Part shown: positions 1 through 40,000 of the stretch, piece after piece | How positions within the stretch are numbered: position 1 is the first letter of the stretch | Layout of the letters: each line of letters starts with the position of its first letter | Assembly: GCA_024579835.1 (NCBI GenBank) | Contig: CP102060.1 | Location: 1,795,558 to 1,835,557 of the forward strand | Source: Clostridiaceae bacterium HFYG-1003 | Lineage (GTDB): Bacteria > Bacillota > Clostridia > Clostridiales > Clostridiaceae | Length of the DNA: 40,000 bases | Direction of reading: 5' to 3' | Notes under the pieces: generated by a model | Told to the model about the DNA's origin: nothing | Database searches by the model: none | Seen by the model: only the letters and a program-made list of their open reading frames with translations | Position numbers and translations under genes: made by a program

Positions 1-1480
1 GGCTATGGTCCAGCCCGTCGCCGTAAGCTTCCCGCTGAGCGTTCAGCATCATCTCCTTGAGCCGGTCAGCAGACAAAGTGCGGTCCTTACGCTGCGCGAA
101 CAGATCCGATTCAAACAGATACCGGGAATAGATGTCCACGATAACCTGGGTGGCATCCGAGATGCTGGCTTCCAGTATCGCAATTTTCTCCTGGTCAGAC
201 GCTTCAGAAAGTGCTGCGTTGACCACGATGGTTTCATTGAAGATCGATGCCGTTTCTGCGATTGGCATCGGATAAGACGTATTTAAGATCGACTCATCCT
301 TCAGATTGAATCCATGATAACCGTGTCCCAGTTCATGGGCCAGAGTCGTCATATTGCTGAAGGAACCATTGAAATTTGACATAATTCTGGATTCCTTGAT
401 GACCGGCAGATTCAGGCAGAAGGCTCCGCCTCGCTTGCCCATGCGGGGCTCAACATCCAGCCATTCCTCATCGTAGGCCTTTTGGACATAGCCGGCCAGC
501 CGACTGCTGAATTTCCGGAAATTTCCGACGATGTAGCCAATCGCCTCATCATAAGTAAAGGTTCTTGACACTTCACCCATGGGCGCAAATAAATCATAGA
601 ATGGCAGACCGTCAGAATGTCCCAGGAGTTCTGCTTTGCGCCGGAGGTAACGGTGGAACCAGGGCAGATATTCGCGGATCACTCCGAGCAGTGAATCCAA
701 TGCCGCTGCTGTCATGCGGGAGTCTTCCAGCGTCTCCTCCAACGGAGAGGCATACCCCTTAAGCTCCGCCACCGTAATGACTTCGCCTTTTATGGCATTG
801 AGGGCGGCAGCTGATGTTTCCTCGACTGCTGCATAGGCCTTCTGTTCGCTGAAGTAAGCCTCCCGGCGCACCTGTGCATCACTGTGATAGGCCAGGTTTC
901 GCACCGCCGGCAGCGGCAGGCTCTGGCTCTTCCCGTCCAGAGGCACTTCGATGAGCAGGTTGGCCGTCAGATCGCCCTGAAGCTGGCCAAACGCCGTAGA
1001 CCCGGTATTTCTCAGCTTGCTGATCAGGACTTCCTCCGCTTCAGAAAGAAGATGATCTGTTTTTTTCTTATGCTCCTTCAGGAAGAACTCATGTTCCTGC
1101 AGGAACTGGCTTTCCTTCATGACCGACTCCAGATCAGACAGACCCTTTAAGTACTGGATCAGCCGCACTTCCAGCTGAGTCATCTCACCGGAAAGATTTT
1201 GCAGTCGGTTCATGGCCTGCTTGGCTGCTTCGTTCTTTGAGTCCACCGACAGCGTCAGATGGCTGAATGCACCCAGCCGGGCAGATAATTTTCTGATTTC
1301 CACCAGACGTCTGAGGTAATCCTCCAACGTCTCAACTGCTGAATCATTGCCACTCATCCGAAGATTTGTCCACTGGGTAAATTCTTTCAACCCGGTTTCA
1401 AGGCGATCAAAATCCTCCCTGAAATCATCTGTCTCAAACCCCTGATACAGCGAATCCAGATTCCATCGTAAACTTTTCAT
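1..1480 (-). CDS. pepF: Oligoendopeptidase F (M3B zinc metallopeptidase); C-terminal end runs off the left edge
   Basis: Absent from the ORF track because it has no stop inside the window. My translation of the minus strand from ATG 1480-1478 stays open to position 1 (MKSLRWNLDSLYQGFETDDF...). It contains NMTTLAHELGHGYH (HExxH zinc site); the M codon at 352 is in frame with 1480. Confidence 0.85.
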   Translation of the reverse strand, partial: MKSLRWNLDSLYQGFETDDFREDFDRLETGLKEFTQWTNLRMSGNDSAVETLEDYLRRLVEIRKLSARLGAFSHLTLSVDSKNEAAKQAMNRLQNLSGEMTQLEVRLIQYLKGLSDLESVMKESQFLQEHEFFLKEHKKKTDHLLSEAEEVLISKLRNTGSTAFGQLQGDLTANLLIEVPLDGKSQSLPLPAVRNLAYHSDAQVRREAYFSEQKAYAAVEETSAAALNAIKGEVITVAELKGYASPLEETLEDSRMTAAALDSLLGVIREYLPWFHRYLRRKAELLGHSDGLPFYDLFAPMGEVSRTFTYDEAIGYIVGNFRKFSSRLAGYVQKAYDEEWLDVEPRMGKRGGAFCLNLPVIKESRIMSNFNGSFSNMTTLAHELGHGYHGFNLKDESILNTSYPMPIAETASIFNETIVVNAALSEASDQEKIAILEASISDATQVIVDIYSRYLFESDLFAQRKDRTLSADRLKEMMLNAQREAYGDGLDHS

Positions 1481-1748
1481 TCCAAATCCTTTCTATCCCG
1501 AATGCGCGGTCATGATCTCTTTGCCCGCTCATTCAGTTCATATGATGGTCAGTCTCTCCGACAGGACCTCTTCCATCCATTGTACTCCCGGTCCAGTCTT
1601 GATTCCATCATCCCTCCGATGAAAGTGTTCTTTTCACTTCACAATCTATGCCCCTTCATCTGGATTGGACCAGCTCGTTTTAAGGAGATTCCCTTTGGCC
1701 ATTTCATTTGCTGTGATTTCTCATCGGGCCGCCAAAGTCAGCCATTCC

Positions 1749-2198
1749 TCAGGATTTTCTGCCGAATTTCTCTTCCAGAAATGCCATGCGCGCTTCCGGA
1801 TCATCCGAAATCGTCTCATCCAGCAGCTGATGCAGCAGCCAGACATGACCGTATGGATCCATAAAGCTGGCATTTTTCACACCGATCTCTGGAATGGGCG
1901 TAATCGGCTGAATCAGTGTGGCTCCGTTCTCCAGCGCTGTTTCAAGAATCCGATCCAGGTCTTCCACCATCAGATTAACCCAGAACGGCTTGTCTTCCTC
2001 CGGCAGCGGTGCAACCAGTCCATATTCCGGATTCTCGTCCAGCAGATGAAAACGGGTTTCAAACAAGACAAACACCGCCTCATTGAGTCCCCTTTCGAAA
2101 TTCGTCACTTCCAGGCGTTCCGCCCGGAACACCTTCTGATAAAAACTCATGGCTTTCACACTGTCGTGCACAACCAGATCGATCTCTACACCCGTCAT
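1749..2198 (-). CDS. VOC-family protein (glyoxalase / bleomycin-resistance fold, PhnB-like)
   Basis: 149-aa track ORF. GGAAGGTGA RBS lies just upstream of ATG 2198. Sequence such as EIDLVVHDSVKAMSFYQKVF...FMDPYGHVWLL looks like a single VOC domain. Confidence 0.75.
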   Translation of the reverse strand: MTGVEIDLVVHDSVKAMSFYQKVFRAERLEVTNFERGLNEAVFVLFETRFHLLDENPEYGLVAPLPEEDKPFWVNLMVEDLDRILETALENGATLIQPITPIPEIGVKNASFMDPYGHVWLLHQLLDETISDDPEARMAFLEEKFGRKS

Positions 2199-2267
2199 GG
2201 TCTCACCTTCCTATCCTTTTTTTCATGCCACCGGTTCCCACTCGAGCTGCAGCCGCGCTTTGCCGGA

Positions 2268-2900
2268 TTACTTCAGCCGGATGGGATGGCGCAGCACCGT
2301 TTTGAGCTTGCCCTGAGCTGTTCTTCTGGGATCACTCAAGTATATCTCATGATGCCTGCGCTCCCCTGACATATCGATCTCATAGCCCGATTCGGCGGCA
2401 AATCGATCCATGGCCCGAATCGTTTCCGGTTCCGCGTCATAGGATCCGATGTGCAGGACTTGAACACACAGGCCTTCGTGATACTCTTCCAGTCTTACGC
2501 CAGTCGGATCCAACTCCGGTTTCTTCCGCCGCAGAATGTCCAATGCTCCCGTCAGAACGGCCTCTGTCACAAATTCCGGCTGGCGGATCATGGCAGTCCA
2601 TATCAGATCCGCTTTGTTCAGCGGTATGGAATCCGGTCCGGTAAACAGTTGATCGTTCACCCGCCAGAGGCCCTCCAGGGGTGGCACGACGTATTCAAAC
2701 CAGCCGGGCCAGTCTTTGGTCATCTTGATGGTATAGGACAGGCCATACAGGACATTCAGGCTGTTCTGGTAGTCTGCACTGGTGTTTGGATTTCCCTGAC
2801 CGTCCATCATCAAGAATCGCATGGGCGGAACGTCCACAATCACAGGTTTTGTCTTTGGCTGATACAACTCCTTTTGCTCTTTCTTAAAATCATAAGCCAC
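2268..2900 (-). CDS. GyrI-like small-molecule-binding domain protein
   Basis: 210-aa track ORF with GTG start at 2900, 7 nt after AAGGAGG. The N-terminus (MAYDFKKEQKELYQPKTKPVIVDVPPMRFLMMDGQGNP) is typical of stand-alone GyrI-like proteins. Confidence 0.75.
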   Translation of the reverse strand: MAYDFKKEQKELYQPKTKPVIVDVPPMRFLMMDGQGNPNTSADYQNSLNVLYGLSYTIKMTKDWPGWFEYVVPPLEGLWRVNDQLFTGPDSIPLNKADLIWTAMIRQPEFVTEAVLTGALDILRRKKPELDPTGVRLEEYHEGLCVQVLHIGSYDAEPETIRAMDRFAAESGYEIDMSGERRHHEIYLSDPRRTAQGKLKTVLRHPIRLK

Positions 2901-3283
2901 TTATATTCCTCCTTAAGGTCACAGCGTCCTCTTCCAGAGAGCGCAACTCTGGATCTTGTTATTCACGAATCGAATGGGATGAGATTCCCAATCAGACAAC
3001 CTGAGTGAAGGGATCCCGCCGAACGATCCCACCTGAACATAGTACTGATCCCTCGGCATCGGCTTTCAGCCATTGCCTTCACACCGGTTCCGGCCGGATC
3101 CGTATTCAGTTCGATACAGGCTTCTCAAGTCCTGTAATCCGGACTTTCCTCAGCGATCGGATTGCCAGGAGGCGGGACCCTATGCACGAGAAAAAAATTC
3201 GGAGGAAATCCTTTGATTTAAGTATATGAAAAAAAGCTTGACCCAGTTGTGAAAAGAGTGTTGTTCACGTTTTATTTTCACTT

Positions 3284-3316
3284 AAAAAACAGACCGATCC
3301 GTCAAGGATCAGTCTG
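3284..3316 (-). terminator. Rho-independent terminator of the ferritin-like gene
   Basis: Stem 3290-3300 / 3306-3316 (CAGACCGATCC / GGATCAGTCTG, one mismatch), loop GTCAA. The A-run at 3284-3289 is a U-run on the minus strand. Confidence 0.65.
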
Positions 3317-3325
3317 CTTTCCGTT

Positions 3326-3808
3326 TTAGAATGGGGCGAAGGCATTGTCAGCCCACCAGTCTTCTTTCAGTTCCTGGTATTTTGCATCGAAGGCATCCCG
3401 ATGTGAAATCTCCCACTCCTGAAGTTTGTTGAATAACACTTTTTCTTCGTCGGTCTGGGCATCGGCGGCTGCCTTTGCGTAAAATTTCTGAGAGTCATCC
3501 TCCATCTTGGTGGCGATGGAGAAAGCAGCCAGTGCGAGAGACAGTTCTGCGGGGGTCAGATTGGAGAACTTAAAGATTCCCGGTGCGGGCACTTCCATCT
3601 CAGCCATTTTCAGGTTATCTTCTCTGGAGTTGGACATCAGCTTTTTCAGGTACTCAATGTGCTCCAGCTCTTCATTGGCGATATCCAGGAAGGTTTTCTT
3701 CACTTCGGGGCTGGTTACCTTTTCCGAATACATCTTATAAAACTGATAACCTTCTACTTCGTTCAGGATGGCCTGCTTGATGATCTCAAGATTTTTCTGG
3801 TTTTCCAT
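3326..3808 (-). CDS. Ferritin-like / rubrerythrin-family protein
   Basis: Track ORF 3326..3916. I moved the start to the internal ATG at 3808, which is preceded by AGGAGCGATCAA. The sequence MENQKNLEIIKQAILNEVEGYQFY...ANEELEHIEYL...LQEWEISH shows paired E..ExxH-type di-iron motifs. Confidence 0.75.
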   Translation of the reverse strand: MENQKNLEIIKQAILNEVEGYQFYKMYSEKVTSPEVKKTFLDIANEELEHIEYLKKLMSNSREDNLKMAEMEVPAPGIFKFSNLTPAELSLALAAFSIATKMEDDSQKFYAKAAADAQTDEEKVLFNKLQEWEISHRDAFDAKYQELKEDWWADNAFAPF

Positions 3809-3944
3809 TTGATCGCTCCTTATGTAAAGTATTACATCCTCATTATAGCGTAAATCCGCCGCAAACTTAGTAACGGTTTCGTTAATTCGGTTACCAGAGC
3901 AAGCTGGCGGGTTCATTGCCTATCCGATGCAGGAGCAGAGCTGA

Positions 3945-5192
3945 TCAGGATGAGAGGCGATGATGCCGGGCATATCCTCCGGCCAGTCCCAGGATGAAGT
4001 AGAACACAAACAGCGGTTTGGGCGACATCCAGTAGCTGTCCAGAATATTACCCAGATAGAATGCGATGATGGCCAGATATACACCATCCATTAAAAAAGA
4101 TCGGCTGGCGCGGTAAACCTGAGCCTTGGTGATGGAACGCATCATCCGGACCGAACCGCCAATCAGGAGGAACAGCGAAGCCAGTCCCGGAATGCCCTGT
4201 TCTGCGGCAAAGCGCAGAAACATGTTGTGGGCATGCCACAGTACTTTGATGTCATAATTGTTGAACATCTGGGGATTTGCTTCAAAAATTCGGACATAGC
4301 CCACCCGAAAGGCGTTGGCGCCCACTCCGAAGAACGGGTTTTCCCGAAACAGCATGGAAGCGACATGCCATACTTTGACCCGCTGAACATTCTGTTCGTA
4401 GGAGAAAATATCCAGCACCCGCTGCTGCAGCGTGGGGGTGACCACCACCACCATCGCCAGGAGTGCCAGCACCAGAATATACTTGGGATTATATTTCCAG
4501 ATGATATAGATCAGCATCACACCGATCACCACAATGCTTGAGCGGGACTGCGAAGTCAGGATTCCAGCCAGGCTGAACAGGGCCAGAACACCATACAGGA
4601 GGCGGCTTTTCCAATCCACGGCACTGCGCACCAGTGAAGCGCAGATCAGAAAAAACATCATGGCAATGATACCCAGATTGTTCGAATTTTCTATGGTTGA
4701 AATGAAGCGGTCGCGCACAATGGCCTCGTGCCTGACATAAGCCGAGGCATACTGCCAGACCAGGTAACCCATCGTTCCGGCGATGGCCAGTGTAAATGCC
4801 TGGAACAGCCGTTTTCGGTAATGCTCCTCGTTAAACTCGTATTTCATAGCCAGGTAAAGCATCAGCAAGTAGAAATACATCAAGCTGTTGCCCAGCGTAT
4901 CCAATCGGGCTTCCGACCAGATGGCGGAGAGAAATGACCACAGGGGGATAAACACCATGGCGAGGGTCGTTCTGCTGTGTCTGGCGTCACGCAGGCCCTC
5001 AACCAGTCGCTGTCTGGCCGGGGCATATAAATATAAGTAAATGCCGTACAAAATCAGCACACTGCATCCCAGCAGGATCGACTCACCGTATTCCAGCAGG
5101 AGAGATCCGACCACAAAAATCAGCAGCAGGCTGAACATGGCGGGACGGCTGTATGTATCTATGTAATTCCTTGATCTTAAGGTATAAGTCAT
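3945..5192 (-). CDS. O-antigen ligase / Wzy_C-family polytopic membrane protein
   Basis: 415-aa ORF with GAGGTGA RBS. It has many hydrophobic segments and a central loop (LTSQSRSSIVVIGV...FGVGANAF) typical of the O-antigen ligase family. Confidence 0.7.
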   Translation of the reverse strand: MTYTLRSRNYIDTYSRPAMFSLLLIFVVGSLLLEYGESILLGCSVLILYGIYLYLYAPARQRLVEGLRDARHSRTTLAMVFIPLWSFLSAIWSEARLDTLGNSLMYFYLLMLYLAMKYEFNEEHYRKRLFQAFTLAIAGTMGYLVWQYASAYVRHEAIVRDRFISTIENSNNLGIIAMMFFLICASLVRSAVDWKSRLLYGVLALFSLAGILTSQSRSSIVVIGVMLIYIIWKYNPKYILVLALLAMVVVVTPTLQQRVLDIFSYEQNVQRVKVWHVASMLFRENPFFGVGANAFRVGYVRIFEANPQMFNNYDIKVLWHAHNMFLRFAAEQGIPGLASLFLLIGGSVRMMRSITKAQVYRASRSFLMDGVYLAIIAFYLGNILDSYWMSPKPLFVFYFILGLAGGYARHHRLSS

Positions 5193-5388
5193 TTGATCAC
5201 CTCAGTCATTCCATTCTAAGTCCCGGCCTGTGTCTAGTCAAATTGCACGAAAGCGGATCCATGATCCCAGGTCCTCCGAGCTGCCGCCAGGGTCATATCT
5301 CTGCCTTGGTTCATATTCCTGAACATAAAGAAAGGGTCTGATCACTTTCGTGTCAAACCCTTCGATCGTTAAATTCCTCGAGCCGGTC

Positions 5389-5565
5389 TTAGAGCAGGAT
5401 TGCTCCGACTGGGCAGCTGTCAGCTGCTTCCTGAGCGGCTGGATCTGAAGTTTCAGCAACCAGAGCAACTGCTTTTCCGTCGTCTTCCATTTCGAAGATT
5501 TCAGGAGCAATGCTTGGGCAAAGGCCGCAACCGATACATAAGTCTTTATCAACTACTGGATTCAT
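5389..5565 (-). CDS. Small 4Fe-4S ferredoxin
   Basis: Track ORF 5389..5574 (GTG start). ATG 5565 is better placed after GGGGGTG. The CIGCGLCPSIAP...C cysteine pattern fits a single-cluster ferredoxin. Confidence 0.8.
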   Translation of the reverse strand: MNPVVDKDLCIGCGLCPSIAPEIFEMEDDGKAVALVAETSDPAAQEAADSCPVGAILL

Positions 5566-5794
5566 ATAATACACCCCCGTGTTTTTTTTACATATCCATT
5601 ATAACATCAGAAACCGCTTCGTAAAGGATTCCCCTGGATACAATATAAATAATATCGTTTTCTGGAATCCTGTCAAGCAGAATTGAAAATGCATCTTAAG
5701 TGTCTGGACTGCATCTGAAGCGGAAACTGCCGGCGCCTTTGATTTCGAACTTCCTGAACCATTGAGGCATCAGGAAAACTGGCTTTCCGATGGA

Positions 5795-6745
5795 TTACTC
5801 ACGAATCATCAGATCTTCCTCAATGAACTCGAAGGTGACTGAACCGGACTGGCTGCTCCCTCTGATGGAATGCTGCCCTTCTCCCGCAGTACCCGATGCT
5901 TCCAGCTCCGCATCATCCTGATGCACCCGGACATCGCCGGATTCGCTCGTAAAGCGGTATGCCAGATCAGAACCTCTGTAGTAAATCTCCATATGACCGG
6001 AATCCGTGGTCAGCACAAGATCATTCGTCAGATCGCCGAAATTAAGGCTGATTGAGCCGGATTTCGTCTTGAGGGATCCAGATAAATCTTCTCCCATAAT
6101 ATCGATGGAGCCACTGTCGGTCCGACACTGGAACTCCATGGGATCATCATTGAGAATCAGAATATCCCCTGAAGTTGTCTTGATTACTGCTTCTGTCAGA
6201 GTGGAATCGTAGATATTCAAATTACCGGACTTGGATTCCATCTGGATCCGATCGGCCTCAATTCCGGTAATCTGAACCGAACCTGAGACAGTTGCCAGCT
6301 CGAACTCACGAAATTGTTCCGCCGGCAGGGTGACAAGAGCATATAAGCCTGTCGCAGTAGGATTTTCCTTGATGACTGCAGCGACATCCAGATAGAGTGT
6401 ATCATCCGACTGCCGCCAGGACAGTAAATCGTCCAGCTCATTGGTGACATTTCCCTGAAGCCGGACTTGGAATTCCTCGCCGGATTCAACGGCAATATCC
6501 GCAAAGGACGACTTGAGGACAATATTGTGCACTTCGCCTTTGGGTGTTACCGTCATGGTTTGCTCCACGCTGCTGTATTCAGGAACCACTATGTCAATGT
6601 TCAGTTTTTTCAGATTCATTTCCACCATCCGTGCCAGATCGGCAACGGACAAACCGGCCTGTTGTGCTGAAATCACGCTCATGGCAAAACCTACCAGGCT
6701 TACGAGCAGCGCAAGCACCAGAAAAAGCTTCATTGTTTTACCCAT
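5795..6745 (-). CDS. DUF4097-type beta-strand-repeat protein with N-terminal membrane anchor or signal
   Basis: 316-aa ORF with GGAGGT RBS. The N-terminus MKLFLVLALLVSLVGFAMSV is hydrophobic. Repeated ..SG.I.I.. strands (TTSGDILIL, DSGSIDIM, KSGSISLN, DSGHMEIY, ESGDVRVH) are present. The start overlaps the upstream stop (ATGGGTAA). Confidence 0.7.
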   Translation of the reverse strand: MGKTMKLFLVLALLVSLVGFAMSVISAQQAGLSVADLARMVEMNLKKLNIDIVVPEYSSVEQTMTVTPKGEVHNIVLKSSFADIAVESGEEFQVRLQGNVTNELDDLLSWRQSDDTLYLDVAAVIKENPTATGLYALVTLPAEQFREFELATVSGSVQITGIEADRIQMESKSGNLNIYDSTLTEAVIKTTSGDILILNDDPMEFQCRTDSGSIDIMGEDLSGSLKTKSGSISLNFGDLTNDLVLTTDSGHMEIYYRGSDLAYRFTSESGDVRVHQDDAELEASGTAGEGQHSIRGSSQSGSVTFEFIEEDLMIRE

Positions 6746-7097
6746 GTCGTACCTCCACTCCGATCATCCGACGAATCATATCAATCACAAATCGAATGAC
6801 GAGGGTCACTCCAAATATAAACAGAATAAAGAACACCAGCGTAAGCGCTGTGATCCCGATTCCAAAAAATATGATGGATTCAGAAGGGATTCCCTGGATC
6901 AAAGTGGCTACTGCCGGCTCAATCTGCGCGATAACCGGAGCAGATGTCACCCCGATTGCCATCACCAGCGCTCCGAAAAGCAGAAGCAGTCCGGTCAGTA
7001 AAAATATGCCAAGCCCCACCACTACAGGAAGTCCCACCGTGAGTACGATAATCAACACAATAAGCTGGGTCATGAACGTTTTTTTCATCTGTACCAC
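6738..7097 (-). CDS. Small polytopic membrane protein, translationally coupled to the DUF4097 gene
   Basis: 119-aa ORF, almost entirely hydrophobic helices. Start is GTG 7097 or ATG 7088 (AAGGGTGG upstream). No family recognised. Confidence 0.55.
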   Translation of the reverse strand: MVQMKKTFMTQLIVLIIVLTVGLPVVVGLGIFLLTGLLLLFGALVMAIGVTSAPVIAQIEPAVATLIQGIPSESIIFFGIGITALTLVFFILFIFGVTLVIRFVIDMIRRMIGVEVRHG

Positions 7098-7136
7098 CCT
7101 TGTCCTATTGTTTATTTCAAATGTACCAATGGTTAA

Positions 7137-7153
7137 TTAACCTAAAATTAAAA
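7137..7153. repeat. Left copy of the 17-bp direct repeat TTAACCTAAAATTAAAA (candidate attL core)
   Basis: Exact match to 23945-23961. The flanking bases differ on both sides. Confidence 0.7.
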
Positions 7154-7251
7154 AAATGGACCTACCAGCAGTAACCTCAAACTATGAAAATGACTGTTTT
7201 GAACGGTTCTCGATAAAAATAACTTACCGTCATATACCTATGTCTATCTAT

Positions 7252-7277
7252 AATTTCTGACGAATTTCTGACGAAAA
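7252..7277. repeat. Left copy of the 26-bp repeat AATTTCTGACGAATTTCTGACGAAAA (tandem 11-mer x2; candidate integrase arm-type site)
   Basis: Exact match to 23885-23910. It lies 98 bp inside the left 17-mer. An inverted partial copy, CGTCAGAA, is at 7385-7392. Confidence 0.65.
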
Positions 7278-7288
7278 CGGAAAAAATT

Positions 7289-7318
7289 AAGAGTCTCGCA
7301 ATGAGACTCTTTTCTTTA
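7289..7318. terminator. Bidirectional hairpin terminator inside the attL arm
   Basis: 9-bp perfect stem AAGAGTCTC / GAGACTCTT with loop GCAAT. T-run TTTTCTTT follows on the plus strand and an A-run precedes it (a U-run on the minus strand). Confidence 0.6.
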
Positions 7319-7344
7319 CAGTTTCCAGTCGTGACCACAAGTGC

Positions 7345-7385
7345 ATAAAAAGAGTCATATGAAGCTCTCACACACTTCATATGAC
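7345..7385 (-). terminator. Hairpin with a minus-strand U-tract
   Basis: 11-bp perfect stem GTCATATGAAG (7354-7364) / CTTCATATGAC (7375-7385). On the minus strand it is followed by TCTTTTTATG. No obvious upstream minus-strand gene. Confidence 0.45.
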
Positions 7386-7881
7386 GTCAGAAGGTTTGTT
7401 CTTTACTATGGGAGGTAAAGCCATAATAATGAATGTCATTGGGTACCCCTAGACCTTTCGGTATAGAGAAGGGAAAAGAATGAAAATCGTACCGTTCTCA
7501 ACAACTTTTCTGTCTTTATATTATAATTTTACCTCGACAGATAATCCGCAGTTGAATGTGGATTTTTATCCAATCTCTCATTTCCGAAATGAACTTAAAT
7601 ATCATAATGGAAGTATCTTTAAATCTTTCTTTCATAATCCATTAATAACTTGTACCCCCTGATACAAGCTCTGGTATTATATTCAAAAATTGCAGATTAT
7701 TTTAATAAATAACGCAATTCAAATCGATTTATGAACGTTAAATCTATTATTAATTGCACAATTAAGATACACTTATTCCCAGAGGAGGCTCGTTCTTTTT
7801 TTATCAAGAAATCTGGTTTTGATGTGTACGGATATCCTATTGTTCAAATCACAAAGTAGTGATTAAGGGGAGTACTATTTT

Positions 7882-7938
7882 ATGATCCATCGATCTCATC
7901 GTTCTTATCTATTCTATTATCCTTTGCCATCTTTCTGA
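7882..7938 (+). other. Orphaned RBS and ATG of the RHS gene, now in the wrong frame
   Basis: AAGGGGAG lies 10 nt upstream of ATG 7882. That frame reads MIHRSHRSYLFYYPLPSF and stops at 7936-7938. The RHS frame is open from 7863 and encodes signal-peptide-like sequence there. Confidence 0.6.
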
Positions 7939-8237
7939 CAGCTTTTACGGGAATTTCGTTTCAAACCGTTCAGGCTGCACCACAGCCTGCTTCCGAACGA
8001 TCCGCCCCACCTTCAGAGGAAGAACTTGGACTAGCTGACAGTATTGACAAAGCGGACCTTGTAGAAATCTCATCACTACGCAGCCAAAACTCCAAGACCT
8101 TCCGAAATAAAAATGGCATTAATTTTGTTGCACTGTATGAGGATGCAGTCCACTATTGTGATGGCGACCAGTGGAAAAACATTGATAACACGATTAAACA
8201 AGAAAGCACCGTTGATGGGACTGAAACCATCGCCAAC

Positions 8238-11200
8238 ATGGCTAATGACTTTTCCGTGAAGTTTGCCAGGAATACCAAGGCAAACTTTCTTGGCATGCTT
8301 CATCAGGGGAATTACAGTTTGAAGTGGTCCCTCTCGGGGGCAAAGGATTCGGCGGTTAAAATGGTTGAGTCTACTTCCCCGTCCTCTGATCAAGCTTGGG
8401 ATTTGCCAGGCATTCACTCTTCGGTCCGCTATGGAGACATCCTGTCCGCCACGGATCTGGAATATGTGGTTTCCGGTTCTGTCGTGAAAGAAAATCTGAT
8501 TTTAAAACAGGCGGGACTCCCTACCAGCTATGTCTTCACCTATCAACTGTCTAACTTGATCGCGAAGAAAATAGATTCAAGGGTTGTGTTTTATGATCTG
8601 AACGATTCTTCGAAGGAAATCTGGGCTCTGACTGCTCCCTTTGTATATGACGGCAAGGATGAAGCATCAGAAGCTGATCTGTCCCTGAAGGATCTGGGCA
8701 ACGGCAAGATCGAAGTCACCCTGTCGGTGGATCCGGCCTGGCTGTCTTCGCCGGAGCGCGTCTATCCGGTGGTCATCGATCCGCCGCTGCGGACGTCTTC
8801 GCTCACCTCGGATATCCAGGATGCCCATGTCTCGCGCCTGGCTCCGGATAAGAATTTTACCACCACCGATTATCTCTCCATCGGTTCCTCCGATACCCCA
8901 GGCAGCCTTTGCCGGGTCTACTTAAAGTTCAATCTTCCCAGCCTGGACCCATCGGATGTCGTGGTGGATGCCAACCTGAACTTACAGGTACGCAAGTACG
9001 AACTAGCCTCTTCCAGCGAGGTCTATCTTCATCGGGTAACTTCAGACTGGAGCGATGAGACCATTACCTGGAATAATATACCAACCCACGAAAGCCTGAT
9101 TGGGGAATATGATCGATTCGCCAAGGCGGATGAGGAAGTTTCCTTTGATGTAACCCAAATGGTACGGGATTGGTATGGTTCGGGTAAAAACTATGGTGTC
9201 ATGCTAAAGAACGCTGATGAAACAGGAAAGTTCGCTACCTTCTATTCCGGGGGTACCACCCTCAGCGGGAAAACTCGGCCATATATGACCATGGCTTACG
9301 TGAACAATGATGGCCTGGAGCCTTACTGGGATTATCAGACTGCATCAGCCGGGCGGGCAGGAAGTGTTCACGTCAACTACTTCACCGGCGCCCTGACTCT
9401 CATCCATCCGGATACCGCAGCTTCAGGCAACCGCCTGCCAGCTCCGGTCAGCCATGTATTTGGCAACACGAAATCCACTGATGCAAAATATGGCTTGGGA
9501 TGGCGGCTTAACTACAGCCAGACCATTAAAAAGATGATCTTTGGAGGGGAGACCTATTATCGATATTACGATGAGGACGGAACAGCCCATTATTTCAACC
9601 AAAGGGATGGGAAATGGCTAGAAGAAAATGACGATCAGTGGGAACTGACGATTAATACCAGCAAACCGGAAGAACAATTTAAACTGGAAGATAAAAGTGG
9701 CAATCAGCTGATCTTCCGTTATGACTCGGTCCATGGGCTGCTGTCTAAAATTGCCGATGCCAATGGCAACACTATTCACATCGAAACCGGTGCCAACGGA
9801 CAAGTAACTCAAGTAACCGATGGAGCCGGAAGAGCTACGAAGTTTATTTACTCAACTGCCGGTCAACTCACCACAATCAAAGCACCGGATGGGAAAGAAA
9901 CAACCTATCACTATACCAATAACCGCTTAACCAAGATCACTTATCCTGATGGGAAGTCTTCCCTTTATACCTATGACTCAACCAGCGGATATCTGACTTC
10001 GGTTCGCAACTTTGACAGCTATGGTTTGAATCTTTCCTATACTTCAGTCAAACCCTATAAAACGTCCAAAATAACCGAAGTTGGGACCAATGGGACGCTG
10101 GGAACTTCCATCAGCCTAGCTTATGGATTAAACAACACGAAATTAACGGATGGTACCGGTCGTACAAACATCTATCAGTTCAACAATATGGGAAAAACCA
10201 TTTCGATCCGGGATCAGGAAGGTTCCGCCTCGTTCTCCGAGTACAACAGTAAAGGCGCAGGCAACTCGAACAAACTGACCCTATCCTCAAAATTGCAGCG
10301 CACGGTCATCAACCTCATCCGAAATCCCGGATTGGAACGCGATACCGACTGGTCATCCAATGCAGTGAATGGCTCAATCGGCCAAGTTGAAAAAATCAGT
10401 ACTATGCCGCTTATGGGATCCTATTCCAAACTGATTTCCAAGACCAACCCGGATGGTCTCCACCAAATCACTCAGAGCCAAACCCTGGAAAAAGGCAAAA
10501 CCTACACATTGTCTGCTTGGATGAAGCCAACAGAGCTCGCATCCGGCGCTTCTACAGGGGCCTACCTGCGAATTCAGTACACCAATAGTGCGGGCACAGC
10601 CAGCTATCAGTACAGCCCCTTTTTATCAGGTACCAGCACGGATTGGGAACGGAGAGAATTCACCTTCATGCTGCCCTCTGATGCCGCTTCCACCACGGTA
10701 TACCTTGGCATTGGAATCCGGGCAACCACAGGAAATCTTCTGGTCGATAACATCCAGCTGGAGGAAGGCACTCTGTCCAACCGTTACAACTTAATCGAAA
10801 ATGGGGATTTCAGCTATAAGGGATTAGGTTGGATCTCCTGGCAGGATGACTCAACCGATGCCGCGGTGATCACAACTTCCGATCCGGCTCACCCCACTTC
10901 CTTAAGTGACCAGGTGTATCCCATCAAGGGTGATTCAACGCAGAATCATGCCATCGCGCAAAATGTCAAGGTCAACGGTGGTAAGGGTGACACCTTCGTG
11001 TTTGCCGGCTGGGGAAGATCGGACTCATTGCCGGTGGAACCTTACCGCCATTTCTCTCTTTGCCTTGGAATCAATAACACGGATGGCACCACGACCTGGA
11101 AAACCATCCATTTCAACGAAGAGACCAAAGACTGGCAGTATCTGGCCGAAGAGGCCGTGGCCGAGCAGCCATATACCTCTGTGGATCTTTTCCTCATGTA

Positions 11201-13835
11201 CTACAAAAACTTAAACACCGGGTATTTTGACGGGCTGCAGCTCTACAAGGAAACCTTTGGAGAATCAACTATTTATGATGAATCTACCGGTAATCTGACC
11301 TCCTCAACTGATCTCTCGGGCAACACATCAGAATACGGATATACCACAAATGATGATCTCACCACTGTGACCGATCCTTTGAAGAATACCACCACGGCAT
11401 CTTATGATGATAATCATCAGGTGACGGGAGTAAAAACAACAGAAGGCGAGAATACCAGTTTCACCTATGACCAATATGGTAATGTCACAAAGACAAAAAC
11501 TGGAACGACTCCCTTTATTGAAAGTCATTCAAGCTATACCGAGGACGGCAATTTCATCAATACCATGACCGATCCTTTGGGCAAGGTCATCACCTATGAT
11601 TACAATACCGTCAATGGCTTGTTGAAAAGTCTCACCGACGCAGCTGGAAAAACCACGACCTATACTTATGATGATGCTACCGACCAGCTTAAAGGTGTGT
11701 CCAAGCAAGTGGACGGTCAAACAGTGGCAGTAGGTTACACCTATGATGGGGATGACCTGTCAGGCATTAACCACAATGGCTTCTCTTACTCCTTCACGAA
11801 GGATGTTTTCGGTCGAGCCACTGGGGTTAAAGTCGGCAGCCAGAGCCTGGTCGGCTACAAGTACGACTCGCGTGGAAATCTGACCACCACGGAGTTTGGC
11901 AACGGCCATAAAACATTAGTAGAGTATGATCCTCTGGATCAGGTGAAAGCCTATAAGGTATATAATAGTGGTACGGGAAGCTATGAAACTAAGTTCCGTT
12001 ATGAGTATGATGCTTCAGGAAACGTCGGCTATGAGTACGATGCGGTAAACAACCTATCTCATCGCTACTTCTATGACATGTCCGATCGTCTGGTTAAAGA
12101 AACGGTCAGTGACAGCAGCAGCCTCAGCATGGGCTTTGACCCAAACGGACAAGCGACCCAGATCACGGAGAGCTTTGGCGAGAAAAGCTACAACACCGCC
12201 TACACCTATGATAAGGACGGCAAGCTAACTAAATTGACTAATGCCGGTGGATCGATGACCCGTACCTATGACAGCCTGGGTCGCCTGGTCACAATCACGC
12301 TTGAGGCAGGATCAACAAATGCGATTACCAGTTACACTTACAAAGCGGGAACTAACGGCAGTACCAGCAACTTGGTCGAGACGGTCACGGATCCGGACAA
12401 GACGATAAGTTATACCTATGATGATAACGGCAACATCAAGACCATTAACTCTGCCGGCAAGCTCATCACTTATACCTACAACGAATTAAGTGAACTAGTC
12501 CGGGAAGACAATGAAGTAATAAACAAGACGATCACCTATCGCTATGATGCCGGCGGCAATCTCCTGGAGAAGAAGGAATACGCCTGCACTACGGATCCCT
12601 TAGGAACCCCTGACAAAACCATCTCCTATGGGTATGCCGATACCAACTGGAAAGACAAACTGACCAGCTTTGACGGCAAAGCCATAACCTATGATGCCAT
12701 TGGCAACCCCTTAAGCTTTGACGGCTGGACCTATACCTGGGAAGAAGGCCGCCAGCTTAAGACCCTGTATAAAAACGACACCAGCTTAAGCTTCAAGTAC
12801 AACTCCAGCGGCCTGCGCACGGAGAAAAGTGTCAATGGTATTTCGACCAAATACATCTACCTAGACGGAAAAGTAGCCTTTGAAACCACAGGAACTGAGA
12901 CGATCCACTACACCTATGACGGAAGTGGGGCGCCCTTCTCCATGACCTATAACGGCAGTGAGTTCTTCTATCTCACGAACCTCCAAGGGGATGTGACAGG
13001 ACTTGCTGATGCCACAGGCGCCACTGTTGTCAGCTACACCTACGACAGCTGGGGTAAGCTCATGAGCACCACCGGGTCTATGGCAACTACACTTGGTGCA
13101 AAGAACCCGTATCGCTATCGCGCATACCATTATGATACCCAGACTGGACTATATTATCTCCAAAGTCGATACTACAATCCTGAGAGCGGTCGATTCATAA
13201 ATGCAGATAGAGCTGAGATTGTAAACGACCACCATGAAGAATTGAGTAAAAATCTTTTTACCTATTGTAGTAATAATCCAGTTAATAATTTTGATAATAC
13301 AGGAAATTGGAAAATTCCTAATTGGGCAAAAATTACCATAGGGGCAGTTGCCATTGTAGCAACAGGTGTAATAACCGCTGCAAGTGGTGGTTTAGCAGCC
13401 CCAGCAATGTTAGGAGCTCTACAAGTGGCTGGGCATTCTGCCGTTCTTGGCTCAGTGGTTGGCGGATTATCTGGCCTAGTAAAAAATGGCAAGAAGGGAA
13501 TCATAAGTGGTGCTATTGATGGTGCGATAAACGGTTTTATGTGGGGTGGTGTTGGGGCAGCAGGCGAAACATTTGCATCAAAAGTACTTTCAAAAGCCAT
13601 TTTTAATGGGAATGGAGGTTACGGGTTTAAAATCGGAAAGAAATTCGAAGCTTTATATAAAAATCCCAGTAAAAAAAGCGGAGGAACTATTATTTCACAT
13701 GTAAAAAGTAGGGTCAGGCTAGATTTAGACTTCACACATGGTTTGCACGCACACTGGGGTAAAGGAAAAGCAGCTAAAAAAATTCATCGAAGTTTATACC
13801 CGTGGAACTTTGGGAAACCGAAAAAATTCTGGTAG
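8238..13835 (+). CDS. RHS / YD-repeat polymorphic toxin (WapA-like wall-associated protein) with an unrecognised C-terminal toxin region
   Basis: 1865-aa track ORF. It has a DNRLRE-like N-terminal domain (SDIQDAHVSRLAPDKNF...RVYLKFNLPSL), two CBM-like segments (NLIRNPGLERDTDW...LVDNIQLEEG) and dozens of YD repeats (YTYDDNGNIKT, YRYDAGGNLLE, YKYDSRGNLTT...). The core closes with YYLQSRYYNPESGRFINAD...NLFTYCSNNPVNNFDNTG. The coding frame is open upstream to 7863, but 8238 is the first ATG/GTG/TTG in that frame. Confidence 0.9.
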   Translation: MANDFSVKFARNTKANFLGMLHQGNYSLKWSLSGAKDSAVKMVESTSPSSDQAWDLPGIHSSVRYGDILSATDLEYVVSGSVVKENLILKQAGLPTSYVFTYQLSNLIAKKIDSRVVFYDLNDSSKEIWALTAPFVYDGKDEASEADLSLKDLGNGKIEVTLSVDPAWLSSPERVYPVVIDPPLRTSSLTSDIQDAHVSRLAPDKNFTTTDYLSIGSSDTPGSLCRVYLKFNLPSLDPSDVVVDANLNLQVRKYELASSSEVYLHRVTSDWSDETITWNNIPTHESLIGEYDRFAKADEEVSFDVTQMVRDWYGSGKNYGVMLKNADETGKFATFYSGGTTLSGKTRPYMTMAYVNNDGLEPYWDYQTASAGRAGSVHVNYFTGALTLIHPDTAASGNRLPAPVSHVFGNTKSTDAKYGLGWRLNYSQTIKKMIFGGETYYRYYDEDGTAHYFNQRDGKWLEENDDQWELTINTSKPEEQFKLEDKSGNQLIFRYDSVHGLLSKIADANGNTIHIETGANGQVTQVTDGAGRATKFIYSTAGQLTTIKAPDGKETTYHYTNNRLTKITYPDGKSSLYTYDSTSGYLTSVRNFDSYGLNLSYTSVKPYKTSKITEVGTNGTLGTSISLAYGLNNTKLTDGTGRTNIYQFNNMGKTISIRDQEGSASFSEYNSKGAGNSNKLTLSSKLQRTVINLIRNPGLERDTDWSSNAVNGSIGQVEKISTMPLMGSYSKLISKTNPDGLHQITQSQTLEKGKTYTLSAWMKPTELASGASTGAYLRIQYTNSAGTASYQYSPFLSGTSTDWERREFTFMLPSDAASTTVYLGIGIRATTGNLLVDNIQLEEGTLSNRYNLIENGDFSYKGLGWISWQDDSTDAAVITTSDPAHPTSLSDQVYPIKGDSTQNHAIAQNVKVNGGKGDTFVFAGWGRSDSLPVEPYRHFSLCLGINNTDGTTTWKTIHFNEETKDWQYLAEEAVAEQPYTSVDLFLMYYKNLNTGYFDGLQLYKETFGESTIYDESTGNLTSSTDLSGNTSEYGYTTNDDLTTVTDPLKNTTTASYDDNHQVTGVKTTEGENTSFTYDQYGNVTKTKTGTTPFIESHSSYTEDGNFINTMTDPLGKVITYDYNTVNGLLKSLTDAAGKTTTYTYDDATDQLKGVSKQVDGQTVAVGYTYDGDDLSGINHNGFSYSFTKDVFGRATGVKVGSQSLVGYKYDSRGNLTTTEFGNGHKTLVEYDPLDQVKAYKVYNSGTGSYETKFRYEYDASGNVGYEYDAVNNLSHRYFYDMSDRLVKETVSDSSSLSMGFDPNGQATQITESFGEKSYNTAYTYDKDGKLTKLTNAGGSMTRTYDSLGRLVTITLEAGSTNAITSYTYKAGTNGSTSNLVETVTDPDKTISYTYDDNGNIKTINSAGKLITYTYNELSELVREDNEVINKTITYRYDAGGNLLEKKEYACTTDPLGTPDKTISYGYADTNWKDKLTSFDGKAITYDAIGNPLSFDGWTYTWEEGRQLKTLYKNDTSLSFKYNSSGLRTEKSVNGISTKYIYLDGKVAFETTGTETIHYTYDGSGAPFSMTYNGSEFFYLTNLQGDVTGLADATGATVVSYTYDSWGKLMSTTGSMATTLGAKNPYRYRAYHYDTQTGLYYLQSRYYNPESGRFINADRAEIVNDHHEELSKNLFTYCSNNPVNNFDNTGNWKIPNWAKITIGAVAIVATGVITAASGGLAAPAMLGALQVAGHSAVLGSVVGGLSGLVKNGKKGIISGAIDGAINGFMWGGVGAAGETFASKVLSKAIFNGNGGYGFKIGKKFEALYKNPSKKSGGTIISHVKSRVRLDLDFTHGLHAHWGKGKAAKKIHRSLYPWNFGKPKKFW

Positions 13836-13843
13836 AATAAACA

Positions 13844-13922
13844 AATGACTTAATAATACAAGTCATTAAAACGATAAATTAAAACGAGTTTTTATTTATT
13901 TTAAAACTCGTTTTAATTTATC
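13844..13922 (+). terminator. Two consecutive hairpins after the RHS stop codon
   Basis: The first is AATGACTT (13844-13851) / AAGTCATT (13860-13867). The second is a 20-bp perfect stem, GATAAATTAAAACGAGTTTT (13873-13892) / AAAACTCGTTTTAATTTATC (13903-13922), with a T-rich loop. Confidence 0.6.
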
Positions 13923-14067
13923 TAAGGCAATTTCCAGGATACCAATATAGGGATAATCATATATACTTCCCTACTTCTAGCCACTGAAGAGCAAATGATA
14001 TGTTCATAATAATTCTCATTTAATTAAAACATAAATTGCAATAAAAATTTAATAGGAGTTAGTCTAA

Positions 14068-14655
14068 ATGCGCTACAATAAAAAGATCCTTAAAAACGGA
14101 ATTCATGAAGTTGAAATTACTGGTTTCGATATTGAAACCGCTGAATCAAAAGAATTGTTAAAAACTATTATTAGCCTACTAACCTCTGGAATCGAATATT
14201 ATTTTCATTTTTCCAATGAAGATAGTTTTTTTCTAGAAGATGATGAACTGGTTAAGTGTAGACACGATGTTCCAAATCAATTCTCTTCTGATAATTATCT
14301 AGTACCATTTAAGATTGATGATGAACATTTTGATAGCATTGGTTTTCTGCCAGTCAATAATCAAACCTACGAAAAAATTCTAGACTTTTGGAATTATTTT
14401 GAAGGAATGACTTTTTTCACTCCAAAAGATGTTAGCAAGGAATTGTTTAAAAAATCATATAAAATAGAACCGCAAGAAAATGGAGTGGGTTACTTAGATT
14501 CTAACTATGCCGAATCTGTGTTTAATAAGGGACATGATAGAGATTCACTTGTATTTTCATATACACCAACCTATGATGATCAGAGTCTTAAAGTCATTTT
14601 AGACAGAATTGACAAAGAGAATCATACACGTAATTATAGCTGGTTTAATTGGTAA
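14068..14655 (+). CDS. Hypothetical acidic cytoplasmic protein; candidate immunity protein for the RHS C-terminal toxin
   Basis: 195-aa track ORF with AGGAG 9 nt upstream of the ATG. It is the first gene downstream of the toxin, on the same strand, in the same AT-rich block (18/60 GC in line 14101-14160). It is D/E-rich with no TM segment and no recognised family. Confidence 0.5.
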   Translation: MRYNKKILKNGIHEVEITGFDIETAESKELLKTIISLLTSGIEYYFHFSNEDSFFLEDDELVKCRHDVPNQFSSDNYLVPFKIDDEHFDSIGFLPVNNQTYEKILDFWNYFEGMTFFTPKDVSKELFKKSYKIEPQENGVGYLDSNYAESVFNKGHDRDSLVFSYTPTYDDQSLKVILDRIDKENHTRNYSWFNW

Positions 14656-14698
14656 CACCCCCTGGTAGGATCGACATTTAGCATGGTTTTCGCAACAT

Positions 14699-14725
14699 AA
14701 ACCCCGGATCACTCCGGGGTTTCTC
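14699..14725. terminator. Hairpin terminator between convergent genes
   Basis: 9-bp perfect stem AACCCCGGA (14700-14708) / TCCGGGGTT (14713-14721), loop TCAC, followed by TTTCTC. Confidence 0.6.
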
Positions 14726-14804
14726 AAATGCTCATATCAAAAAGCTCTCTGCATTCCAGGCACCAGTAGATCTCATCCCGGATCCTACCCATCAGGGATG
14801 TCTG

Positions 14805-14984
14805 TCAGTCCGGGCAAACTGCCGTACCTGTAAAGTCCGAGTACTGAACAGGACCAGCCAACTGCTTGTACCTAGTTACCGTGTTCAGGTTGACGTGTAC
14901 CATCCGCCCATCTGCCTGATAGATTTGGTTTCCAGTCCTGAAATATTCATCGATTGCTGCCTTCAAGAAGTCTTTTTCACTCAT
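14805..14984 (-). CDS. Hypothetical small protein (59 aa)
   Basis: Track ORF 14805..15035. I moved the start to the internal ATG 14984, preceded by GAGGTGAGACGA. It sits in a ~52% GC patch (31/60 in line 14821-14880). No family recognised. Confidence 0.4.
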   Translation of the reverse strand: MSEKDFLKAAIDEYFRTGNQIYQADGRMVHVNLNTVTRYKQLAGPVQYSDFTGTAVCPD

Positions 14985-15033
14985 TCGTCTCACCTCGTTA
15001 GTTCGTACATACATTCTAACATTAAGGTTGGAC

Positions 15034-15075
15034 AAAAAGAAAAAGCCAGGAAAATCCTGAGCTTTTATTTCTATT
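15034..15075. terminator. Terminator closing the three-gene PIN cassette
   Basis: Stem AGCCAGG (15044-15050) / CCTGAGCT (15056-15063) with one bulge. An A-run lies upstream and TTTTATTTCTATTTT downstream, so it could act on both strands. It begins about 6 nt after the PIN gene stop at 15081. Confidence 0.55.
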
Positions 15076-15080
15076 TTAAA

Positions 15081-15707
15081 CTACGGCTTAAAAGGAATAA
15101 GAATACTTGAACCTACGTGATTTTTATACCCTCCCTTTTTTATAGGTATGACATTTATCCCATTTATTTTTGAGTAACCGAAATCACCAGTTGCTATGGT
15201 GTTAATCCCATATTCAAATGCCGTAAGAACAATTCCAGTATCACTAACTTCAACACAACCATTAAACTGCTTTTGTAGTGTCATGACCCGTGTACAATAA
15301 TCCGTTGGATTCTCTAAAACATCTACCATGGATAGTATATCAGACATAGCCGCGTCCCTATTTGCAGCAACCGTTTGAAAGTAATTGGGGCAGCGGATTT
15401 CTAATTCTTTCTGAAGCTTCTTGAATCCTTGGTTACCTTTATAGTTTCCAATCGAAATATTGTATTGAATTGCTAAATCTTGAGTATAAACCCTCTGTAT
15501 AATATCCATCAATTCATGTTGAATAGTTTGAGTAATGTACATGTTAATGTTGCTCGAAGTCAAATTACTGATTAGATCTACAGCATTTTGTTGATGATAA
15601 GACTGCCCGTCAAGAATATCGATAAACACGTTAGTATCCACTACAACATCCGATATTCCAGGATGAGAAGTTATGTTTTCTGGAAAAATAATATTTGCAG
15701 CCATCAC
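15081..15707 (-). CDS. PIN-like nuclease domain protein (208 aa, longer than VapC)
   Basis: Track ORF. Acidic residues follow PIN spacing: VVVDTNVFIDIL (first Asp), QHELMD (Glu), VSDTGIV and IATGDFGY (distal Asp residues). Start is GTG 15707 or ATG 15704, overlapping the upstream stop (GTGATG). Line 15421-15480 has 17/60 GC. Confidence 0.6.
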   Translation of the reverse strand: MMAANIIFPENITSHPGISDVVVDTNVFIDILDGQSYHQQNAVDLISNLTSSNINMYITQTIQHELMDIIQRVYTQDLAIQYNISIGNYKGNQGFKKLQKELEIRCPNYFQTVAANRDAAMSDILSMVDVLENPTDYCTRVMTLQKQFNGCVEVSDTGIVLTAFEYGINTIATGDFGYSKINGINVIPIKKGGYKNHVGSSILIPFKP

Positions 15708-15868
15708 TTCACCCGCGAAATATTGTTATATGGTTCTAGGTTGATAAATGCTTTCGGGCTAGGCGCATTTTTCTTTAAATTGTCAATTGCTTTTCGAGCG
15801 ATAAAAACCCGCTCTGATGTAGTTTTATTATTAATTGATTCAATGGGCCGTTTAATAATTTTAGGCAT
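15704..15868 (-). CDS. Small basic protein (54 aa), antitoxin-position partner of the PIN-like gene
   Basis: Below the ORF-track size cutoff. My translation is MPKIIKRPIESINNKTTSERVFIARKAIDNLKKNAPSPKAFINLEPYNNISRVK. Its TGA stop (15706-15704) overlaps the PIN start. It begins 4 nt after the upstream stop. Confidence 0.45.
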   Translation of the reverse strand: MPKIIKRPIESINNKTTSERVFIARKAIDNLKKNAPSPKAFINLEPYNNISRVK

Positions 15869-15872
15869 GTAA

Positions 15873-16283
15873 TCAACCCGCTTTCACAAAATAAAGTTTT
15901 TTCTCCTCCTTAAAAGAATCAGCTTCTACTTTTAAAACATATTCACCTTCATCTTCAATGAAAACATTTTTAAGGGGAAGATTCAGATTAATGCCAGCTA
16001 TCTCTTTCGGAACAGAAGGATTAACTTGGATACTTGTATTAATCTCGGCAGCTGCTTCGAAAAGTAATCGATCGGTCCTAGGATTCATAAATGATATTTT
16101 CAAATTGGCTGGTTCCAATGGGAGGCCTTTCAACATAATAAGTGCTGAAAAAGAAAAAGTGCTTGGCAAAACTTCTAATATAAATGATGCCGTCGGACTA
16201 ACAACCGCAGGTTTAACAATACCCTTTGCCGAAGTAGGTAAATCGATAACGTCTTCGCAAAATATAATATTCTCGAGATTCAT
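15873..16283 (-). CDS. Hypothetical 136-aa protein, first gene of the PIN cassette
   Basis: Track ORF with GAGGTGA RBS 5 nt before ATG 16283. It looks mostly beta-strand, has no TM segment, and I cannot name a family with confidence. Confidence 0.55.
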   Translation of the reverse strand: MNLENIIFCEDVIDLPTSAKGIVKPAVVSPTASFILEVLPSTFSFSALIMLKGLPLEPANLKISFMNPRTDRLLFEAAAEINTSIQVNPSVPKEIAGINLNLPLKNVFIEDEGEYVLKVEADSFKEEKKLYFVKAG

Positions 16284-16319
16284 TCAAATCACCTCTATAA
16301 TCTTAAGATTTGTTTTATA

Positions 16320-16350
16320 ATTGTACCACACTTTACTTTATATGTATAAA
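16320..16350 (-). promoter_or_regulatory. Candidate sigma-A promoter of the PIN cassette (extended -10)
   Basis: The minus strand reads TGgTACAAT (-10 hexamer at 16325-16320, TG at 16328-16327). The -35 is weak (TATACA-like). It lies between the lysis-cassette terminator and the cassette RBS. Confidence 0.45.
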
Positions 16351-16407
16351 GCCCTATGTTTTTCTCTCGGAATGGTGGAGCGAATAGTGGATGGGGCTTG
16401 TTTATAA

Positions 16408-16443
16408 TAAAAGAGCCCCCGGATTGCTCCGAGGGCTCTTTTT
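16408..16443. terminator. Strong bidirectional terminator ending the lysis cassette
   Basis: AAGAGCCC (16411-16418) pairs with GGGCTCTT (16433-16440), plus 4 inner pairs and loop TTGC. It is flanked by A-runs and T-runs. Confidence 0.7.
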
Positions 16444-16472
16444 AATGTCATAACTATGATTTAATAACTATT

Positions 16473-16841
16473 TTACATCGCCGGATCCTGAGCGTCAATG
16501 ACAATCGGCAGAGCTTCTGGCAGCTCCTGATCCCACATTTCCTTTACGGCGGTCTCGATATAGTGGTTCAATTCGTCCGTGCTAAATCCTTTGATTCCCC
16601 AGCCCTGGATCTGACAGGTCAGCCGGGCCAGTGCTTCTTCCTTTTTCTTCTTCCCGGTTTGCGTCTTCAGATCGTTCTCAACAGATTTCACGGCAATGTC
16701 TGCCATCTGCAGGACCAACTGGATCTCTTTGTTATCTCGGTTTCGGTCAATCCATTCTTTAAGAGCCGGCACCAGCACGGCCGTTATCAGGAGCATCGCC
16801 ATCTTAATAACAGCATCCACAATAATCGTTCTTTCAGTCAT
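16473..16841 (-). CDS. Phage holin, LL-H-like
   Basis: 122-aa ORF with AGGAGG RBS. It has a single N-terminal TM (IKMAMLLITAVLVPALKEWI) followed by a charged helical tail. It follows the endolysin directly. Confidence 0.6.
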   Translation of the reverse strand: MTERTIIVDAVIKMAMLLITAVLVPALKEWIDRNRDNKEIQLVLQMADIAVKSVENDLKTQTGKKKKEEALARLTCQIQGWGIKGFSTDELNHYIETAVKEMWDQELPEALPIVIDAQDPAM

Positions 16842-16853
16842 GCTTTTATCCTC

Positions 16854-17594
16854 CTACTTCTTCAATACACGTTTCAAGAATGAGTAAAGGATCCAGACCA
16901 ACGTGTGTTTGCTGATCGGCCCTTTCCAATCTTCGTTCTTTACCAGTCCATTCTCAACCGCCCATTTCTGTGCTTCGTCCATTTCAATAACCTCCTGTTT
17001 TCTTCCCTTATCCCATTTGATCAGATCAGTCAGAAGCTCCTCCCAGGGGAACTCCCTGCCCGGATCTGTGATTGATCGGTTGACTGTATCCACCTCGTAG
17101 TGACCTAAGATGTGATCCCGGTCAATCAAAAAAGGCTCCTTAAAAGTAGCCTCGTACTGATCGATGATGTATTTGTGCAGCCAAAGCGTTGCCTCGTACT
17201 GTGCGGCCGTCAAGCGCCCCTGGGTGTCCTTGTGTACGCCTTCATGCTCAATCCCTACCGTATAGAGGTTTGGCGGTGCAGAGCGTTCCTTGACGATCCT
17301 GGCGGACGGTGAGCGCTTCAGCGCATGCCATGTTCCATGGTGCAGATCCGCCAGCTGGTAGATCTCACCCTTCCGGGTTACCAGGAAATGGCAAGATACT
17401 TCTGCAGCATAGTGCAGCTCACCGGGTGAAGTCTCTACTTTCTTCACGTTTGTAAGCCAGTTTAAGGTTCCGGGCATCAGCCCTTCCGTAATGTGGTTCA
17501 CGATCACATCCCACTTTTGTGGGGTCTTGAAAGTCGTGTTTCTTCGCAAAGTTGAAATCTTTCCGTTGTAATTCTCTGCTTTTTTGATTTCCAT
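16854..17594 (-). CDS. Phage endolysin, N-acetylmuramoyl-L-alanine amidase (Amidase_2 / PGRP fold)
   Basis: 246-aa ORF with GGAGGAAC RBS. Motifs include VNHITEG, CHFLVTRKGEIYQL, GIEHEG and GHYEVD...DPG, typical of type-2 amidases. Confidence 0.8.
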   Translation of the reverse strand: MEIKKAENYNGKISTLRRNTTFKTPQKWDVIVNHITEGLMPGTLNWLTNVKKVETSPGELHYAAEVSCHFLVTRKGEIYQLADLHHGTWHALKRSPSARIVKERSAPPNLYTVGIEHEGVHKDTQGRLTAAQYEATLWLHKYIIDQYEATFKEPFLIDRDHILGHYEVDTVNRSITDPGREFPWEELLTDLIKWDKGRKQEVIEMDEAQKWAVENGLVKNEDWKGPISKHTLVWILYSFLKRVLKK

Positions 17595-17603
17595 TAGTTC
17601 CTC

Positions 17604-17981
17604 CTATCTCATTTTTTCCAGGACCTGACTGATCTCGACAAAGCTATACCCCATGAGAACCATGGAGATGATAACAGCTCCAAGGATGATCCACATGAGG
17701 TATGTCGGGTTTTTCAACAGGATCGCCAGCCAGCCGTTGCCGTTCTGTTTGGCCTGTGATGGCGTTACTACCATTATTGAGTTTTCGATTTTCTTCAGGC
17801 TGTCCGGAACACCGTTCAGCCGTTCCAATGCCAGCGAGAAGTTCTGATGCTCCGTGTCATTGCGTCTTGCGATGGCCTCCAGCTCATCGACACGTTGTTC
17901 CATTGCCTTGATATCGTCCTTTAGCCGCCCTACCTCTGCCAGGATCCGACCATGCTCGACGGGGTTAATTTCATATGCCAT
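17604..17981 (-). CDS. XhlA-like lysis accessory protein (coiled coil plus C-terminal TM)
   Basis: 125-aa ORF with GAGGTGAGAA RBS. It has an N-terminal coiled coil (LKDDIKAMEQRVDELEAI) and a C-terminal TM (YLMWIILGAVIISMVLMGY). It lies immediately upstream of the amidase, as in the PBSX xhlA-xhlB-xlyA layout. Confidence 0.55.
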   Translation of the reverse strand: MAYEINPVEHGRILAEVGRLKDDIKAMEQRVDELEAIARRNDTEHQNFSLALERLNGVPDSLKKIENSIMVVTPSQAKQNGNGWLAILLKNPTYLMWIILGAVIISMVLMGYSFVEISQVLEKMR

Positions 17982-18468
17982 TTCTCACCTCGTAATAGAC
18001 GTCTGGAGCTGCACAAGGCCGATGTTCTGCTATGCTGCGATGCTCTTCTTTGACGCGATACAGCTTCCCTTCATCAGTCAAAAGCTTGCCGGCTTTATAA
18101 TATTTCTCTGAAGCCCACTTATCAGCCAGCTGCTTGATAGCTTCGGCCTGGCTTGCTAGAGCCGCATCCGGCATGGAGGATAAAAGATTGTCCACTGCAT
18201 TTCGCCGGTTGAACTCATCTACAGCTGCTTTAATCGCAGGGTCCTCAACCGATTCGCCATATAAGACAAATCTTGTAATATCATCTCTTGTTACATTGAT
18301 AAGAAACTGAATGGCTTCAAGGCGCTCCATCTGTACATCTGTTAGCTTTACATCTTCAACCACAGCGGTATCCGGCGCACTAGGTTCATCAGAATAATTG
18401 ATTGTAACTACCGTATTTGTAATTTTATGTTTGAATGGTGACCATCGGTCACCGTTGAAGTGAAACAT
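17971..18468 (-). CDS. Hypothetical phage protein (tail-fibre-adjacent)
   Basis: Track ORF 17971..18483. I moved the start to ATG 18468, preceded by GAGGAGGCTAACA. No family recognised. Confidence 0.5.
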   Translation of the reverse strand: MFHFNGDRWSPFKHKITNTVVTINYSDEPSAPDTAVVEDVKLTDVQMERLEAIQFLINVTRDDITRFVLYGESVEDPAIKAAVDEFNRRNAVDNLLSSMPDAALASQAEAIKQLADKWASEKYYKAGKLLTDEGKLYRVKEEHRSIAEHRPCAAPDVYYEVRNGI

Positions 18469-18479
18469 TGTTAGCCTCC

Positions 18480-19700
18480 TCAAAGATTAGTTACCCTGAA
18501 AAATTCACACTTCCCTTTGTAATTCACTCCGTTCGCGTTATTCCTAAAATACCCAAGTCCAACATGAGTTATCGTTGTAATAAACACACTTAGATATTCT
18601 GTAAAGACCGTCCACCAAAATGAACCGTCAATGGACACATCTAGGGAATATGAAGTGCCGTTCTTCTTGATCCGGACATAGACAGCAGAAGAATCCCACC
18701 CGCCGTTTAGGTAAGGGTCGGATGAGTATTGAGTATCAGAGTTGAACTTGATCACTTGCATTCCAGAATAATTATTCCGGGTGCATTTCCCGAGTATTAC
18801 TCGCTTTCCATTTGTGTTGTTATATAAACATATACCGAAATTCATGTAGTCTAGCCTTGGACACAGAATAGATATCTTTGCTAAGGCAATAAAGTCACCG
18901 GATGGCGCTGCTTGAACAAGGAGCCTAGTATGGTCCACGCCTGAAAGCAAATCCATCATCCCAGATTGGCCGTTTTCAACCCATGTTGCCGCCCCTTGAT
19001 TTATCCATATCCATTTAGGGTCAAGAGTTATGTCATCAAACTCATCATCCATCGGACTGGGGCTAGAAGGTGGTTCGTCAATTGGGTTGGCTCCGGTGCT
19101 GATCGGTGATTGACTAACCCATTGCGCATTGTAATCTTCATTGTCTATTTTAGACAGTACCTGTCCCGCGCTACCCCCAGCAGGCAATCCATTTGCAGCC
19201 TGATCCGGTGATGGAGCGTAAAGCTTACCGGTGGTAGCATCAATCTTCACTTCAGATGACTCCGTGGTTCTTTCCGCGGCCTTAATCCCGCCAAGCGCAG
19301 TATCTGTTGCTTGGGAAATCGATCCGGCAGCTGGTTTTAACATGATAGTATCCGTCAGAGAATCATAGGTTAGCACATATCCGTCCGTCAGCCCGGTCAG
19401 ATCAATGCTCTTACCGCCGATGCTAGACGAAATCCTTACCGCCCCATTCTCGTCAGGAGCTGATACACTGACGTTGTCGCCAGCCAGGATATTCATGATG
19501 GCATTAATTACCTTGCTGGATCCAGAATTACCTATACTGACGTTTTTCCCGGCAACATACGGCACCATATACGCAGATGGGTCATTCACTACTACCTGTC
19601 CTGAAGGCGTTTCAACAACTCCTGGAGCTTGGTCTTCTGAGGTCACCCTGAACTGAGCGTCCGTTTTCCTTTTAAGTGCTTTTGCTAATTCATTGCCCAT
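18480..19700 (-). CDS. Phage tail fibre / receptor-binding protein with a lectin-like (concanavalin-A-like) C-terminal half
   Basis: 406-aa ORF directly after the tail gene. The N-terminal half is fibre-like and G/S/T-rich. A proline-rich linker (DEPPSSPSP) is followed by a beta-rich domain (LDPKWIWINQGAATW...). Confidence 0.6.
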   Translation of the reverse strand: MGNELAKALKRKTDAQFRVTSEDQAPGVVETPSGQVVVNDPSAYMVPYVAGKNVSIGNSGSSKVINAIMNILAGDNVSVSAPDENGAVRISSSIGGKSIDLTGLTDGYVLTYDSLTDTIMLKPAAGSISQATDTALGGIKAAERTTESSEVKIDATTGKLYAPSPDQAANGLPAGGSAGQVLSKIDNEDYNAQWVSQSPISTGANPIDEPPSSPSPMDDEFDDITLDPKWIWINQGAATWVENGQSGMMDLLSGVDHTRLLVQAAPSGDFIALAKISILCPRLDYMNFGICLYNNTNGKRVILGKCTRNNYSGMQVIKFNSDTQYSSDPYLNGGWDSSAVYVRIKKNGTSYSLDVSIDGSFWWTVFTEYLSVFITTITHVGLGYFRNNANGVNYKGKCEFFRVTNL

Positions 19701-21614
19701 TTAGACACCCCCTGTGAAGTACATAGCAAGCTGCTCAATTTGTGTCCTGACATAGCCATTGTTCTTGGTGATTTTTAGCCGGTACTTGGCATAGGGAGTA
19801 GTGTTAACGAACTTGTACGATCTCCATTCATAGACACCCCAACTCGTTTGATTTGTTCTAGTGTCCAAGGTGATCCACTTCTCCCCATCGTAGGCTTGGA
19901 ATGTCCAATCGCGTGGAAGAGCCTTATTCCAGGTTGTATCTTGTCTTGCCTTGATGGAATACTTATCAACGATCGTTTTCTTTGGAAACTCATACTCAAT
20001 CCAGGCCTGCTGTGTTTCAGATGCGTCCCAGAAGTAGTCGCTAGAGGAGGAATTGAAGGCCCGCCATGGGTGGTAATTGATGTTGTAAAGAACATAGATT
20101 GAGCTGGATCTGGCCACACCGGACGGTTTTGTGTTTGAGGTCATTTCTGGAATTAGGTTTAGCGTTTCGTTTGGAGTTTGGGTTTCGATGTCGGACGGCA
20201 ATTCTCCAGGCACAATCGCATCCCCGTAGTAGTAGGCTTTACAAGCCATCGTGAACTTTGTCGAATCCATGTTGAGATTGATTGATATCAGTCGGTATAT
20301 CTCGTGCGAGTTAGTAGAGGTTTCAAATATTTGAATGAAGTCACCAACTTGGAGATGCGGGATGGCAACTGAACTGAATTCAATAACCCTCGTCCGGCTT
20401 CTCATTGTTGCAATTGCTCGTTCCGCAATTTTCCGAAGCTCACTCATTGATGAAGCTTCTGTAGCATCAATCTTTAGAACCTTTTGAGGTAGAATGTTAA
20501 ACTCTACTGCGTCTAGAAATGGAGCAGTATAAACAAGTACATCGTCGCCTGATTTCCCATATACCTTCACAGATTTATACAGATCGTTGTCATCGATAGA
20601 ATAGGTCATCGAGGAAATATCCTCGCCTTCCTTGAAACTCCACGCCACGTACATATCATCTGACTGAAAATCGCGCCTGAAGTGAAAGTCGCCGGATTCA
20701 TCGCATAGATACTCAAAACTTGCAATATCCGACAAAAATGAAAATGCATCTGCGTAAGATTGCCAGGAGAACGTTTTTTCAATCGATATCCCTGTAGGCT
20801 CTATAAAGCCAATTCTCAATCCGCAAAGCTGAGCCAAATCGAAAACTATATCCTCTATTGGTTGCTTTTCGTAGTGGACGGTACTGGATCCGTTCTTTGT
20901 AACAATTTGATCGAGTGCTCGTTTCATGTTGTCCCGAAGGTTTATTTGAGCTATGTGCGGGAAGGTAGACATATGAATTCCATCTACCATGCCCGTAAAC
21001 GAATCCACAAGATCGTTTCCGTATCCCTGTTTGATTTCAACTTTTTTGTTCAGATTCAGAATGCCATATAACGGCCCATTGGGATTGCGCGGATTGACTG
21101 CCCCATTTTTGTTGTCGACTCTGAGTGTTGCAGTGCTCGAACCTCCGAAAGATTTCGAGATAGAAATCGAACTAATATTGAATACTGAACCATTTTTGGT
21201 TCGGGTAAGAGTCACATGGGCAGTCCCTCTTTTCCAGTGAATATTGCCATTTGAAGACCCTTGTAAAACGGCGGGTTCCCAGTCATTAATCGGAATGTCA
21301 GATCGGATCAAATTCCAATTATCGAGTATATTAAGACTTTGATAGGTTGTTGGCGCTTCTGATTTGTATGCGTAGAGACGCCCAAGTCTAAGTACTTCAC
21401 TAGCACCAAGAGTGAACAAATTACCAGCATCATCTTTGTAAAACTTTCTAAGCCAGTTGTACTGCATGGGTGGGATAAATGCGCTAAACCCGCCTGCGTT
21501 CGCCCATGTCCACGTCCCCCCATAATCCTCGCTTTTAAGTATCAGCGATCCGCAGCGCTCTGGCCATGATTTTTTCCGGGCTGTTGAGTTCCACTTCCAT
21601 CCTGTTGAATGCAT
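19701..21614 (-). CDS. Phage tail / baseplate-hub-like protein with a C-terminal discoidin (F5/8 type C)-like domain; 5' end truncated at a deletion junction
   Basis: 637-aa track ORF. An Asp-box SEDYGGTW lies at the junction. The central region resembles gpD/XkdQ-type hub proteins (KKVEIKQGYGNDLVDSFTGMVDG...). The C-terminus reads WRAFNSS..QAWIEYEF..YSIKAR..WTFQAYDGEKW. The first ~25 codons overlap the rha frame and are probably not native. Confidence 0.6.
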   Translation of the reverse strand: MHSTGWKWNSTARKKSWPERCGSLILKSEDYGGTWTWANAGGFSAFIPPMQYNWLRKFYKDDAGNLFTLGASEVLRLGRLYAYKSEAPTTYQSLNILDNWNLIRSDIPINDWEPAVLQGSSNGNIHWKRGTAHVTLTRTKNGSVFNISSISISKSFGGSSTATLRVDNKNGAVNPRNPNGPLYGILNLNKKVEIKQGYGNDLVDSFTGMVDGIHMSTFPHIAQINLRDNMKRALDQIVTKNGSSTVHYEKQPIEDIVFDLAQLCGLRIGFIEPTGISIEKTFSWQSYADAFSFLSDIASFEYLCDESGDFHFRRDFQSDDMYVAWSFKEGEDISSMTYSIDDNDLYKSVKVYGKSGDDVLVYTAPFLDAVEFNILPQKVLKIDATEASSMSELRKIAERAIATMRSRTRVIEFSSVAIPHLQVGDFIQIFETSTNSHEIYRLISINLNMDSTKFTMACKAYYYGDAIVPGELPSDIETQTPNETLNLIPEMTSNTKPSGVARSSSIYVLYNINYHPWRAFNSSSSDYFWDASETQQAWIEYEFPKKTIVDKYSIKARQDTTWNKALPRDWTFQAYDGEKWITLDTRTNQTSWGVYEWRSYKFVNTTPYAKYRLKITKNNGYVRTQIEQLAMYFTGGV

Positions 21615-21882
21615 TTATGAAATCCAGTTTGAAACTCAATGCCTTCGATCCGGTGAACCCCATGGCTAGCAGGCTGAAGCCGTCACGGTTCATGTAGTAC
21701 ATTGGGTATTGTTTGCCCCGGTTCTCGTAAGTCGATTCTTCGAACAATCTCGCTGCCGAATTTTCGGCTGCCAAACTCCTGATAGATTCGAGCACGTGTC
21801 TATGTTCTTTCCCAAACTGTTCCGCTACGATCAGAGAGCTTGTAACCGCCTGATCATTTTTAATAATGGTTAATTCGTTCAT
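21535..21882 (-). CDS. Rha-family phage regulatory protein, C-terminally truncated
   Basis: Track ORF 21535..21987. I moved the start to ATG 21882, preceded by GGAGGAAAG. MNELTIIKNDQAVTSSLIVAEQFGKEHRHVLESIR...YYMNRDGFSLLAMGF matches Rha N-terminal domains. It ends abruptly at ...ARALRIADT, where an antirepressor C-domain normally begins. Confidence 0.7.
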   Translation of the reverse strand: MNELTIIKNDQAVTSSLIVAEQFGKEHRHVLESIRSLAAENSAARLFEESTYENRGKQYPMYYMNRDGFSLLAMGFTGSKALSFKLDFINAFNRMEVELNSPEKIMARALRIADT

Positions 21883-21890
21883 CTTTCCTC

Positions 21891-22046
21891 CTACCATCGA
21901 AGTGTGATTCTGATAGTGTTGTCTTTCTTGAGCATGAATGTTACTGATTCGTGATCCTCGGAGATCCGCCGCCAGCTCCATGGCCAAAGGCCGTAAAACT
22001 TGAGCAGCATATGGTCCCGTTCCTGCTTGGTTAGTTGTTCAAACAT
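21891..22046 (-). CDS. Small phage protein (51 aa) with a sigma-region-4-like LTxxER motif
   Basis: My translation is MFEQLTKQERDHMLLKFYGLWPWSWRRISEDHESVTFMLKKDNTIRITLRW. The ATG at 22046 overlaps the end of the upstream small ORF. Confidence 0.35.
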   Translation of the reverse strand: MFEQLTKQERDHMLLKFYGLWPWSWRRISEDHESVTFMLKKDNTIRITLRW

Positions 22047-22198
22047 CCGACCAGCTCCCCGGTCTGCTGATCCTCGTAGATATCAGCACCGGCATGAAAG
22101 TCTGATCCGACATACCGGACATGTTTCTTCAGCAGCTCCTTTTGGCTAAGTATCTCGATATCGATCGCCCGATCGTAGCAGTCAACACACATTTTCAT
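22031..22198 (-). CDS. Small phage protein (55 aa)
   Basis: My translation is MKMCVDCYDRAIDIEILSQKELLKKHVRYVGSDFHAGADIYEDQQTGELVGCLNN. A strong RBS, AAGGAGGG, lies 9 nt upstream of ATG 22198. Confidence 0.4.
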   Translation of the reverse strand: MKMCVDCYDRAIDIEILSQKELLKKHVRYVGSDFHAGADIYEDQQTGELVGCLNN

Positions 22199-22213
22199 TG
22201 ATTACCGCCCTCC

Positions 22214-22390
22214 TTAAATGATTAGACTTGCGATCTGCTGCAGCTTTTCTCTCAGCCGTTGCGCTTCCAGTCTGGCTTCGTCCCGCTCCTTCTCAGCCCT
22301 GATCTGTCCGTAAGTCTTTTTCTCTCCGCCAGCCAGCTCAATGATCCTTGCAGTCGCATACCGTGCTCCAGGGAGCTTGTCGAGGAGGAT
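22214..22390 (-). pseudogene. 5'-truncated fragment of an early-operon gene (no start codon)
   Basis: The open frame reads ILLDKLPGARYATARIIELAGGEKKTYGQIRAEKERDEARLEAQRLREKLQQIASLII. It follows a TAG and contains no ATG/GTG/TTG. It abuts the truncated XRE gene head to head. Confidence 0.45.
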
Positions 22391-22699
22391 CTATGTGAAT
22401 TAACTGGGTACAAATCACGAACAACTATAGCTAAAGTGGAAAATGGCGACATTGATCTAACACAATCAAAACTTGCGCTATTCGCTGCCGCCTTAAAAAC
22501 AACACCTGAAGAGCTCACCGCAGGAGTCGCTGATGAAATTCTTTCCGAGAACCCGTTTCTCGGATTGATGATTACTATGGATAAAACTCATGCTCGGTAC
22601 CGACTCCCGTTCTCTGAGCTTCCGGAAGATATCCAGTCGAAACTAACGTCAGCCGCTGTATTGGCTGCTCTAGAGTATTACCGTCATTTAGACAAGTGA
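22259..22699 (+). pseudogene. XRE-family HTH repressor remnant, N-terminally truncated
   Basis: The track ORF begins at a TTG inside antisense sequence. HTH_3-like sequence only starts near 22365 (EEDLCELTGYKSRTTIAKVENGDIDLTQSKLALFAAALKTTPEEL). Helix 1 and any plausible start or RBS are missing. Confidence 0.5.
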
Positions 22700-22856
22700 G
22701 GATTTGATTTAATAATGTTAGGTATTGTTCCATTTCGTCCCTCCGTTTTTCGTACACATGTTCTATTTCCATGGTAGCATATCGGAGGGACAAAACCGGG
22801 GACTCGGTCTGGGCTAAAAATTCGGTTGGGTTATCCACAAGAAAGGAGAAAAAACA

Positions 22857-23885
22857 TTGGAAATTGGGAAAATGTTGGTCCGAAAAAAGGACAAGGGTTA
22901 TCAGTATGTGATACCGGTCAAAAAAAATAAATCCTGGATTCAGTTATCCAAACAAGGATTTAAGACGGCCAAAGAAGCTAGGGCGGCTGGAAATGAGCGG
23001 ATCAAAGAGCTGCTGGAAGAAGTACCAATGCCTGTTCAGTCAGAAGACATCACTTTTGGGAAGGTTGCAAAGCTGCTGGAGCTTGAAGGCAACAAGGCGC
23101 TGGCCACAAAGGCAGCTTACGGCGCATGGGCATCAGTGTTTGATGCGATCAGCGACAAACCGGTGAAAGATGTGACTTATCAGGATGTGGCGGATATCAT
23201 TTTTAAGTACCGGGAAACCCACACTCACGAAACCACGGTGCAGGTGAAGAAGCACGGATCCAGGATCATGAAGCACGCCATCAAAAAGCTAAAGGCCACT
23301 ACATATGACCCATTCGAAGATCTTGAGCTAAAAGCTCCGACTCTCTCAGAGAAGAGCGAAAAGACGGCGTTGACGCCTTCACAGATCAATGCCCTGCTGG
23401 ACTGCATGACAGGGTATGAGAAGCTTCTGACCGCTTTCATGGCCCTATGCGGCCTCCGGATCTCCGAGGCAAGAGGGCTTACCCGGGCGGCGATCCAAGA
23501 CGGCAAACTCTCGGTGTTCCAACAGCGAACGGATAAAGAGCTAAAGAGTACGCTTAAGACAAAAAATAGTTACCGTGATGTTCCGATCCCGAAACGCCTG
23601 ATGGAGCTATACCAGGAATATCCAGCTCCAATCAAAGATGACTCGCTGATCTTCCAAAAAATGATTTACTCAAAAACTATTACGTCCCACTATGAAAAAG
23701 CAGGTTTCGCTATTACTCCTCATGAGCTCCGGCACAGCTATACTACTAACTGTATCTCAGCCGGAATCGACTACAAGACGACAGCGGCTCTAATCGGTGA
23801 CTCCGTAGAAATGGTGTATAAGGTATACAGCCACGTCAACGCTGACATGATGGATCGTGCAGCCAAACTTCTAGAGGGTTTTTAA
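22857..23885 (+). CDS. int: Tyrosine-type phage integrase with an AP2-like arm-binding N-terminus
   Basis: 342-aa ORF with TTG start 8 nt after AGGAG. Catalytic motifs are GLRISEARGL, HELRHSY and VYSHV (Tyr). The N-terminus (KGYQYVIPVKKNKSWIQLSKQGFKTAKEARAA) resembles integrase arm-type DNA-binding domains. Confidence 0.9.
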   Translation: MEIGKMLVRKKDKGYQYVIPVKKNKSWIQLSKQGFKTAKEARAAGNERIKELLEEVPMPVQSEDITFGKVAKLLELEGNKALATKAAYGAWASVFDAISDKPVKDVTYQDVADIIFKYRETHTHETTVQVKKHGSRIMKHAIKKLKATTYDPFEDLELKAPTLSEKSEKTALTPSQINALLDCMTGYEKLLTAFMALCGLRISEARGLTRAAIQDGKLSVFQQRTDKELKSTLKTKNSYRDVPIPKRLMELYQEYPAPIKDDSLIFQKMIYSKTITSHYEKAGFAITPHELRHSYTTNCISAGIDYKTTAALIGDSVEMVYKVYSHVNADMMDRAAKLLEGF

Positions 23886-23910
23886 ATTTCTGACGAATTT
23901 CTGACGAAAA
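23885..23910. repeat. Right copy of the 26-bp (2 x 11 bp) repeat
   Basis: Exact match to 7252-7277. It starts at the last base of the integrase stop codon (TAA 23883-23885) and lies 34 bp inside the right 17-mer. Confidence 0.65.
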
Positions 23911-23944
23911 GACAGATAAACCGCACGGTTGAACGATTCGTAGT

Positions 23945-23961
23945 TTAACCTAAAATTAAAA
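23945..23961. repeat. Right copy of the 17-bp direct repeat (candidate attR core)
   Basis: Exact match to 7137-7153. Confidence 0.7.
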
Positions 23962-24100
23962 GTCGCTGTTATAAAAATATCAAATACCGCGCCAAATGAT
24001 ATCTTCTCCTCAGACTAAAGAATTATTCCCCTTTTGATTCAGTTATTATTTCCAGATTCTGGTTTCGGACTCTAATTTGAAGATTCCAGTGACAGTGCTG

Positions 24101-24148
24101 CCTGATTCCTGATTCTGATCACGGAGTCCTGATGATAAAGTCCTGATG
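24101..24148 (+). promoter_or_regulatory. Cluster of five (T)CCTGAT-type direct repeats upstream of the giant gene
   Basis: CCTGAT (24101-24106), TCCTGAT (24107-24113), TCTGAT (24114-24119), and AGTCCTGATG twice (24125-24134 and 24139-24148). The cluster lies about 190-235 bp upstream of ATG 24336. Confidence 0.3.
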
Positions 24149-24335
24149 CTGGATTGAGATCCCCGTATTCTAAATTTTAAGAACGGAAAAAATCAGAAAT
24201 GAGCAGGCCGATTGGTGAAATTATGACAAATCTAATAACATTCAGCCATTGGGACGAAAACAGGCGAAGATGGGCAAGCATTCCGCGCCAATGGCCATTA
24301 TAATGATAGATAAGCAGAACCACGGAGGTGACGAT

Positions 24336-27300
24336 ATGAACCTGGAACAATTGGAAAATCGCCTGGCCGAGATCTTGAAAGGGAAAAATCTCGGAGGTCC
24401 CCGTACCTTGGCCAAGGCATTGATCCGGGAAGGGAGCAAAGACCGCTATTCCCTGGCTTCCATGGAACGGGCACTGGGTCTCGAGATTCCCAAAGAGGCC
24501 TTTTACGAGTACGTTGTGACCTATGCCTATCCGGATCAGGCCCGGGCCGTGGACTCCAGAACAGCCCGCCAATTTTCCGGTTTACTGGAAGTCTATTCGG
24601 CGTTGACGGACTACTTTAAGACCCTCGGGGGCGATGACTTCATCGGCCGCCACCCCTTCCATTTTTTGACCCGGGATGAACTGGCCAGCCTGCCCGATGA
24701 CGAATACCGCAGCTTCCTCGAAGCGTTCAGCCGGGACCGGATCTATGAAATTATGAAACTGTCCCGGGAGATCTTTGGCTACAATACGCTGGATCACGTG
24801 CTGGGCGTTCATTTTGTCGCCATGCACATCGCGCGCCAGTTCCGCCGGCTTGGATTCAACATCGACCTGGGGCGTGTCTCCGGTGCAGCCGCAGGTCACG
24901 ACATCGGCAAGTTCGGCGTACTGAAAAAAGACAGCCGACGAGTTCCCTACCTCCATTACTATTATTCGGACCTCTGGTTCCGGCGGCATGACATCCACTA
25001 TATCCGCAACATCGCCGTGAACCATTCCACCTGGGATCTGGAACTGGAAAACCTGTCCCTGGAATCCCTGATTCTGATCTATTCCGATTTCCGGGTTAAG
25101 AATCTCGAGGGTTCTCAGCCGCTTGAGATGCACATCTATCCGCTGGATGAATCTTACGATATTATTCTCCACAAGCTGGACAATGTCACACAGGAAAAAG
25201 CCAACCGTTATCAGAAGGTCTACAACAAGCTCCATGACTTTGAGGAGTATATGGAGGCCAGCGGCATCATTACAGATCCCTATTCCCGCGAGACACCGGT
25301 ATACCGTGAAATCTACCGGGATGACCTGGCCCTGACCTTCGGCGCTCAGCTTCCGCACACGCTCAAATTCTTTGCCGTGCGGCACAACACCAGCATCATG
25401 TGGCTGTTGAAGGATGAAAAGAGCCTTGGCACGCTGCTGGAGGAAGCCCGGTCTTCCAACAGCTGGCAGGATCTGCGCGAATATGTCAGAGTTTTTGAAG
25501 AATACAAGACGTATCTGACTCAGAAGCAGAAGCTGCAGACCCTGGAATACCTGAAGGAGAACCTGGTCCATCCGGAAGATGACATCCGGCTCCACTCGAT
25601 CCGGATTATGGGCGAACTGATCGCCAGCTATGATGAGGATTATCGAAAGGAACTGCCGGAGGGAGTTGTCCCGGACACCGGCAGCACCGGCGGTCCGGAA
25701 CTGTTCCTGGATCTGATGGATTACCTCATTCACCCTCCGGTTCAAACCATCGACAGTCATCGCCACATGCTGGGGCATTCCCTGGGTCAGCTTCTGGCTG
25801 CTCTGTTTCCCGAACTTCCGACAAAGGACTCCGCTTATGTGCGAAAATATTCCGATCTGTTCCTGGATCGTTTCGCCAGAGCTCCTCAGGAAGACCCGGA
25901 AACATCACTCTATCTTCTGGAAGCAGCCAAATACCTGCCCAAAGCCGCCCGACCCGAAACCATGCCGGTCCTGGCCCATTTTCTGAAACACGGCGACCGC
26001 TGGCAGATTATCCTGAGCCTGGAACTGATCGGACGCTACGAAGCGAATGATCTGGACGCTGAGGTCCTGCATCCGCTGCTGACTGGTCTGATCTACCGGG
26101 ATGAACTTGGCCGAACCGTGACTCAGCTCCTGCTCAAGGTTTCCAACCGCTTCCTGACACAGGAACAGCGGCAGGTGCTGCTAGGCTTCATGGAGAATTC
26201 CAAGGACCGGATTCCCATTGTGTTCCTGTCCAACCTCAAGACCGCCACTCACTGGTCCCTTAAGCGAAATCAGCTGAAACTGCTCCTGTATTTTTCCATT
26301 ACCCGGGATGATGTGTCCACCATCAATACCGCGATCCATCTGTGCAACCTGATCAAAGTATCCGCCTTTGAAACGGTCCGGCGCAGCGCCGGAAATGCCC
26401 TGCTGGCCCTGATGAATCACCTGAATGCCTTCGAACGCAATGAGGTGGTGGTGGAACTGATCCGCGCCCTGGAGATTGAAGGACAGCGCTTCACCCAGTA
26501 CATCCCGAACTTTTTAGGCCGGGCCATGCTTTATCTGGAAGACCGCGAACTGTCCGAGACCATCGATGACATGGAAGAAAAGATCAAGGTCGCCAAGCCT
26601 GAACTGAAAACCCTGATTCTGAACACCGCGGGCACTGCCCTGGCTTTTTACCGTCAGTTCCAGGACAAGTTTCTTAAAGAGCACACAGCAGACCATCTGA
26701 ATGCCCTGATCGGCATTCTGCTGTCGGCCCTGGCCGACCCGGACAGCCAGGTGCGGCGAACCGCCATGACAGTAATCGGTCGCCGGCTGTTTGCCAATCC
26801 CATCCTGTCCATTGATCATCAAGCCGGATTCTTCCACGATCTGGCGAAAAAAATCGTTGTTCTGACCCATGAACAGGATGGCGACTCCCTGACCTTCATG
26901 TCCAATGCAGCTGCCTTTAATCATATTTACCGCTTCATGGGCGACCATGAAATGGCTCGGGGCGATCTGAAGGTCCGCGATCGGGGACGGTACGCCTTCT
27001 TCGCCGGCTCCTTTGATCCCTTTACGCTGTCCCACAAAGCAATTGCCCTGCTGGCCCGCGACATGGGCTATGAAGTCTACCTGGCTGTGGATGAATTCTC
27101 CTGGTCAAAAAAGACCCTGCCTAACAAAGTTCGCCGTCAGATCATCAGCATGAGCATTGCAGGCGAGGAAGACCTCTATCTCTTTCCGCAGGGAACGCCG
27201 ATCAACATAGCCAATGATCAGGATATCGATCACCTGCGCCAGCTGTTCCATGACCAGGTGACCATCCTGTGCGGGTCCGATGTCGTGCTCAACGCCTCCG

Positions 27301-29063
27301 CCTACCAGAATCAGAAAGCCGTGGCTGCTCTGCCCCATGTGGTCTTTCTGCGCAATGAGCCGGCCGAACACCTGAACCTCATGAGACAGCGACTCGGCGA
27401 GTACCGGATGCTCAATCTGCCGGATGAGCTGAAAACTATCAGTTCCTCGCAAATCCGGGACTACATCGACGAGAACCGGGACATTTCCACGCTGATTGAT
27501 CCGCTGGCTCAGTCCTATATATACGACAATGGCTTCTATCAGAAAACCCCCATTGAAAAACCAATGGCCCGGTTCAACAACCTGAGGCTGTCCGTCGAAA
27601 CCAAATTGACGGCGGAACTCGAGCAGGAACTGGCTGGACTGTTCCAGGGGGAACCATCCCTGGCGGGCCTGATTCGGCAAACTCTGGTGAAACCGTCCGG
27701 CCGGATCATGATCCTGCGCGATCATGACCGCAACGAGCTGGCCGGACTGGTGCTGGTCCACTGGACTCGAACGTCCATGTTCCTCAAGGAAGTGCCCCAT
27801 GTATCCCTGGCTGACACTCTGCGTCATTCCACGCTGGGCCGCCTGGCCACCATTGACTATGCCTGGGTGGCAGCTCATGACGAGCAGCGCGATTACCATC
27901 AGATTCTTTTAACCGAAGCGCTGTCCTTCCTCATTGCCCGGGACTATGAGAACTGCCTGTACAATCCGAAGCTTCCGGTCAAAGATCCGCGCATTGAAGA
28001 GACCCTGAGTCTGTTTAATTTCAGTCGTCTGGACGAAGCAGGCCGGCGGCTCTATATGGTGGACATGACCGCCCCGGTGGTTTTGAACCTGGATTTGGAG
28101 AATATTCTGAAAGAGCCCTTCCGCAGCTCCCCCATCATCCGCCGCGCCGTGGTTCGTACGCGCTGCCGCCTGCAAGGCGCCCTGGGCGACCTGTTCCCCG
28201 GCAAACTGATCATTCCGCTGGAACCGCTGATGCTCCATCAGGCCATGATCCGGAAAATCACCTCAGAAAACAAAGTCCCGCCGGTGGAAGGTCCCCGGCG
28301 AGAACTGGGCAAATACATGTGTGTCCCTTACGGGGATCTCTTGGATGACCACCTCATCCCCAATACCGTCACCAAGTCACTGCATACTGAAAAATACTAT
28401 GAGCCGGATCTGACCACGTTCTCGATTCGGGAACTCCCCTTCTACCTGAACCTGGAAAATCAGGTCAAGACCATCAAGTCCTTCAACCGGGACCTCATCC
28501 TGGTAGATACTCTGACTCACAAAGGGTACCGTATGGATGCCCTGAATCCGCTGCTGATCAAGCATGACCTCCGGATCCGCAAAATCATATCCGGCATCGT
28601 GTCAGCCCGCGGGCGGGACCTGATTGAAACCATGGGCCACAAAATCGACTCCATCTATTACTTCCCCAGAATTCAGTCATGGTTCAACGAAAACCAGCTG
28701 TATCCCTTCCTGGGTGGCGACTCGATGTGGCGGGGCCATTTCCCCGAGCGCAACCTGCTGCCCAGCATCAACCTGATTCTGCCCTATACCTTTCCTTCCT
28801 TCCTGACTTCTCAGCCCCGGGAAGAAGTCATCCGCCTCTCAAGGATCTGTCATGAAAACGCCCTGGAGCTGTTCCGGGTCATTGAAACCGAGTATAACCG
28901 CCTCAATGCCCGCAAAATGACGCTCAGGAATCTTGGTCAGGTCATCACGATCCCCCGGTCGGTGGATCCCGGCGTCGGAATTCACTATGATCTGACCCAA
29001 AGCCCTTCTACCTTTATTCAAAATAATCTGGAAAACCTGATCCGGCTCAATCCCCTGGTGTGA
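24336..29063 (+). CDS. Giant multidomain protein (~1575 aa): HD phosphohydrolase, HEAT-like repeats, NMNAT/NadD-like cytidylyltransferase-fold domain, GNAT-like region and PRTase-like C-terminal region
   Basis: Track ORF 24249..29063. I moved the start to ATG 24336, 5 nt after GGAGGTGA. HD motif: LDHVLGVHFVAMH...AAAGHDIGKF...NHSTWD...IYSDFRV (about nt 24780-25100). Nucleotidyltransferase: YAFFAGSFDPFTLSHKAIA...ISSSQIRDYI (about nt 26985-27545). PRT-like: NRDLILVDTLTHKGYR (about nt 28490). HEAT-like: PDSQVRRTAMTVIGRRL, EDDIRLHSIRIMGELI. Confidence 0.8.
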   Translation: MNLEQLENRLAEILKGKNLGGPRTLAKALIREGSKDRYSLASMERALGLEIPKEAFYEYVVTYAYPDQARAVDSRTARQFSGLLEVYSALTDYFKTLGGDDFIGRHPFHFLTRDELASLPDDEYRSFLEAFSRDRIYEIMKLSREIFGYNTLDHVLGVHFVAMHIARQFRRLGFNIDLGRVSGAAAGHDIGKFGVLKKDSRRVPYLHYYYSDLWFRRHDIHYIRNIAVNHSTWDLELENLSLESLILIYSDFRVKNLEGSQPLEMHIYPLDESYDIILHKLDNVTQEKANRYQKVYNKLHDFEEYMEASGIITDPYSRETPVYREIYRDDLALTFGAQLPHTLKFFAVRHNTSIMWLLKDEKSLGTLLEEARSSNSWQDLREYVRVFEEYKTYLTQKQKLQTLEYLKENLVHPEDDIRLHSIRIMGELIASYDEDYRKELPEGVVPDTGSTGGPELFLDLMDYLIHPPVQTIDSHRHMLGHSLGQLLAALFPELPTKDSAYVRKYSDLFLDRFARAPQEDPETSLYLLEAAKYLPKAARPETMPVLAHFLKHGDRWQIILSLELIGRYEANDLDAEVLHPLLTGLIYRDELGRTVTQLLLKVSNRFLTQEQRQVLLGFMENSKDRIPIVFLSNLKTATHWSLKRNQLKLLLYFSITRDDVSTINTAIHLCNLIKVSAFETVRRSAGNALLALMNHLNAFERNEVVVELIRALEIEGQRFTQYIPNFLGRAMLYLEDRELSETIDDMEEKIKVAKPELKTLILNTAGTALAFYRQFQDKFLKEHTADHLNALIGILLSALADPDSQVRRTAMTVIGRRLFANPILSIDHQAGFFHDLAKKIVVLTHEQDGDSLTFMSNAAAFNHIYRFMGDHEMARGDLKVRDRGRYAFFAGSFDPFTLSHKAIALLARDMGYEVYLAVDEFSWSKKTLPNKVRRQIISMSIAGEEDLYLFPQGTPINIANDQDIDHLRQLFHDQVTILCGSDVVLNASAYQNQKAVAALPHVVFLRNEPAEHLNLMRQRLGEYRMLNLPDELKTISSSQIRDYIDENRDISTLIDPLAQSYIYDNGFYQKTPIEKPMARFNNLRLSVETKLTAELEQELAGLFQGEPSLAGLIRQTLVKPSGRIMILRDHDRNELAGLVLVHWTRTSMFLKEVPHVSLADTLRHSTLGRLATIDYAWVAAHDEQRDYHQILLTEALSFLIARDYENCLYNPKLPVKDPRIEETLSLFNFSRLDEAGRRLYMVDMTAPVVLNLDLENILKEPFRSSPIIRRAVVRTRCRLQGALGDLFPGKLIIPLEPLMLHQAMIRKITSENKVPPVEGPRRELGKYMCVPYGDLLDDHLIPNTVTKSLHTEKYYEPDLTTFSIRELPFYLNLENQVKTIKSFNRDLILVDTLTHKGYRMDALNPLLIKHDLRIRKIISGIVSARGRDLIETMGHKIDSIYYFPRIQSWFNENQLYPFLGGDSMWRGHFPERNLLPSINLILPYTFPSFLTSQPREEVIRLSRICHENALELFRVIETEYNRLNARKMTLRNLGQVITIPRSVDPGVGIHYDLTQSPSTFIQNNLENLIRLNPLV

Positions 29064-29107
29064 CCGCCACGGGGTGGCCGTTCAGGCAATCTGCCTGGAG
29101 GTACGCT

Positions 29108-30334
29108 ATGCATCAATGCCAATGGAACGGAACAACCTTCCTGGTTCCTGATCAATATACGAAACAGGTCCGGAACCGGCTGGGTGATTCCGTCACTCTT
29201 CACCCCCTGACCGATCTGACACCCCTGAAATCGAGTAGAAGCCTGAATCTTCTGGTCGACGACCATCGCTTCACGGGCCGCTTTCTGGCCAGAAATCTTG
29301 ATTTCTGCGGAAATGGCCGCCCGTTCCCACTCCTGATGGATCCGGGCCCCGCTCCGGACCACAGTTTCACGGCTCACATCAATGACGGAGAGGTCCTCTA
29401 TCAGGTCCTAAATCTGGCGGAAGGGAAACTGGCGCCGGAAAGTCCGGAATCATACCGGGTCGTGATCTGCGGCCTGGGCGATGTCGGTGGCACCCTCTCA
29501 ACCGGTCTGAGGCTGCTGGGTGACGAAACCATCTCTGAAATTCTGCTTTATGACCGCAGCGAATCCAAGCTGCAGCGCTGGTACCGGGAAGCCTCTCAGA
29601 TTCTCAAGCCGGATGGCTCCTATATGCCGCCCGTCCGGATCATTGAAAAAAAGGACCTGTTCCAGGGCGATGTCTTCATTTTCTGCGTATCTGCCGGCGT
29701 TCCGCCGCTGGGTGAAGAAGCTGGGCGCGATGTACGGATGATCCAGCTTGAAAGAAACGCGGAGATCCTCAAAGAATATGTCAAGTTGGCCCAGGAATGC
29801 GATTACCAGGGTCACTTCTTCATCGTTTCCGACCCGGTGGACCAGCTCTGCATGACGGCCTGGCAGAGCGGCAGCCTGCACAGTCAGCAGATCCGGGGAT
29901 TCGGCCTCGGCGTCATGTACGCCCGGGCAGTCTTCCACGCCAATGAACAGAATCTGCCCATGGACGAACTTCGGGTTTATGGACCGCATGGCGAAGGACT
30001 TCAGGTACTCGACCGCATTACAAAGTATCATGAAGCCCAGTCTGAGCTGCTGACCGAGAAAACAAGGACCGAAAACCTGACCATCCGCGCGACCGGCTTC
30101 AAGCCTTACATCGCGCCGGCTCTCTCCTCCGGTGCCCTGTCGATTCTGGCCTGTCTGAAGGGACAATGGCATTATTCCAGCACCCTGATGGATGGTGTCT
30201 GGTTTGGAGCACGCAACCGCCAGCATGGCCATTACAATGAATACGAAGCCTTGCCCCTGACCGAATCCTTTCTGGGAAAACTGGAGGCGACCCGAGTCAA
30301 TCTGATCAACTCGATGACAGGAGTGACCCCATGA
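29108..30334 (+). CDS. Divergent lactate/malate-dehydrogenase-fold (Rossmann) protein with a ~110-aa N-terminal extension
   Basis: Track ORF 29060..30334 (GTG start). ATG 29108 lies 6 nt after GGAGGT. Motifs include YRVVICGLGDVGGTLSTGL (GxGxxG), FIVSDPVDQL (compare NPVD) and YGPHGEG (compare GEHGDS). Confidence 0.7.
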   Translation: MHQCQWNGTTFLVPDQYTKQVRNRLGDSVTLHPLTDLTPLKSSRSLNLLVDDHRFTGRFLARNLDFCGNGRPFPLLMDPGPAPDHSFTAHINDGEVLYQVLNLAEGKLAPESPESYRVVICGLGDVGGTLSTGLRLLGDETISEILLYDRSESKLQRWYREASQILKPDGSYMPPVRIIEKKDLFQGDVFIFCVSAGVPPLGEEAGRDVRMIQLERNAEILKEYVKLAQECDYQGHFFIVSDPVDQLCMTAWQSGSLHSQQIRGFGLGVMYARAVFHANEQNLPMDELRVYGPHGEGLQVLDRITKYHEAQSELLTEKTRTENLTIRATGFKPYIAPALSSGALSILACLKGQWHYSSTLMDGVWFGARNRQHGHYNEYEALPLTESFLGKLEATRVNLINSMTGVTP

Positions 30335-31158
30335 GCATCGAACTGCACTGCCACACCACCGCTTCGGACGGCTTGTACAGCCCGGCTGAACTTGTGAAGA
30401 CAGCCCTTGCGGCAAATGTGCGCGTTCTGGCCGTGACCGATCATGATACGACCAAGAGTCTGGCGGAAGTAGCCAGACTGTGCGCAAATACTTCGGTTTA
30501 CTTCATTCCGGGCATCGAACTGTCCACCTGGAATGGAGAGGAAAGCATTCATCTGTTGGGATATTTTCGCGGCAGTGACTATCAAAACCGGGAACTGACA
30601 GAACAGCTGGAATCTTTTCAAACCCGCCGAACGGAACGTGCCAGGGAGATTCAGGAACGCCTGAAAATCCACTACGGTTTGGACATCGACTTGTCCCTGC
30701 TGCCGCATCAGGCGGGCGCTTCCATTGGCCGGGCCAACATTGCCCGCCTGATCCAGGAAAAGTATCGAATTCCAAAAGACGAAATTTTTGCCCGGTTCCT
30801 TGGAGACCATACCAAGGCCTTCATCCCCTCCTCCAGAATGCCGGTTCAGGAAGGAATCCAGCTGTTGAAAGCCGCCGGAGCCACCGTGATCCTGGCCCAC
30901 CCGGGAGAGCTGCGCAAAAGCAGCTTCGCTGAGTTGTTCGAACTGGATTTTGACGGAGCGGAATGCTACTACCCGAATCATAGCCCCCGACAGACCCGGG
31001 AGTTCCTCCAGGCCTGTCATCGAAAGAACCGCCTCGTCACCTGCGGCTCTGATGATCATGGCATCCAGGGAGACAAAAAGCACGGAACACTGGGAAGCAC
31101 CCTTTATGATCCGGCAGAAGTAGAACCTTTTCTGAGGCGCATGATCCAGGCAGAATGA
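30331..31158 (+). CDS. PHP-domain phosphoesterase (TrpH/YciV-like)
   Basis: 275-aa ORF. MSIELHCHTTASDGLYSPAELV...LAVTDHDT is the PHP metal-binding signature. Its ATG overlaps the upstream stop (ATGA) and AGGAG lies upstream. Confidence 0.8.
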   Translation: MSIELHCHTTASDGLYSPAELVKTALAANVRVLAVTDHDTTKSLAEVARLCANTSVYFIPGIELSTWNGEESIHLLGYFRGSDYQNRELTEQLESFQTRRTERAREIQERLKIHYGLDIDLSLLPHQAGASIGRANIARLIQEKYRIPKDEIFARFLGDHTKAFIPSSRMPVQEGIQLLKAAGATVILAHPGELRKSSFAELFELDFDGAECYYPNHSPRQTREFLQACHRKNRLVTCGSDDHGIQGDKKHGTLGSTLYDPAEVEPFLRRMIQAE

Positions 31159-31392
31159 TATCCTTAAGCGACGAACCGAATGAAGCAACGGGACGTAGCC
31201 GTCACCCGGCCGTCCCATTATAACCAACGATCCGTCCAATGTCATCGCGCTGGGAAGCTTGCGATTCATGGGCTTCTTCCCTTGGATAGCTTGCAGCGTA
31301 GCACCCAACTCAATATTGAAAGATACCCGTCCGATTGAACCGGCCAAGACAAATTGGCAGCTGAATACGAGACGAACCAAGGAGATCACCAA

Positions 31393-32109
31393 ATGAACCT
31401 CAAGGAAATGAAAAAAGCCAGTGACAATCTGCACCGGCAATTGAATCAGAAAAATGACTATCGCATGACTGAAGTCATCCGATACCTGAAAGATAAGGAC
31501 CTTTCCACCCATCAGTTTGAGACTCTCCGCCTGGAGCTGCTGAAACAGGCAGTGGCGGCCGAAGAAAAGGGAAAGCCGGCCGATTCGGCGTTTGGCTATG
31601 ATTACCGCAAAGCCGTGGACTCTATGGTTCAACAATTGCCGCCGATCCCGCCAGCCGAGCGCTTGGGCGAAGCCTTCCGGTTGTGGGGCATGTTGGTTCC
31701 CATTCTTTTCGGAATTTCTGTCGGCAGCGACCTGATCCTGACATTGACGGGAAGCAGTGACAGCCCCTGGACATGGTCGGTCACAGCCAATGAGCTCGTG
31801 TTAGGCCTCCTCATCATCGGTCTGGCCATTTCCATCACCAGCCTGTTCAGCCGTTTCAAGCTGGAACGCGATCCGGATTTTTTCTCGAAGAAGGAGGGCA
31901 ACCGTCTGCTCGATTTCATCCGCAGCTACGGCTCCAGCCTCCTCTGGATGCTGCTCTGCTTCGGACTGATGTTCCTGCTGAAGGATCGTCGCCTTCTAAC
32001 CTTGCCCCTGCCTTCAGCCGGAGCGGCTGTTCTGATCGTAACTGCAGTCTACTTCTACATCCTGCGCTTATTTGAAAATCAGGCCGCACAGTCCGCCAGG
32101 GCTGACTAG
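31393..32109 (+). CDS. Membrane protein with an N-terminal helical domain and about 4 TM segments (DUF1129/DUF1048-like)
   Basis: Track ORF 31354..32109. I moved the start to ATG 31393, preceded by AAGGAGATCACCAA. A soluble N-terminal ~95 aa is followed by hydrophobic helices. Confidence 0.55.
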   Translation: MNLKEMKKASDNLHRQLNQKNDYRMTEVIRYLKDKDLSTHQFETLRLELLKQAVAAEEKGKPADSAFGYDYRKAVDSMVQQLPPIPPAERLGEAFRLWGMLVPILFGISVGSDLILTLTGSSDSPWTWSVTANELVLGLLIIGLAISITSLFSRFKLERDPDFFSKKEGNRLLDFIRSYGSSLLWMLLCFGLMFLLKDRRLLTLPLPSAGAAVLIVTAVYFYILRLFENQAAQSARAD

Positions 32110-32296
32110 ACTCCTTCATTCCAGGATATCTGTCATTCCACATGCAGACAGACTATTCCGCTTCCTAACATTGTGACATGCCTTTTTCCAAAAGGAAACC
32201 AGCCCATTTCCAGGTGGAATGAAATCTCCTGCAGAGACCTGACTTTTATATTCCCTCAGACCTTCACCTCTTTGTCTGGCTGTCTGTCAATGCAAT

Positions 32297-32334
32297 GAAG
32301 CCCTGAATTTCCGTTTGTCGGAAATCAGGGCTTC
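32297..32334. terminator. Bidirectional terminator between convergent genes
   Basis: GAAGCCCTGAATTTCC (32297-32312) pairs with GGAAATCAGGGCTTC (32320-32334), with one bulged A. Confidence 0.6.
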
Positions 32335-32364
32335 ATTCATTCTATTTGCCATATTCGGCTCCGA

Positions 32365-32793
32365 TCAAATAACTTTGCTGGTTTTTGATTCCATACAGGC
32401 AGAACAGACGCCGGTAAAATTGATATTCTGGGTCTCCACCTGGCAGCCCGCCAGTTCTTTTGAGATCAGATGAGGCGGAATTTCTATTTCCACGTCAAAC
32501 ACCTGGTGACAGGCATCGCATTTAAAATGGGCATGAGGCTTGATGGGATGAAGGTCAAAGCGTGATTCGTTGCCTTCAATCGGAATAATATCGATCAGTC
32601 CGTGTTCATTGAATAAATTCATGGTGTTGTACACCGTAGCTTTGGATAAAGTGGGAATGTCATGAATCAAAGCCCAATAGATGTCATTTACGGTGGGATG
32701 AATGGGGTTCTGATGCAGGAATTCATAAATGCGTTTGCGCTGGTAGCTCGGCTTAATGCCTTTTTCCCTCAAAAAGATGTCAATATTTCTCAA
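32365..32793 (-). CDS. Fur-family metalloregulator (PerR/Zur-like)
   Basis: 142-aa ORF with TTG start 8 nt after AGGAGGG. Motifs are KPSYQRKRIYEFL, ATVYNTMNLF, HAHFKCDAC and GVCSAC (CxxC pairs). Confidence 0.8.
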   Translation of the reverse strand: MRNIDIFLREKGIKPSYQRKRIYEFLHQNPIHPTVNDIYWALIHDIPTLSKATVYNTMNLFNEHGLIDIIPIEGNESRFDLHPIKPHAHFKCDACHQVFDVEIEIPPHLISKELAGCQVETQNINFTGVCSACMESKTSKVI

Positions 32794-32806
32794 CCTGATA
32801 ACCCTC

Positions 32807-33727
32807 CTATGCGTTACGTGTCGCTAATTCTGTGATGCGTTGGTCAATAATTTCACTTGGTGTCAGTCGTGCTGTTTTGGAGTAACGATAGTTGGCCGCC
32901 GCAGCTTCAATGATGATGGCAATGTTCCGTCCGGAGCGTACAGGAATGGTCAGTTTTTTTACGTCGACACCCAGGATGTTTTGGTATTCGTTGATTCCGA
33001 GCCGATCATAGGTTCCTTCCTCTTCGCCTTCCCAGCGCTGCAGGTGAATGATGAGATCCACGTTCTTTGCCTGGGAGGTCGACGAGAGTCCATACAGTTG
33101 GGTTATATCAATGATGCCCATACCGCGCACTTCCATCATGCCGAACGTAATTTCGGGGCAGTACCCAGTCAGGACACCATCTACTTCACGAACATCCACC
33201 GCATCATCGGAAATCAGACGATGACCGCGCCGGATCAGTTCCAGGGTAGCCTCCGACTTGCCCACGCCGGAATCACCGGTAATCAGCAAGCCGATGCCGT
33301 GAACATCGATCAGTCCGCCATGAAGACGCACTTCCGGTGCCATTTCATTGGCCAGGTATACTGTCAGTTTCGAAATGAACTTGGATGAGCTCTGGTCTGT
33401 TCGAAGCACCCATTGCTGATTTTTCTGAGCTGCTTCCAAAAGTTCGGAATGGGCTTCCAGTTTTCGGGTGATGATGATGCAGGGCATCTCATTCTTGAAA
33501 TAGCGCTGCAGTCTTTTTTTACGCAGAGCTGGCTCCAGTTCATCCAAAAAGCTCCATTCGCCGTTTCCGATGACCTGAATGCGATCATTGTCAAAATAAT
33601 TATAAAAGCCGGCCAGCTGCAATCCCGGACGGTTGACATCCTGAACGGTAATCAGGTTATCCACGGTTCCGGGAACCAGAATTTCCAGCTTGAAATCGTC
33701 GATGAGTTTTTTAACTGTTACTGCCAT
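32807..33727 (-). CDS. hprK: HPr kinase/phosphorylase
   Basis: Track ORF 32807..33745. The start at ATG 33727 ([17 protein letters not shown]) aligns with known HprK N-termini. [43 protein letters not shown] contains the P-loop and signature. Confidence 0.9.
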   Translation of the reverse strand: [306 protein letters not shown]

Positions 33728-33941
33728 CCTCGCCACCATCCGCATATGTTATATCCGTGTTGTCCAGGGTAGCGCGCAAGTTGCGCCCGATTCGCCGAAT
33801 GTATTCCTTGCGGTAAAGCGCGCGTTCCTGTGTTTCCAGTTCAGTCAGTTCCCGGATCCGGGAATTGGCTGTAAATTGATTGATGCCTTTGATAAGATCA
33901 TCCAAAGCCATCGATTGAAGTTTATTTTCTAAATCTGTCAT
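33711..33941 (-). CDS. DUF896 (YnzC-like) small protein
   Basis: Track ORF 33711..33980. I moved the start to ATG 33941, preceded by GAGGATTAGAATC. The sequence MTDLENKL...LTELETQERALYRKEYIRRIGRNLRATLDN matches the DUF896 pattern. Confidence 0.7.
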   Translation of the reverse strand: MTDLENKLQSMALDDLIKGINQFTANSRIRELTELETQERALYRKEYIRRIGRNLRATLDNTDITYADGGEDGSNS

Positions 33942-34091
33942 GATTCTAATCCTCATAATTTTTCTTTTATAGTATAACACTTATTTGATGAAATACATAT
34001 TTATATTCAAACCAGTCTGTAAAATGCATGCGATTTTAGATTAGTATACCTTTTATTTTTGAGTTTGTGAAAATTCCATCCGAAATGATTA

Positions 34092-40000: not shown

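Follow-up and report, generated by a model that had tools for sequence, protein, structure and literature searches.

Toxins of the RHS/WapA type are widely used as weapons by Gram-positive bacteria, and the way their C-terminal tips pass across the target membrane has been called 'enigmatic' (PMC12704120); comparable questions about entry are open for the LXG and ABP toxins (PMC12478183, PMC13460014). WapA-type toxins (WapA of B. subtilis; WapA-CT of S. suis, PMC12704120) share with the locus described here a Sec-type leader region at the N-terminus (here a signal-peptide-like sequence), a DNRLRE domain, a shell of RHS repeats and an Rhs-associated core with self-cleavage (putative here), together with a pre-toxin segment, a polymorphic toxin at the C-terminus, a cytoplasmic immunity protein encoded downstream and arrays of orphan cassettes (here in relatives). 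The Rhs genes of Enterobacteriaceae, too, join a GC-richer core to an AT-rich tip and its immunity gene; recombination within the conserved end of the core swaps one tip for another, and displaced orphan tips pile up downstream (PMC2935791).

Membrane-active segments have been described in several related toxins. The RHS shell of Tse5 (RhsP1) of Pseudomonas aeruginosa encloses and chaperones a hydrophobic C-terminal fragment released by an aspartyl protease (PMC10684867); this fragment is itself a pore-forming toxin that inserts in the membrane, and immunity to it is conferred by a membrane protein. In Tde1 of Agrobacterium tumefaciens a run of GxxxG motifs lies beside a cytoplasm-acting DNase domain, and this glycine zipper makes the membrane permeable; without it the DNase is neither translocated nor delivered into prey (PMC10240207). 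The ABP (BetaH) toxins of Gram-positive bacteria place a membrane-active helix upstream of a highly cationic, enzymatic toxin with cytoplasmic immunity, and their entry is proposed to be receptor-free and dependent on membrane potential (PMC13460014). LXG toxins carry a putative translocation domain (PMC12478183). One of them, the T7SS substrate EsxX of Staphylococcus aureus, is a polymorphic toxin whose glycine-zipper C-terminal region is the toxin, with the soluble ExiAB as neutraliser in the producer and ExiCD as membrane immunity (PMC12744356).

The locus analysed here lies in a 40,000-nt stretch of DNA (the window, to which all positions refer) and its features are listed in Table 1. It differs from WapA-type systems in that the pre-toxin segment is a 95-aa, three-helix glycine-zipper module unmatched by the PT-TG model of Pfam, neither the toxin nor the immunity protein belongs to a catalogued family, no partner of LysM, sortase or SecF-like type adjoins the RHS gene, and the start codon is out of frame. 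In contrast to the Enterobacteriaceae there is a single cassette, and a search of this genome returned no other copies and no orphan cassettes; arrays are found in relatives (loci L002, L022 and L025). Unlike the Tse5 fragment, the hydrophobic module has a distinct toxin domain behind it, which the soluble immunity protein tracks. Tde1, a small T6SS cargo from a Gram-negative bacterium, is not an RHS protein; the likeness lies in the zipper motif, and a common role would be one of analogy. ABP toxins are small proteins that leave the cell by the Sec route and are activated by a partner protease; they lack an RHS shell, their toxin folds are known, and they have a single amphipathic helix whereas three glycine-zipper helices are predicted here. 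Finally, no membrane immunity ORF comparable to ExiCD was found.

We think it probable that the tip is a mobile toxin/immunity cassette, recombined into a WapA-like, Sec-type RHS protein, in which a pre-toxin membrane module is followed by an 81-aa toxin that enters the cytoplasm and binds a 195-aa antidote. Such a cassette is a normal kind of bacterial weapon; both parts of its tip are undescribed.

Table 1. Features of the RHS locus (positions in the window)
Feature	Position	Strand	Description
RHS/YD-repeat polymorphic toxin ORF	8238..13835	+	1865 aa counted from first ATG; frame open from 7863
RHS repeat-associated core (TIGR03696)	13041..13304	+	residues 1602-1689; end ...YCSNNPVNNFDNTG, a variant of the DPxG autoproteolysis motif
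Compositional/homology transition, likely recombination junction	13080..13200	+	GC3 change point, DNA identity steps, GC profile
Pre-toxin membrane module, tip residues 1-95	13305..13589	+	~95 aa; WKIPNWAK lead-in, three predicted hydrophobic helices
C-terminal toxin domain, uncatalogued family	13590..13832	+	81 aa, beta-meander (predicted), pI 10.5
AT-rich spacer	13836..14067	+	232 nt, 23.7% GC, two hairpins, no ORF
Cognate immunity gene, uncatalogued family	14068..14655	+	195 aa, pI 4.8, charge -14, no TM segment, own AGGAG RBS

The RHS gene and the boundary of its cassette

Judged by its domains, which run in the order DNRLRE/CBM96, CBM_4_9, RHS repeats, Rhs_assc_core and tip, the long ORF is a WapA-like RHS/YD-repeat polymorphic toxin. 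The shell-forming repeats match PF05593 of Pfam in 12 stretches (E 4.6e-48) and TIGR01643 of NCBIfam (E 7.7e-35), and the core, directly before the variable tip, scores 65.8 bits against a cut-off of 32.5. The end of the core reads ...NNPVNNFDNTG, and the 176 residues after it (nt 13305-13832) constitute the tip. The putative cleavage motif is thus DNTG-NW, compared with the canonical DPxG; homologues that share the membrane module have DDSG-YW, DDNG-SW or DPDG-AW at this point, giving the general form D[DPN]xG.W.

A drop in GC content had been described in the earlier note, and a recount reproduces its figures exactly (27/60 for 12001-12060, 19/60 for 13621-13680). GC3 is 0.56 in the RHS body and 0.24-0.33 after the break, with a maximum-likelihood change point at nt 13083-13143 (LLR 30.8, a value reached in 0 of 300 permutations). 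With 34.5% GC, compared with a mean of 51.1% for the genome, the block from 13080 to 14659 falls at the 0.63 percentile of genome windows of the same size. DNA identity to one RHS gene of the same genus follows the same course: 0.80-0.89 up to ~13070, 0.71-0.78 over 13086-13190, and below 0.6 past 13190. The earlier claim that the break coincides exactly with the end of the RHS core needs correction: it falls within the conserved core end, about 35-75 codons ahead of DNTG. The start proposed for it, 13190-13200, marks the transition's downstream edge.

Comparison with RHS orthologues of the same genus, a check that had been suggested, showed a shared body (76-81% identical) carrying other, unrelated tips. 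Furthermore, the same combination of tip and immunity gene occurs in a different family within the order, and also in orphan arrays of Clostridium manihotivorum. Together with the compositional break, these observations uphold the view that the tip is an acquired module, and they support a cassette of ~13080-14660 swapped in through the conserved core end.

Two separable modules in the tip

The last ~175 aa had been called unlike any known toxin domain. The HMM searches proposed as a check agree with this: no Pfam or NCBIfam family matches the 176-aa tip at E≤1, nor did we obtain a PDB match by sequence or a Foldseek match. For the 81-aa tail, none of the curated toxin families (Tox- and Ntox families of Pfam; NCBIfam) was hit at E≤1; 48 members of the tail family gave just scattered chance matches in Pfam (E≥0.003), and likewise in NCBIfam, while a set of 33 family members matched no family at E≤1. 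A PDB profile search with the tail yielded nothing below E 0.2, its top match (E 0.21) being a chance match to an anti-CRISPR protein. AF2 models were of moderate quality (pLDDT 69-70.5), and Foldseek with models of pLDDT ~70 (tip against PDB; tail-only model against PDB and BFVD) found nothing at E<0.9 or TM>0.43; matches to Polo-box, frataxin and KTSC folds are noise (E>1, TM<0.4). A scan of viral contigs gave no relatives.

A single-sequence word search recovered just one relative. An exhaustive HMMER search gave 128 representatives, each of which matches tip residues 1-95, residues ~80-172, or both. By local iteration the membrane module was found in 106 proteins, the tail in 52, and both in 26. 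Three proteins (P0086, P0095 and P0144) were left out of the family despite high-scoring matches, as they are eukaryote-like repeat proteins; they consist of repeats of a 40-aa K/E/D-rich unit and were ruled out as toxins. The tip therefore has a two-module architecture, with a membrane module of ~95 aa and then the 81-aa tail. Because module and tail occur apart from each other, we rejected a single 'glycine-zipper toxin' as the main reading of the tip.

The glycine-zipper-like hydrophobic stretch pointed out previously is real: 44% of its residues are G, A or S, it holds six GxxxG motifs, including an in-register run (G65-G69-G73-G77-G81 in tip numbering), and the AF2 model predicts three helices in the module. 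It carries a conserved T..TGG, the fivefold GxxxG zipper (nt 13497-13547) and ...DGA.NGFMWGG. In at least 72 of the 89 assessable cases the module comes immediately after an RHS core-end motif. The domains after it form 22 unrelated BLAST clusters (at least 20 domains) and include PT-HINT, Tox-REase-7, TNT, AHH, GIY-YIG and DUF4258, several of them known cytoplasm-acting enzymes; the genes that follow the module in combination with other toxins are unrelated to the 195-aa immunity protein (E>2). Since the module precedes at least 20 unrelated C-terminal domains, its distribution identifies it as a pre-toxin module and not as the toxin itself, with membrane insertion or translocation as its most likely function. 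The earlier note had offered two options for the glycine-rich part. A role in pre-toxin trafficking or membrane insertion is favoured, and the option that this part is itself pore-forming is opposed by the 22 downstream clusters and by the immunity gene, which tracks the tail. Indeed, the tip has the consecutive GxxxG motifs in hydrophobic helices that mark glycine-zipper toxins; in the proteins collected here, however, the zipper is not a terminal toxin that fixes the immunity gene, and the immunity protein is soluble, where that of glycine-zipper toxins is usually a membrane protein.

It could still be argued that all 176 aa of the tip act as a single toxin, membrane-depolarising or pore-forming, comparable to Tse5-CT, EsxX, TelE and the CdiA ionophore toxins, in which the helices would form the pore, the basic beta domain would just dock on anionic lipids or regulate this pore, and the 195-aa protein would sequester the tip in the producer cytoplasm. 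We consider this improbable. The zipper and the three predicted hydrophobic helices would suit a pore, and more distant relatives of the tail end in an extra hydrophobic C-terminal helix, so that this domain could work at the membrane. There are also precedents in Tse5 (PMC10684867), in EsxX, which is neutralised by a soluble ExiAB pair (PMC12744356), and in Tde1, whose zipper inhibits growth independently of the DNase (PMC10240207). However, nucleases and an NADase with immunity genes of their own also lie behind this module, and 94 of the 106 module-bearing proteins extend at least 50 aa past it. The immunity family, moreover, accompanies the tail in loci that lack the module, and nt 13836-15080 contain no ORF for a membrane immunity protein.

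Returning to the module as a pre-toxin element active at the membrane, it does not correspond to PT-TG (PF14449): neither the tip nor 33 members matched this model at E≤1, no match at E≤0.001 was found in 59 module-bearing proteins, and a whole-genome scan gave nothing at the tip, though the model matches in control genomes. This bears on a further proposal, to which we give little credence, that the module is a mere packing or anchoring 'PreT' element, holding the toxin in the shell or tethering the fragment to the producer membrane, with no role in target entry and with the tail still the toxin. The PreT of S. suis WapA, which forms the N-terminal portion of its C-terminal fragment and has a PT-TG motif, is proposed to touch the inner wall of the shell (PMC12704120), and the module begins right after the cleavage motif, in at least 72 of the 89 cases. 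Yet to fill the shell a protein would not need three hydrophobic helices of such length, or a glycine zipper, and RHS proteins that bear the tail with quite different linkers occur.

The basic tail and its immunity gene

The lysine-rich, basic nature of the tail was correctly noted before: its pI of 10.5 goes with a net charge of +15. It is found with or without the membrane module. In alignments of 33-48 sequences T1817, R1827, H1837, H1839 and H1850 are invariant (T, R, H-x-H, H), and D1829 is nearly so. Readings of the histidine motif as an M23 peptidase (HxxxD...HxH), a 2H phosphoesterase or an HNH domain were discarded on spacing and domain size, and H145, a would-be catalytic histidine before the hairpin turn, is not conserved.

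The 195-aa protein (P0002) belongs to no known family in Pfam or NCBIfam, and its best PDB profile match has E 0.11. Homologues (E 2e-5 to 3e-39) lie directly after tail cassettes in seven other loci, three of which contain the module (L002, L022 and L023) and four of which do not (L003, L004, L007 and L024). Tail and immunity gene are therefore linked irrespective of the module, and from this gene order we take the two proteins to be a cognate toxin-immunity pair. It supports the view of the tail as a separate toxin domain with its own immunity gene. The charges of the two are complementary (+15 against -14), and their identities may covary, although the correlation is suggestive only (rho 0.64, p 0.12, n=7). 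A nucleic-acid target would fit both the charge of the tail and its soluble, acidic immunity protein. No second, membrane-type immunity ORF was found in the spacer or downstream, up to 15080. The tail toxin family is rare, and neither it nor the immunity family has a catalogue entry or a structural relative; their definition is useful for annotation, and the tail may represent a new toxic activity.

Proposed delivery and the state of this copy

The data above show the two modules of the tip, the linkage between toxin and immunity gene and the swap of the cassette. Membrane translocation we infer from the architecture and by analogy, and the target, cytoplasmic or nucleic acid, and a catalytic role for the conserved residues are also inferred. 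The cassette probably recombined, via conserved core-end sequence, into the RHS protein of a Clostridia-class bacterium. Self-cleavage at the aspartyl-protease site (DNTG) would free the 176-aa fragment, which would be kept within the RHS shell. The three glycine-zipper helices may then insert into the cytoplasmic membrane of the target and help the cationic 81-aa domain to cross, probably aided by the membrane potential. This domain, as the actual toxin, would act in the cytoplasm, most likely on nucleic acid, using its Thr/Arg/His-x-His/His constellation. In the producer, the soluble acidic protein would neutralise it by direct binding.

The module is compact, conserved and uncurated, and its place exactly between the RHS cleavage site and many different cytoplasm-acting toxins makes it a concrete candidate to supply the missing step, translocation. 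In its boldest form, which we put forward tentatively, the proposal is that the module is a self-sufficient, receptor-independent carrier of RHS toxins across Gram-positive cytoplasmic membranes, reused before at least 20 toxin families, and that the tail is a toxin of new fold with a three-histidine, possibly metal-binding, site. If both readings are true, the cassette would offer a minimal and tractable system for WapA/RHS toxin entry into Gram-positive cells. Should the tail instead prove to be a nuclease of ordinary type and the module no more than a passive linker, the locus is just another polymorphic toxin cassette.

The start of the RHS gene raises a separate question. Its frame holds a signal-peptide-like sequence, ...FLSILLSFAIFLTAFTGISFQTVQA/AP, and the open frame including the part upstream of 8238 amounts to 1990 aa. 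Within this frame no ATG, GTG or TTG occurs before 8238, the first canonical start, and the ATG at 7882, which has an RBS, is in a different frame from the signal-peptide-like sequence. The gene may hence lack a usable in-frame start, and the copy present here may go unexported. The spacer is also atypical: in all related loci the immunity gene begins 5-15 nt past the toxin stop, and here 232 nt intervene, with hairpins at 13844-13867 and, as a 20-bp perfect stem, at 13873-13922. The spacer is unique in the genome, and its reading as a repeated mobile element was rejected.

These features could indicate that the locus is a decaying relic in a prophage remnant, its start and signal peptide lost by a 1-nt frameshift and its tip and immunity gene no longer deployed, a scenario that we hold possible but rather doubtful. 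The out-of-frame start would be explained by it, the public gene call is shorter still (1623 aa), the other RHS remnants of the genome are broken, and the strong hairpin parts toxin from immunity gene. However, a sequencing error or a phase switch could account for the frameshift, and decay would bear on the present activity of this copy, not on the nature of its tip. The 5.6-kb ORF, the tip and the immunity gene are, moreover, all intact, with 0 internal stops.

A two-module tip behind the RHS core

The RHS protein of the window carries DNRLRE/CBM96 and CBM_4_9 domains, 12 RHS-repeat matches and an RHS repeat-associated core, and ends in a tip of 176 residues, C-terminal to ...YCSNNPVNNFDNTG. 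As the earlier note had observed, this tip belongs to no recognised family: its 176 residues gave no match at E<=1 against Pfam and NCBIfam. HMMER, run exhaustively against 1.84 billion representative proteins, yielded 128 matches, which cover tip residues 1-95, about 80-172, or both. Local iteration on the retrieved sequences found the first module in 106 proteins, the tail in 52 and both in 26. Judged from these sequences, the tip consists of two modules, each also found without the other. The AlphaFold2 model of the tip, obtained from a 33-sequence alignment, shows three long helices (6-26, 31-61 and 64-99) followed by an antiparallel beta meander of five to six strands, with a mean pLDDT of 69 (70.5 for the tail alone).

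Three eukaryote-like repeat proteins (P0086, P0095 and P0144) were left out of the tail count as spurious. They are long and rich in K, E and D, with a ~40-aa unit (FKEGEKVEAQYKGKSKFYPGVISRCRLNGTYDIDYDDGEKE) present in 8-28 tandem copies; this unit aligns with tail residues 106-146, a resemblance that is probably compositional or due to a shared small beta-barrel.

Coordinates of the cassette, its surroundings and the L002 array (Clostridium manihotivorum CT4)
Feature	Sequence	Position	Strand	Remarks
RHS ORF	window	8238-13835	+	1865 aa
RHS repeat-associated core	window	13041-13304	+	residues 1602-1689
Tip	window	13305-13832		176 residues
Spacer, toxin stop to immunity start	window	13836-14067		24% GC, AT-rich, unique
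Immunity ORF	window	14068-14655	+	195 aa
PIN-domain gene	window	15081-15707	-	downstream of cassette
DUF6941-like gene	window		-	between PIN-domain gene and lysis module
Holin	window	16473-16841	-	phage lysis module
Amidase_2	window	16854-17594	-	phage lysis module
XhlA-like gene	window	17604-17981	-	phage lysis module
Imm11 gene	L002	807-1568		upstream
Cassette	L002	3353-4825		same module, tail and immunity gene
Second cassette	L002	5433-6436		another toxin and Imm32-like gene
Third cassette	L002	6906-7280		degraded, membrane module still visible

The glycine-zipper-like stretch and basic tail described from the sequence were both recovered. The first 95 residues of the tip are 44% Gly+Ala+Ser and contain six GxxxG motifs, five of them in register, and the 81-aa tail has a pI of 10.5 and a net charge of +15. 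The RHS core-end motif directly precedes the first module in at least 72 of the 89 proteins with enough upstream sequence, and the module opens with a conserved W-K-[LI]-P-N-W-A-K immediately after the cleavage motif. At least 50 residues lie beyond it in 94 of the 106 proteins. These continuations form 22 BLAST clusters, of which just 2 belong to the tail family, and Pfam names several of them (PT-HINT, Tox-REase-7, TNT, AHH, GIY-YIG and DUF4258), which are domains acting inside the target cell. The module itself has no model in Pfam or NCBIfam. In S. suis WapA the corresponding position is marked by the PT-TG pre-toxin model (PMC12704120), but this model did not match the module, although control genomes do give PT-TG matches.

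The first module is thereby a widely reused pre-toxin module. The suggestion that the glycine-rich part is a pre-toxin segment is borne out by the variety of continuations that it precedes; the further suggestion of membrane insertion stands by analogy. A membrane-insertion or translocation device would be the best explanation for the module, because a conserved, strongly hydrophobic glycine zipper lies just after a predicted self-cleavage site and in front of a wide range of toxins that act in the cytoplasm. Four known systems support such a membrane role by analogy: the DNase effector Tde1, in which a glycine zipper is needed for membrane permeabilisation and toxin delivery (PMC10240207); the ABP toxins, in which a membrane-active helix accompanies a highly cationic toxin and membrane potential is required (PMC13460014); the LXG toxins, for which an amphipathic translocation domain has been proposed (PMC12478183); and Tse5, whose hydrophobic C-terminal fragment is chaperoned by the RHS shell until the membrane is reached (PMC10684867).

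The basic tail and the protein encoded after it

The tail family is defined by the signature F-x-G-N-x-G-Y-G-[FY]-K-I-G-K-x-x-E-x-L-Y-x-N-P...G-G-T...F-R-[IL]-D-x-D...G-L-H-x-H...H-R; T1817, R1827, H1837, H1839 and H1850 are invariant and D1829 is nearly so. Its members form the C-terminal end of RHS fragments, where either the membrane module or quite different linkers without it precede them, and the tail is the predicted toxin of the cassette. The domain is rare and outside all catalogues searched: of 399 genomes drawn from across the class, only the window's own had it; it further occurred in 2 of 40 close relatives and, by pattern scan, in one species genome. A sequence-profile search of the PDB gave nothing significant for the tail, nor did Foldseek with the 176-aa model against the PDB or with the tail-only model against the PDB and BFVD (best structure-search scores for tip or tail: E about 1, TM-scores <0.45). 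The His motif was also considered as M23-like, 2H or HNH, but these readings were dropped: its spacing and the size of the domain do not fit, nor does a residue ahead of the hairpin turn that is not conserved.

The protein encoded downstream of the RHS gene (pI 4.8, charge -14, without a hydrophobic segment) has no relatives in Pfam, NCBIfam or the PDB. A homologue lies directly 3' of the tail in C. manihotivorum CT4 (L002; 42% identity, E 1e-39), in the metagenome loci L003, L004, L006 and L007, in L022 and L023, which belong to one genome of another family of the same order, and in L024, a single locus of a third genome. Among the seven scored tail/immunity pairs the membrane module is present in three and absent in four. 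As a control, the 195-aa protein was compared with the genes that follow RHS proteins P0007 and P0006, which have the same membrane module with other toxins, and showed no relationship to them (E>2). Ranked by identity to the window, tails and immunity proteins agree only weakly (rho 0.64, p 0.12, n=7). Canonical pairs make up the neighbouring cassettes in related arrays (Tox-GHH next to SUKH immunity; Imm11). In more distant tail subfamilies, the proteins encoded downstream are again small and soluble but of other kinds, as is usual for immunity proteins that diverge. On this conserved pairing, we assign the 195-aa protein as the predicted immunity protein of the tail.

With slightly less than even confidence, we read the tail as an enzyme that acts in the cytoplasm, most probably on nucleic acid. 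Four features favour this: its predicted immunity protein is soluble and of cytoplasmic type, its positive charge is extreme, the domain is small, and invariant Thr, Arg and His residues cluster on a beta hairpin.

The stop-to-immunity gap is 5-15 nt in all related loci versus 232 nt in the window, so that the spacer resembles inserted DNA or an added terminator. It contains two hairpins, one at 13844-13867 and one with a 20-bp perfect stem at 13873-13922, and folds with a minimum free energy of -29.4 kcal/mol (z -9.3). In P0008, an assembled RHS protein of 2667 aa with a tail of a distant subfamily, the ORF continues for ~190 aa beyond the toxin domain and enters an apparent immunity gene, which could reflect a missing stop, read-through or another genetic code.

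Foreign composition and displacement at the core end

The RHS body has a third-position GC of 0.56, which drops to 0.24-0.33 from the core end on, and block 13080-14659 has 34.5% GC versus 51.1% for the genome, within the lowest 0.63% among equal-size windows. The two GC counts of the earlier note were exact on recount. The compositional break that it reported is real, but does not fall exactly at the end of the RHS core: the maximum-likelihood change point (nt 13083-13143; LLR 30.8, reached by 0 of 300 permutations) lies within the conserved core end, with 35-75 codons of it still to follow.

Alignment of RHS relatives separated body from tip as anticipated. RHS fragments in two same-genus genomes are 76-81% identical to the window RHS body; the same-genus locus L021 aligns with the window through ...NLFAYCLNNPINMSDGDG and continues into an unrelated tip, and the ending of L015, also of the same genus, differs too. 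DNA identity between the window and L021 falls stepwise: it is 0.80-0.89 as far as about nt 13070, 0.71-0.78 across 13086-13190, even though the protein is nearly identical there, and <0.6 after 13190. Most matches in 40 relatives end at the RHS core end, and a genome of another family has a tip whose tail is 71% identical and which comes together with the immunity gene. Orphan cassettes of relatives begin about 120 residues upstream of the tip, consistent with a junction in the conserved core end. This is the pattern of classic Rhs 'C-terminal displacement' (PMC2935791), with its junction in the conserved core end. The view of the tip as a swapped module is thus upheld by its foreign composition, by same-genus bodies with other tips and by the same tip and immunity gene in another family; the cassette is compositionally foreign and a genuine RHS toxin/immunity cassette. 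It unites three uncatalogued parts, a glycine-zipper pre-toxin module, a basic toxin domain and an acidic immunity protein. Such systems are well known in kind, unlike the architecture and the families seen here.

The L002 locus (NZ_CP025746.1: 4483352-4491588) is an array of orphan RHS C-terminal cassettes.

Surroundings and start of the RHS gene

A phage lysis module (holin, amidase, XhlA-like) lies downstream, and the RHS cassette is therefore beside or within prophage-derived DNA. At the other end, the reading frame of the RHS gene extends without a stop back to 7863 and there encodes a stretch resembling a signal peptide (...FLSILLSFAIFLTAFTGISFQTVQA/APQP). A ribosome-binding site (AAGGGGAG) with ATG 7882 is in another frame, which meets a stop at 7936-7938; the open RHS frame from 7863 has no in-frame canonical start upstream of 8238, its first being ATG 8238. 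A 1-nt frameshift, a phase switch or an error in sequencing could each account for this out-of-frame start region. The public gene call comprises 1623 aa only. Two more RHS fragments of the same genome (L009 and L010; G000:C1:2244080-2244685 and 887308-887436), one with 8 internal stops, are decayed RHS remnants without tips.

What the first reader, a model, noticed from the sequence alone, without database searches (positions are those of the whole stretch)
15034..16350. Self-contained AT-rich three-gene cassette (136 aa, 54 aa, PIN-like 208 aa) in the prophage cargo slot: candidate toxin-antitoxin or anti-phage module
Sequence observations:
- A unit with its own extended -10 promoter (TGgTACAAT, 16320-16328) lies between the lysis-cassette terminator (16408-16443) and a second terminator (15034-15075).
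- It contains three tightly packed minus-strand genes. Gene 2 starts 4 nt after the gene 1 stop, and its stop overlaps the gene 3 start (GTGATG).
- Gene 3 has acidic residues with PIN spacing (DTN...E...SDTG...TGDFGY) but is about 70 aa longer than VapC-type toxins.
- Gene 2 is a 54-aa basic protein missed by the ORF track, and gene 1 has no family I can name.
- GC is about 28% (17/60 in line 15421-15480), against about 52% in the adjacent 14821-14880 line.

Known context: the region between the lysis genes and the att site is a known hotspot for prophage-encoded defence and TA cargo.

Inference: a three-component PIN system would differ from canonical two-gene VapBC.
Basis: partly seen in the sequence, partly recalled or inferred. 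Interest (0 to 1): 0.7.

Follow-up and report, generated by a model that had tools for sequence, protein, structure and literature searches.

The report
Three-gene PIN nuclease cassette in prophage remnant
A small, AT-rich, self-contained operon in a decayed prophage encodes a probable RNA-cutting toxin with two unusual partner proteins, and it looks like a rare, undescribed variant of the three-part toxin-antitoxin modules bacteria use against phages.

Summary
Three minus-strand genes are tightly packed: g1 15873-16283, g2 15704-15868 and g3 15081-15704. They lie between two hairpin terminators, behind a TGnTACAAT promoter-like site, at 34.5% GC against 49.9% in the neighbouring phage genes.

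- **g3** is a PIN-domain protein. It scores above the Pfam gathering cut-off and has four invariant acidic residues. Its best solved relative is the 203-aa VapC of the three-gene anti-phage VapKSC system.
- **g2** (54 aa, pI 10.5) is a real gene. It is conserved, under purifying selection, and overlaps the g3 start in every lineage.
- **g1** is an all-beta sandwich of family DUF6941 / phrog_5881.

The same trio occurs in five diverged lineages, each time beside phage lysis or integrase genes. It is otherwise very rare.

DUF6941 also leads other tightly coupled cassettes. One kind carries a pair resembling the PADLOC candidate PDC-M32. Another carries a membrane-anchored protein.

My best reading is a tripartite toxin-antitoxin-like abortive-infection module. 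In it g3 is the toxin, g2 the inhibitor, and g1 a modular sensor or chaperone. Toxicity, neutralisation and defence are untested. The host "prophage" is only a ~9-kb remnant.

The parts
16408..16443 (-). Upstream boundary: intrinsic terminator of the holin gene (16473-16841)
   Evidence: 15-bp perfect stem followed by a U-run, -27.1 kcal/mol, z -6.8. The holin matches Pfam Phage_holin_6_1 at E 8e-12.
16320..16348 (-). Promoter-like site: -35 TATACA, 17-nt spacer, extended -10 TGgTACAAT
   Evidence: Listed by the consensus scan with 9 of 12 matches and TG present. A TGTTACAAT lies at the equivalent place in L004. This is a consensus match only. No transcription data exist.
15873..16283 (-). g1: 136-aa acidic (pI 4.8) all-beta sandwich protein of family DUF6941 / phrog_5881, the conserved leader gene of the cassette
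   Evidence: phrog_5881 at E 2.8e-13. PF22091 scores 21.7 bits, below its cut-off of 27, but 29 of 30 relatives match PF22091. The AF2 model has pLDDT 76, pTM 0.71 and 8 strands. The best structural match is the Anoxybacillus phage A403 134-aa protein, TM 0.72, E 3e-7. An RBS AGAGGTGA precedes the ATG.
15704..15868 (-). g2: 54-aa basic (pI 10.5) protein with no known family, the proposed inhibitor (antitoxin) of g3
   Evidence: Present at the same position with the same length (53-58 aa) in all five lineages. I12 and N13 are invariant within a conserved [SP]-I-N motif, and the following S-E-R-like segment recurs in most lineages. pN 0.157 against pS 0.876 versus L004, and dN/dS 0.32 for L005 versus L007. 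It overlaps the g3 start in all lineages. No Pfam, PHROG, NCBIfam, PADLOC or PDB match.
15081..15704 (-). g3: 207-aa PIN-domain protein (208 aa if read from GTG 15707), the proposed RNase toxin or effector, of the long VapC type seen in VapKSC
   Evidence: Pfam PIN scores 26.0 against a cut-off of 23.6 and spans profile positions 1-117 of 120. D23, E64, D155 and D174 are invariant in five lineages. The profile search of PDB sequences gives 9z7o_C, the VapC of VapKSC, at E 4e-5 over residues 19-194 against 23-190, with D23 aligned to the catalytic D28. The NCBI name is 'PIN domain-containing protein'.
15034..15075 (-). Downstream boundary: terminator hairpin followed by a T-run
   Evidence: -15.0 kcal/mol, z -3.5. 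The core stem is listed by the terminator scan. Terminator-like hairpins also follow g3 in L005, L007 and L001 (by eye).

Best explanation
The cassette is a horizontally acquired, self-transcribed three-gene module kept in a decayed prophage. I read it as a tripartite toxin-antitoxin-like (abortive-infection type) system.
- **g3** is a Mg2+-dependent PIN ribonuclease of the long VapC type. It is the toxic effector, and like other VapC proteins it probably cuts tRNA or rRNA.
- **g2**, a 54-aa basic protein translated in step with g3, binds the acidic PIN active-site face and keeps g3 inactive.
- **g1**, a DUF6941 beta-sandwich, is the third and modular component. It holds or stabilises the g2-g3 complex and releases it when a trigger appears, most likely a protein of an infecting phage. 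This parallels the SecB-like chaperone in TAC systems and VapK in VapKSC.

The likely outcome is growth arrest of the infected lysogen and protection of the population. A side effect would be retention of the prophage remnant.

**Shown:** operon anatomy, conservation of the trio, PIN identity with intact catalytic residues, coding status of g2, and the recurrence of g1 in front of other effector types.

**Inferred:** toxicity, which partner inhibits g3, the trigger, and the anti-phage role.
For: **Operon**
- The g1-g2 gap is 4 nt and g2 overlaps g3 by 1 nt. The unit has its own promoter-like site and flanking terminators.

**Conservation**
- The same order and coupling occur in five lineages with synonymous sites saturated: window, L004, L001-3, L005/6 and L007.
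- g1-g2 gaps are 2-13 nt. g2-g3 overlaps are 1-11 nt.
- Each copy is AT-rich and sits next to lysis or integrase genes.

**PIN identity**
- Established.
- The closest solved relative is a VapC that is toxic unless neutralised. Its D28A mutant is non-toxic, and it defends as part of a three-gene operon (PMC13373217).
- PIN nucleases have been validated as defence effectors elsewhere (PMC13092281).

**g2**
- It is under purifying selection. It is basic while g3 is acidic, pI 5.1.

**g1 as a modular leader**
- The DUF6941 family has about 300 representative clusters at E <= 1e-3, nearly all stand-alone proteins of 130-150 aa.
- Eleven further sampled lineages show DUF6941 tightly coupled to a pair that matches PADLOC candidates PDC-M32A and PDC-M32B.
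- In phage A403 it precedes a membrane-anchored coiled-coil protein.
- Some of these cassettes lie beside RM, NACHT-like, Abi_2 and Panacea genes.
- The PDC-M32-like pair also exists without DUF6941. The middle protein then lacks a ~60-95-aa N-terminal extension in 4 of 5 such lineages. This is as expected if DUF6941 acts on that extension, as SecB acts on the ChAD element (10.1101/2024.02.24.581848).
Against: - No experiment has been done, and no trio protein hits a PADLOC model significantly.
- g2 resembles no antitoxin or DNA-binding family.
- The g3 structure model is poor (pLDDT 53.7). Its Foldseek hits to VapC are weak, E >= 0.025.
- The g1 fold is a generic Ig/E-set sandwich with no informative solved match.
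- Only five lineages exist. There are none in IMG/VR, GTDB representative genomes, JGI metagenomes or GenBank phages. The statistical power is therefore low.
- Roles could be permuted, with g1 as antitoxin and g2 as regulator.
- PIN partners need not be antitoxins. In DS-5 of PMC13092281 the partner is required for defence but does not neutralise toxicity.
Confidence: 0.55

Rival explanations
1. There are two separate things here. g2-g3 is an ordinary two-gene VapBC-like toxin-antitoxin pair. g1 is an independent phage accessory (moron) gene that merely shares the transcription unit.
For: - DUF6941 occurs with unrelated downstream genes, so it does not depend on PIN.
- The PDC-M32-like pair works as a unit without DUF6941 in several IMG/VR contigs.
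- The g2-g3 overlap is tighter than the g1-g2 gap.
Against: - g1 is present and closely spaced (2-13 nt, no terminator) in all five PIN lineages, even though synonymous sites are saturated.
- No g2-g3 pair without g1 was found in any collection.
- In every context sampled DUF6941 is coupled to a downstream gene, by overlap or a gap of at most 13 nt, and is never solitary.
- The presence of DUF6941 correlates with an N-terminal extension in the type-B middle protein.
Confidence: 0.2
2. It is a three-protein effector complex and not a toxin-antitoxin system. g1 and g2 are obligatory cofactors or sensors of the PIN nuclease. The nuclease is auto-inhibited and is not toxic on its own, as in the DS-5 type of PIN defence system.
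For: - In DS-5 the partner of a PIN nuclease is required for defence, and its deletion does not unleash toxicity (PMC13092281).
- g2 has none of the DNA-binding or antitoxin domains typical of VapB.
Against: - The nearest characterised relative of g3, the VapC of VapKSC, is strongly toxic alone and needs an antitoxin.
- Start-stop overlap with a small upstream gene is the classic antitoxin-toxin layout. That point rests on established knowledge of type II TA operons.
Confidence: 0.15
3. It is a phage life-cycle or host-takeover function, or an anti-defence function. On this view the PIN nuclease processes phage or host RNA during lytic growth, and the cassette is not an immunity or addiction module.
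For: - The cassette sits immediately after the lysis genes on the same strand.
- The g1 family is a PHROG, a family of phage proteins.
Against: - The cassette has its own promoter-like site and is insulated from the lysis genes by a strong terminator.
- Its GC content is foreign to the phage, 34.5% against 49.9%.
- It has been retained intact in a ~9-kb remnant that has lost all head and packaging genes.
- In L005/6 it is convergent with the lysis genes and lies on the integrase side.
- Relatives of the g1 cassettes also occur next to RM and NACHT-like genes in non-phage contexts.
Confidence: 0.07

Closest known systems
VapKSC (VapK kinase, VapS STAS antitoxin, VapC PIN toxin), a three-gene anti-phage TA system. 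EMBO J 2026, PMC13373217, PDB 9Z7O.
   Same: - The toxin is the closest solved relative of g3 by sequence (E 4e-5, aligned almost end to end). It has the same ~205-aa extended PIN and the same four acidic residues.
- It is a three-gene operon with the PIN gene last.
- It follows the logic of sensor, then inhibitor, then nuclease.
   Different: - g1 is an all-beta DUF6941 sandwich, not a STAS plus GHKL kinase.
- g2 is a 54-aa basic peptide, not a STAS protein.
- No kinase is present, so control by phosphorylation is excluded.
- Identity to VapC is low and detectable at profile level only.
- The hosts are Clostridia-type prophages rather than Proteobacteria.
TAC, the toxin-antitoxin-chaperone systems (HigBAC, CmdTAC). 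10.1101/2024.02.24.581848; PMC11618068.
   Same: - It is tripartite.
- The third component is modular and combines with unrelated toxin-antitoxin warheads, as DUF6941 does with the PIN, PDC-M32-like and membrane partners.
- The chaperone acts on an extension of the antitoxin. Here the presence of DUF6941 correlates with an N-terminal extension of the type-B middle protein.
- The chaperone doubles as the phage sensor.
   Different: - No SecB-like protein is present, and g1 has a different, Ig-like fold.
- The gene order differs: the accessory gene comes first here.
- The toxin is a PIN domain, not HigB, MqsR or CmdT.
- No ChAD-like aromatic pattern was demonstrated in g2.
Canonical VapBC type II toxin-antitoxin
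   Same: - It has a PIN toxin with four acidic residues.
- A small upstream gene overlaps the toxin start.
- It is carried on a mobile element.
   Different: - g3 is ~70 aa longer than typical VapC proteins of 125-140 aa.
- g2 lacks any AbrB, RHH, PhD or HTH DNA-binding domain.
- A conserved third gene is present.
PADLOC phage-defence candidate PDC-M32 (two genes, untested)
   Same: The commonest DUF6941-led cassettes carry proteins matching PDC-M32A (C-terminal domain, E down to 9e-8) and PDC-M32B (E 1.5e-5). The g1 family is therefore linked to a defence candidate.
   Different: - The window's g2 and g3 do not match PDC-M32.
- Only the leader gene is shared.
- I found only one paper that names PDC-M32, and there it appears only as a PADLOC hit in rhizobial prophages.

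Membership tests
PIN domain (Pfam PF01850) | Profile match above the curated gathering score | tested here: met
   26.0 bits against 23.6, covering protein residues 21-181 and profile positions 1-117 of 120. The L001 homologue scores 24.5, also above the cut-off. L005 scores 21.4 and L007 16.0, both below it.
PIN domain (Pfam PF01850) | Four conserved acidic active-site residues in the canonical order | tested here: met
   D23, E64, D155 and D174 are invariant in five lineages at 34-69% identity. They align with the D, E, D and D of the VapKSC VapC, including the catalytic D28.
PIN domain (Pfam PF01850) | Three-layer alpha/beta/alpha fold with a parallel sheet | tested here: inconclusive
   The AF2 model was built from a 3-sequence alignment. 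It has pLDDT 53.7, and the C-terminal half is below 50. The top eight Foldseek PDB hits are all VapC proteins, but with E >= 0.025 and low TM-scores.
PIN domain (Pfam PF01850) | Mg2+/Mn2+-dependent nuclease activity | not testable with these tools
   Needs biochemistry.
VapBC type II toxin-antitoxin | Antitoxin with an N-terminal DNA-binding domain (AbrB, RHH, PhD/YefM or HTH) encoded just upstream | tested here: not met
   g2 and its four homologues match no Pfam family at E <= 0.1. The PDB sequence search gives nothing better than E = 1, which is not significant.
VapBC type II toxin-antitoxin | Two-gene operon | tested here: not met
   A third gene, g1, is conserved in all five lineages.
VapBC type II toxin-antitoxin | Toxin arrests growth and the antitoxin neutralises it | not testable with these tools
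   Needs expression assays.
VapKSC | Long VapC-like PIN toxin | tested here: met
   9z7o_C is the best solved-structure sequence match: E 8e-5 with the 3-sequence profile and 4e-5 with the 5-sequence profile, aligned over residues 19-194 against 23-190.
VapKSC | VapK (STAS plus GHKL kinase) and VapS (STAS antitoxin with a C-terminal helix) | tested here: not met
   g1 is an all-beta DUF6941 protein and g2 is 54 aa. Neither shows a STAS or kinase match in Pfam, NCBIfam or PDB.
TAC (toxin-antitoxin-chaperone) | SecB-like chaperone gene | tested here: not met
   No SecB match. The g1 fold is an 8-strand sandwich.
TAC (toxin-antitoxin-chaperone) | The accessory protein is modular across unrelated toxin-antitoxin pairs and is tied to an extension of the middle protein | tested here: inconclusive
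   The analogous pattern is seen for DUF6941: three partner types, and an N-terminal extension present in 11 of 11 DUF6941-linked type-B middle proteins but in only 1 of 5 unlinked ones. This is correlation only. Nothing was shown for g2 itself.
DUF6941 (PF22091) / phrog_5881 | Profile match for g1 | tested here: met
   phrog_5881 at E 2.8e-13 over residues 4-132. PF22091 scores 21.7, below its cut-off of 27, for g1 itself. However, 29 of 30 aligned relatives match it, the best at 2.1e-14.
Known or candidate defence systems in PADLOC-DB v2.0.0 | Significant match of any trio protein | tested here: not met
   The only hit is PDC-S09 at E 0.023 for g3. There is nothing for g1 or g2.
Type I / type III (RNA antitoxin) TA | Antisense RNA, or tandem-repeat RNA upstream of the toxin | tested here: not met
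   No tandem repeats at 14600-16600. No Rfam match near its gathering score.

The most novel reading that the evidence does not exclude
DUF6941 beta-sandwich proteins are a previously unrecognised class of modular gatekeepers, acting as sensors or chaperones, in temperate-phage-borne immunity.
- One Ig-like protein stands in front of interchangeable toxic warheads: PIN RNase plus a 54-aa inhibitor, a PDC-M32-like pair, or a membrane-anchored protein.
- It controls them through an extension or peptide of the middle protein.
- This would be a TAC-like architecture that evolved independently of SecB.

The window's cassette would be the PIN-armed member of that family.
Probability: 0.3. Interest if true: 0.75.

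Novelty: new variant of a known kind. Interest (0 to 1): 0.6.

Why it matters
Tripartite toxin-antitoxin systems (TAC, VapKSC) show how bacteria couple a generic toxin to a specific phage sensor. Very few sensor or chaperone folds are known.

This cassette pairs a VapKSC-type PIN toxin with two partners that belong to no described antitoxin, chaperone or sensor family. Its leader protein recurs in front of at least three unrelated effector types in phage accessory slots.

If the model is right, three things follow:
- It adds a new, small and portable sensing module.
- It gives a function to a DUF/PHROG family.
- It links the untested PADLOC candidate PDC-M32 to the same logic.

If it is only a VapBC-like pair plus a passenger gene, it is a routine prophage moron.

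Tried and rejected
**Similarity searches that found nothing**
- Megablast of 14000-17600, and tblastn of g1, g3, two g1 relatives and a family consensus, against GenBank phages.
- IMG/VR scans with the g3 and g1 profiles. A scan with type-B g1 sequences only re-found known contigs.
- GTDB-representative genome scans and JGI metagenome scans.
- The word-indexed 5.8-billion-protein search gave only 3 hits for g3 and 3 for g1.

**Structure**
- The g3 model was too poor for a fold verdict.
- The g1 fold search against PDB gave only generic Ig/E-set hits such as MD-1, RhoGDI, UNC119 and the Wzt CBD, all with E > 1e-3. I therefore rejected any lipid- or glycan-binding inference.

**Readings rejected**
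- RNA antitoxin or ToxIN-like: no repeats and no Rfam family.
- g2 as a ribbon-helix-helix protein: no profile support.
- Antisense ORFs 15958-16320 and 15588-15872: they are broken in L001, and family hits support the minus-strand frames.

**Unresolved**
- No att direct repeats of 11 nt or more flank the element, so its boundaries are unknown.
- I saw a palindrome AATCTTAAGATT between the -10 site and the RBS by eye. It is not conserved in other lineages, and the repeat tool did not pick it up. I make no operator claim.
Full report
**1. What is in the sequence**

Three ORFs lie head to tail on the minus strand.
- g1 is 15873-16283, 136 aa.
- g2 is 15704-15868, 54 aa.
- g3 is 15081-15707, 208 aa from GTG. 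It is 207 aa from the ATG at 15704, which is how NCBI annotates the identical protein P0001 of Clostridiaceae bacterium HFYG-1003.

g2 starts 4 nt after the g1 stop. The g2 stop overlaps the g3 ATG (TGATG).

Upstream, the holin gene ends in a strong hairpin terminator at 16408-16443 (-27.1 kcal/mol, z -6.8). This is followed by a promoter-like site: TATACA, 17 nt, then TGgTACAAT at 16320-16328. Downstream of g3 there is a weaker hairpin plus T-run at 15034-15075 (-15 kcal/mol, z -3.5).

The cassette is 34.5% GC. The adjacent phage genes are 49.9% and the whole window is 48%.

The promoter call is a consensus match only, because such sites are not enriched in this AT-rich stretch (14 found against 10.3 +/- 3.4). 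A TGTTACAAT does sit at the same place in the related locus L004.

**2. Context**

The amidase (16854-17594) and the Holin_LLH gene (16473-16841) lie directly upstream. The rest of the element consists of:
- tail-like genes at 17604-21614;
- a Rha regulator at 21535-21987;
- an HTH_3 repressor-like gene at 22259-22699;
- an integrase at 22857-23885.

Ordinary host genes follow, including HPr kinase and a nitroreductase. No capsid, portal or terminase gene is present. The "prophage" is therefore a ~9-kb remnant.

On the other side of the cassette lie three features:
- a 59-aa ORF at 14805-14984;
- a bidirectional-looking terminator;
- an RHS toxin gene whose AT-rich tip is followed by an immunity-like ORF.

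I found no att repeat.

**3. The three proteins**

*g3.* It matches Pfam PIN above the gathering score, 26.0 against 23.6, across the whole profile with an internal insertion. A profile of g3 homologues searched against all PDB sequences gives one significant hit, 9z7o_C "Escherichia VapC" (203 aa). The E-value is 8e-5 with three sequences and 4e-5 with five, aligned over 19-194 against 23-190.

That protein is the toxin of VapKSC, a three-gene anti-phage TA system. In VapKSC, VapC is toxic, its D28A mutant is not, the STAS protein VapS neutralises it, and the kinase VapK is proposed to release it (PMC13373217). D23 of g3 aligns with D28. E64, D155 and D174 align with the other acidic residues. 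All four are invariant in five lineages. The "extra 70 aa" is therefore a feature shared with this long VapC type.

The AlphaFold model, built from a 3-sequence alignment, is poor (pLDDT 53.7). Its top Foldseek hits are all VapC proteins but are not significant. The PIN assignment rests on sequence, not on fold.

*g2.* It has no match in Pfam, PHROGs, NCBIfam, PADLOC or PDB. It is nonetheless a real gene.
- An ORF of 53-58 aa sits at the same place in all five lineages. I12 and N13 are invariant within a conserved [SP]-I-N motif, and the S-E-R-like segment after it recurs in most lineages.
- Non-synonymous divergence is far below synonymous divergence: pN 0.157 against pS 0.876 versus L004, and dN/dS 0.32 for L005 against L007.
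- It is basic in four of the five lineages, while g3 is acidic in those same four.

*g1.* It matches phrog_5881 at E 2.8e-13 and, weakly, DUF6941. Of 30 relatives, 29 match DUF6941. The model (pLDDT 76, pTM 0.71) is an eight-stranded beta sandwich. Solved structures give only generic Ig/E-set similarity. Among viral models the best match is a 134-aa protein of Anoxybacillus phage A403, TM 0.72, E 3e-7.

**4. Is the trio conserved?**

Yes, but it is rare. The 5.8-billion-protein index holds only two relatives of g3 besides the protein itself. Relatives of g1 led to two more.

All five lineages carry DUF6941, then a ~54-aa gene, then a ~210-aa PIN gene. These are the window, L004, L001-3, L005/6 and L007. 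Protein identity to the window ranges from 69% down to 34% for g3.
- The g1-g2 gaps are 2-13 nt, and the g2-g3 overlaps are 1-11 nt.
- In L001 the trio follows a holin-like gene and an endolysin-like gene.
- In L005 it lies between an integrase and a convergent endolysin/holin pair.
- Each copy is AT-rich (33-40% GC) and has flanking terminator-like hairpins.

Nothing related turned up in GenBank phages, IMG/VR, GTDB representative genomes or JGI metagenomes.

**5. What g1 does elsewhere**

An exhaustive HMMER search found about 300 representative clusters related to g1. Nearly all are stand-alone proteins of 130-150 aa.

I sampled the contexts of eleven further lineages: L008, L009, L011, L013, L016, L019, L025, L030, L031, L033 and L034. 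In each, DUF6941 overlaps or abuts a 159-199-aa protein, which is followed by a 120-131-aa protein.
- The conserved C-terminal domain of the middle protein matches PADLOC candidate PDC-M32A, with E down to 9e-8.
- The last protein of L011 matches PDC-M32B at E 1.5e-5.
- Several of these cassettes sit beside integrases, lysis genes, Abi_2, SocA_Panacea, RM genes or a NACHT-like gene.

The PDC-M32-like pair also occurs without DUF6941 in IMG/VR. In 4 of 5 such lineages the middle protein is only 94-125 aa and lacks the poorly conserved 60-95-aa N-terminal extension. All eleven DUF6941-linked versions have that extension.

In phage A403 the DUF6941 gene (E 9e-12 to my family HMM) overlaps a 184-aa coiled-coil protein with a C-terminal membrane helix. 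It lies next to the recombinase.

DUF6941 is thus a constant leader gene with interchangeable downstream partners, in accessory slots of temperate phages or in defence-type neighbourhoods.

**6. Most likely mechanism**

The anatomy fits a tripartite toxin-antitoxin-like abortive-infection module.
- g3 is the RNase effector.
- g2 is the co-translated inhibitor. A basic peptide suits the acidic PIN pocket, which is where VapB or VapS act.
- g1 is the modular third component that stabilises the complex and/or senses the trigger.

Two described precedents exist:
- VapKSC has the same toxin type but a different sensor and antitoxin.
- In TAC systems a SecB-like chaperone binds an extension of the antitoxin, combines with unrelated TA warheads, and is itself the phage sensor (10.1101/2024.02.24.581848; PMC11618068).

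The correlation between DUF6941 and the N-terminal extension of the type-B middle protein is the same kind of signature as chaperone addiction. It is a correlation across 16 lineages and not a demonstration.

I put 0.55 on this overall model. My confidence differs by component:
- **High:** this is a conserved three-gene PIN operon.
- **Moderate:** g3 is a toxin.
- **About even:** g2 rather than g1 is the direct inhibitor.
- **Low to moderate:** g1 is a sensor or chaperone.

**7. Rivals**
- (a) g2-g3 is a plain VapBC-like pair and g1 is a passenger gene (0.2). Against this, g1 is present in every PIN lineage and DUF6941 is never solitary in the sampled contexts.
- (b) It is a non-TA effector complex in which the partners are cofactors, as in the PIN system DS-5 (PMC13092281) (0.15).
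- (c) It is a lytic-cycle or anti-defence function (0.07). This is disfavoured by the insulating terminator, the foreign GC content, and retention in a phage remnant.
- RNA-antitoxin types are excluded.

**8. Comparison and novelty**
- g3 is a member of the PIN superfamily and most resembles the VapKSC VapC.
- The cassette is not a VapKSC system, because it has no kinase and no STAS protein.
- It is not a TAC system, because it has no SecB.
- It is not a canonical VapBC system, because it has no recognisable VapB and it has three genes.
- It is in no PADLOC v2 model.
- No paper in the library mentions DUF6941.

I class it as a new variant of a known kind: a tripartite PIN toxin-antitoxin or defence module with non-homologous partners.

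The wider point is potentially the more interesting result. A DUF6941 leader gates several effector types, which ties it to the untested candidate PDC-M32. This remains a hypothesis.

**9. Verdict**

Interest is 0.6.

Noticed in passing
window 8238-14655: A 1865-aa RHS-repeat protein (8238-13835, +) has a 3' tip that becomes AT-rich: GC 0.42 from 13000, falling to ~0.3. An AT-rich 195-aa ORF with no known family follows at 14068-14655 (+). This looks like a polymorphic-toxin C-terminal tip with its immunity gene.
   Followed up: no
window 14700-23900: The phage-like element is only about 9 kb. It holds an integrase (22857-23885), an HTH_3 gene (22259-22699), Rha (21535-21987), tail-like genes, an amidase, a holin and the trio. 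It has no capsid, portal or terminase genes. Host genes such as HPr kinase (32807-33745) resume beyond it. No flanking direct repeat of 11 nt or more was found.
   Followed up: partly
window 14805-14984 (-): A 59-aa ORF with a good RBS and normal GC (0.48) sits between the cassette terminator and a second strong hairpin at 14700-14727 (-18.2 kcal/mol). It matches no family.
   Followed up: no
L005 3730-3879; L006 2180-2329: In one trio lineage a 49-aa ORF (MGKSENTKLLLTIPSELKEQLQ...SLNNYILWLL) lies just upstream of g1. By eye it looks like a ribbon-helix-helix regulator. It is absent from the window and is unverified.
   Followed up: no
L008, L009, L011-L014, L016-L019, L025, L029-L034: This is a second and commoner three-gene cassette. 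It has DUF6941, then a 159-199-aa protein whose C-terminal domain matches PADLOC PDC-M32A, then a 120-131-aa protein (PDC-M32B-like in L011). The last protein carries an LLRAV...SSAAxK..GLSVxR...H[ST]E pattern that resembles an R-S-E ADP-ribosyltransferase motif. That resemblance is untested.
   Followed up: partly
L028 (MG969427, Anoxybacillus phage A403) 35864-36822: A DUF6941-like gene (AVO22623.1) overlaps by 1 nt a 184-aa coiled-coil protein with a C-terminal transmembrane helix (AVO22624.1). The pair lies next to the site-specific recombinase. This is a third partner type for the g1 family.
   Followed up: partly
window 24249-29063 (+): A very long ORF of 1604 aa with a TTG start has only a weak cytidylyltransferase-like hit. 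It overlaps several minus-strand ORFs that have no family matches. Which strand is coding was not resolved.
   Followed up: no

What the first reader, a model, noticed from the sequence alone, without database searches (positions are those of the whole stretch)
24336..31158. Uncharacterised three-gene nucleotide-handling operon built around a ~1575-aa fusion protein (HD, HEAT-like, NMNAT-like, GNAT-like and PRTase-like regions)
Sequence observations:
- One polypeptide carries an HD phosphohydrolase motif set (H..HD..H..D, about nt 24780-25100) and about 450 aa of HEAT-like helical repeats.
- It also carries a NadD/NMNAT-type nucleotidyltransferase with both signatures (GSFDPFTLSH and ISSSQIR), a GNAT-like region and a degenerate PRTase-like loop (LILVDTLTHKGYR).
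- It is followed at 44 nt, or with a 4-nt overlap if the GTG start is used, by a divergent LDH/MDH-fold protein.
- A PHP phosphoesterase then follows with an ATGA overlap.

Known context: NadD and the HD protein YqeK (an Ap4A hydrolase) are neighbours in Firmicutes, CitC combines GNAT and cytidylyltransferase folds, and PHP/TrpH enzymes hydrolyse nucleoside bisphosphates.

Inference: this may be a dedicated machine that makes, modifies or degrades an adenylylated or ribosylated small molecule, possibly NAD- or dinucleotide-related. I cannot match the combination to any described pathway or defence system. The prophage sits right next to it, but the operon lies outside the att repeats and has host-like GC (32/60 in line 26001-26060).
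Basis: partly seen in the sequence, partly recalled or inferred. Interest (0 to 1): 0.75.

Follow-up and report, generated by a model that had tools for sequence, protein, structure and literature searches.

The report
Uncharacterised giant nucleotide-enzyme operon of Clostridia
A 1575-residue protein that strings together three nucleotide-handling enzyme domains on a helical scaffold, always followed by an odd lactate-dehydrogenase-like protein, is real, is conserved in roughly 600 species of anaerobic Clostridia, and has no known function.

Summary
ORF 24336-29063 (1575 aa) carries an HD-type motif set, a ~500-aa HEAT solenoid, a NadD-like nucleotidyltransferase, a GNAT-like fold and a C-terminal domain that is uracil-phosphoribosyltransferase-like. 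It is followed by an LDH-fold protein (best start ATG 29108) and a PHP phosphoesterase (ATGA overlap).

This is not a one-off. About 600 hits were found in a collection holding one genome per species, almost all from class Clostridia, none on phages, and no defence-system model matches.

The giant gene and the LDH-like gene are coupled in 79 of 86 loci. The usual third gene (64 of 86) is a flavoprotein with four invariant cysteines, and it is missing here. PHP is an accessory neighbour (14 of 86) that has moved up against the LDH-like gene in this clade.

HD, nucleotidyltransferase and UPRT-like domains are the most conserved, while HEAT and GNAT-like are the least.

Best guess, at low confidence: a make-and-trim machine for an NAD-like dinucleotide, with redox partner proteins.

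No paper or curated family describes it. The closest precedent is the NadD-YqeK fusion.

The parts
24336..29063 (+). Gene 1: 1575-aa multidomain protein, annotated 'cytidyltransferase' in NCBI records
   Evidence: ORF and RBS. Full-length homologues of about 1600 aa. Identical-cluster members are annotated at 1575 aa.
24636..25265 (+). HD-type metal phosphohydrolase domain (aa ~101-310); motif GHDIGK, H…HD…H…H…D
   Evidence: Invariant H154, H188, D189, H207, H230, D234, D251. Weak Pfam HD, TIGR00295 and HDIG hits. Most conserved domain, 0.60 identity to distant members.
25347..26945 (+). HEAT/ARM-like alpha-solenoid (aa ~338-870)
   Evidence: AF2 model pLDDT 88.8. Foldseek matches importin Kap121p, SF3B1 and PP2A-A. 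Pfam HEAT in 21 of 26 members.
26973..27551 (+). NadD/NMNAT-like HIGH-type nucleotidyltransferase (aa ~880-1072); GSFDPFTLSH and ISSSQIR
   Evidence: Pfam CTP_transf_like above cut-off. NCBIfam NadD models 34-36 bits, far below their cut-offs. PDB NadD hits. Foldseek 8aih target TM-score 0.65.
27582..28271 (+). GNAT-like fold without the canonical acetyl-CoA loop (aa ~1083-1312)
   Evidence: AF2 pLDDT about 85-95. Foldseek GNAT hits. No Pfam hit. Low conservation, 0.35.
28293..28805 (+). UPRT-like (type I phosphoribosyltransferase-like) domain (aa ~1320-1490); MCVPYGD, HTEK, ILVDxxxHKGYR, YPFxGGDxxWRG
   Evidence: Foldseek 1i5e and 1o5o. hhalign to E. coli Upp aligns the PRPP loop. Collinear Smith-Waterman alignment, z = 3.1 for the window sequence (1.9 and 4.1 for two other members). 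No sequence hit in PDB or Pfam. Conservation 0.57.
28818..29060 (+). C-terminal helical tail (aa ~1495-1575)
   Evidence: AF2 helices at model residues 635-711. Conserved PR..D.G..YDL motif.
29108..30334 (+). Gene 2: 408-aa LDH/MDH-fold NAD-binding protein with a ~115-aa N-terminal extension
   Evidence: Pfam Ldh_1_N. PDB LDH/MDH hits. Family alignment with invariant GLGDVGG, R210, D242, M270, R273, H294. GGAGG box before ATG 29108. Found downstream of gene 1 in 79 of 86 loci.
30331..31158 (+). Gene 3: 275-aa PHP-family phosphoesterase (TrpH/YciV/RNase AM/pAp-phosphatase branch); accessory member
   Evidence: Pfam PHP. NCBIfam 132.6 bits to both nucleoside-bisphosphate phosphatase and RNase RNM, below their cut-offs. 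PDB 9etk, 3e0f, 7ug9, 2yb1. ATGA overlap. Present in 14 of 86 loci.
31393..32109 (+). Neighbouring membrane-protein gene, about 238 aa from ATG 31393; conserved next to PHP only in the closest relatives; membership doubtful
   Evidence: Translation. tblastn hits in L043, L009 and L003. 235-nt gap after gene 3. No family match.

Best explanation
The locus encodes a chromosomal, vertically inherited enzyme complex of anaerobic Clostridia.

**Proposed core activity.** The giant protein makes and trims a dinucleotide of the NAD type.
- The UPRT-like domain binds, or forms from a heterocyclic base plus PRPP, a ribonucleoside 5'-monophosphate.
- The NadD-like domain adenylylates that mononucleotide with ATP, giving a base-ribose-PP-adenosine dinucleotide.
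- The binuclear-metal HD domain cleaves phosphoanhydride or phosphoester bonds of the product or of wrong products. This is what YqeK does next to NadD.
- The HEAT solenoid and the GNAT-like fold hold the three centres together and dock partner proteins.

**Proposed partner roles.**
- The tightly coupled LDH-fold protein keeps the NAD-binding glycine motif and the Arg/Arg/His substrate triad. It carries out a 2-hydroxy/2-oxo-acid-type redox step on the substrate or uses the product.
- In most genomes an iron-sulfur flavoprotein also takes part in that redox chemistry.
- In this clade the flavoprotein gene is gone. A PHP phosphoesterase, likely a nucleotide 3'-phosphatase or short-oligonucleotide nuclease, is translationally coupled instead.

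**Shown.** Domain folds and motifs, conservation pattern, gene coupling and phyletic range.

**Inferred.** Every substrate and every reaction.
For: - **Active-site residues.** They are invariant across 26 homologues at 42-81% identity in HD, NTase and UPRT-like domains.
- **Domain conservation.** These three domains are the most conserved (0.60, 0.52, 0.57), against HEAT 0.37 and GNAT-like 0.35.
- **NadD-type domain.** Supported by Pfam, NCBIfam, PDB and Foldseek.
- **UPRT-type fold.** Foldseek hits, with the PRPP loop aligned to E. coli Upp.
- **Gene coupling.** Gene 1 to gene 2 gaps are mostly -4 to +25 nt; 79 of 86 loci keep the pair. Gene 2 to the flavoprotein gene is mostly overlapping; 64 of 86 loci keep it.
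- **LDH-like residues.** Invariant GLGDVGG, R210, R273 and H294, which are the equivalents of LDH R109, R171 and H195.
- **Flavoprotein.** Four invariant Cys in 62 of 62 sequences.
- **Precedent.** In the NadD-YqeK fusion, NadD makes NaAD and analogues and the HD domain hydrolyses them (10.1101/2021.12.01.470718).
- **Housekeeping character.**
  - About 600 hits in a one-genome-per-species collection.
  - hprK synteny is kept in relatives.
  - TATAAT and TGnTATAAT are enriched upstream.
  - No phage or true plasmid copies, and no PADLOC hit.
Against: - No substrate is identified.
- The NTase scores about 35 bits against NadD equivalog cut-offs of 112-315, so it is not an orthologue of NadD.
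- The first His of HxGH is Ser/Thr.
- The UPRT link is weak at sequence level (hhalign E 0.09; no PDB or Pfam hit) and the target TM-score is only 0.44.
- The second acidic residue and the TGxT phosphate loop of classical PRTases are replaced, so the domain could be a ligand sensor rather than a catalyst.
- The HD profile finds no YqeK structure even at E<=10.
- LDH D168 is Met and N140 is Asp, so dehydrogenase chemistry is not assured.
- No riboswitch or known NAD, redox, purine or pyrimidine regulator site was found upstream to tie the operon to a pathway.
- A 500-aa HEAT scaffold is more typical of macromolecule binding than of small-molecule metabolism.
Confidence: 0.3

Rival explanations
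1. Redox-enzyme scaffold with nucleotide sensors. The catalytic business is done by the LDH-like protein and the iron-sulfur flavoprotein. Together they would form an NAD(H)- and ferredoxin-linked 2-hydroxyacid oxidoreductase of amino-acid-fermenting anaerobes. The giant protein is their scaffold and regulator. Its UPRT-like, GNAT-like and NadD-like domains bind PRPP or UMP, acyl-CoA and ATP or NAD as allosteric signals, as PurR and PyrR do with PRT folds and as the ICL2 GNAT-like domain does with acetyl-CoA.
For: - Both small proteins carry N-terminal extensions of 115-160 aa with no family match, which could be docking modules.
- Foldseek matches the acetyl-CoA-sensing C-terminal domain of M. 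tuberculosis ICL2.
- The PRPP loop is altered and the GNAT loop is missing.
- The HEAT solenoid is a typical protein-docking surface.
- The hosts are largely amino-acid fermenters, and some loci sit near glycine reductase or 2-hydroxyacyl-CoA dehydratase genes.
Against: - Sensor domains rarely keep catalytic residues invariant. Here H900, the ISSxxxR motif and the full H/HD/H/H/D ligand set are invariant, and these domains are the most conserved.
- The window clade has lost the flavoprotein yet keeps the giant protein intact at 100% coverage.
- A few genomes carry a giant-gene copy with no partner genes nearby, such as L039, L040 and L042.
Confidence: 0.2
2. RNA (tRNA or small-RNA) modification or end-repair complex. 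The HEAT solenoid binds RNA. The GNAT-like domain, together with the UPRT-like domain holding a flipped-out pyrimidine, modifies a base. The HD and PHP enzymes process 2',3'-cyclic phosphate, 3'-phosphate or 5' ends. The NadD-like domain adenylylates an RNA end or adds or removes an NAD-type cap.
For: - The best Foldseek hits of the C-terminal half include tRNA(Met) cytidine acetyltransferase TmcA (E 5.7e-6), Elongator Elp3 and Kre33/NAT10.
- The PHP gene belongs to the branch that contains the 5'-3' exoribonuclease RNase AM (7ug9) and RNase RNM.
- HD domains with the HDIG signature include RNase Y and CCA-adding enzymes (family knowledge).
Against: - The long TmcA and Elp3 alignments have very low TM-scores (0.12-0.17), so they reflect the GNAT core plus generic alpha/beta regions.
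- NadD-fold enzymes are known for mononucleotide substrates, not RNA ends (family knowledge).
- No tRNA, RNA-ligase, kinase or methyltransferase genes are conserved nearby.
- PHP is present in only 14 of 86 loci.
- The LDH-like and flavoprotein partners have no obvious role in this model.
Confidence: 0.12
3. Writer-eraser of a protein nucleotidylylation, on the logic of GlnD or GlnE. The NadD-like domain AMPylates and the HD domain de-AMPylates a client protein held by the HEAT scaffold, possibly the LDH-like enzyme. The GNAT-like and UPRT-like domains act as metabolite sensors.
For: - A nucleotidyltransferase plus an HD hydrolase in one chain is the GlnD layout (family knowledge).
- HEAT scaffolds bind proteins.
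- The partner genes are tightly coupled to gene 1.
Against: - Known protein nucleotidylyl-transferases use Pol-beta, Fic or kinase-like folds, not the HIGH/NadD fold.
- The NaMN-site-like motifs (DEFSWSKK, GSDxxxxxxxY) are invariant, which suggests a small mononucleotide acceptor.
Confidence: 0.07
4. Anti-phage or conflict system that manipulates NAD or nucleotide pools, placed next to a prophage.
For: - NAD-centred chemistry is common in defence.
- An integrated element lies 426 nt upstream.
Against: - No PADLOC model matches gene 1 or gene 2, and gene 3 gives only a chance-level hit at E 0.07.
- There are no phage copies, and the only 'plasmid' hit is a 2.6-Mb replicon.
- About 600 hits are spread across class Clostridia, with the full length conserved and local synteny to hprK.
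- In relatives the upstream neighbour is a DUF4097 gene pair rather than the element, so the adjacency is accidental.
- GC content is host-like.
Confidence: 0.03

Closest known systems
NadD-YqeK (nicotinate-mononucleotide adenylyltransferase fused or adjacent to an HD-family di-iron hydrolase; Mollicutes and Firmicutes)
   Same: - A HIGH-type NadD-fold adenylyltransferase and an HD metal hydrolase occur in one polypeptide.
- The NTase keeps the ISSxxxR motif and the catalytic His.
- The HD domain has the six-ligand H/HD/H/H/D pattern expected of a binuclear site.
- Described logic: the synthetase makes a dinucleotide, and the HD domain hydrolyses it and its analogues and Ap4A.
   Different: - The domain order is reversed, and the two domains are separated by about 500 aa of HEAT.
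- The protein has extra GNAT-like and UPRT-like domains and is four to five times longer.
- The NTase scores 34-36 bits against NadD cut-offs of 112-315 and has [ST]LSH instead of HxGH.
- The HD profile finds no YqeK structure at E<=10.
- It is tied to LDH-like and flavoprotein genes that NadD-YqeK never has.
Bifunctional NAD-salvage enzymes (NadM-Nudix, NadR) working with a phosphoribosyltransferase (NadV)
   Same: The same three chemical steps are implied by the domain set: base phosphoribosylation, mononucleotide adenylylation and pyrophosphate-bond hydrolysis.
   Different: - The PRT here is type I and UPRT-like, not the type II NamPRT/NaPRT fold.
- The hydrolase is HD, not Nudix.
- Nothing ties the locus to NAD regulators.
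Uracil phosphoribosyltransferase (Upp; PDB 1i5e, 1o5o)
   Same: Fold match, with collinear motifs: VPILRAG/CVPYGD, LIVDPMLATGGS/ILVDxxxHKGYR, YIIPGLGDAGD/LYPFxGGDxxW.
   Different: - About 19% identity, with no Pfam or PDB sequence hit.
- The phosphate-binding TGG(S/T) is replaced by HKGYR, and the RAG loop is shortened.
- The domain is embedded in a giant protein, and catalytic competence is untested.
CitC, citrate lyase ligase (GNAT-like plus cytidylyltransferase-like domains)
   Same: It combines a GNAT-type fold with a HIGH-type nucleotidyltransferase in one chain.
   Different: The order is opposite. There is no match to the Citrate_ly_lig family even at E<=1. The GNAT here lacks the CoA pyrophosphate loop.
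L-lactate/malate dehydrogenase family (gene 2)
   Same: - Rossmann GxGxxG motif.
- Acidic residue at the end of beta-2.
- Equivalents of R109, R171 and H195.
   Different: - D168 is replaced by Met and N140 by Asp, both invariant.
- It has an N-terminal extension of about 115 aa.
- It scores 31-43 bits against equivalog cut-offs of about 283-352.
PHP-family TrpH/YciV/RNase AM and Cv1693 3',5'-bisphosphonucleotide phosphatase (gene 3)
   Same: Full-length similarity: 132.6 bits to both NCBIfam models (nucleoside-bisphosphate phosphatase and RNase RNM), and PDB 9etk, 3e0f, 7ug9 and 2yb1 at E 1e-27 to 6e-20.
   Different: It is below both equivalog cut-offs (375 and 400). Here it is translationally coupled to the LDH-like gene. 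The substrate is unknown.

Membership tests
NadD / NMNAT (nicotinate-nucleotide adenylyltransferase) | Score at or above the curated equivalog cut-off (TIGR00482 112.45; NF005519 315) | tested here: not met
   34.4 and 36.1 bits.
NadD / NMNAT (nicotinate-nucleotide adenylyltransferase) | HIGH-type Rossmann fold with the (H/T)xGH and ISSTxxR signatures | tested here: met
   Foldseek 8aih and 3mla target TM-score 0.65. The motif is [ST]LSH with H900 invariant, and ISS[ST]QIR is invariant. The first His is replaced by Ser/Thr, as in PPAT and VPA0413.
NadD / NMNAT (nicotinate-nucleotide adenylyltransferase) | Adenylylation of NaMN or NMN | not testable with these tools
   Needs an enzyme assay.
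HD-domain metal phosphohydrolases | Conserved H…HD…H…D metal ligands | tested here: met
   H154, H188-D189, H207, H230, D234 and D251 are invariant in 26 sequences.
HD-domain metal phosphohydrolases | Pfam HD gathering score (22 bits) | tested here: not met
   14 bits, E 0.065. 9 of 26 members reach E<=0.1, best 0.015.
YqeK (Ap4A / NaAD-analogue hydrolase) | Sequence similarity to YqeK structures or models | tested here: not met
   The HD-region profile against PDB at E<=10 finds only 1xx7 (E 0.4) and no YqeK entry. There is no NCBIfam YqeK hit.
GNAT acyltransferases | GNAT fold | tested here: met
   Foldseek GCN5, NatF, KKT23 and AANAT, E 2e-4 to 2e-3, target TM-score 0.5-0.65.
GNAT acyltransferases | Q/RxxGxG/A acyl-CoA pyrophosphate-binding loop, and a Pfam acetyltransferase match | tested here: not met
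   No such motif in the alignment; the window has EQRDYHQ at the expected place. No Pfam hit at E<=1.
Type I phosphoribosyltransferases / UPRT | PRT fold | tested here: inconclusive
   Foldseek 1i5e and 1o5o at E 1.7e-3 and probability 1.0, but target TM-score 0.44. hhalign E 0.09. Smith-Waterman z 3.1-4.1 for two of three members tested, 1.9 for the third.
Type I phosphoribosyltransferases / UPRT | PRPP motif: hydrophobic strand, acidic residue(s), then a T/S-G-x-T phosphate loop | tested here: not met
   The family has ILVD[TN]xxHKG[YH]R. The strand and first Asp are kept, and the phosphate loop is replaced by an invariant basic variant.
L-LDH/MDH 2-hydroxyacid dehydrogenases (gene 2) | Ldh_1_N NAD-binding domain above the Pfam cut-off | tested here: met
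   33.5 bits against 27.
L-LDH/MDH 2-hydroxyacid dehydrogenases (gene 2) | Catalytic set R109, D168, R171, H195 (plus N140) | tested here: not met
   R210, R273 and H294 are conserved, but D168 is replaced by invariant Met270 and N140 by invariant Asp242. Equivalog scores are 15-43 bits against cut-offs of 283-352.
PHP TrpH/YciV/RNase AM/pAp phosphatase (gene 3) | PHP domain above the Pfam cut-off, and full-length similarity to solved members | tested here: met
   36.3 bits against 26.4. PDB 9etk E 1.5e-27 over residues 1-267.
PHP TrpH/YciV/RNase AM/pAp phosphatase (gene 3) | NCBIfam equivalog cut-offs (400 and 375 bits) | tested here: not met
   132.6 bits for both models.
Known anti-phage defence systems | Match to a PADLOC model; association with mobile elements | tested here: not met
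   No PADLOC hit for genes 1-2, and a chance-level hit for gene 3. No phage record, and one chromosome-sized 'plasmid' record.

The most novel reading that the evidence does not exclude
Clostridia possess a previously unseen nucleotide cofactor or signalling dinucleotide. It would be built on a single 1600-residue 'megasynthase'. A UPRT-like domain ribosylates an unusual heterocyclic base. A NadD-like domain joins the product to AMP. An HD domain proofreads or turns it over. The LDH-like enzyme and the iron-sulfur flavoprotein reduce or oxidise the base moiety, which would make this a second, lineage-specific NAD-like redox carrier or alarmone.
Probability: 0.2. Interest if true: 0.9.

Novelty: new variant of a known kind. 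Interest (0 to 1): 0.7.

Why it matters
- **Scale of the gap.** About 600 hits in a one-genome-per-species collection, including many gut, digester and sediment anaerobes, keep a 4.8-kb gene with three apparently active nucleotide-enzyme centres under strong purifying selection. No one has said what it does.
- **Misleading annotation.** Public records call gene 1 'cytidyltransferase' or 'nicotinate-nucleotide adenylyltransferase', and gene 2 'lactate dehydrogenase'. This hides the gap and can mislead metabolic reconstructions of NAD synthesis and lactate metabolism in Clostridia.
- **If the dinucleotide reading is right.** It would add a new branch to nucleotide-cofactor biochemistry. It would also give a second, larger example bearing on the unresolved NadD-HD (YqeK) partnership.
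- **If the scaffold reading is right.** It would be a rare bacterial case of a HEAT-repeat platform organising redox enzymes.
- **Tractability.** Either way the operon is a well-defined experimental target: two cultured strains with complete genomes carry proteins in the same 90%-identity cluster as the window's.

Tried and rejected
- **Sequence searches of the C-terminal 280 aa.** A PDB profile search found nothing relevant. Pfam and NCBIfam also found nothing.
- **HD profile against PDB.** Only a marginal hit to 1xx7.
- **Upstream regulation.**
  - Rfam on the window plus five loci found no riboswitch or leader upstream of gene 1. The only hits were an unrelated T-box and a tRNA.
  - Rex, NiaR-like, CodY, cre and Fur/PerR boxes were scanned in 82 upstream regions. 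NiaR-like and Fur/PerR boxes were at or below shuffled expectation, while Rex, cre and CodY reached about twice it (5 vs 2.9, 9 vs 3.7, 17 vs 9), too weak to call.
  - De novo k-mer enrichment found only the Shine-Dalgarno sequence and sigma-A -10 boxes.
- **N-terminal extensions.** Those of the LDH-like protein and the flavoprotein show no detectable similarity to each other.
- **Flavoprotein against PDB by sequence.** No hit.
- **Literature.** Three full-text searches found no paper on the family.
- **Defence or mobile-element reading.** Rejected.
- **GTG 29060 as the start of gene 2.** Rejected in favour of ATG 29108.
- **Searches deliberately not run.**
  - A UPRT profile for a profile-profile test was not built, because the top hits of a homology search would be too redundant to make a useful profile.
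  - The representatives search was not used, because its 150-row list would be filled by family members.

Full report
**1. What is in the window**

A single ORF runs on the + strand. ATG 24336 is preceded by GGAGGTG, and the stop ends at 29063, giving 1575 aa.

It is followed after 44 nt by a 408-aa ORF. Its ATG at 29108 sits 6 nt after GGAGG. The alternative GTG at 29060 would overlap gene 1 by 4 nt. However, the N-termini of 19 homologues align to the ATG, and NCBI annotates 408 aa.

A 275-aa ORF (30331-31158) overlaps gene 2 by ATGA.

Proteins in the same 90%-identity cluster as the window's gene 1 and gene 2 products are encoded in the complete genomes of Clostridiaceae bacterium HFYG-1003 and Proteiniclasticum sp. 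QWL-01. There they are called 'cytidyltransferase' and 'lactate dehydrogenase'.

**2. Domain anatomy of the giant protein**

Only one Pfam family passes its cut-off: CTP_transf_like at residues 888-1041 (27.9 bits against 21). HD (14 bits) and HEAT are sub-threshold. NCBIfam gives NadD models at 34-36 bits, far below their cut-offs.

I aligned 26 full-length homologues at 42-81% identity. I then predicted two AF2 models from 48-sequence alignments:
- residues 1-870, pLDDT 88.8, pTM 0.85;
- residues 861-1575, pLDDT 74.8, pTM 0.78.

*N-terminal half.* It is all-helical. A globular part carries the invariant H154, H188-D189 (GHDIGK), H207, H230, D234 and D251. This is the six-ligand pattern of binuclear HD enzymes. 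It is followed by a continuous solenoid from about residue 338 to 870, which Foldseek matches to Kap121p, SF3B1 and PP2A-A (E about 1e-6).

*C-terminal half.* Foldseek finds three things:
- NadD structures (8aih, 3mla, 4ybr; target TM-score 0.63-0.65);
- many GNATs (GCN5, NatF, KKT23, FeeM, TmcA, and the acetyl-CoA-binding domain of ICL2);
- uracil phosphoribosyltransferases (1i5e, 1o5o; E 1.7e-3, 19% identity, target TM-score 0.44).

*UPRT link.* It is weak, but three methods agree.
- hhalign of the family profile against E. coli Upp aligns ILVDxxxHKGYRM with LIVDPMLATGGSV.
- A Smith-Waterman alignment is collinear over about 160 residues. It also pairs CVPY-GD with VVPILRAG, and LYPFLGGD with YIIPGLGDAGD. 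The z-score is 3.1 for the window sequence and 1.9 and 4.1 for two other members tested.
- No sequence library recognises this domain.

*GNAT-like region.* It has no Pfam match and lacks the Q/RxxGxG/A loop.

*Conservation by domain.* Identity of the window protein to 18 distant members:

| Region | Identity |
|---|---|
| HD | 0.60 |
| UPRT-like | 0.57 |
| NTase | 0.52 |
| HEAT | 0.37 |
| GNAT-like | 0.35 |
| First 100 residues | 0.15 |

I read this as three catalytic or ligand-binding centres on a more freely evolving scaffold.

**3. The partner genes**

*Gene 2.* It has an Ldh_1_N domain (33.5 bits against 27), and its best solved relative is the L-LDH 4q3n (E 2e-10). In a 20-sequence family alignment:
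- GLGDVGG is invariant;
- the equivalents of LDH R109 (R210), R171 (R273) and H195 (H294) are invariant;
- D168 is an invariant Met and N140 an invariant Asp;
- the first ~115 residues match no family.

*Gene 3.* It is a full-length PHP phosphoesterase of the TrpH/YciV/RNase AM/pAp-phosphatase branch. It scores 132.6 bits, below the equivalog cut-offs of 375 and 400. PDB relatives are 9etk, 3e0f, 7ug9 and 2yb1.

**4. Distribution and gene neighbourhood**

The big protein has more than 2600 relatives at 90% clustering, all about 1600 aa with full coverage. Among the 80 listed loci, all but one sit in class Clostridia. The exception is a record titled Calditrichales bacterium MX18-03. The Clostridia represented include:
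- Clostridiaceae and Proteiniclasticum;
- Peptostreptococcales and Tissierellia;
- Sedimentibacter, Fusibacter, Anaerovorax and Acidaminobacter;
- Dehalobacterium;
- a few Blautia.

I clustered ORFs from 86 non-redundant loci.
- **LDH-like gene:** directly downstream in 79 loci. Most gaps are -4 to +25 nt. The exceptions are mostly contig ends or a second, partner-less copy.
- **FMN_red-family gene (~350 aa):** follows in 64 loci, usually overlapping the LDH-like gene. Its flavodoxin-like domain lies in the C-terminal half (71-81 bits). It has four cysteines invariant in 62 of 62 sequences, spaced CX2CX4CX8C. From family knowledge this suggests an iron-sulfur flavoprotein.
- **PHP gene:** occurs in 14 loci. 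In several Clostridium-type genomes it lies 220-560 nt after the flavoprotein gene. In the window's clade (window, L003, L009, L017, L033) the flavoprotein gene is absent and PHP abuts the LDH-like gene (-4, -4, -1, +10 and +54 nt).

The window has no flavoprotein homologue anywhere in its 40 kb. The simplest history is a deletion of the flavoprotein gene in this lineage, which brought PHP into translational coupling.

DUF4883 precedes the operon in Clostridium sensu stricto. hprK lies a few kb downstream in the window and in several Clostridiaceae.

**5. Not mobile, not defence**

- PADLOC finds nothing for genes 1 and 2.
- No phage record encodes a relative. The single 'plasmid' hit is a 2.6-Mb replicon.
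- The integrated element next door is bounded by a perfect 26-nt repeat (7252-7277 and 23885-23910), with its integrase at 22857-23885.
- Relatives have a DUF4097 gene pair at that position instead.
- Upstream regions in 82 loci show enriched TATAAT and TGnTATAAT. Known regulator boxes show no clear enrichment, the most being about two-fold over shuffled expectation, and no Rfam element is present.

**6. Mechanism**

The trio of UPRT-like, NadD-like and HD domains maps onto three consecutive steps of dinucleotide metabolism: base to mononucleotide, mononucleotide to adenylylated dinucleotide, and hydrolysis.

The nearest described precedent is the NadD-YqeK fusion. There NadD makes NaAD and also wrong analogues, and the HD domain hydrolyses them and Ap4A.

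I therefore favour a make-and-trim machine for an NAD-like dinucleotide, with the LDH-like protein and the flavoprotein acting on or with the base moiety. I hold this at about 0.3. Every substrate is inferred, the NTase is clearly not an orthologue of NadD, and the PRT loop is non-canonical.

The rivals are set out in their own section:
- a redox-enzyme scaffold whose nucleotide domains are sensors (0.2);
- an RNA modification or repair complex (0.12);
- a protein nucleotidylylation writer-eraser (0.07);
- a defence system (0.03).

The remainder of the probability is 'something else'.

**7. Novelty**

Three literature searches and all curated libraries give no functional description. Each domain belongs to a known superfamily. 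The architecture and the operon have no described counterpart. I rate it a new variant of a known kind (the bifunctional dinucleotide synthetase/hydrolase type), with a real chance of something more radical.

Noticed in passing
window 7252-23910: A ~16.6-kb integrated element is bounded by a perfect 26-nt direct repeat (AATTTCTGACGAATTTCTGACGAAAA at 7252-7277 and 23885-23910). A tyrosine integrase (22857-23885) sits at the right end and an HTH_3 repressor-like gene at 22259-22699. GC is 0.34-0.50. Relatives have a DUF4097 gene pair at this site instead, so the insertion is specific to this genome.
   Followed up: partly
window 8238-13835 (+): A 1865-aa protein inside the integrated element has RHS repeats (161 bits) plus CBM96 and CBM_4_9 carbohydrate-binding modules. 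That is polymorphic-toxin-like cargo, which is unusual for a small prophage-like element.
   Followed up: no
window 32365-33745 (-): HPr kinase/phosphorylase (hprK, 32807-33745) and a Fur-family regulator (32365-32793) lie just downstream on the opposite strand. hprK keeps this position relative to the operon in L043, L017, L033 and L001.
   Followed up: partly
window 31393-32109 (+): A membrane protein with an N-terminal soluble helical part and about four predicted transmembrane segments. It matches no family and is conserved next to the PHP gene only in the closest relatives (L043 45%, L009, L003).
   Followed up: partly
loci L038 and L040 (same MAG); L039, L042, L084: Some genomes carry a copy of the giant gene with no LDH-like or flavoprotein gene beside it. 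In one MAG it is a second copy, with L038 carrying the partners and L040 lacking them. In L026 about 5.4 kb of other genes separate the giant gene from the LDH-like/flavoprotein pair.
   Followed up: partly
gene 1, aa 1461-1487 (window ~28716-28796): The stretch GGDxxWRGxFPxRNLLPSxNLxxPY is among the most invariant of the whole protein. It is also the lowest-confidence part of the AF2 model (pLDDT 32-41). This is the behaviour expected of a mobile substrate-closing loop.
   Followed up: no
window 24582-25778 (-), 27105-27899 (-), and antisense ORFs in 28 loci: Long antisense ORFs lie inside gene 1. One antisense ORF family (~147 aa) recurs in 28 loci. This is most likely a by-product of strong codon-level conservation of the sense strand, not a gene.
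   Followed up: partly
L005 6120-6353 (-): A T-box leader (122 bits) lies upstream of a methyltransferase / Cys-Met metabolism gene cluster near the Clostridium hydrogeniformans copy of the operon. It is on the other strand and unrelated to the operon.
   Followed up: no
window 36256-38496 (-): A 746-aa UvrD/REP-type superfamily-1 helicase gene.
   Followed up: no
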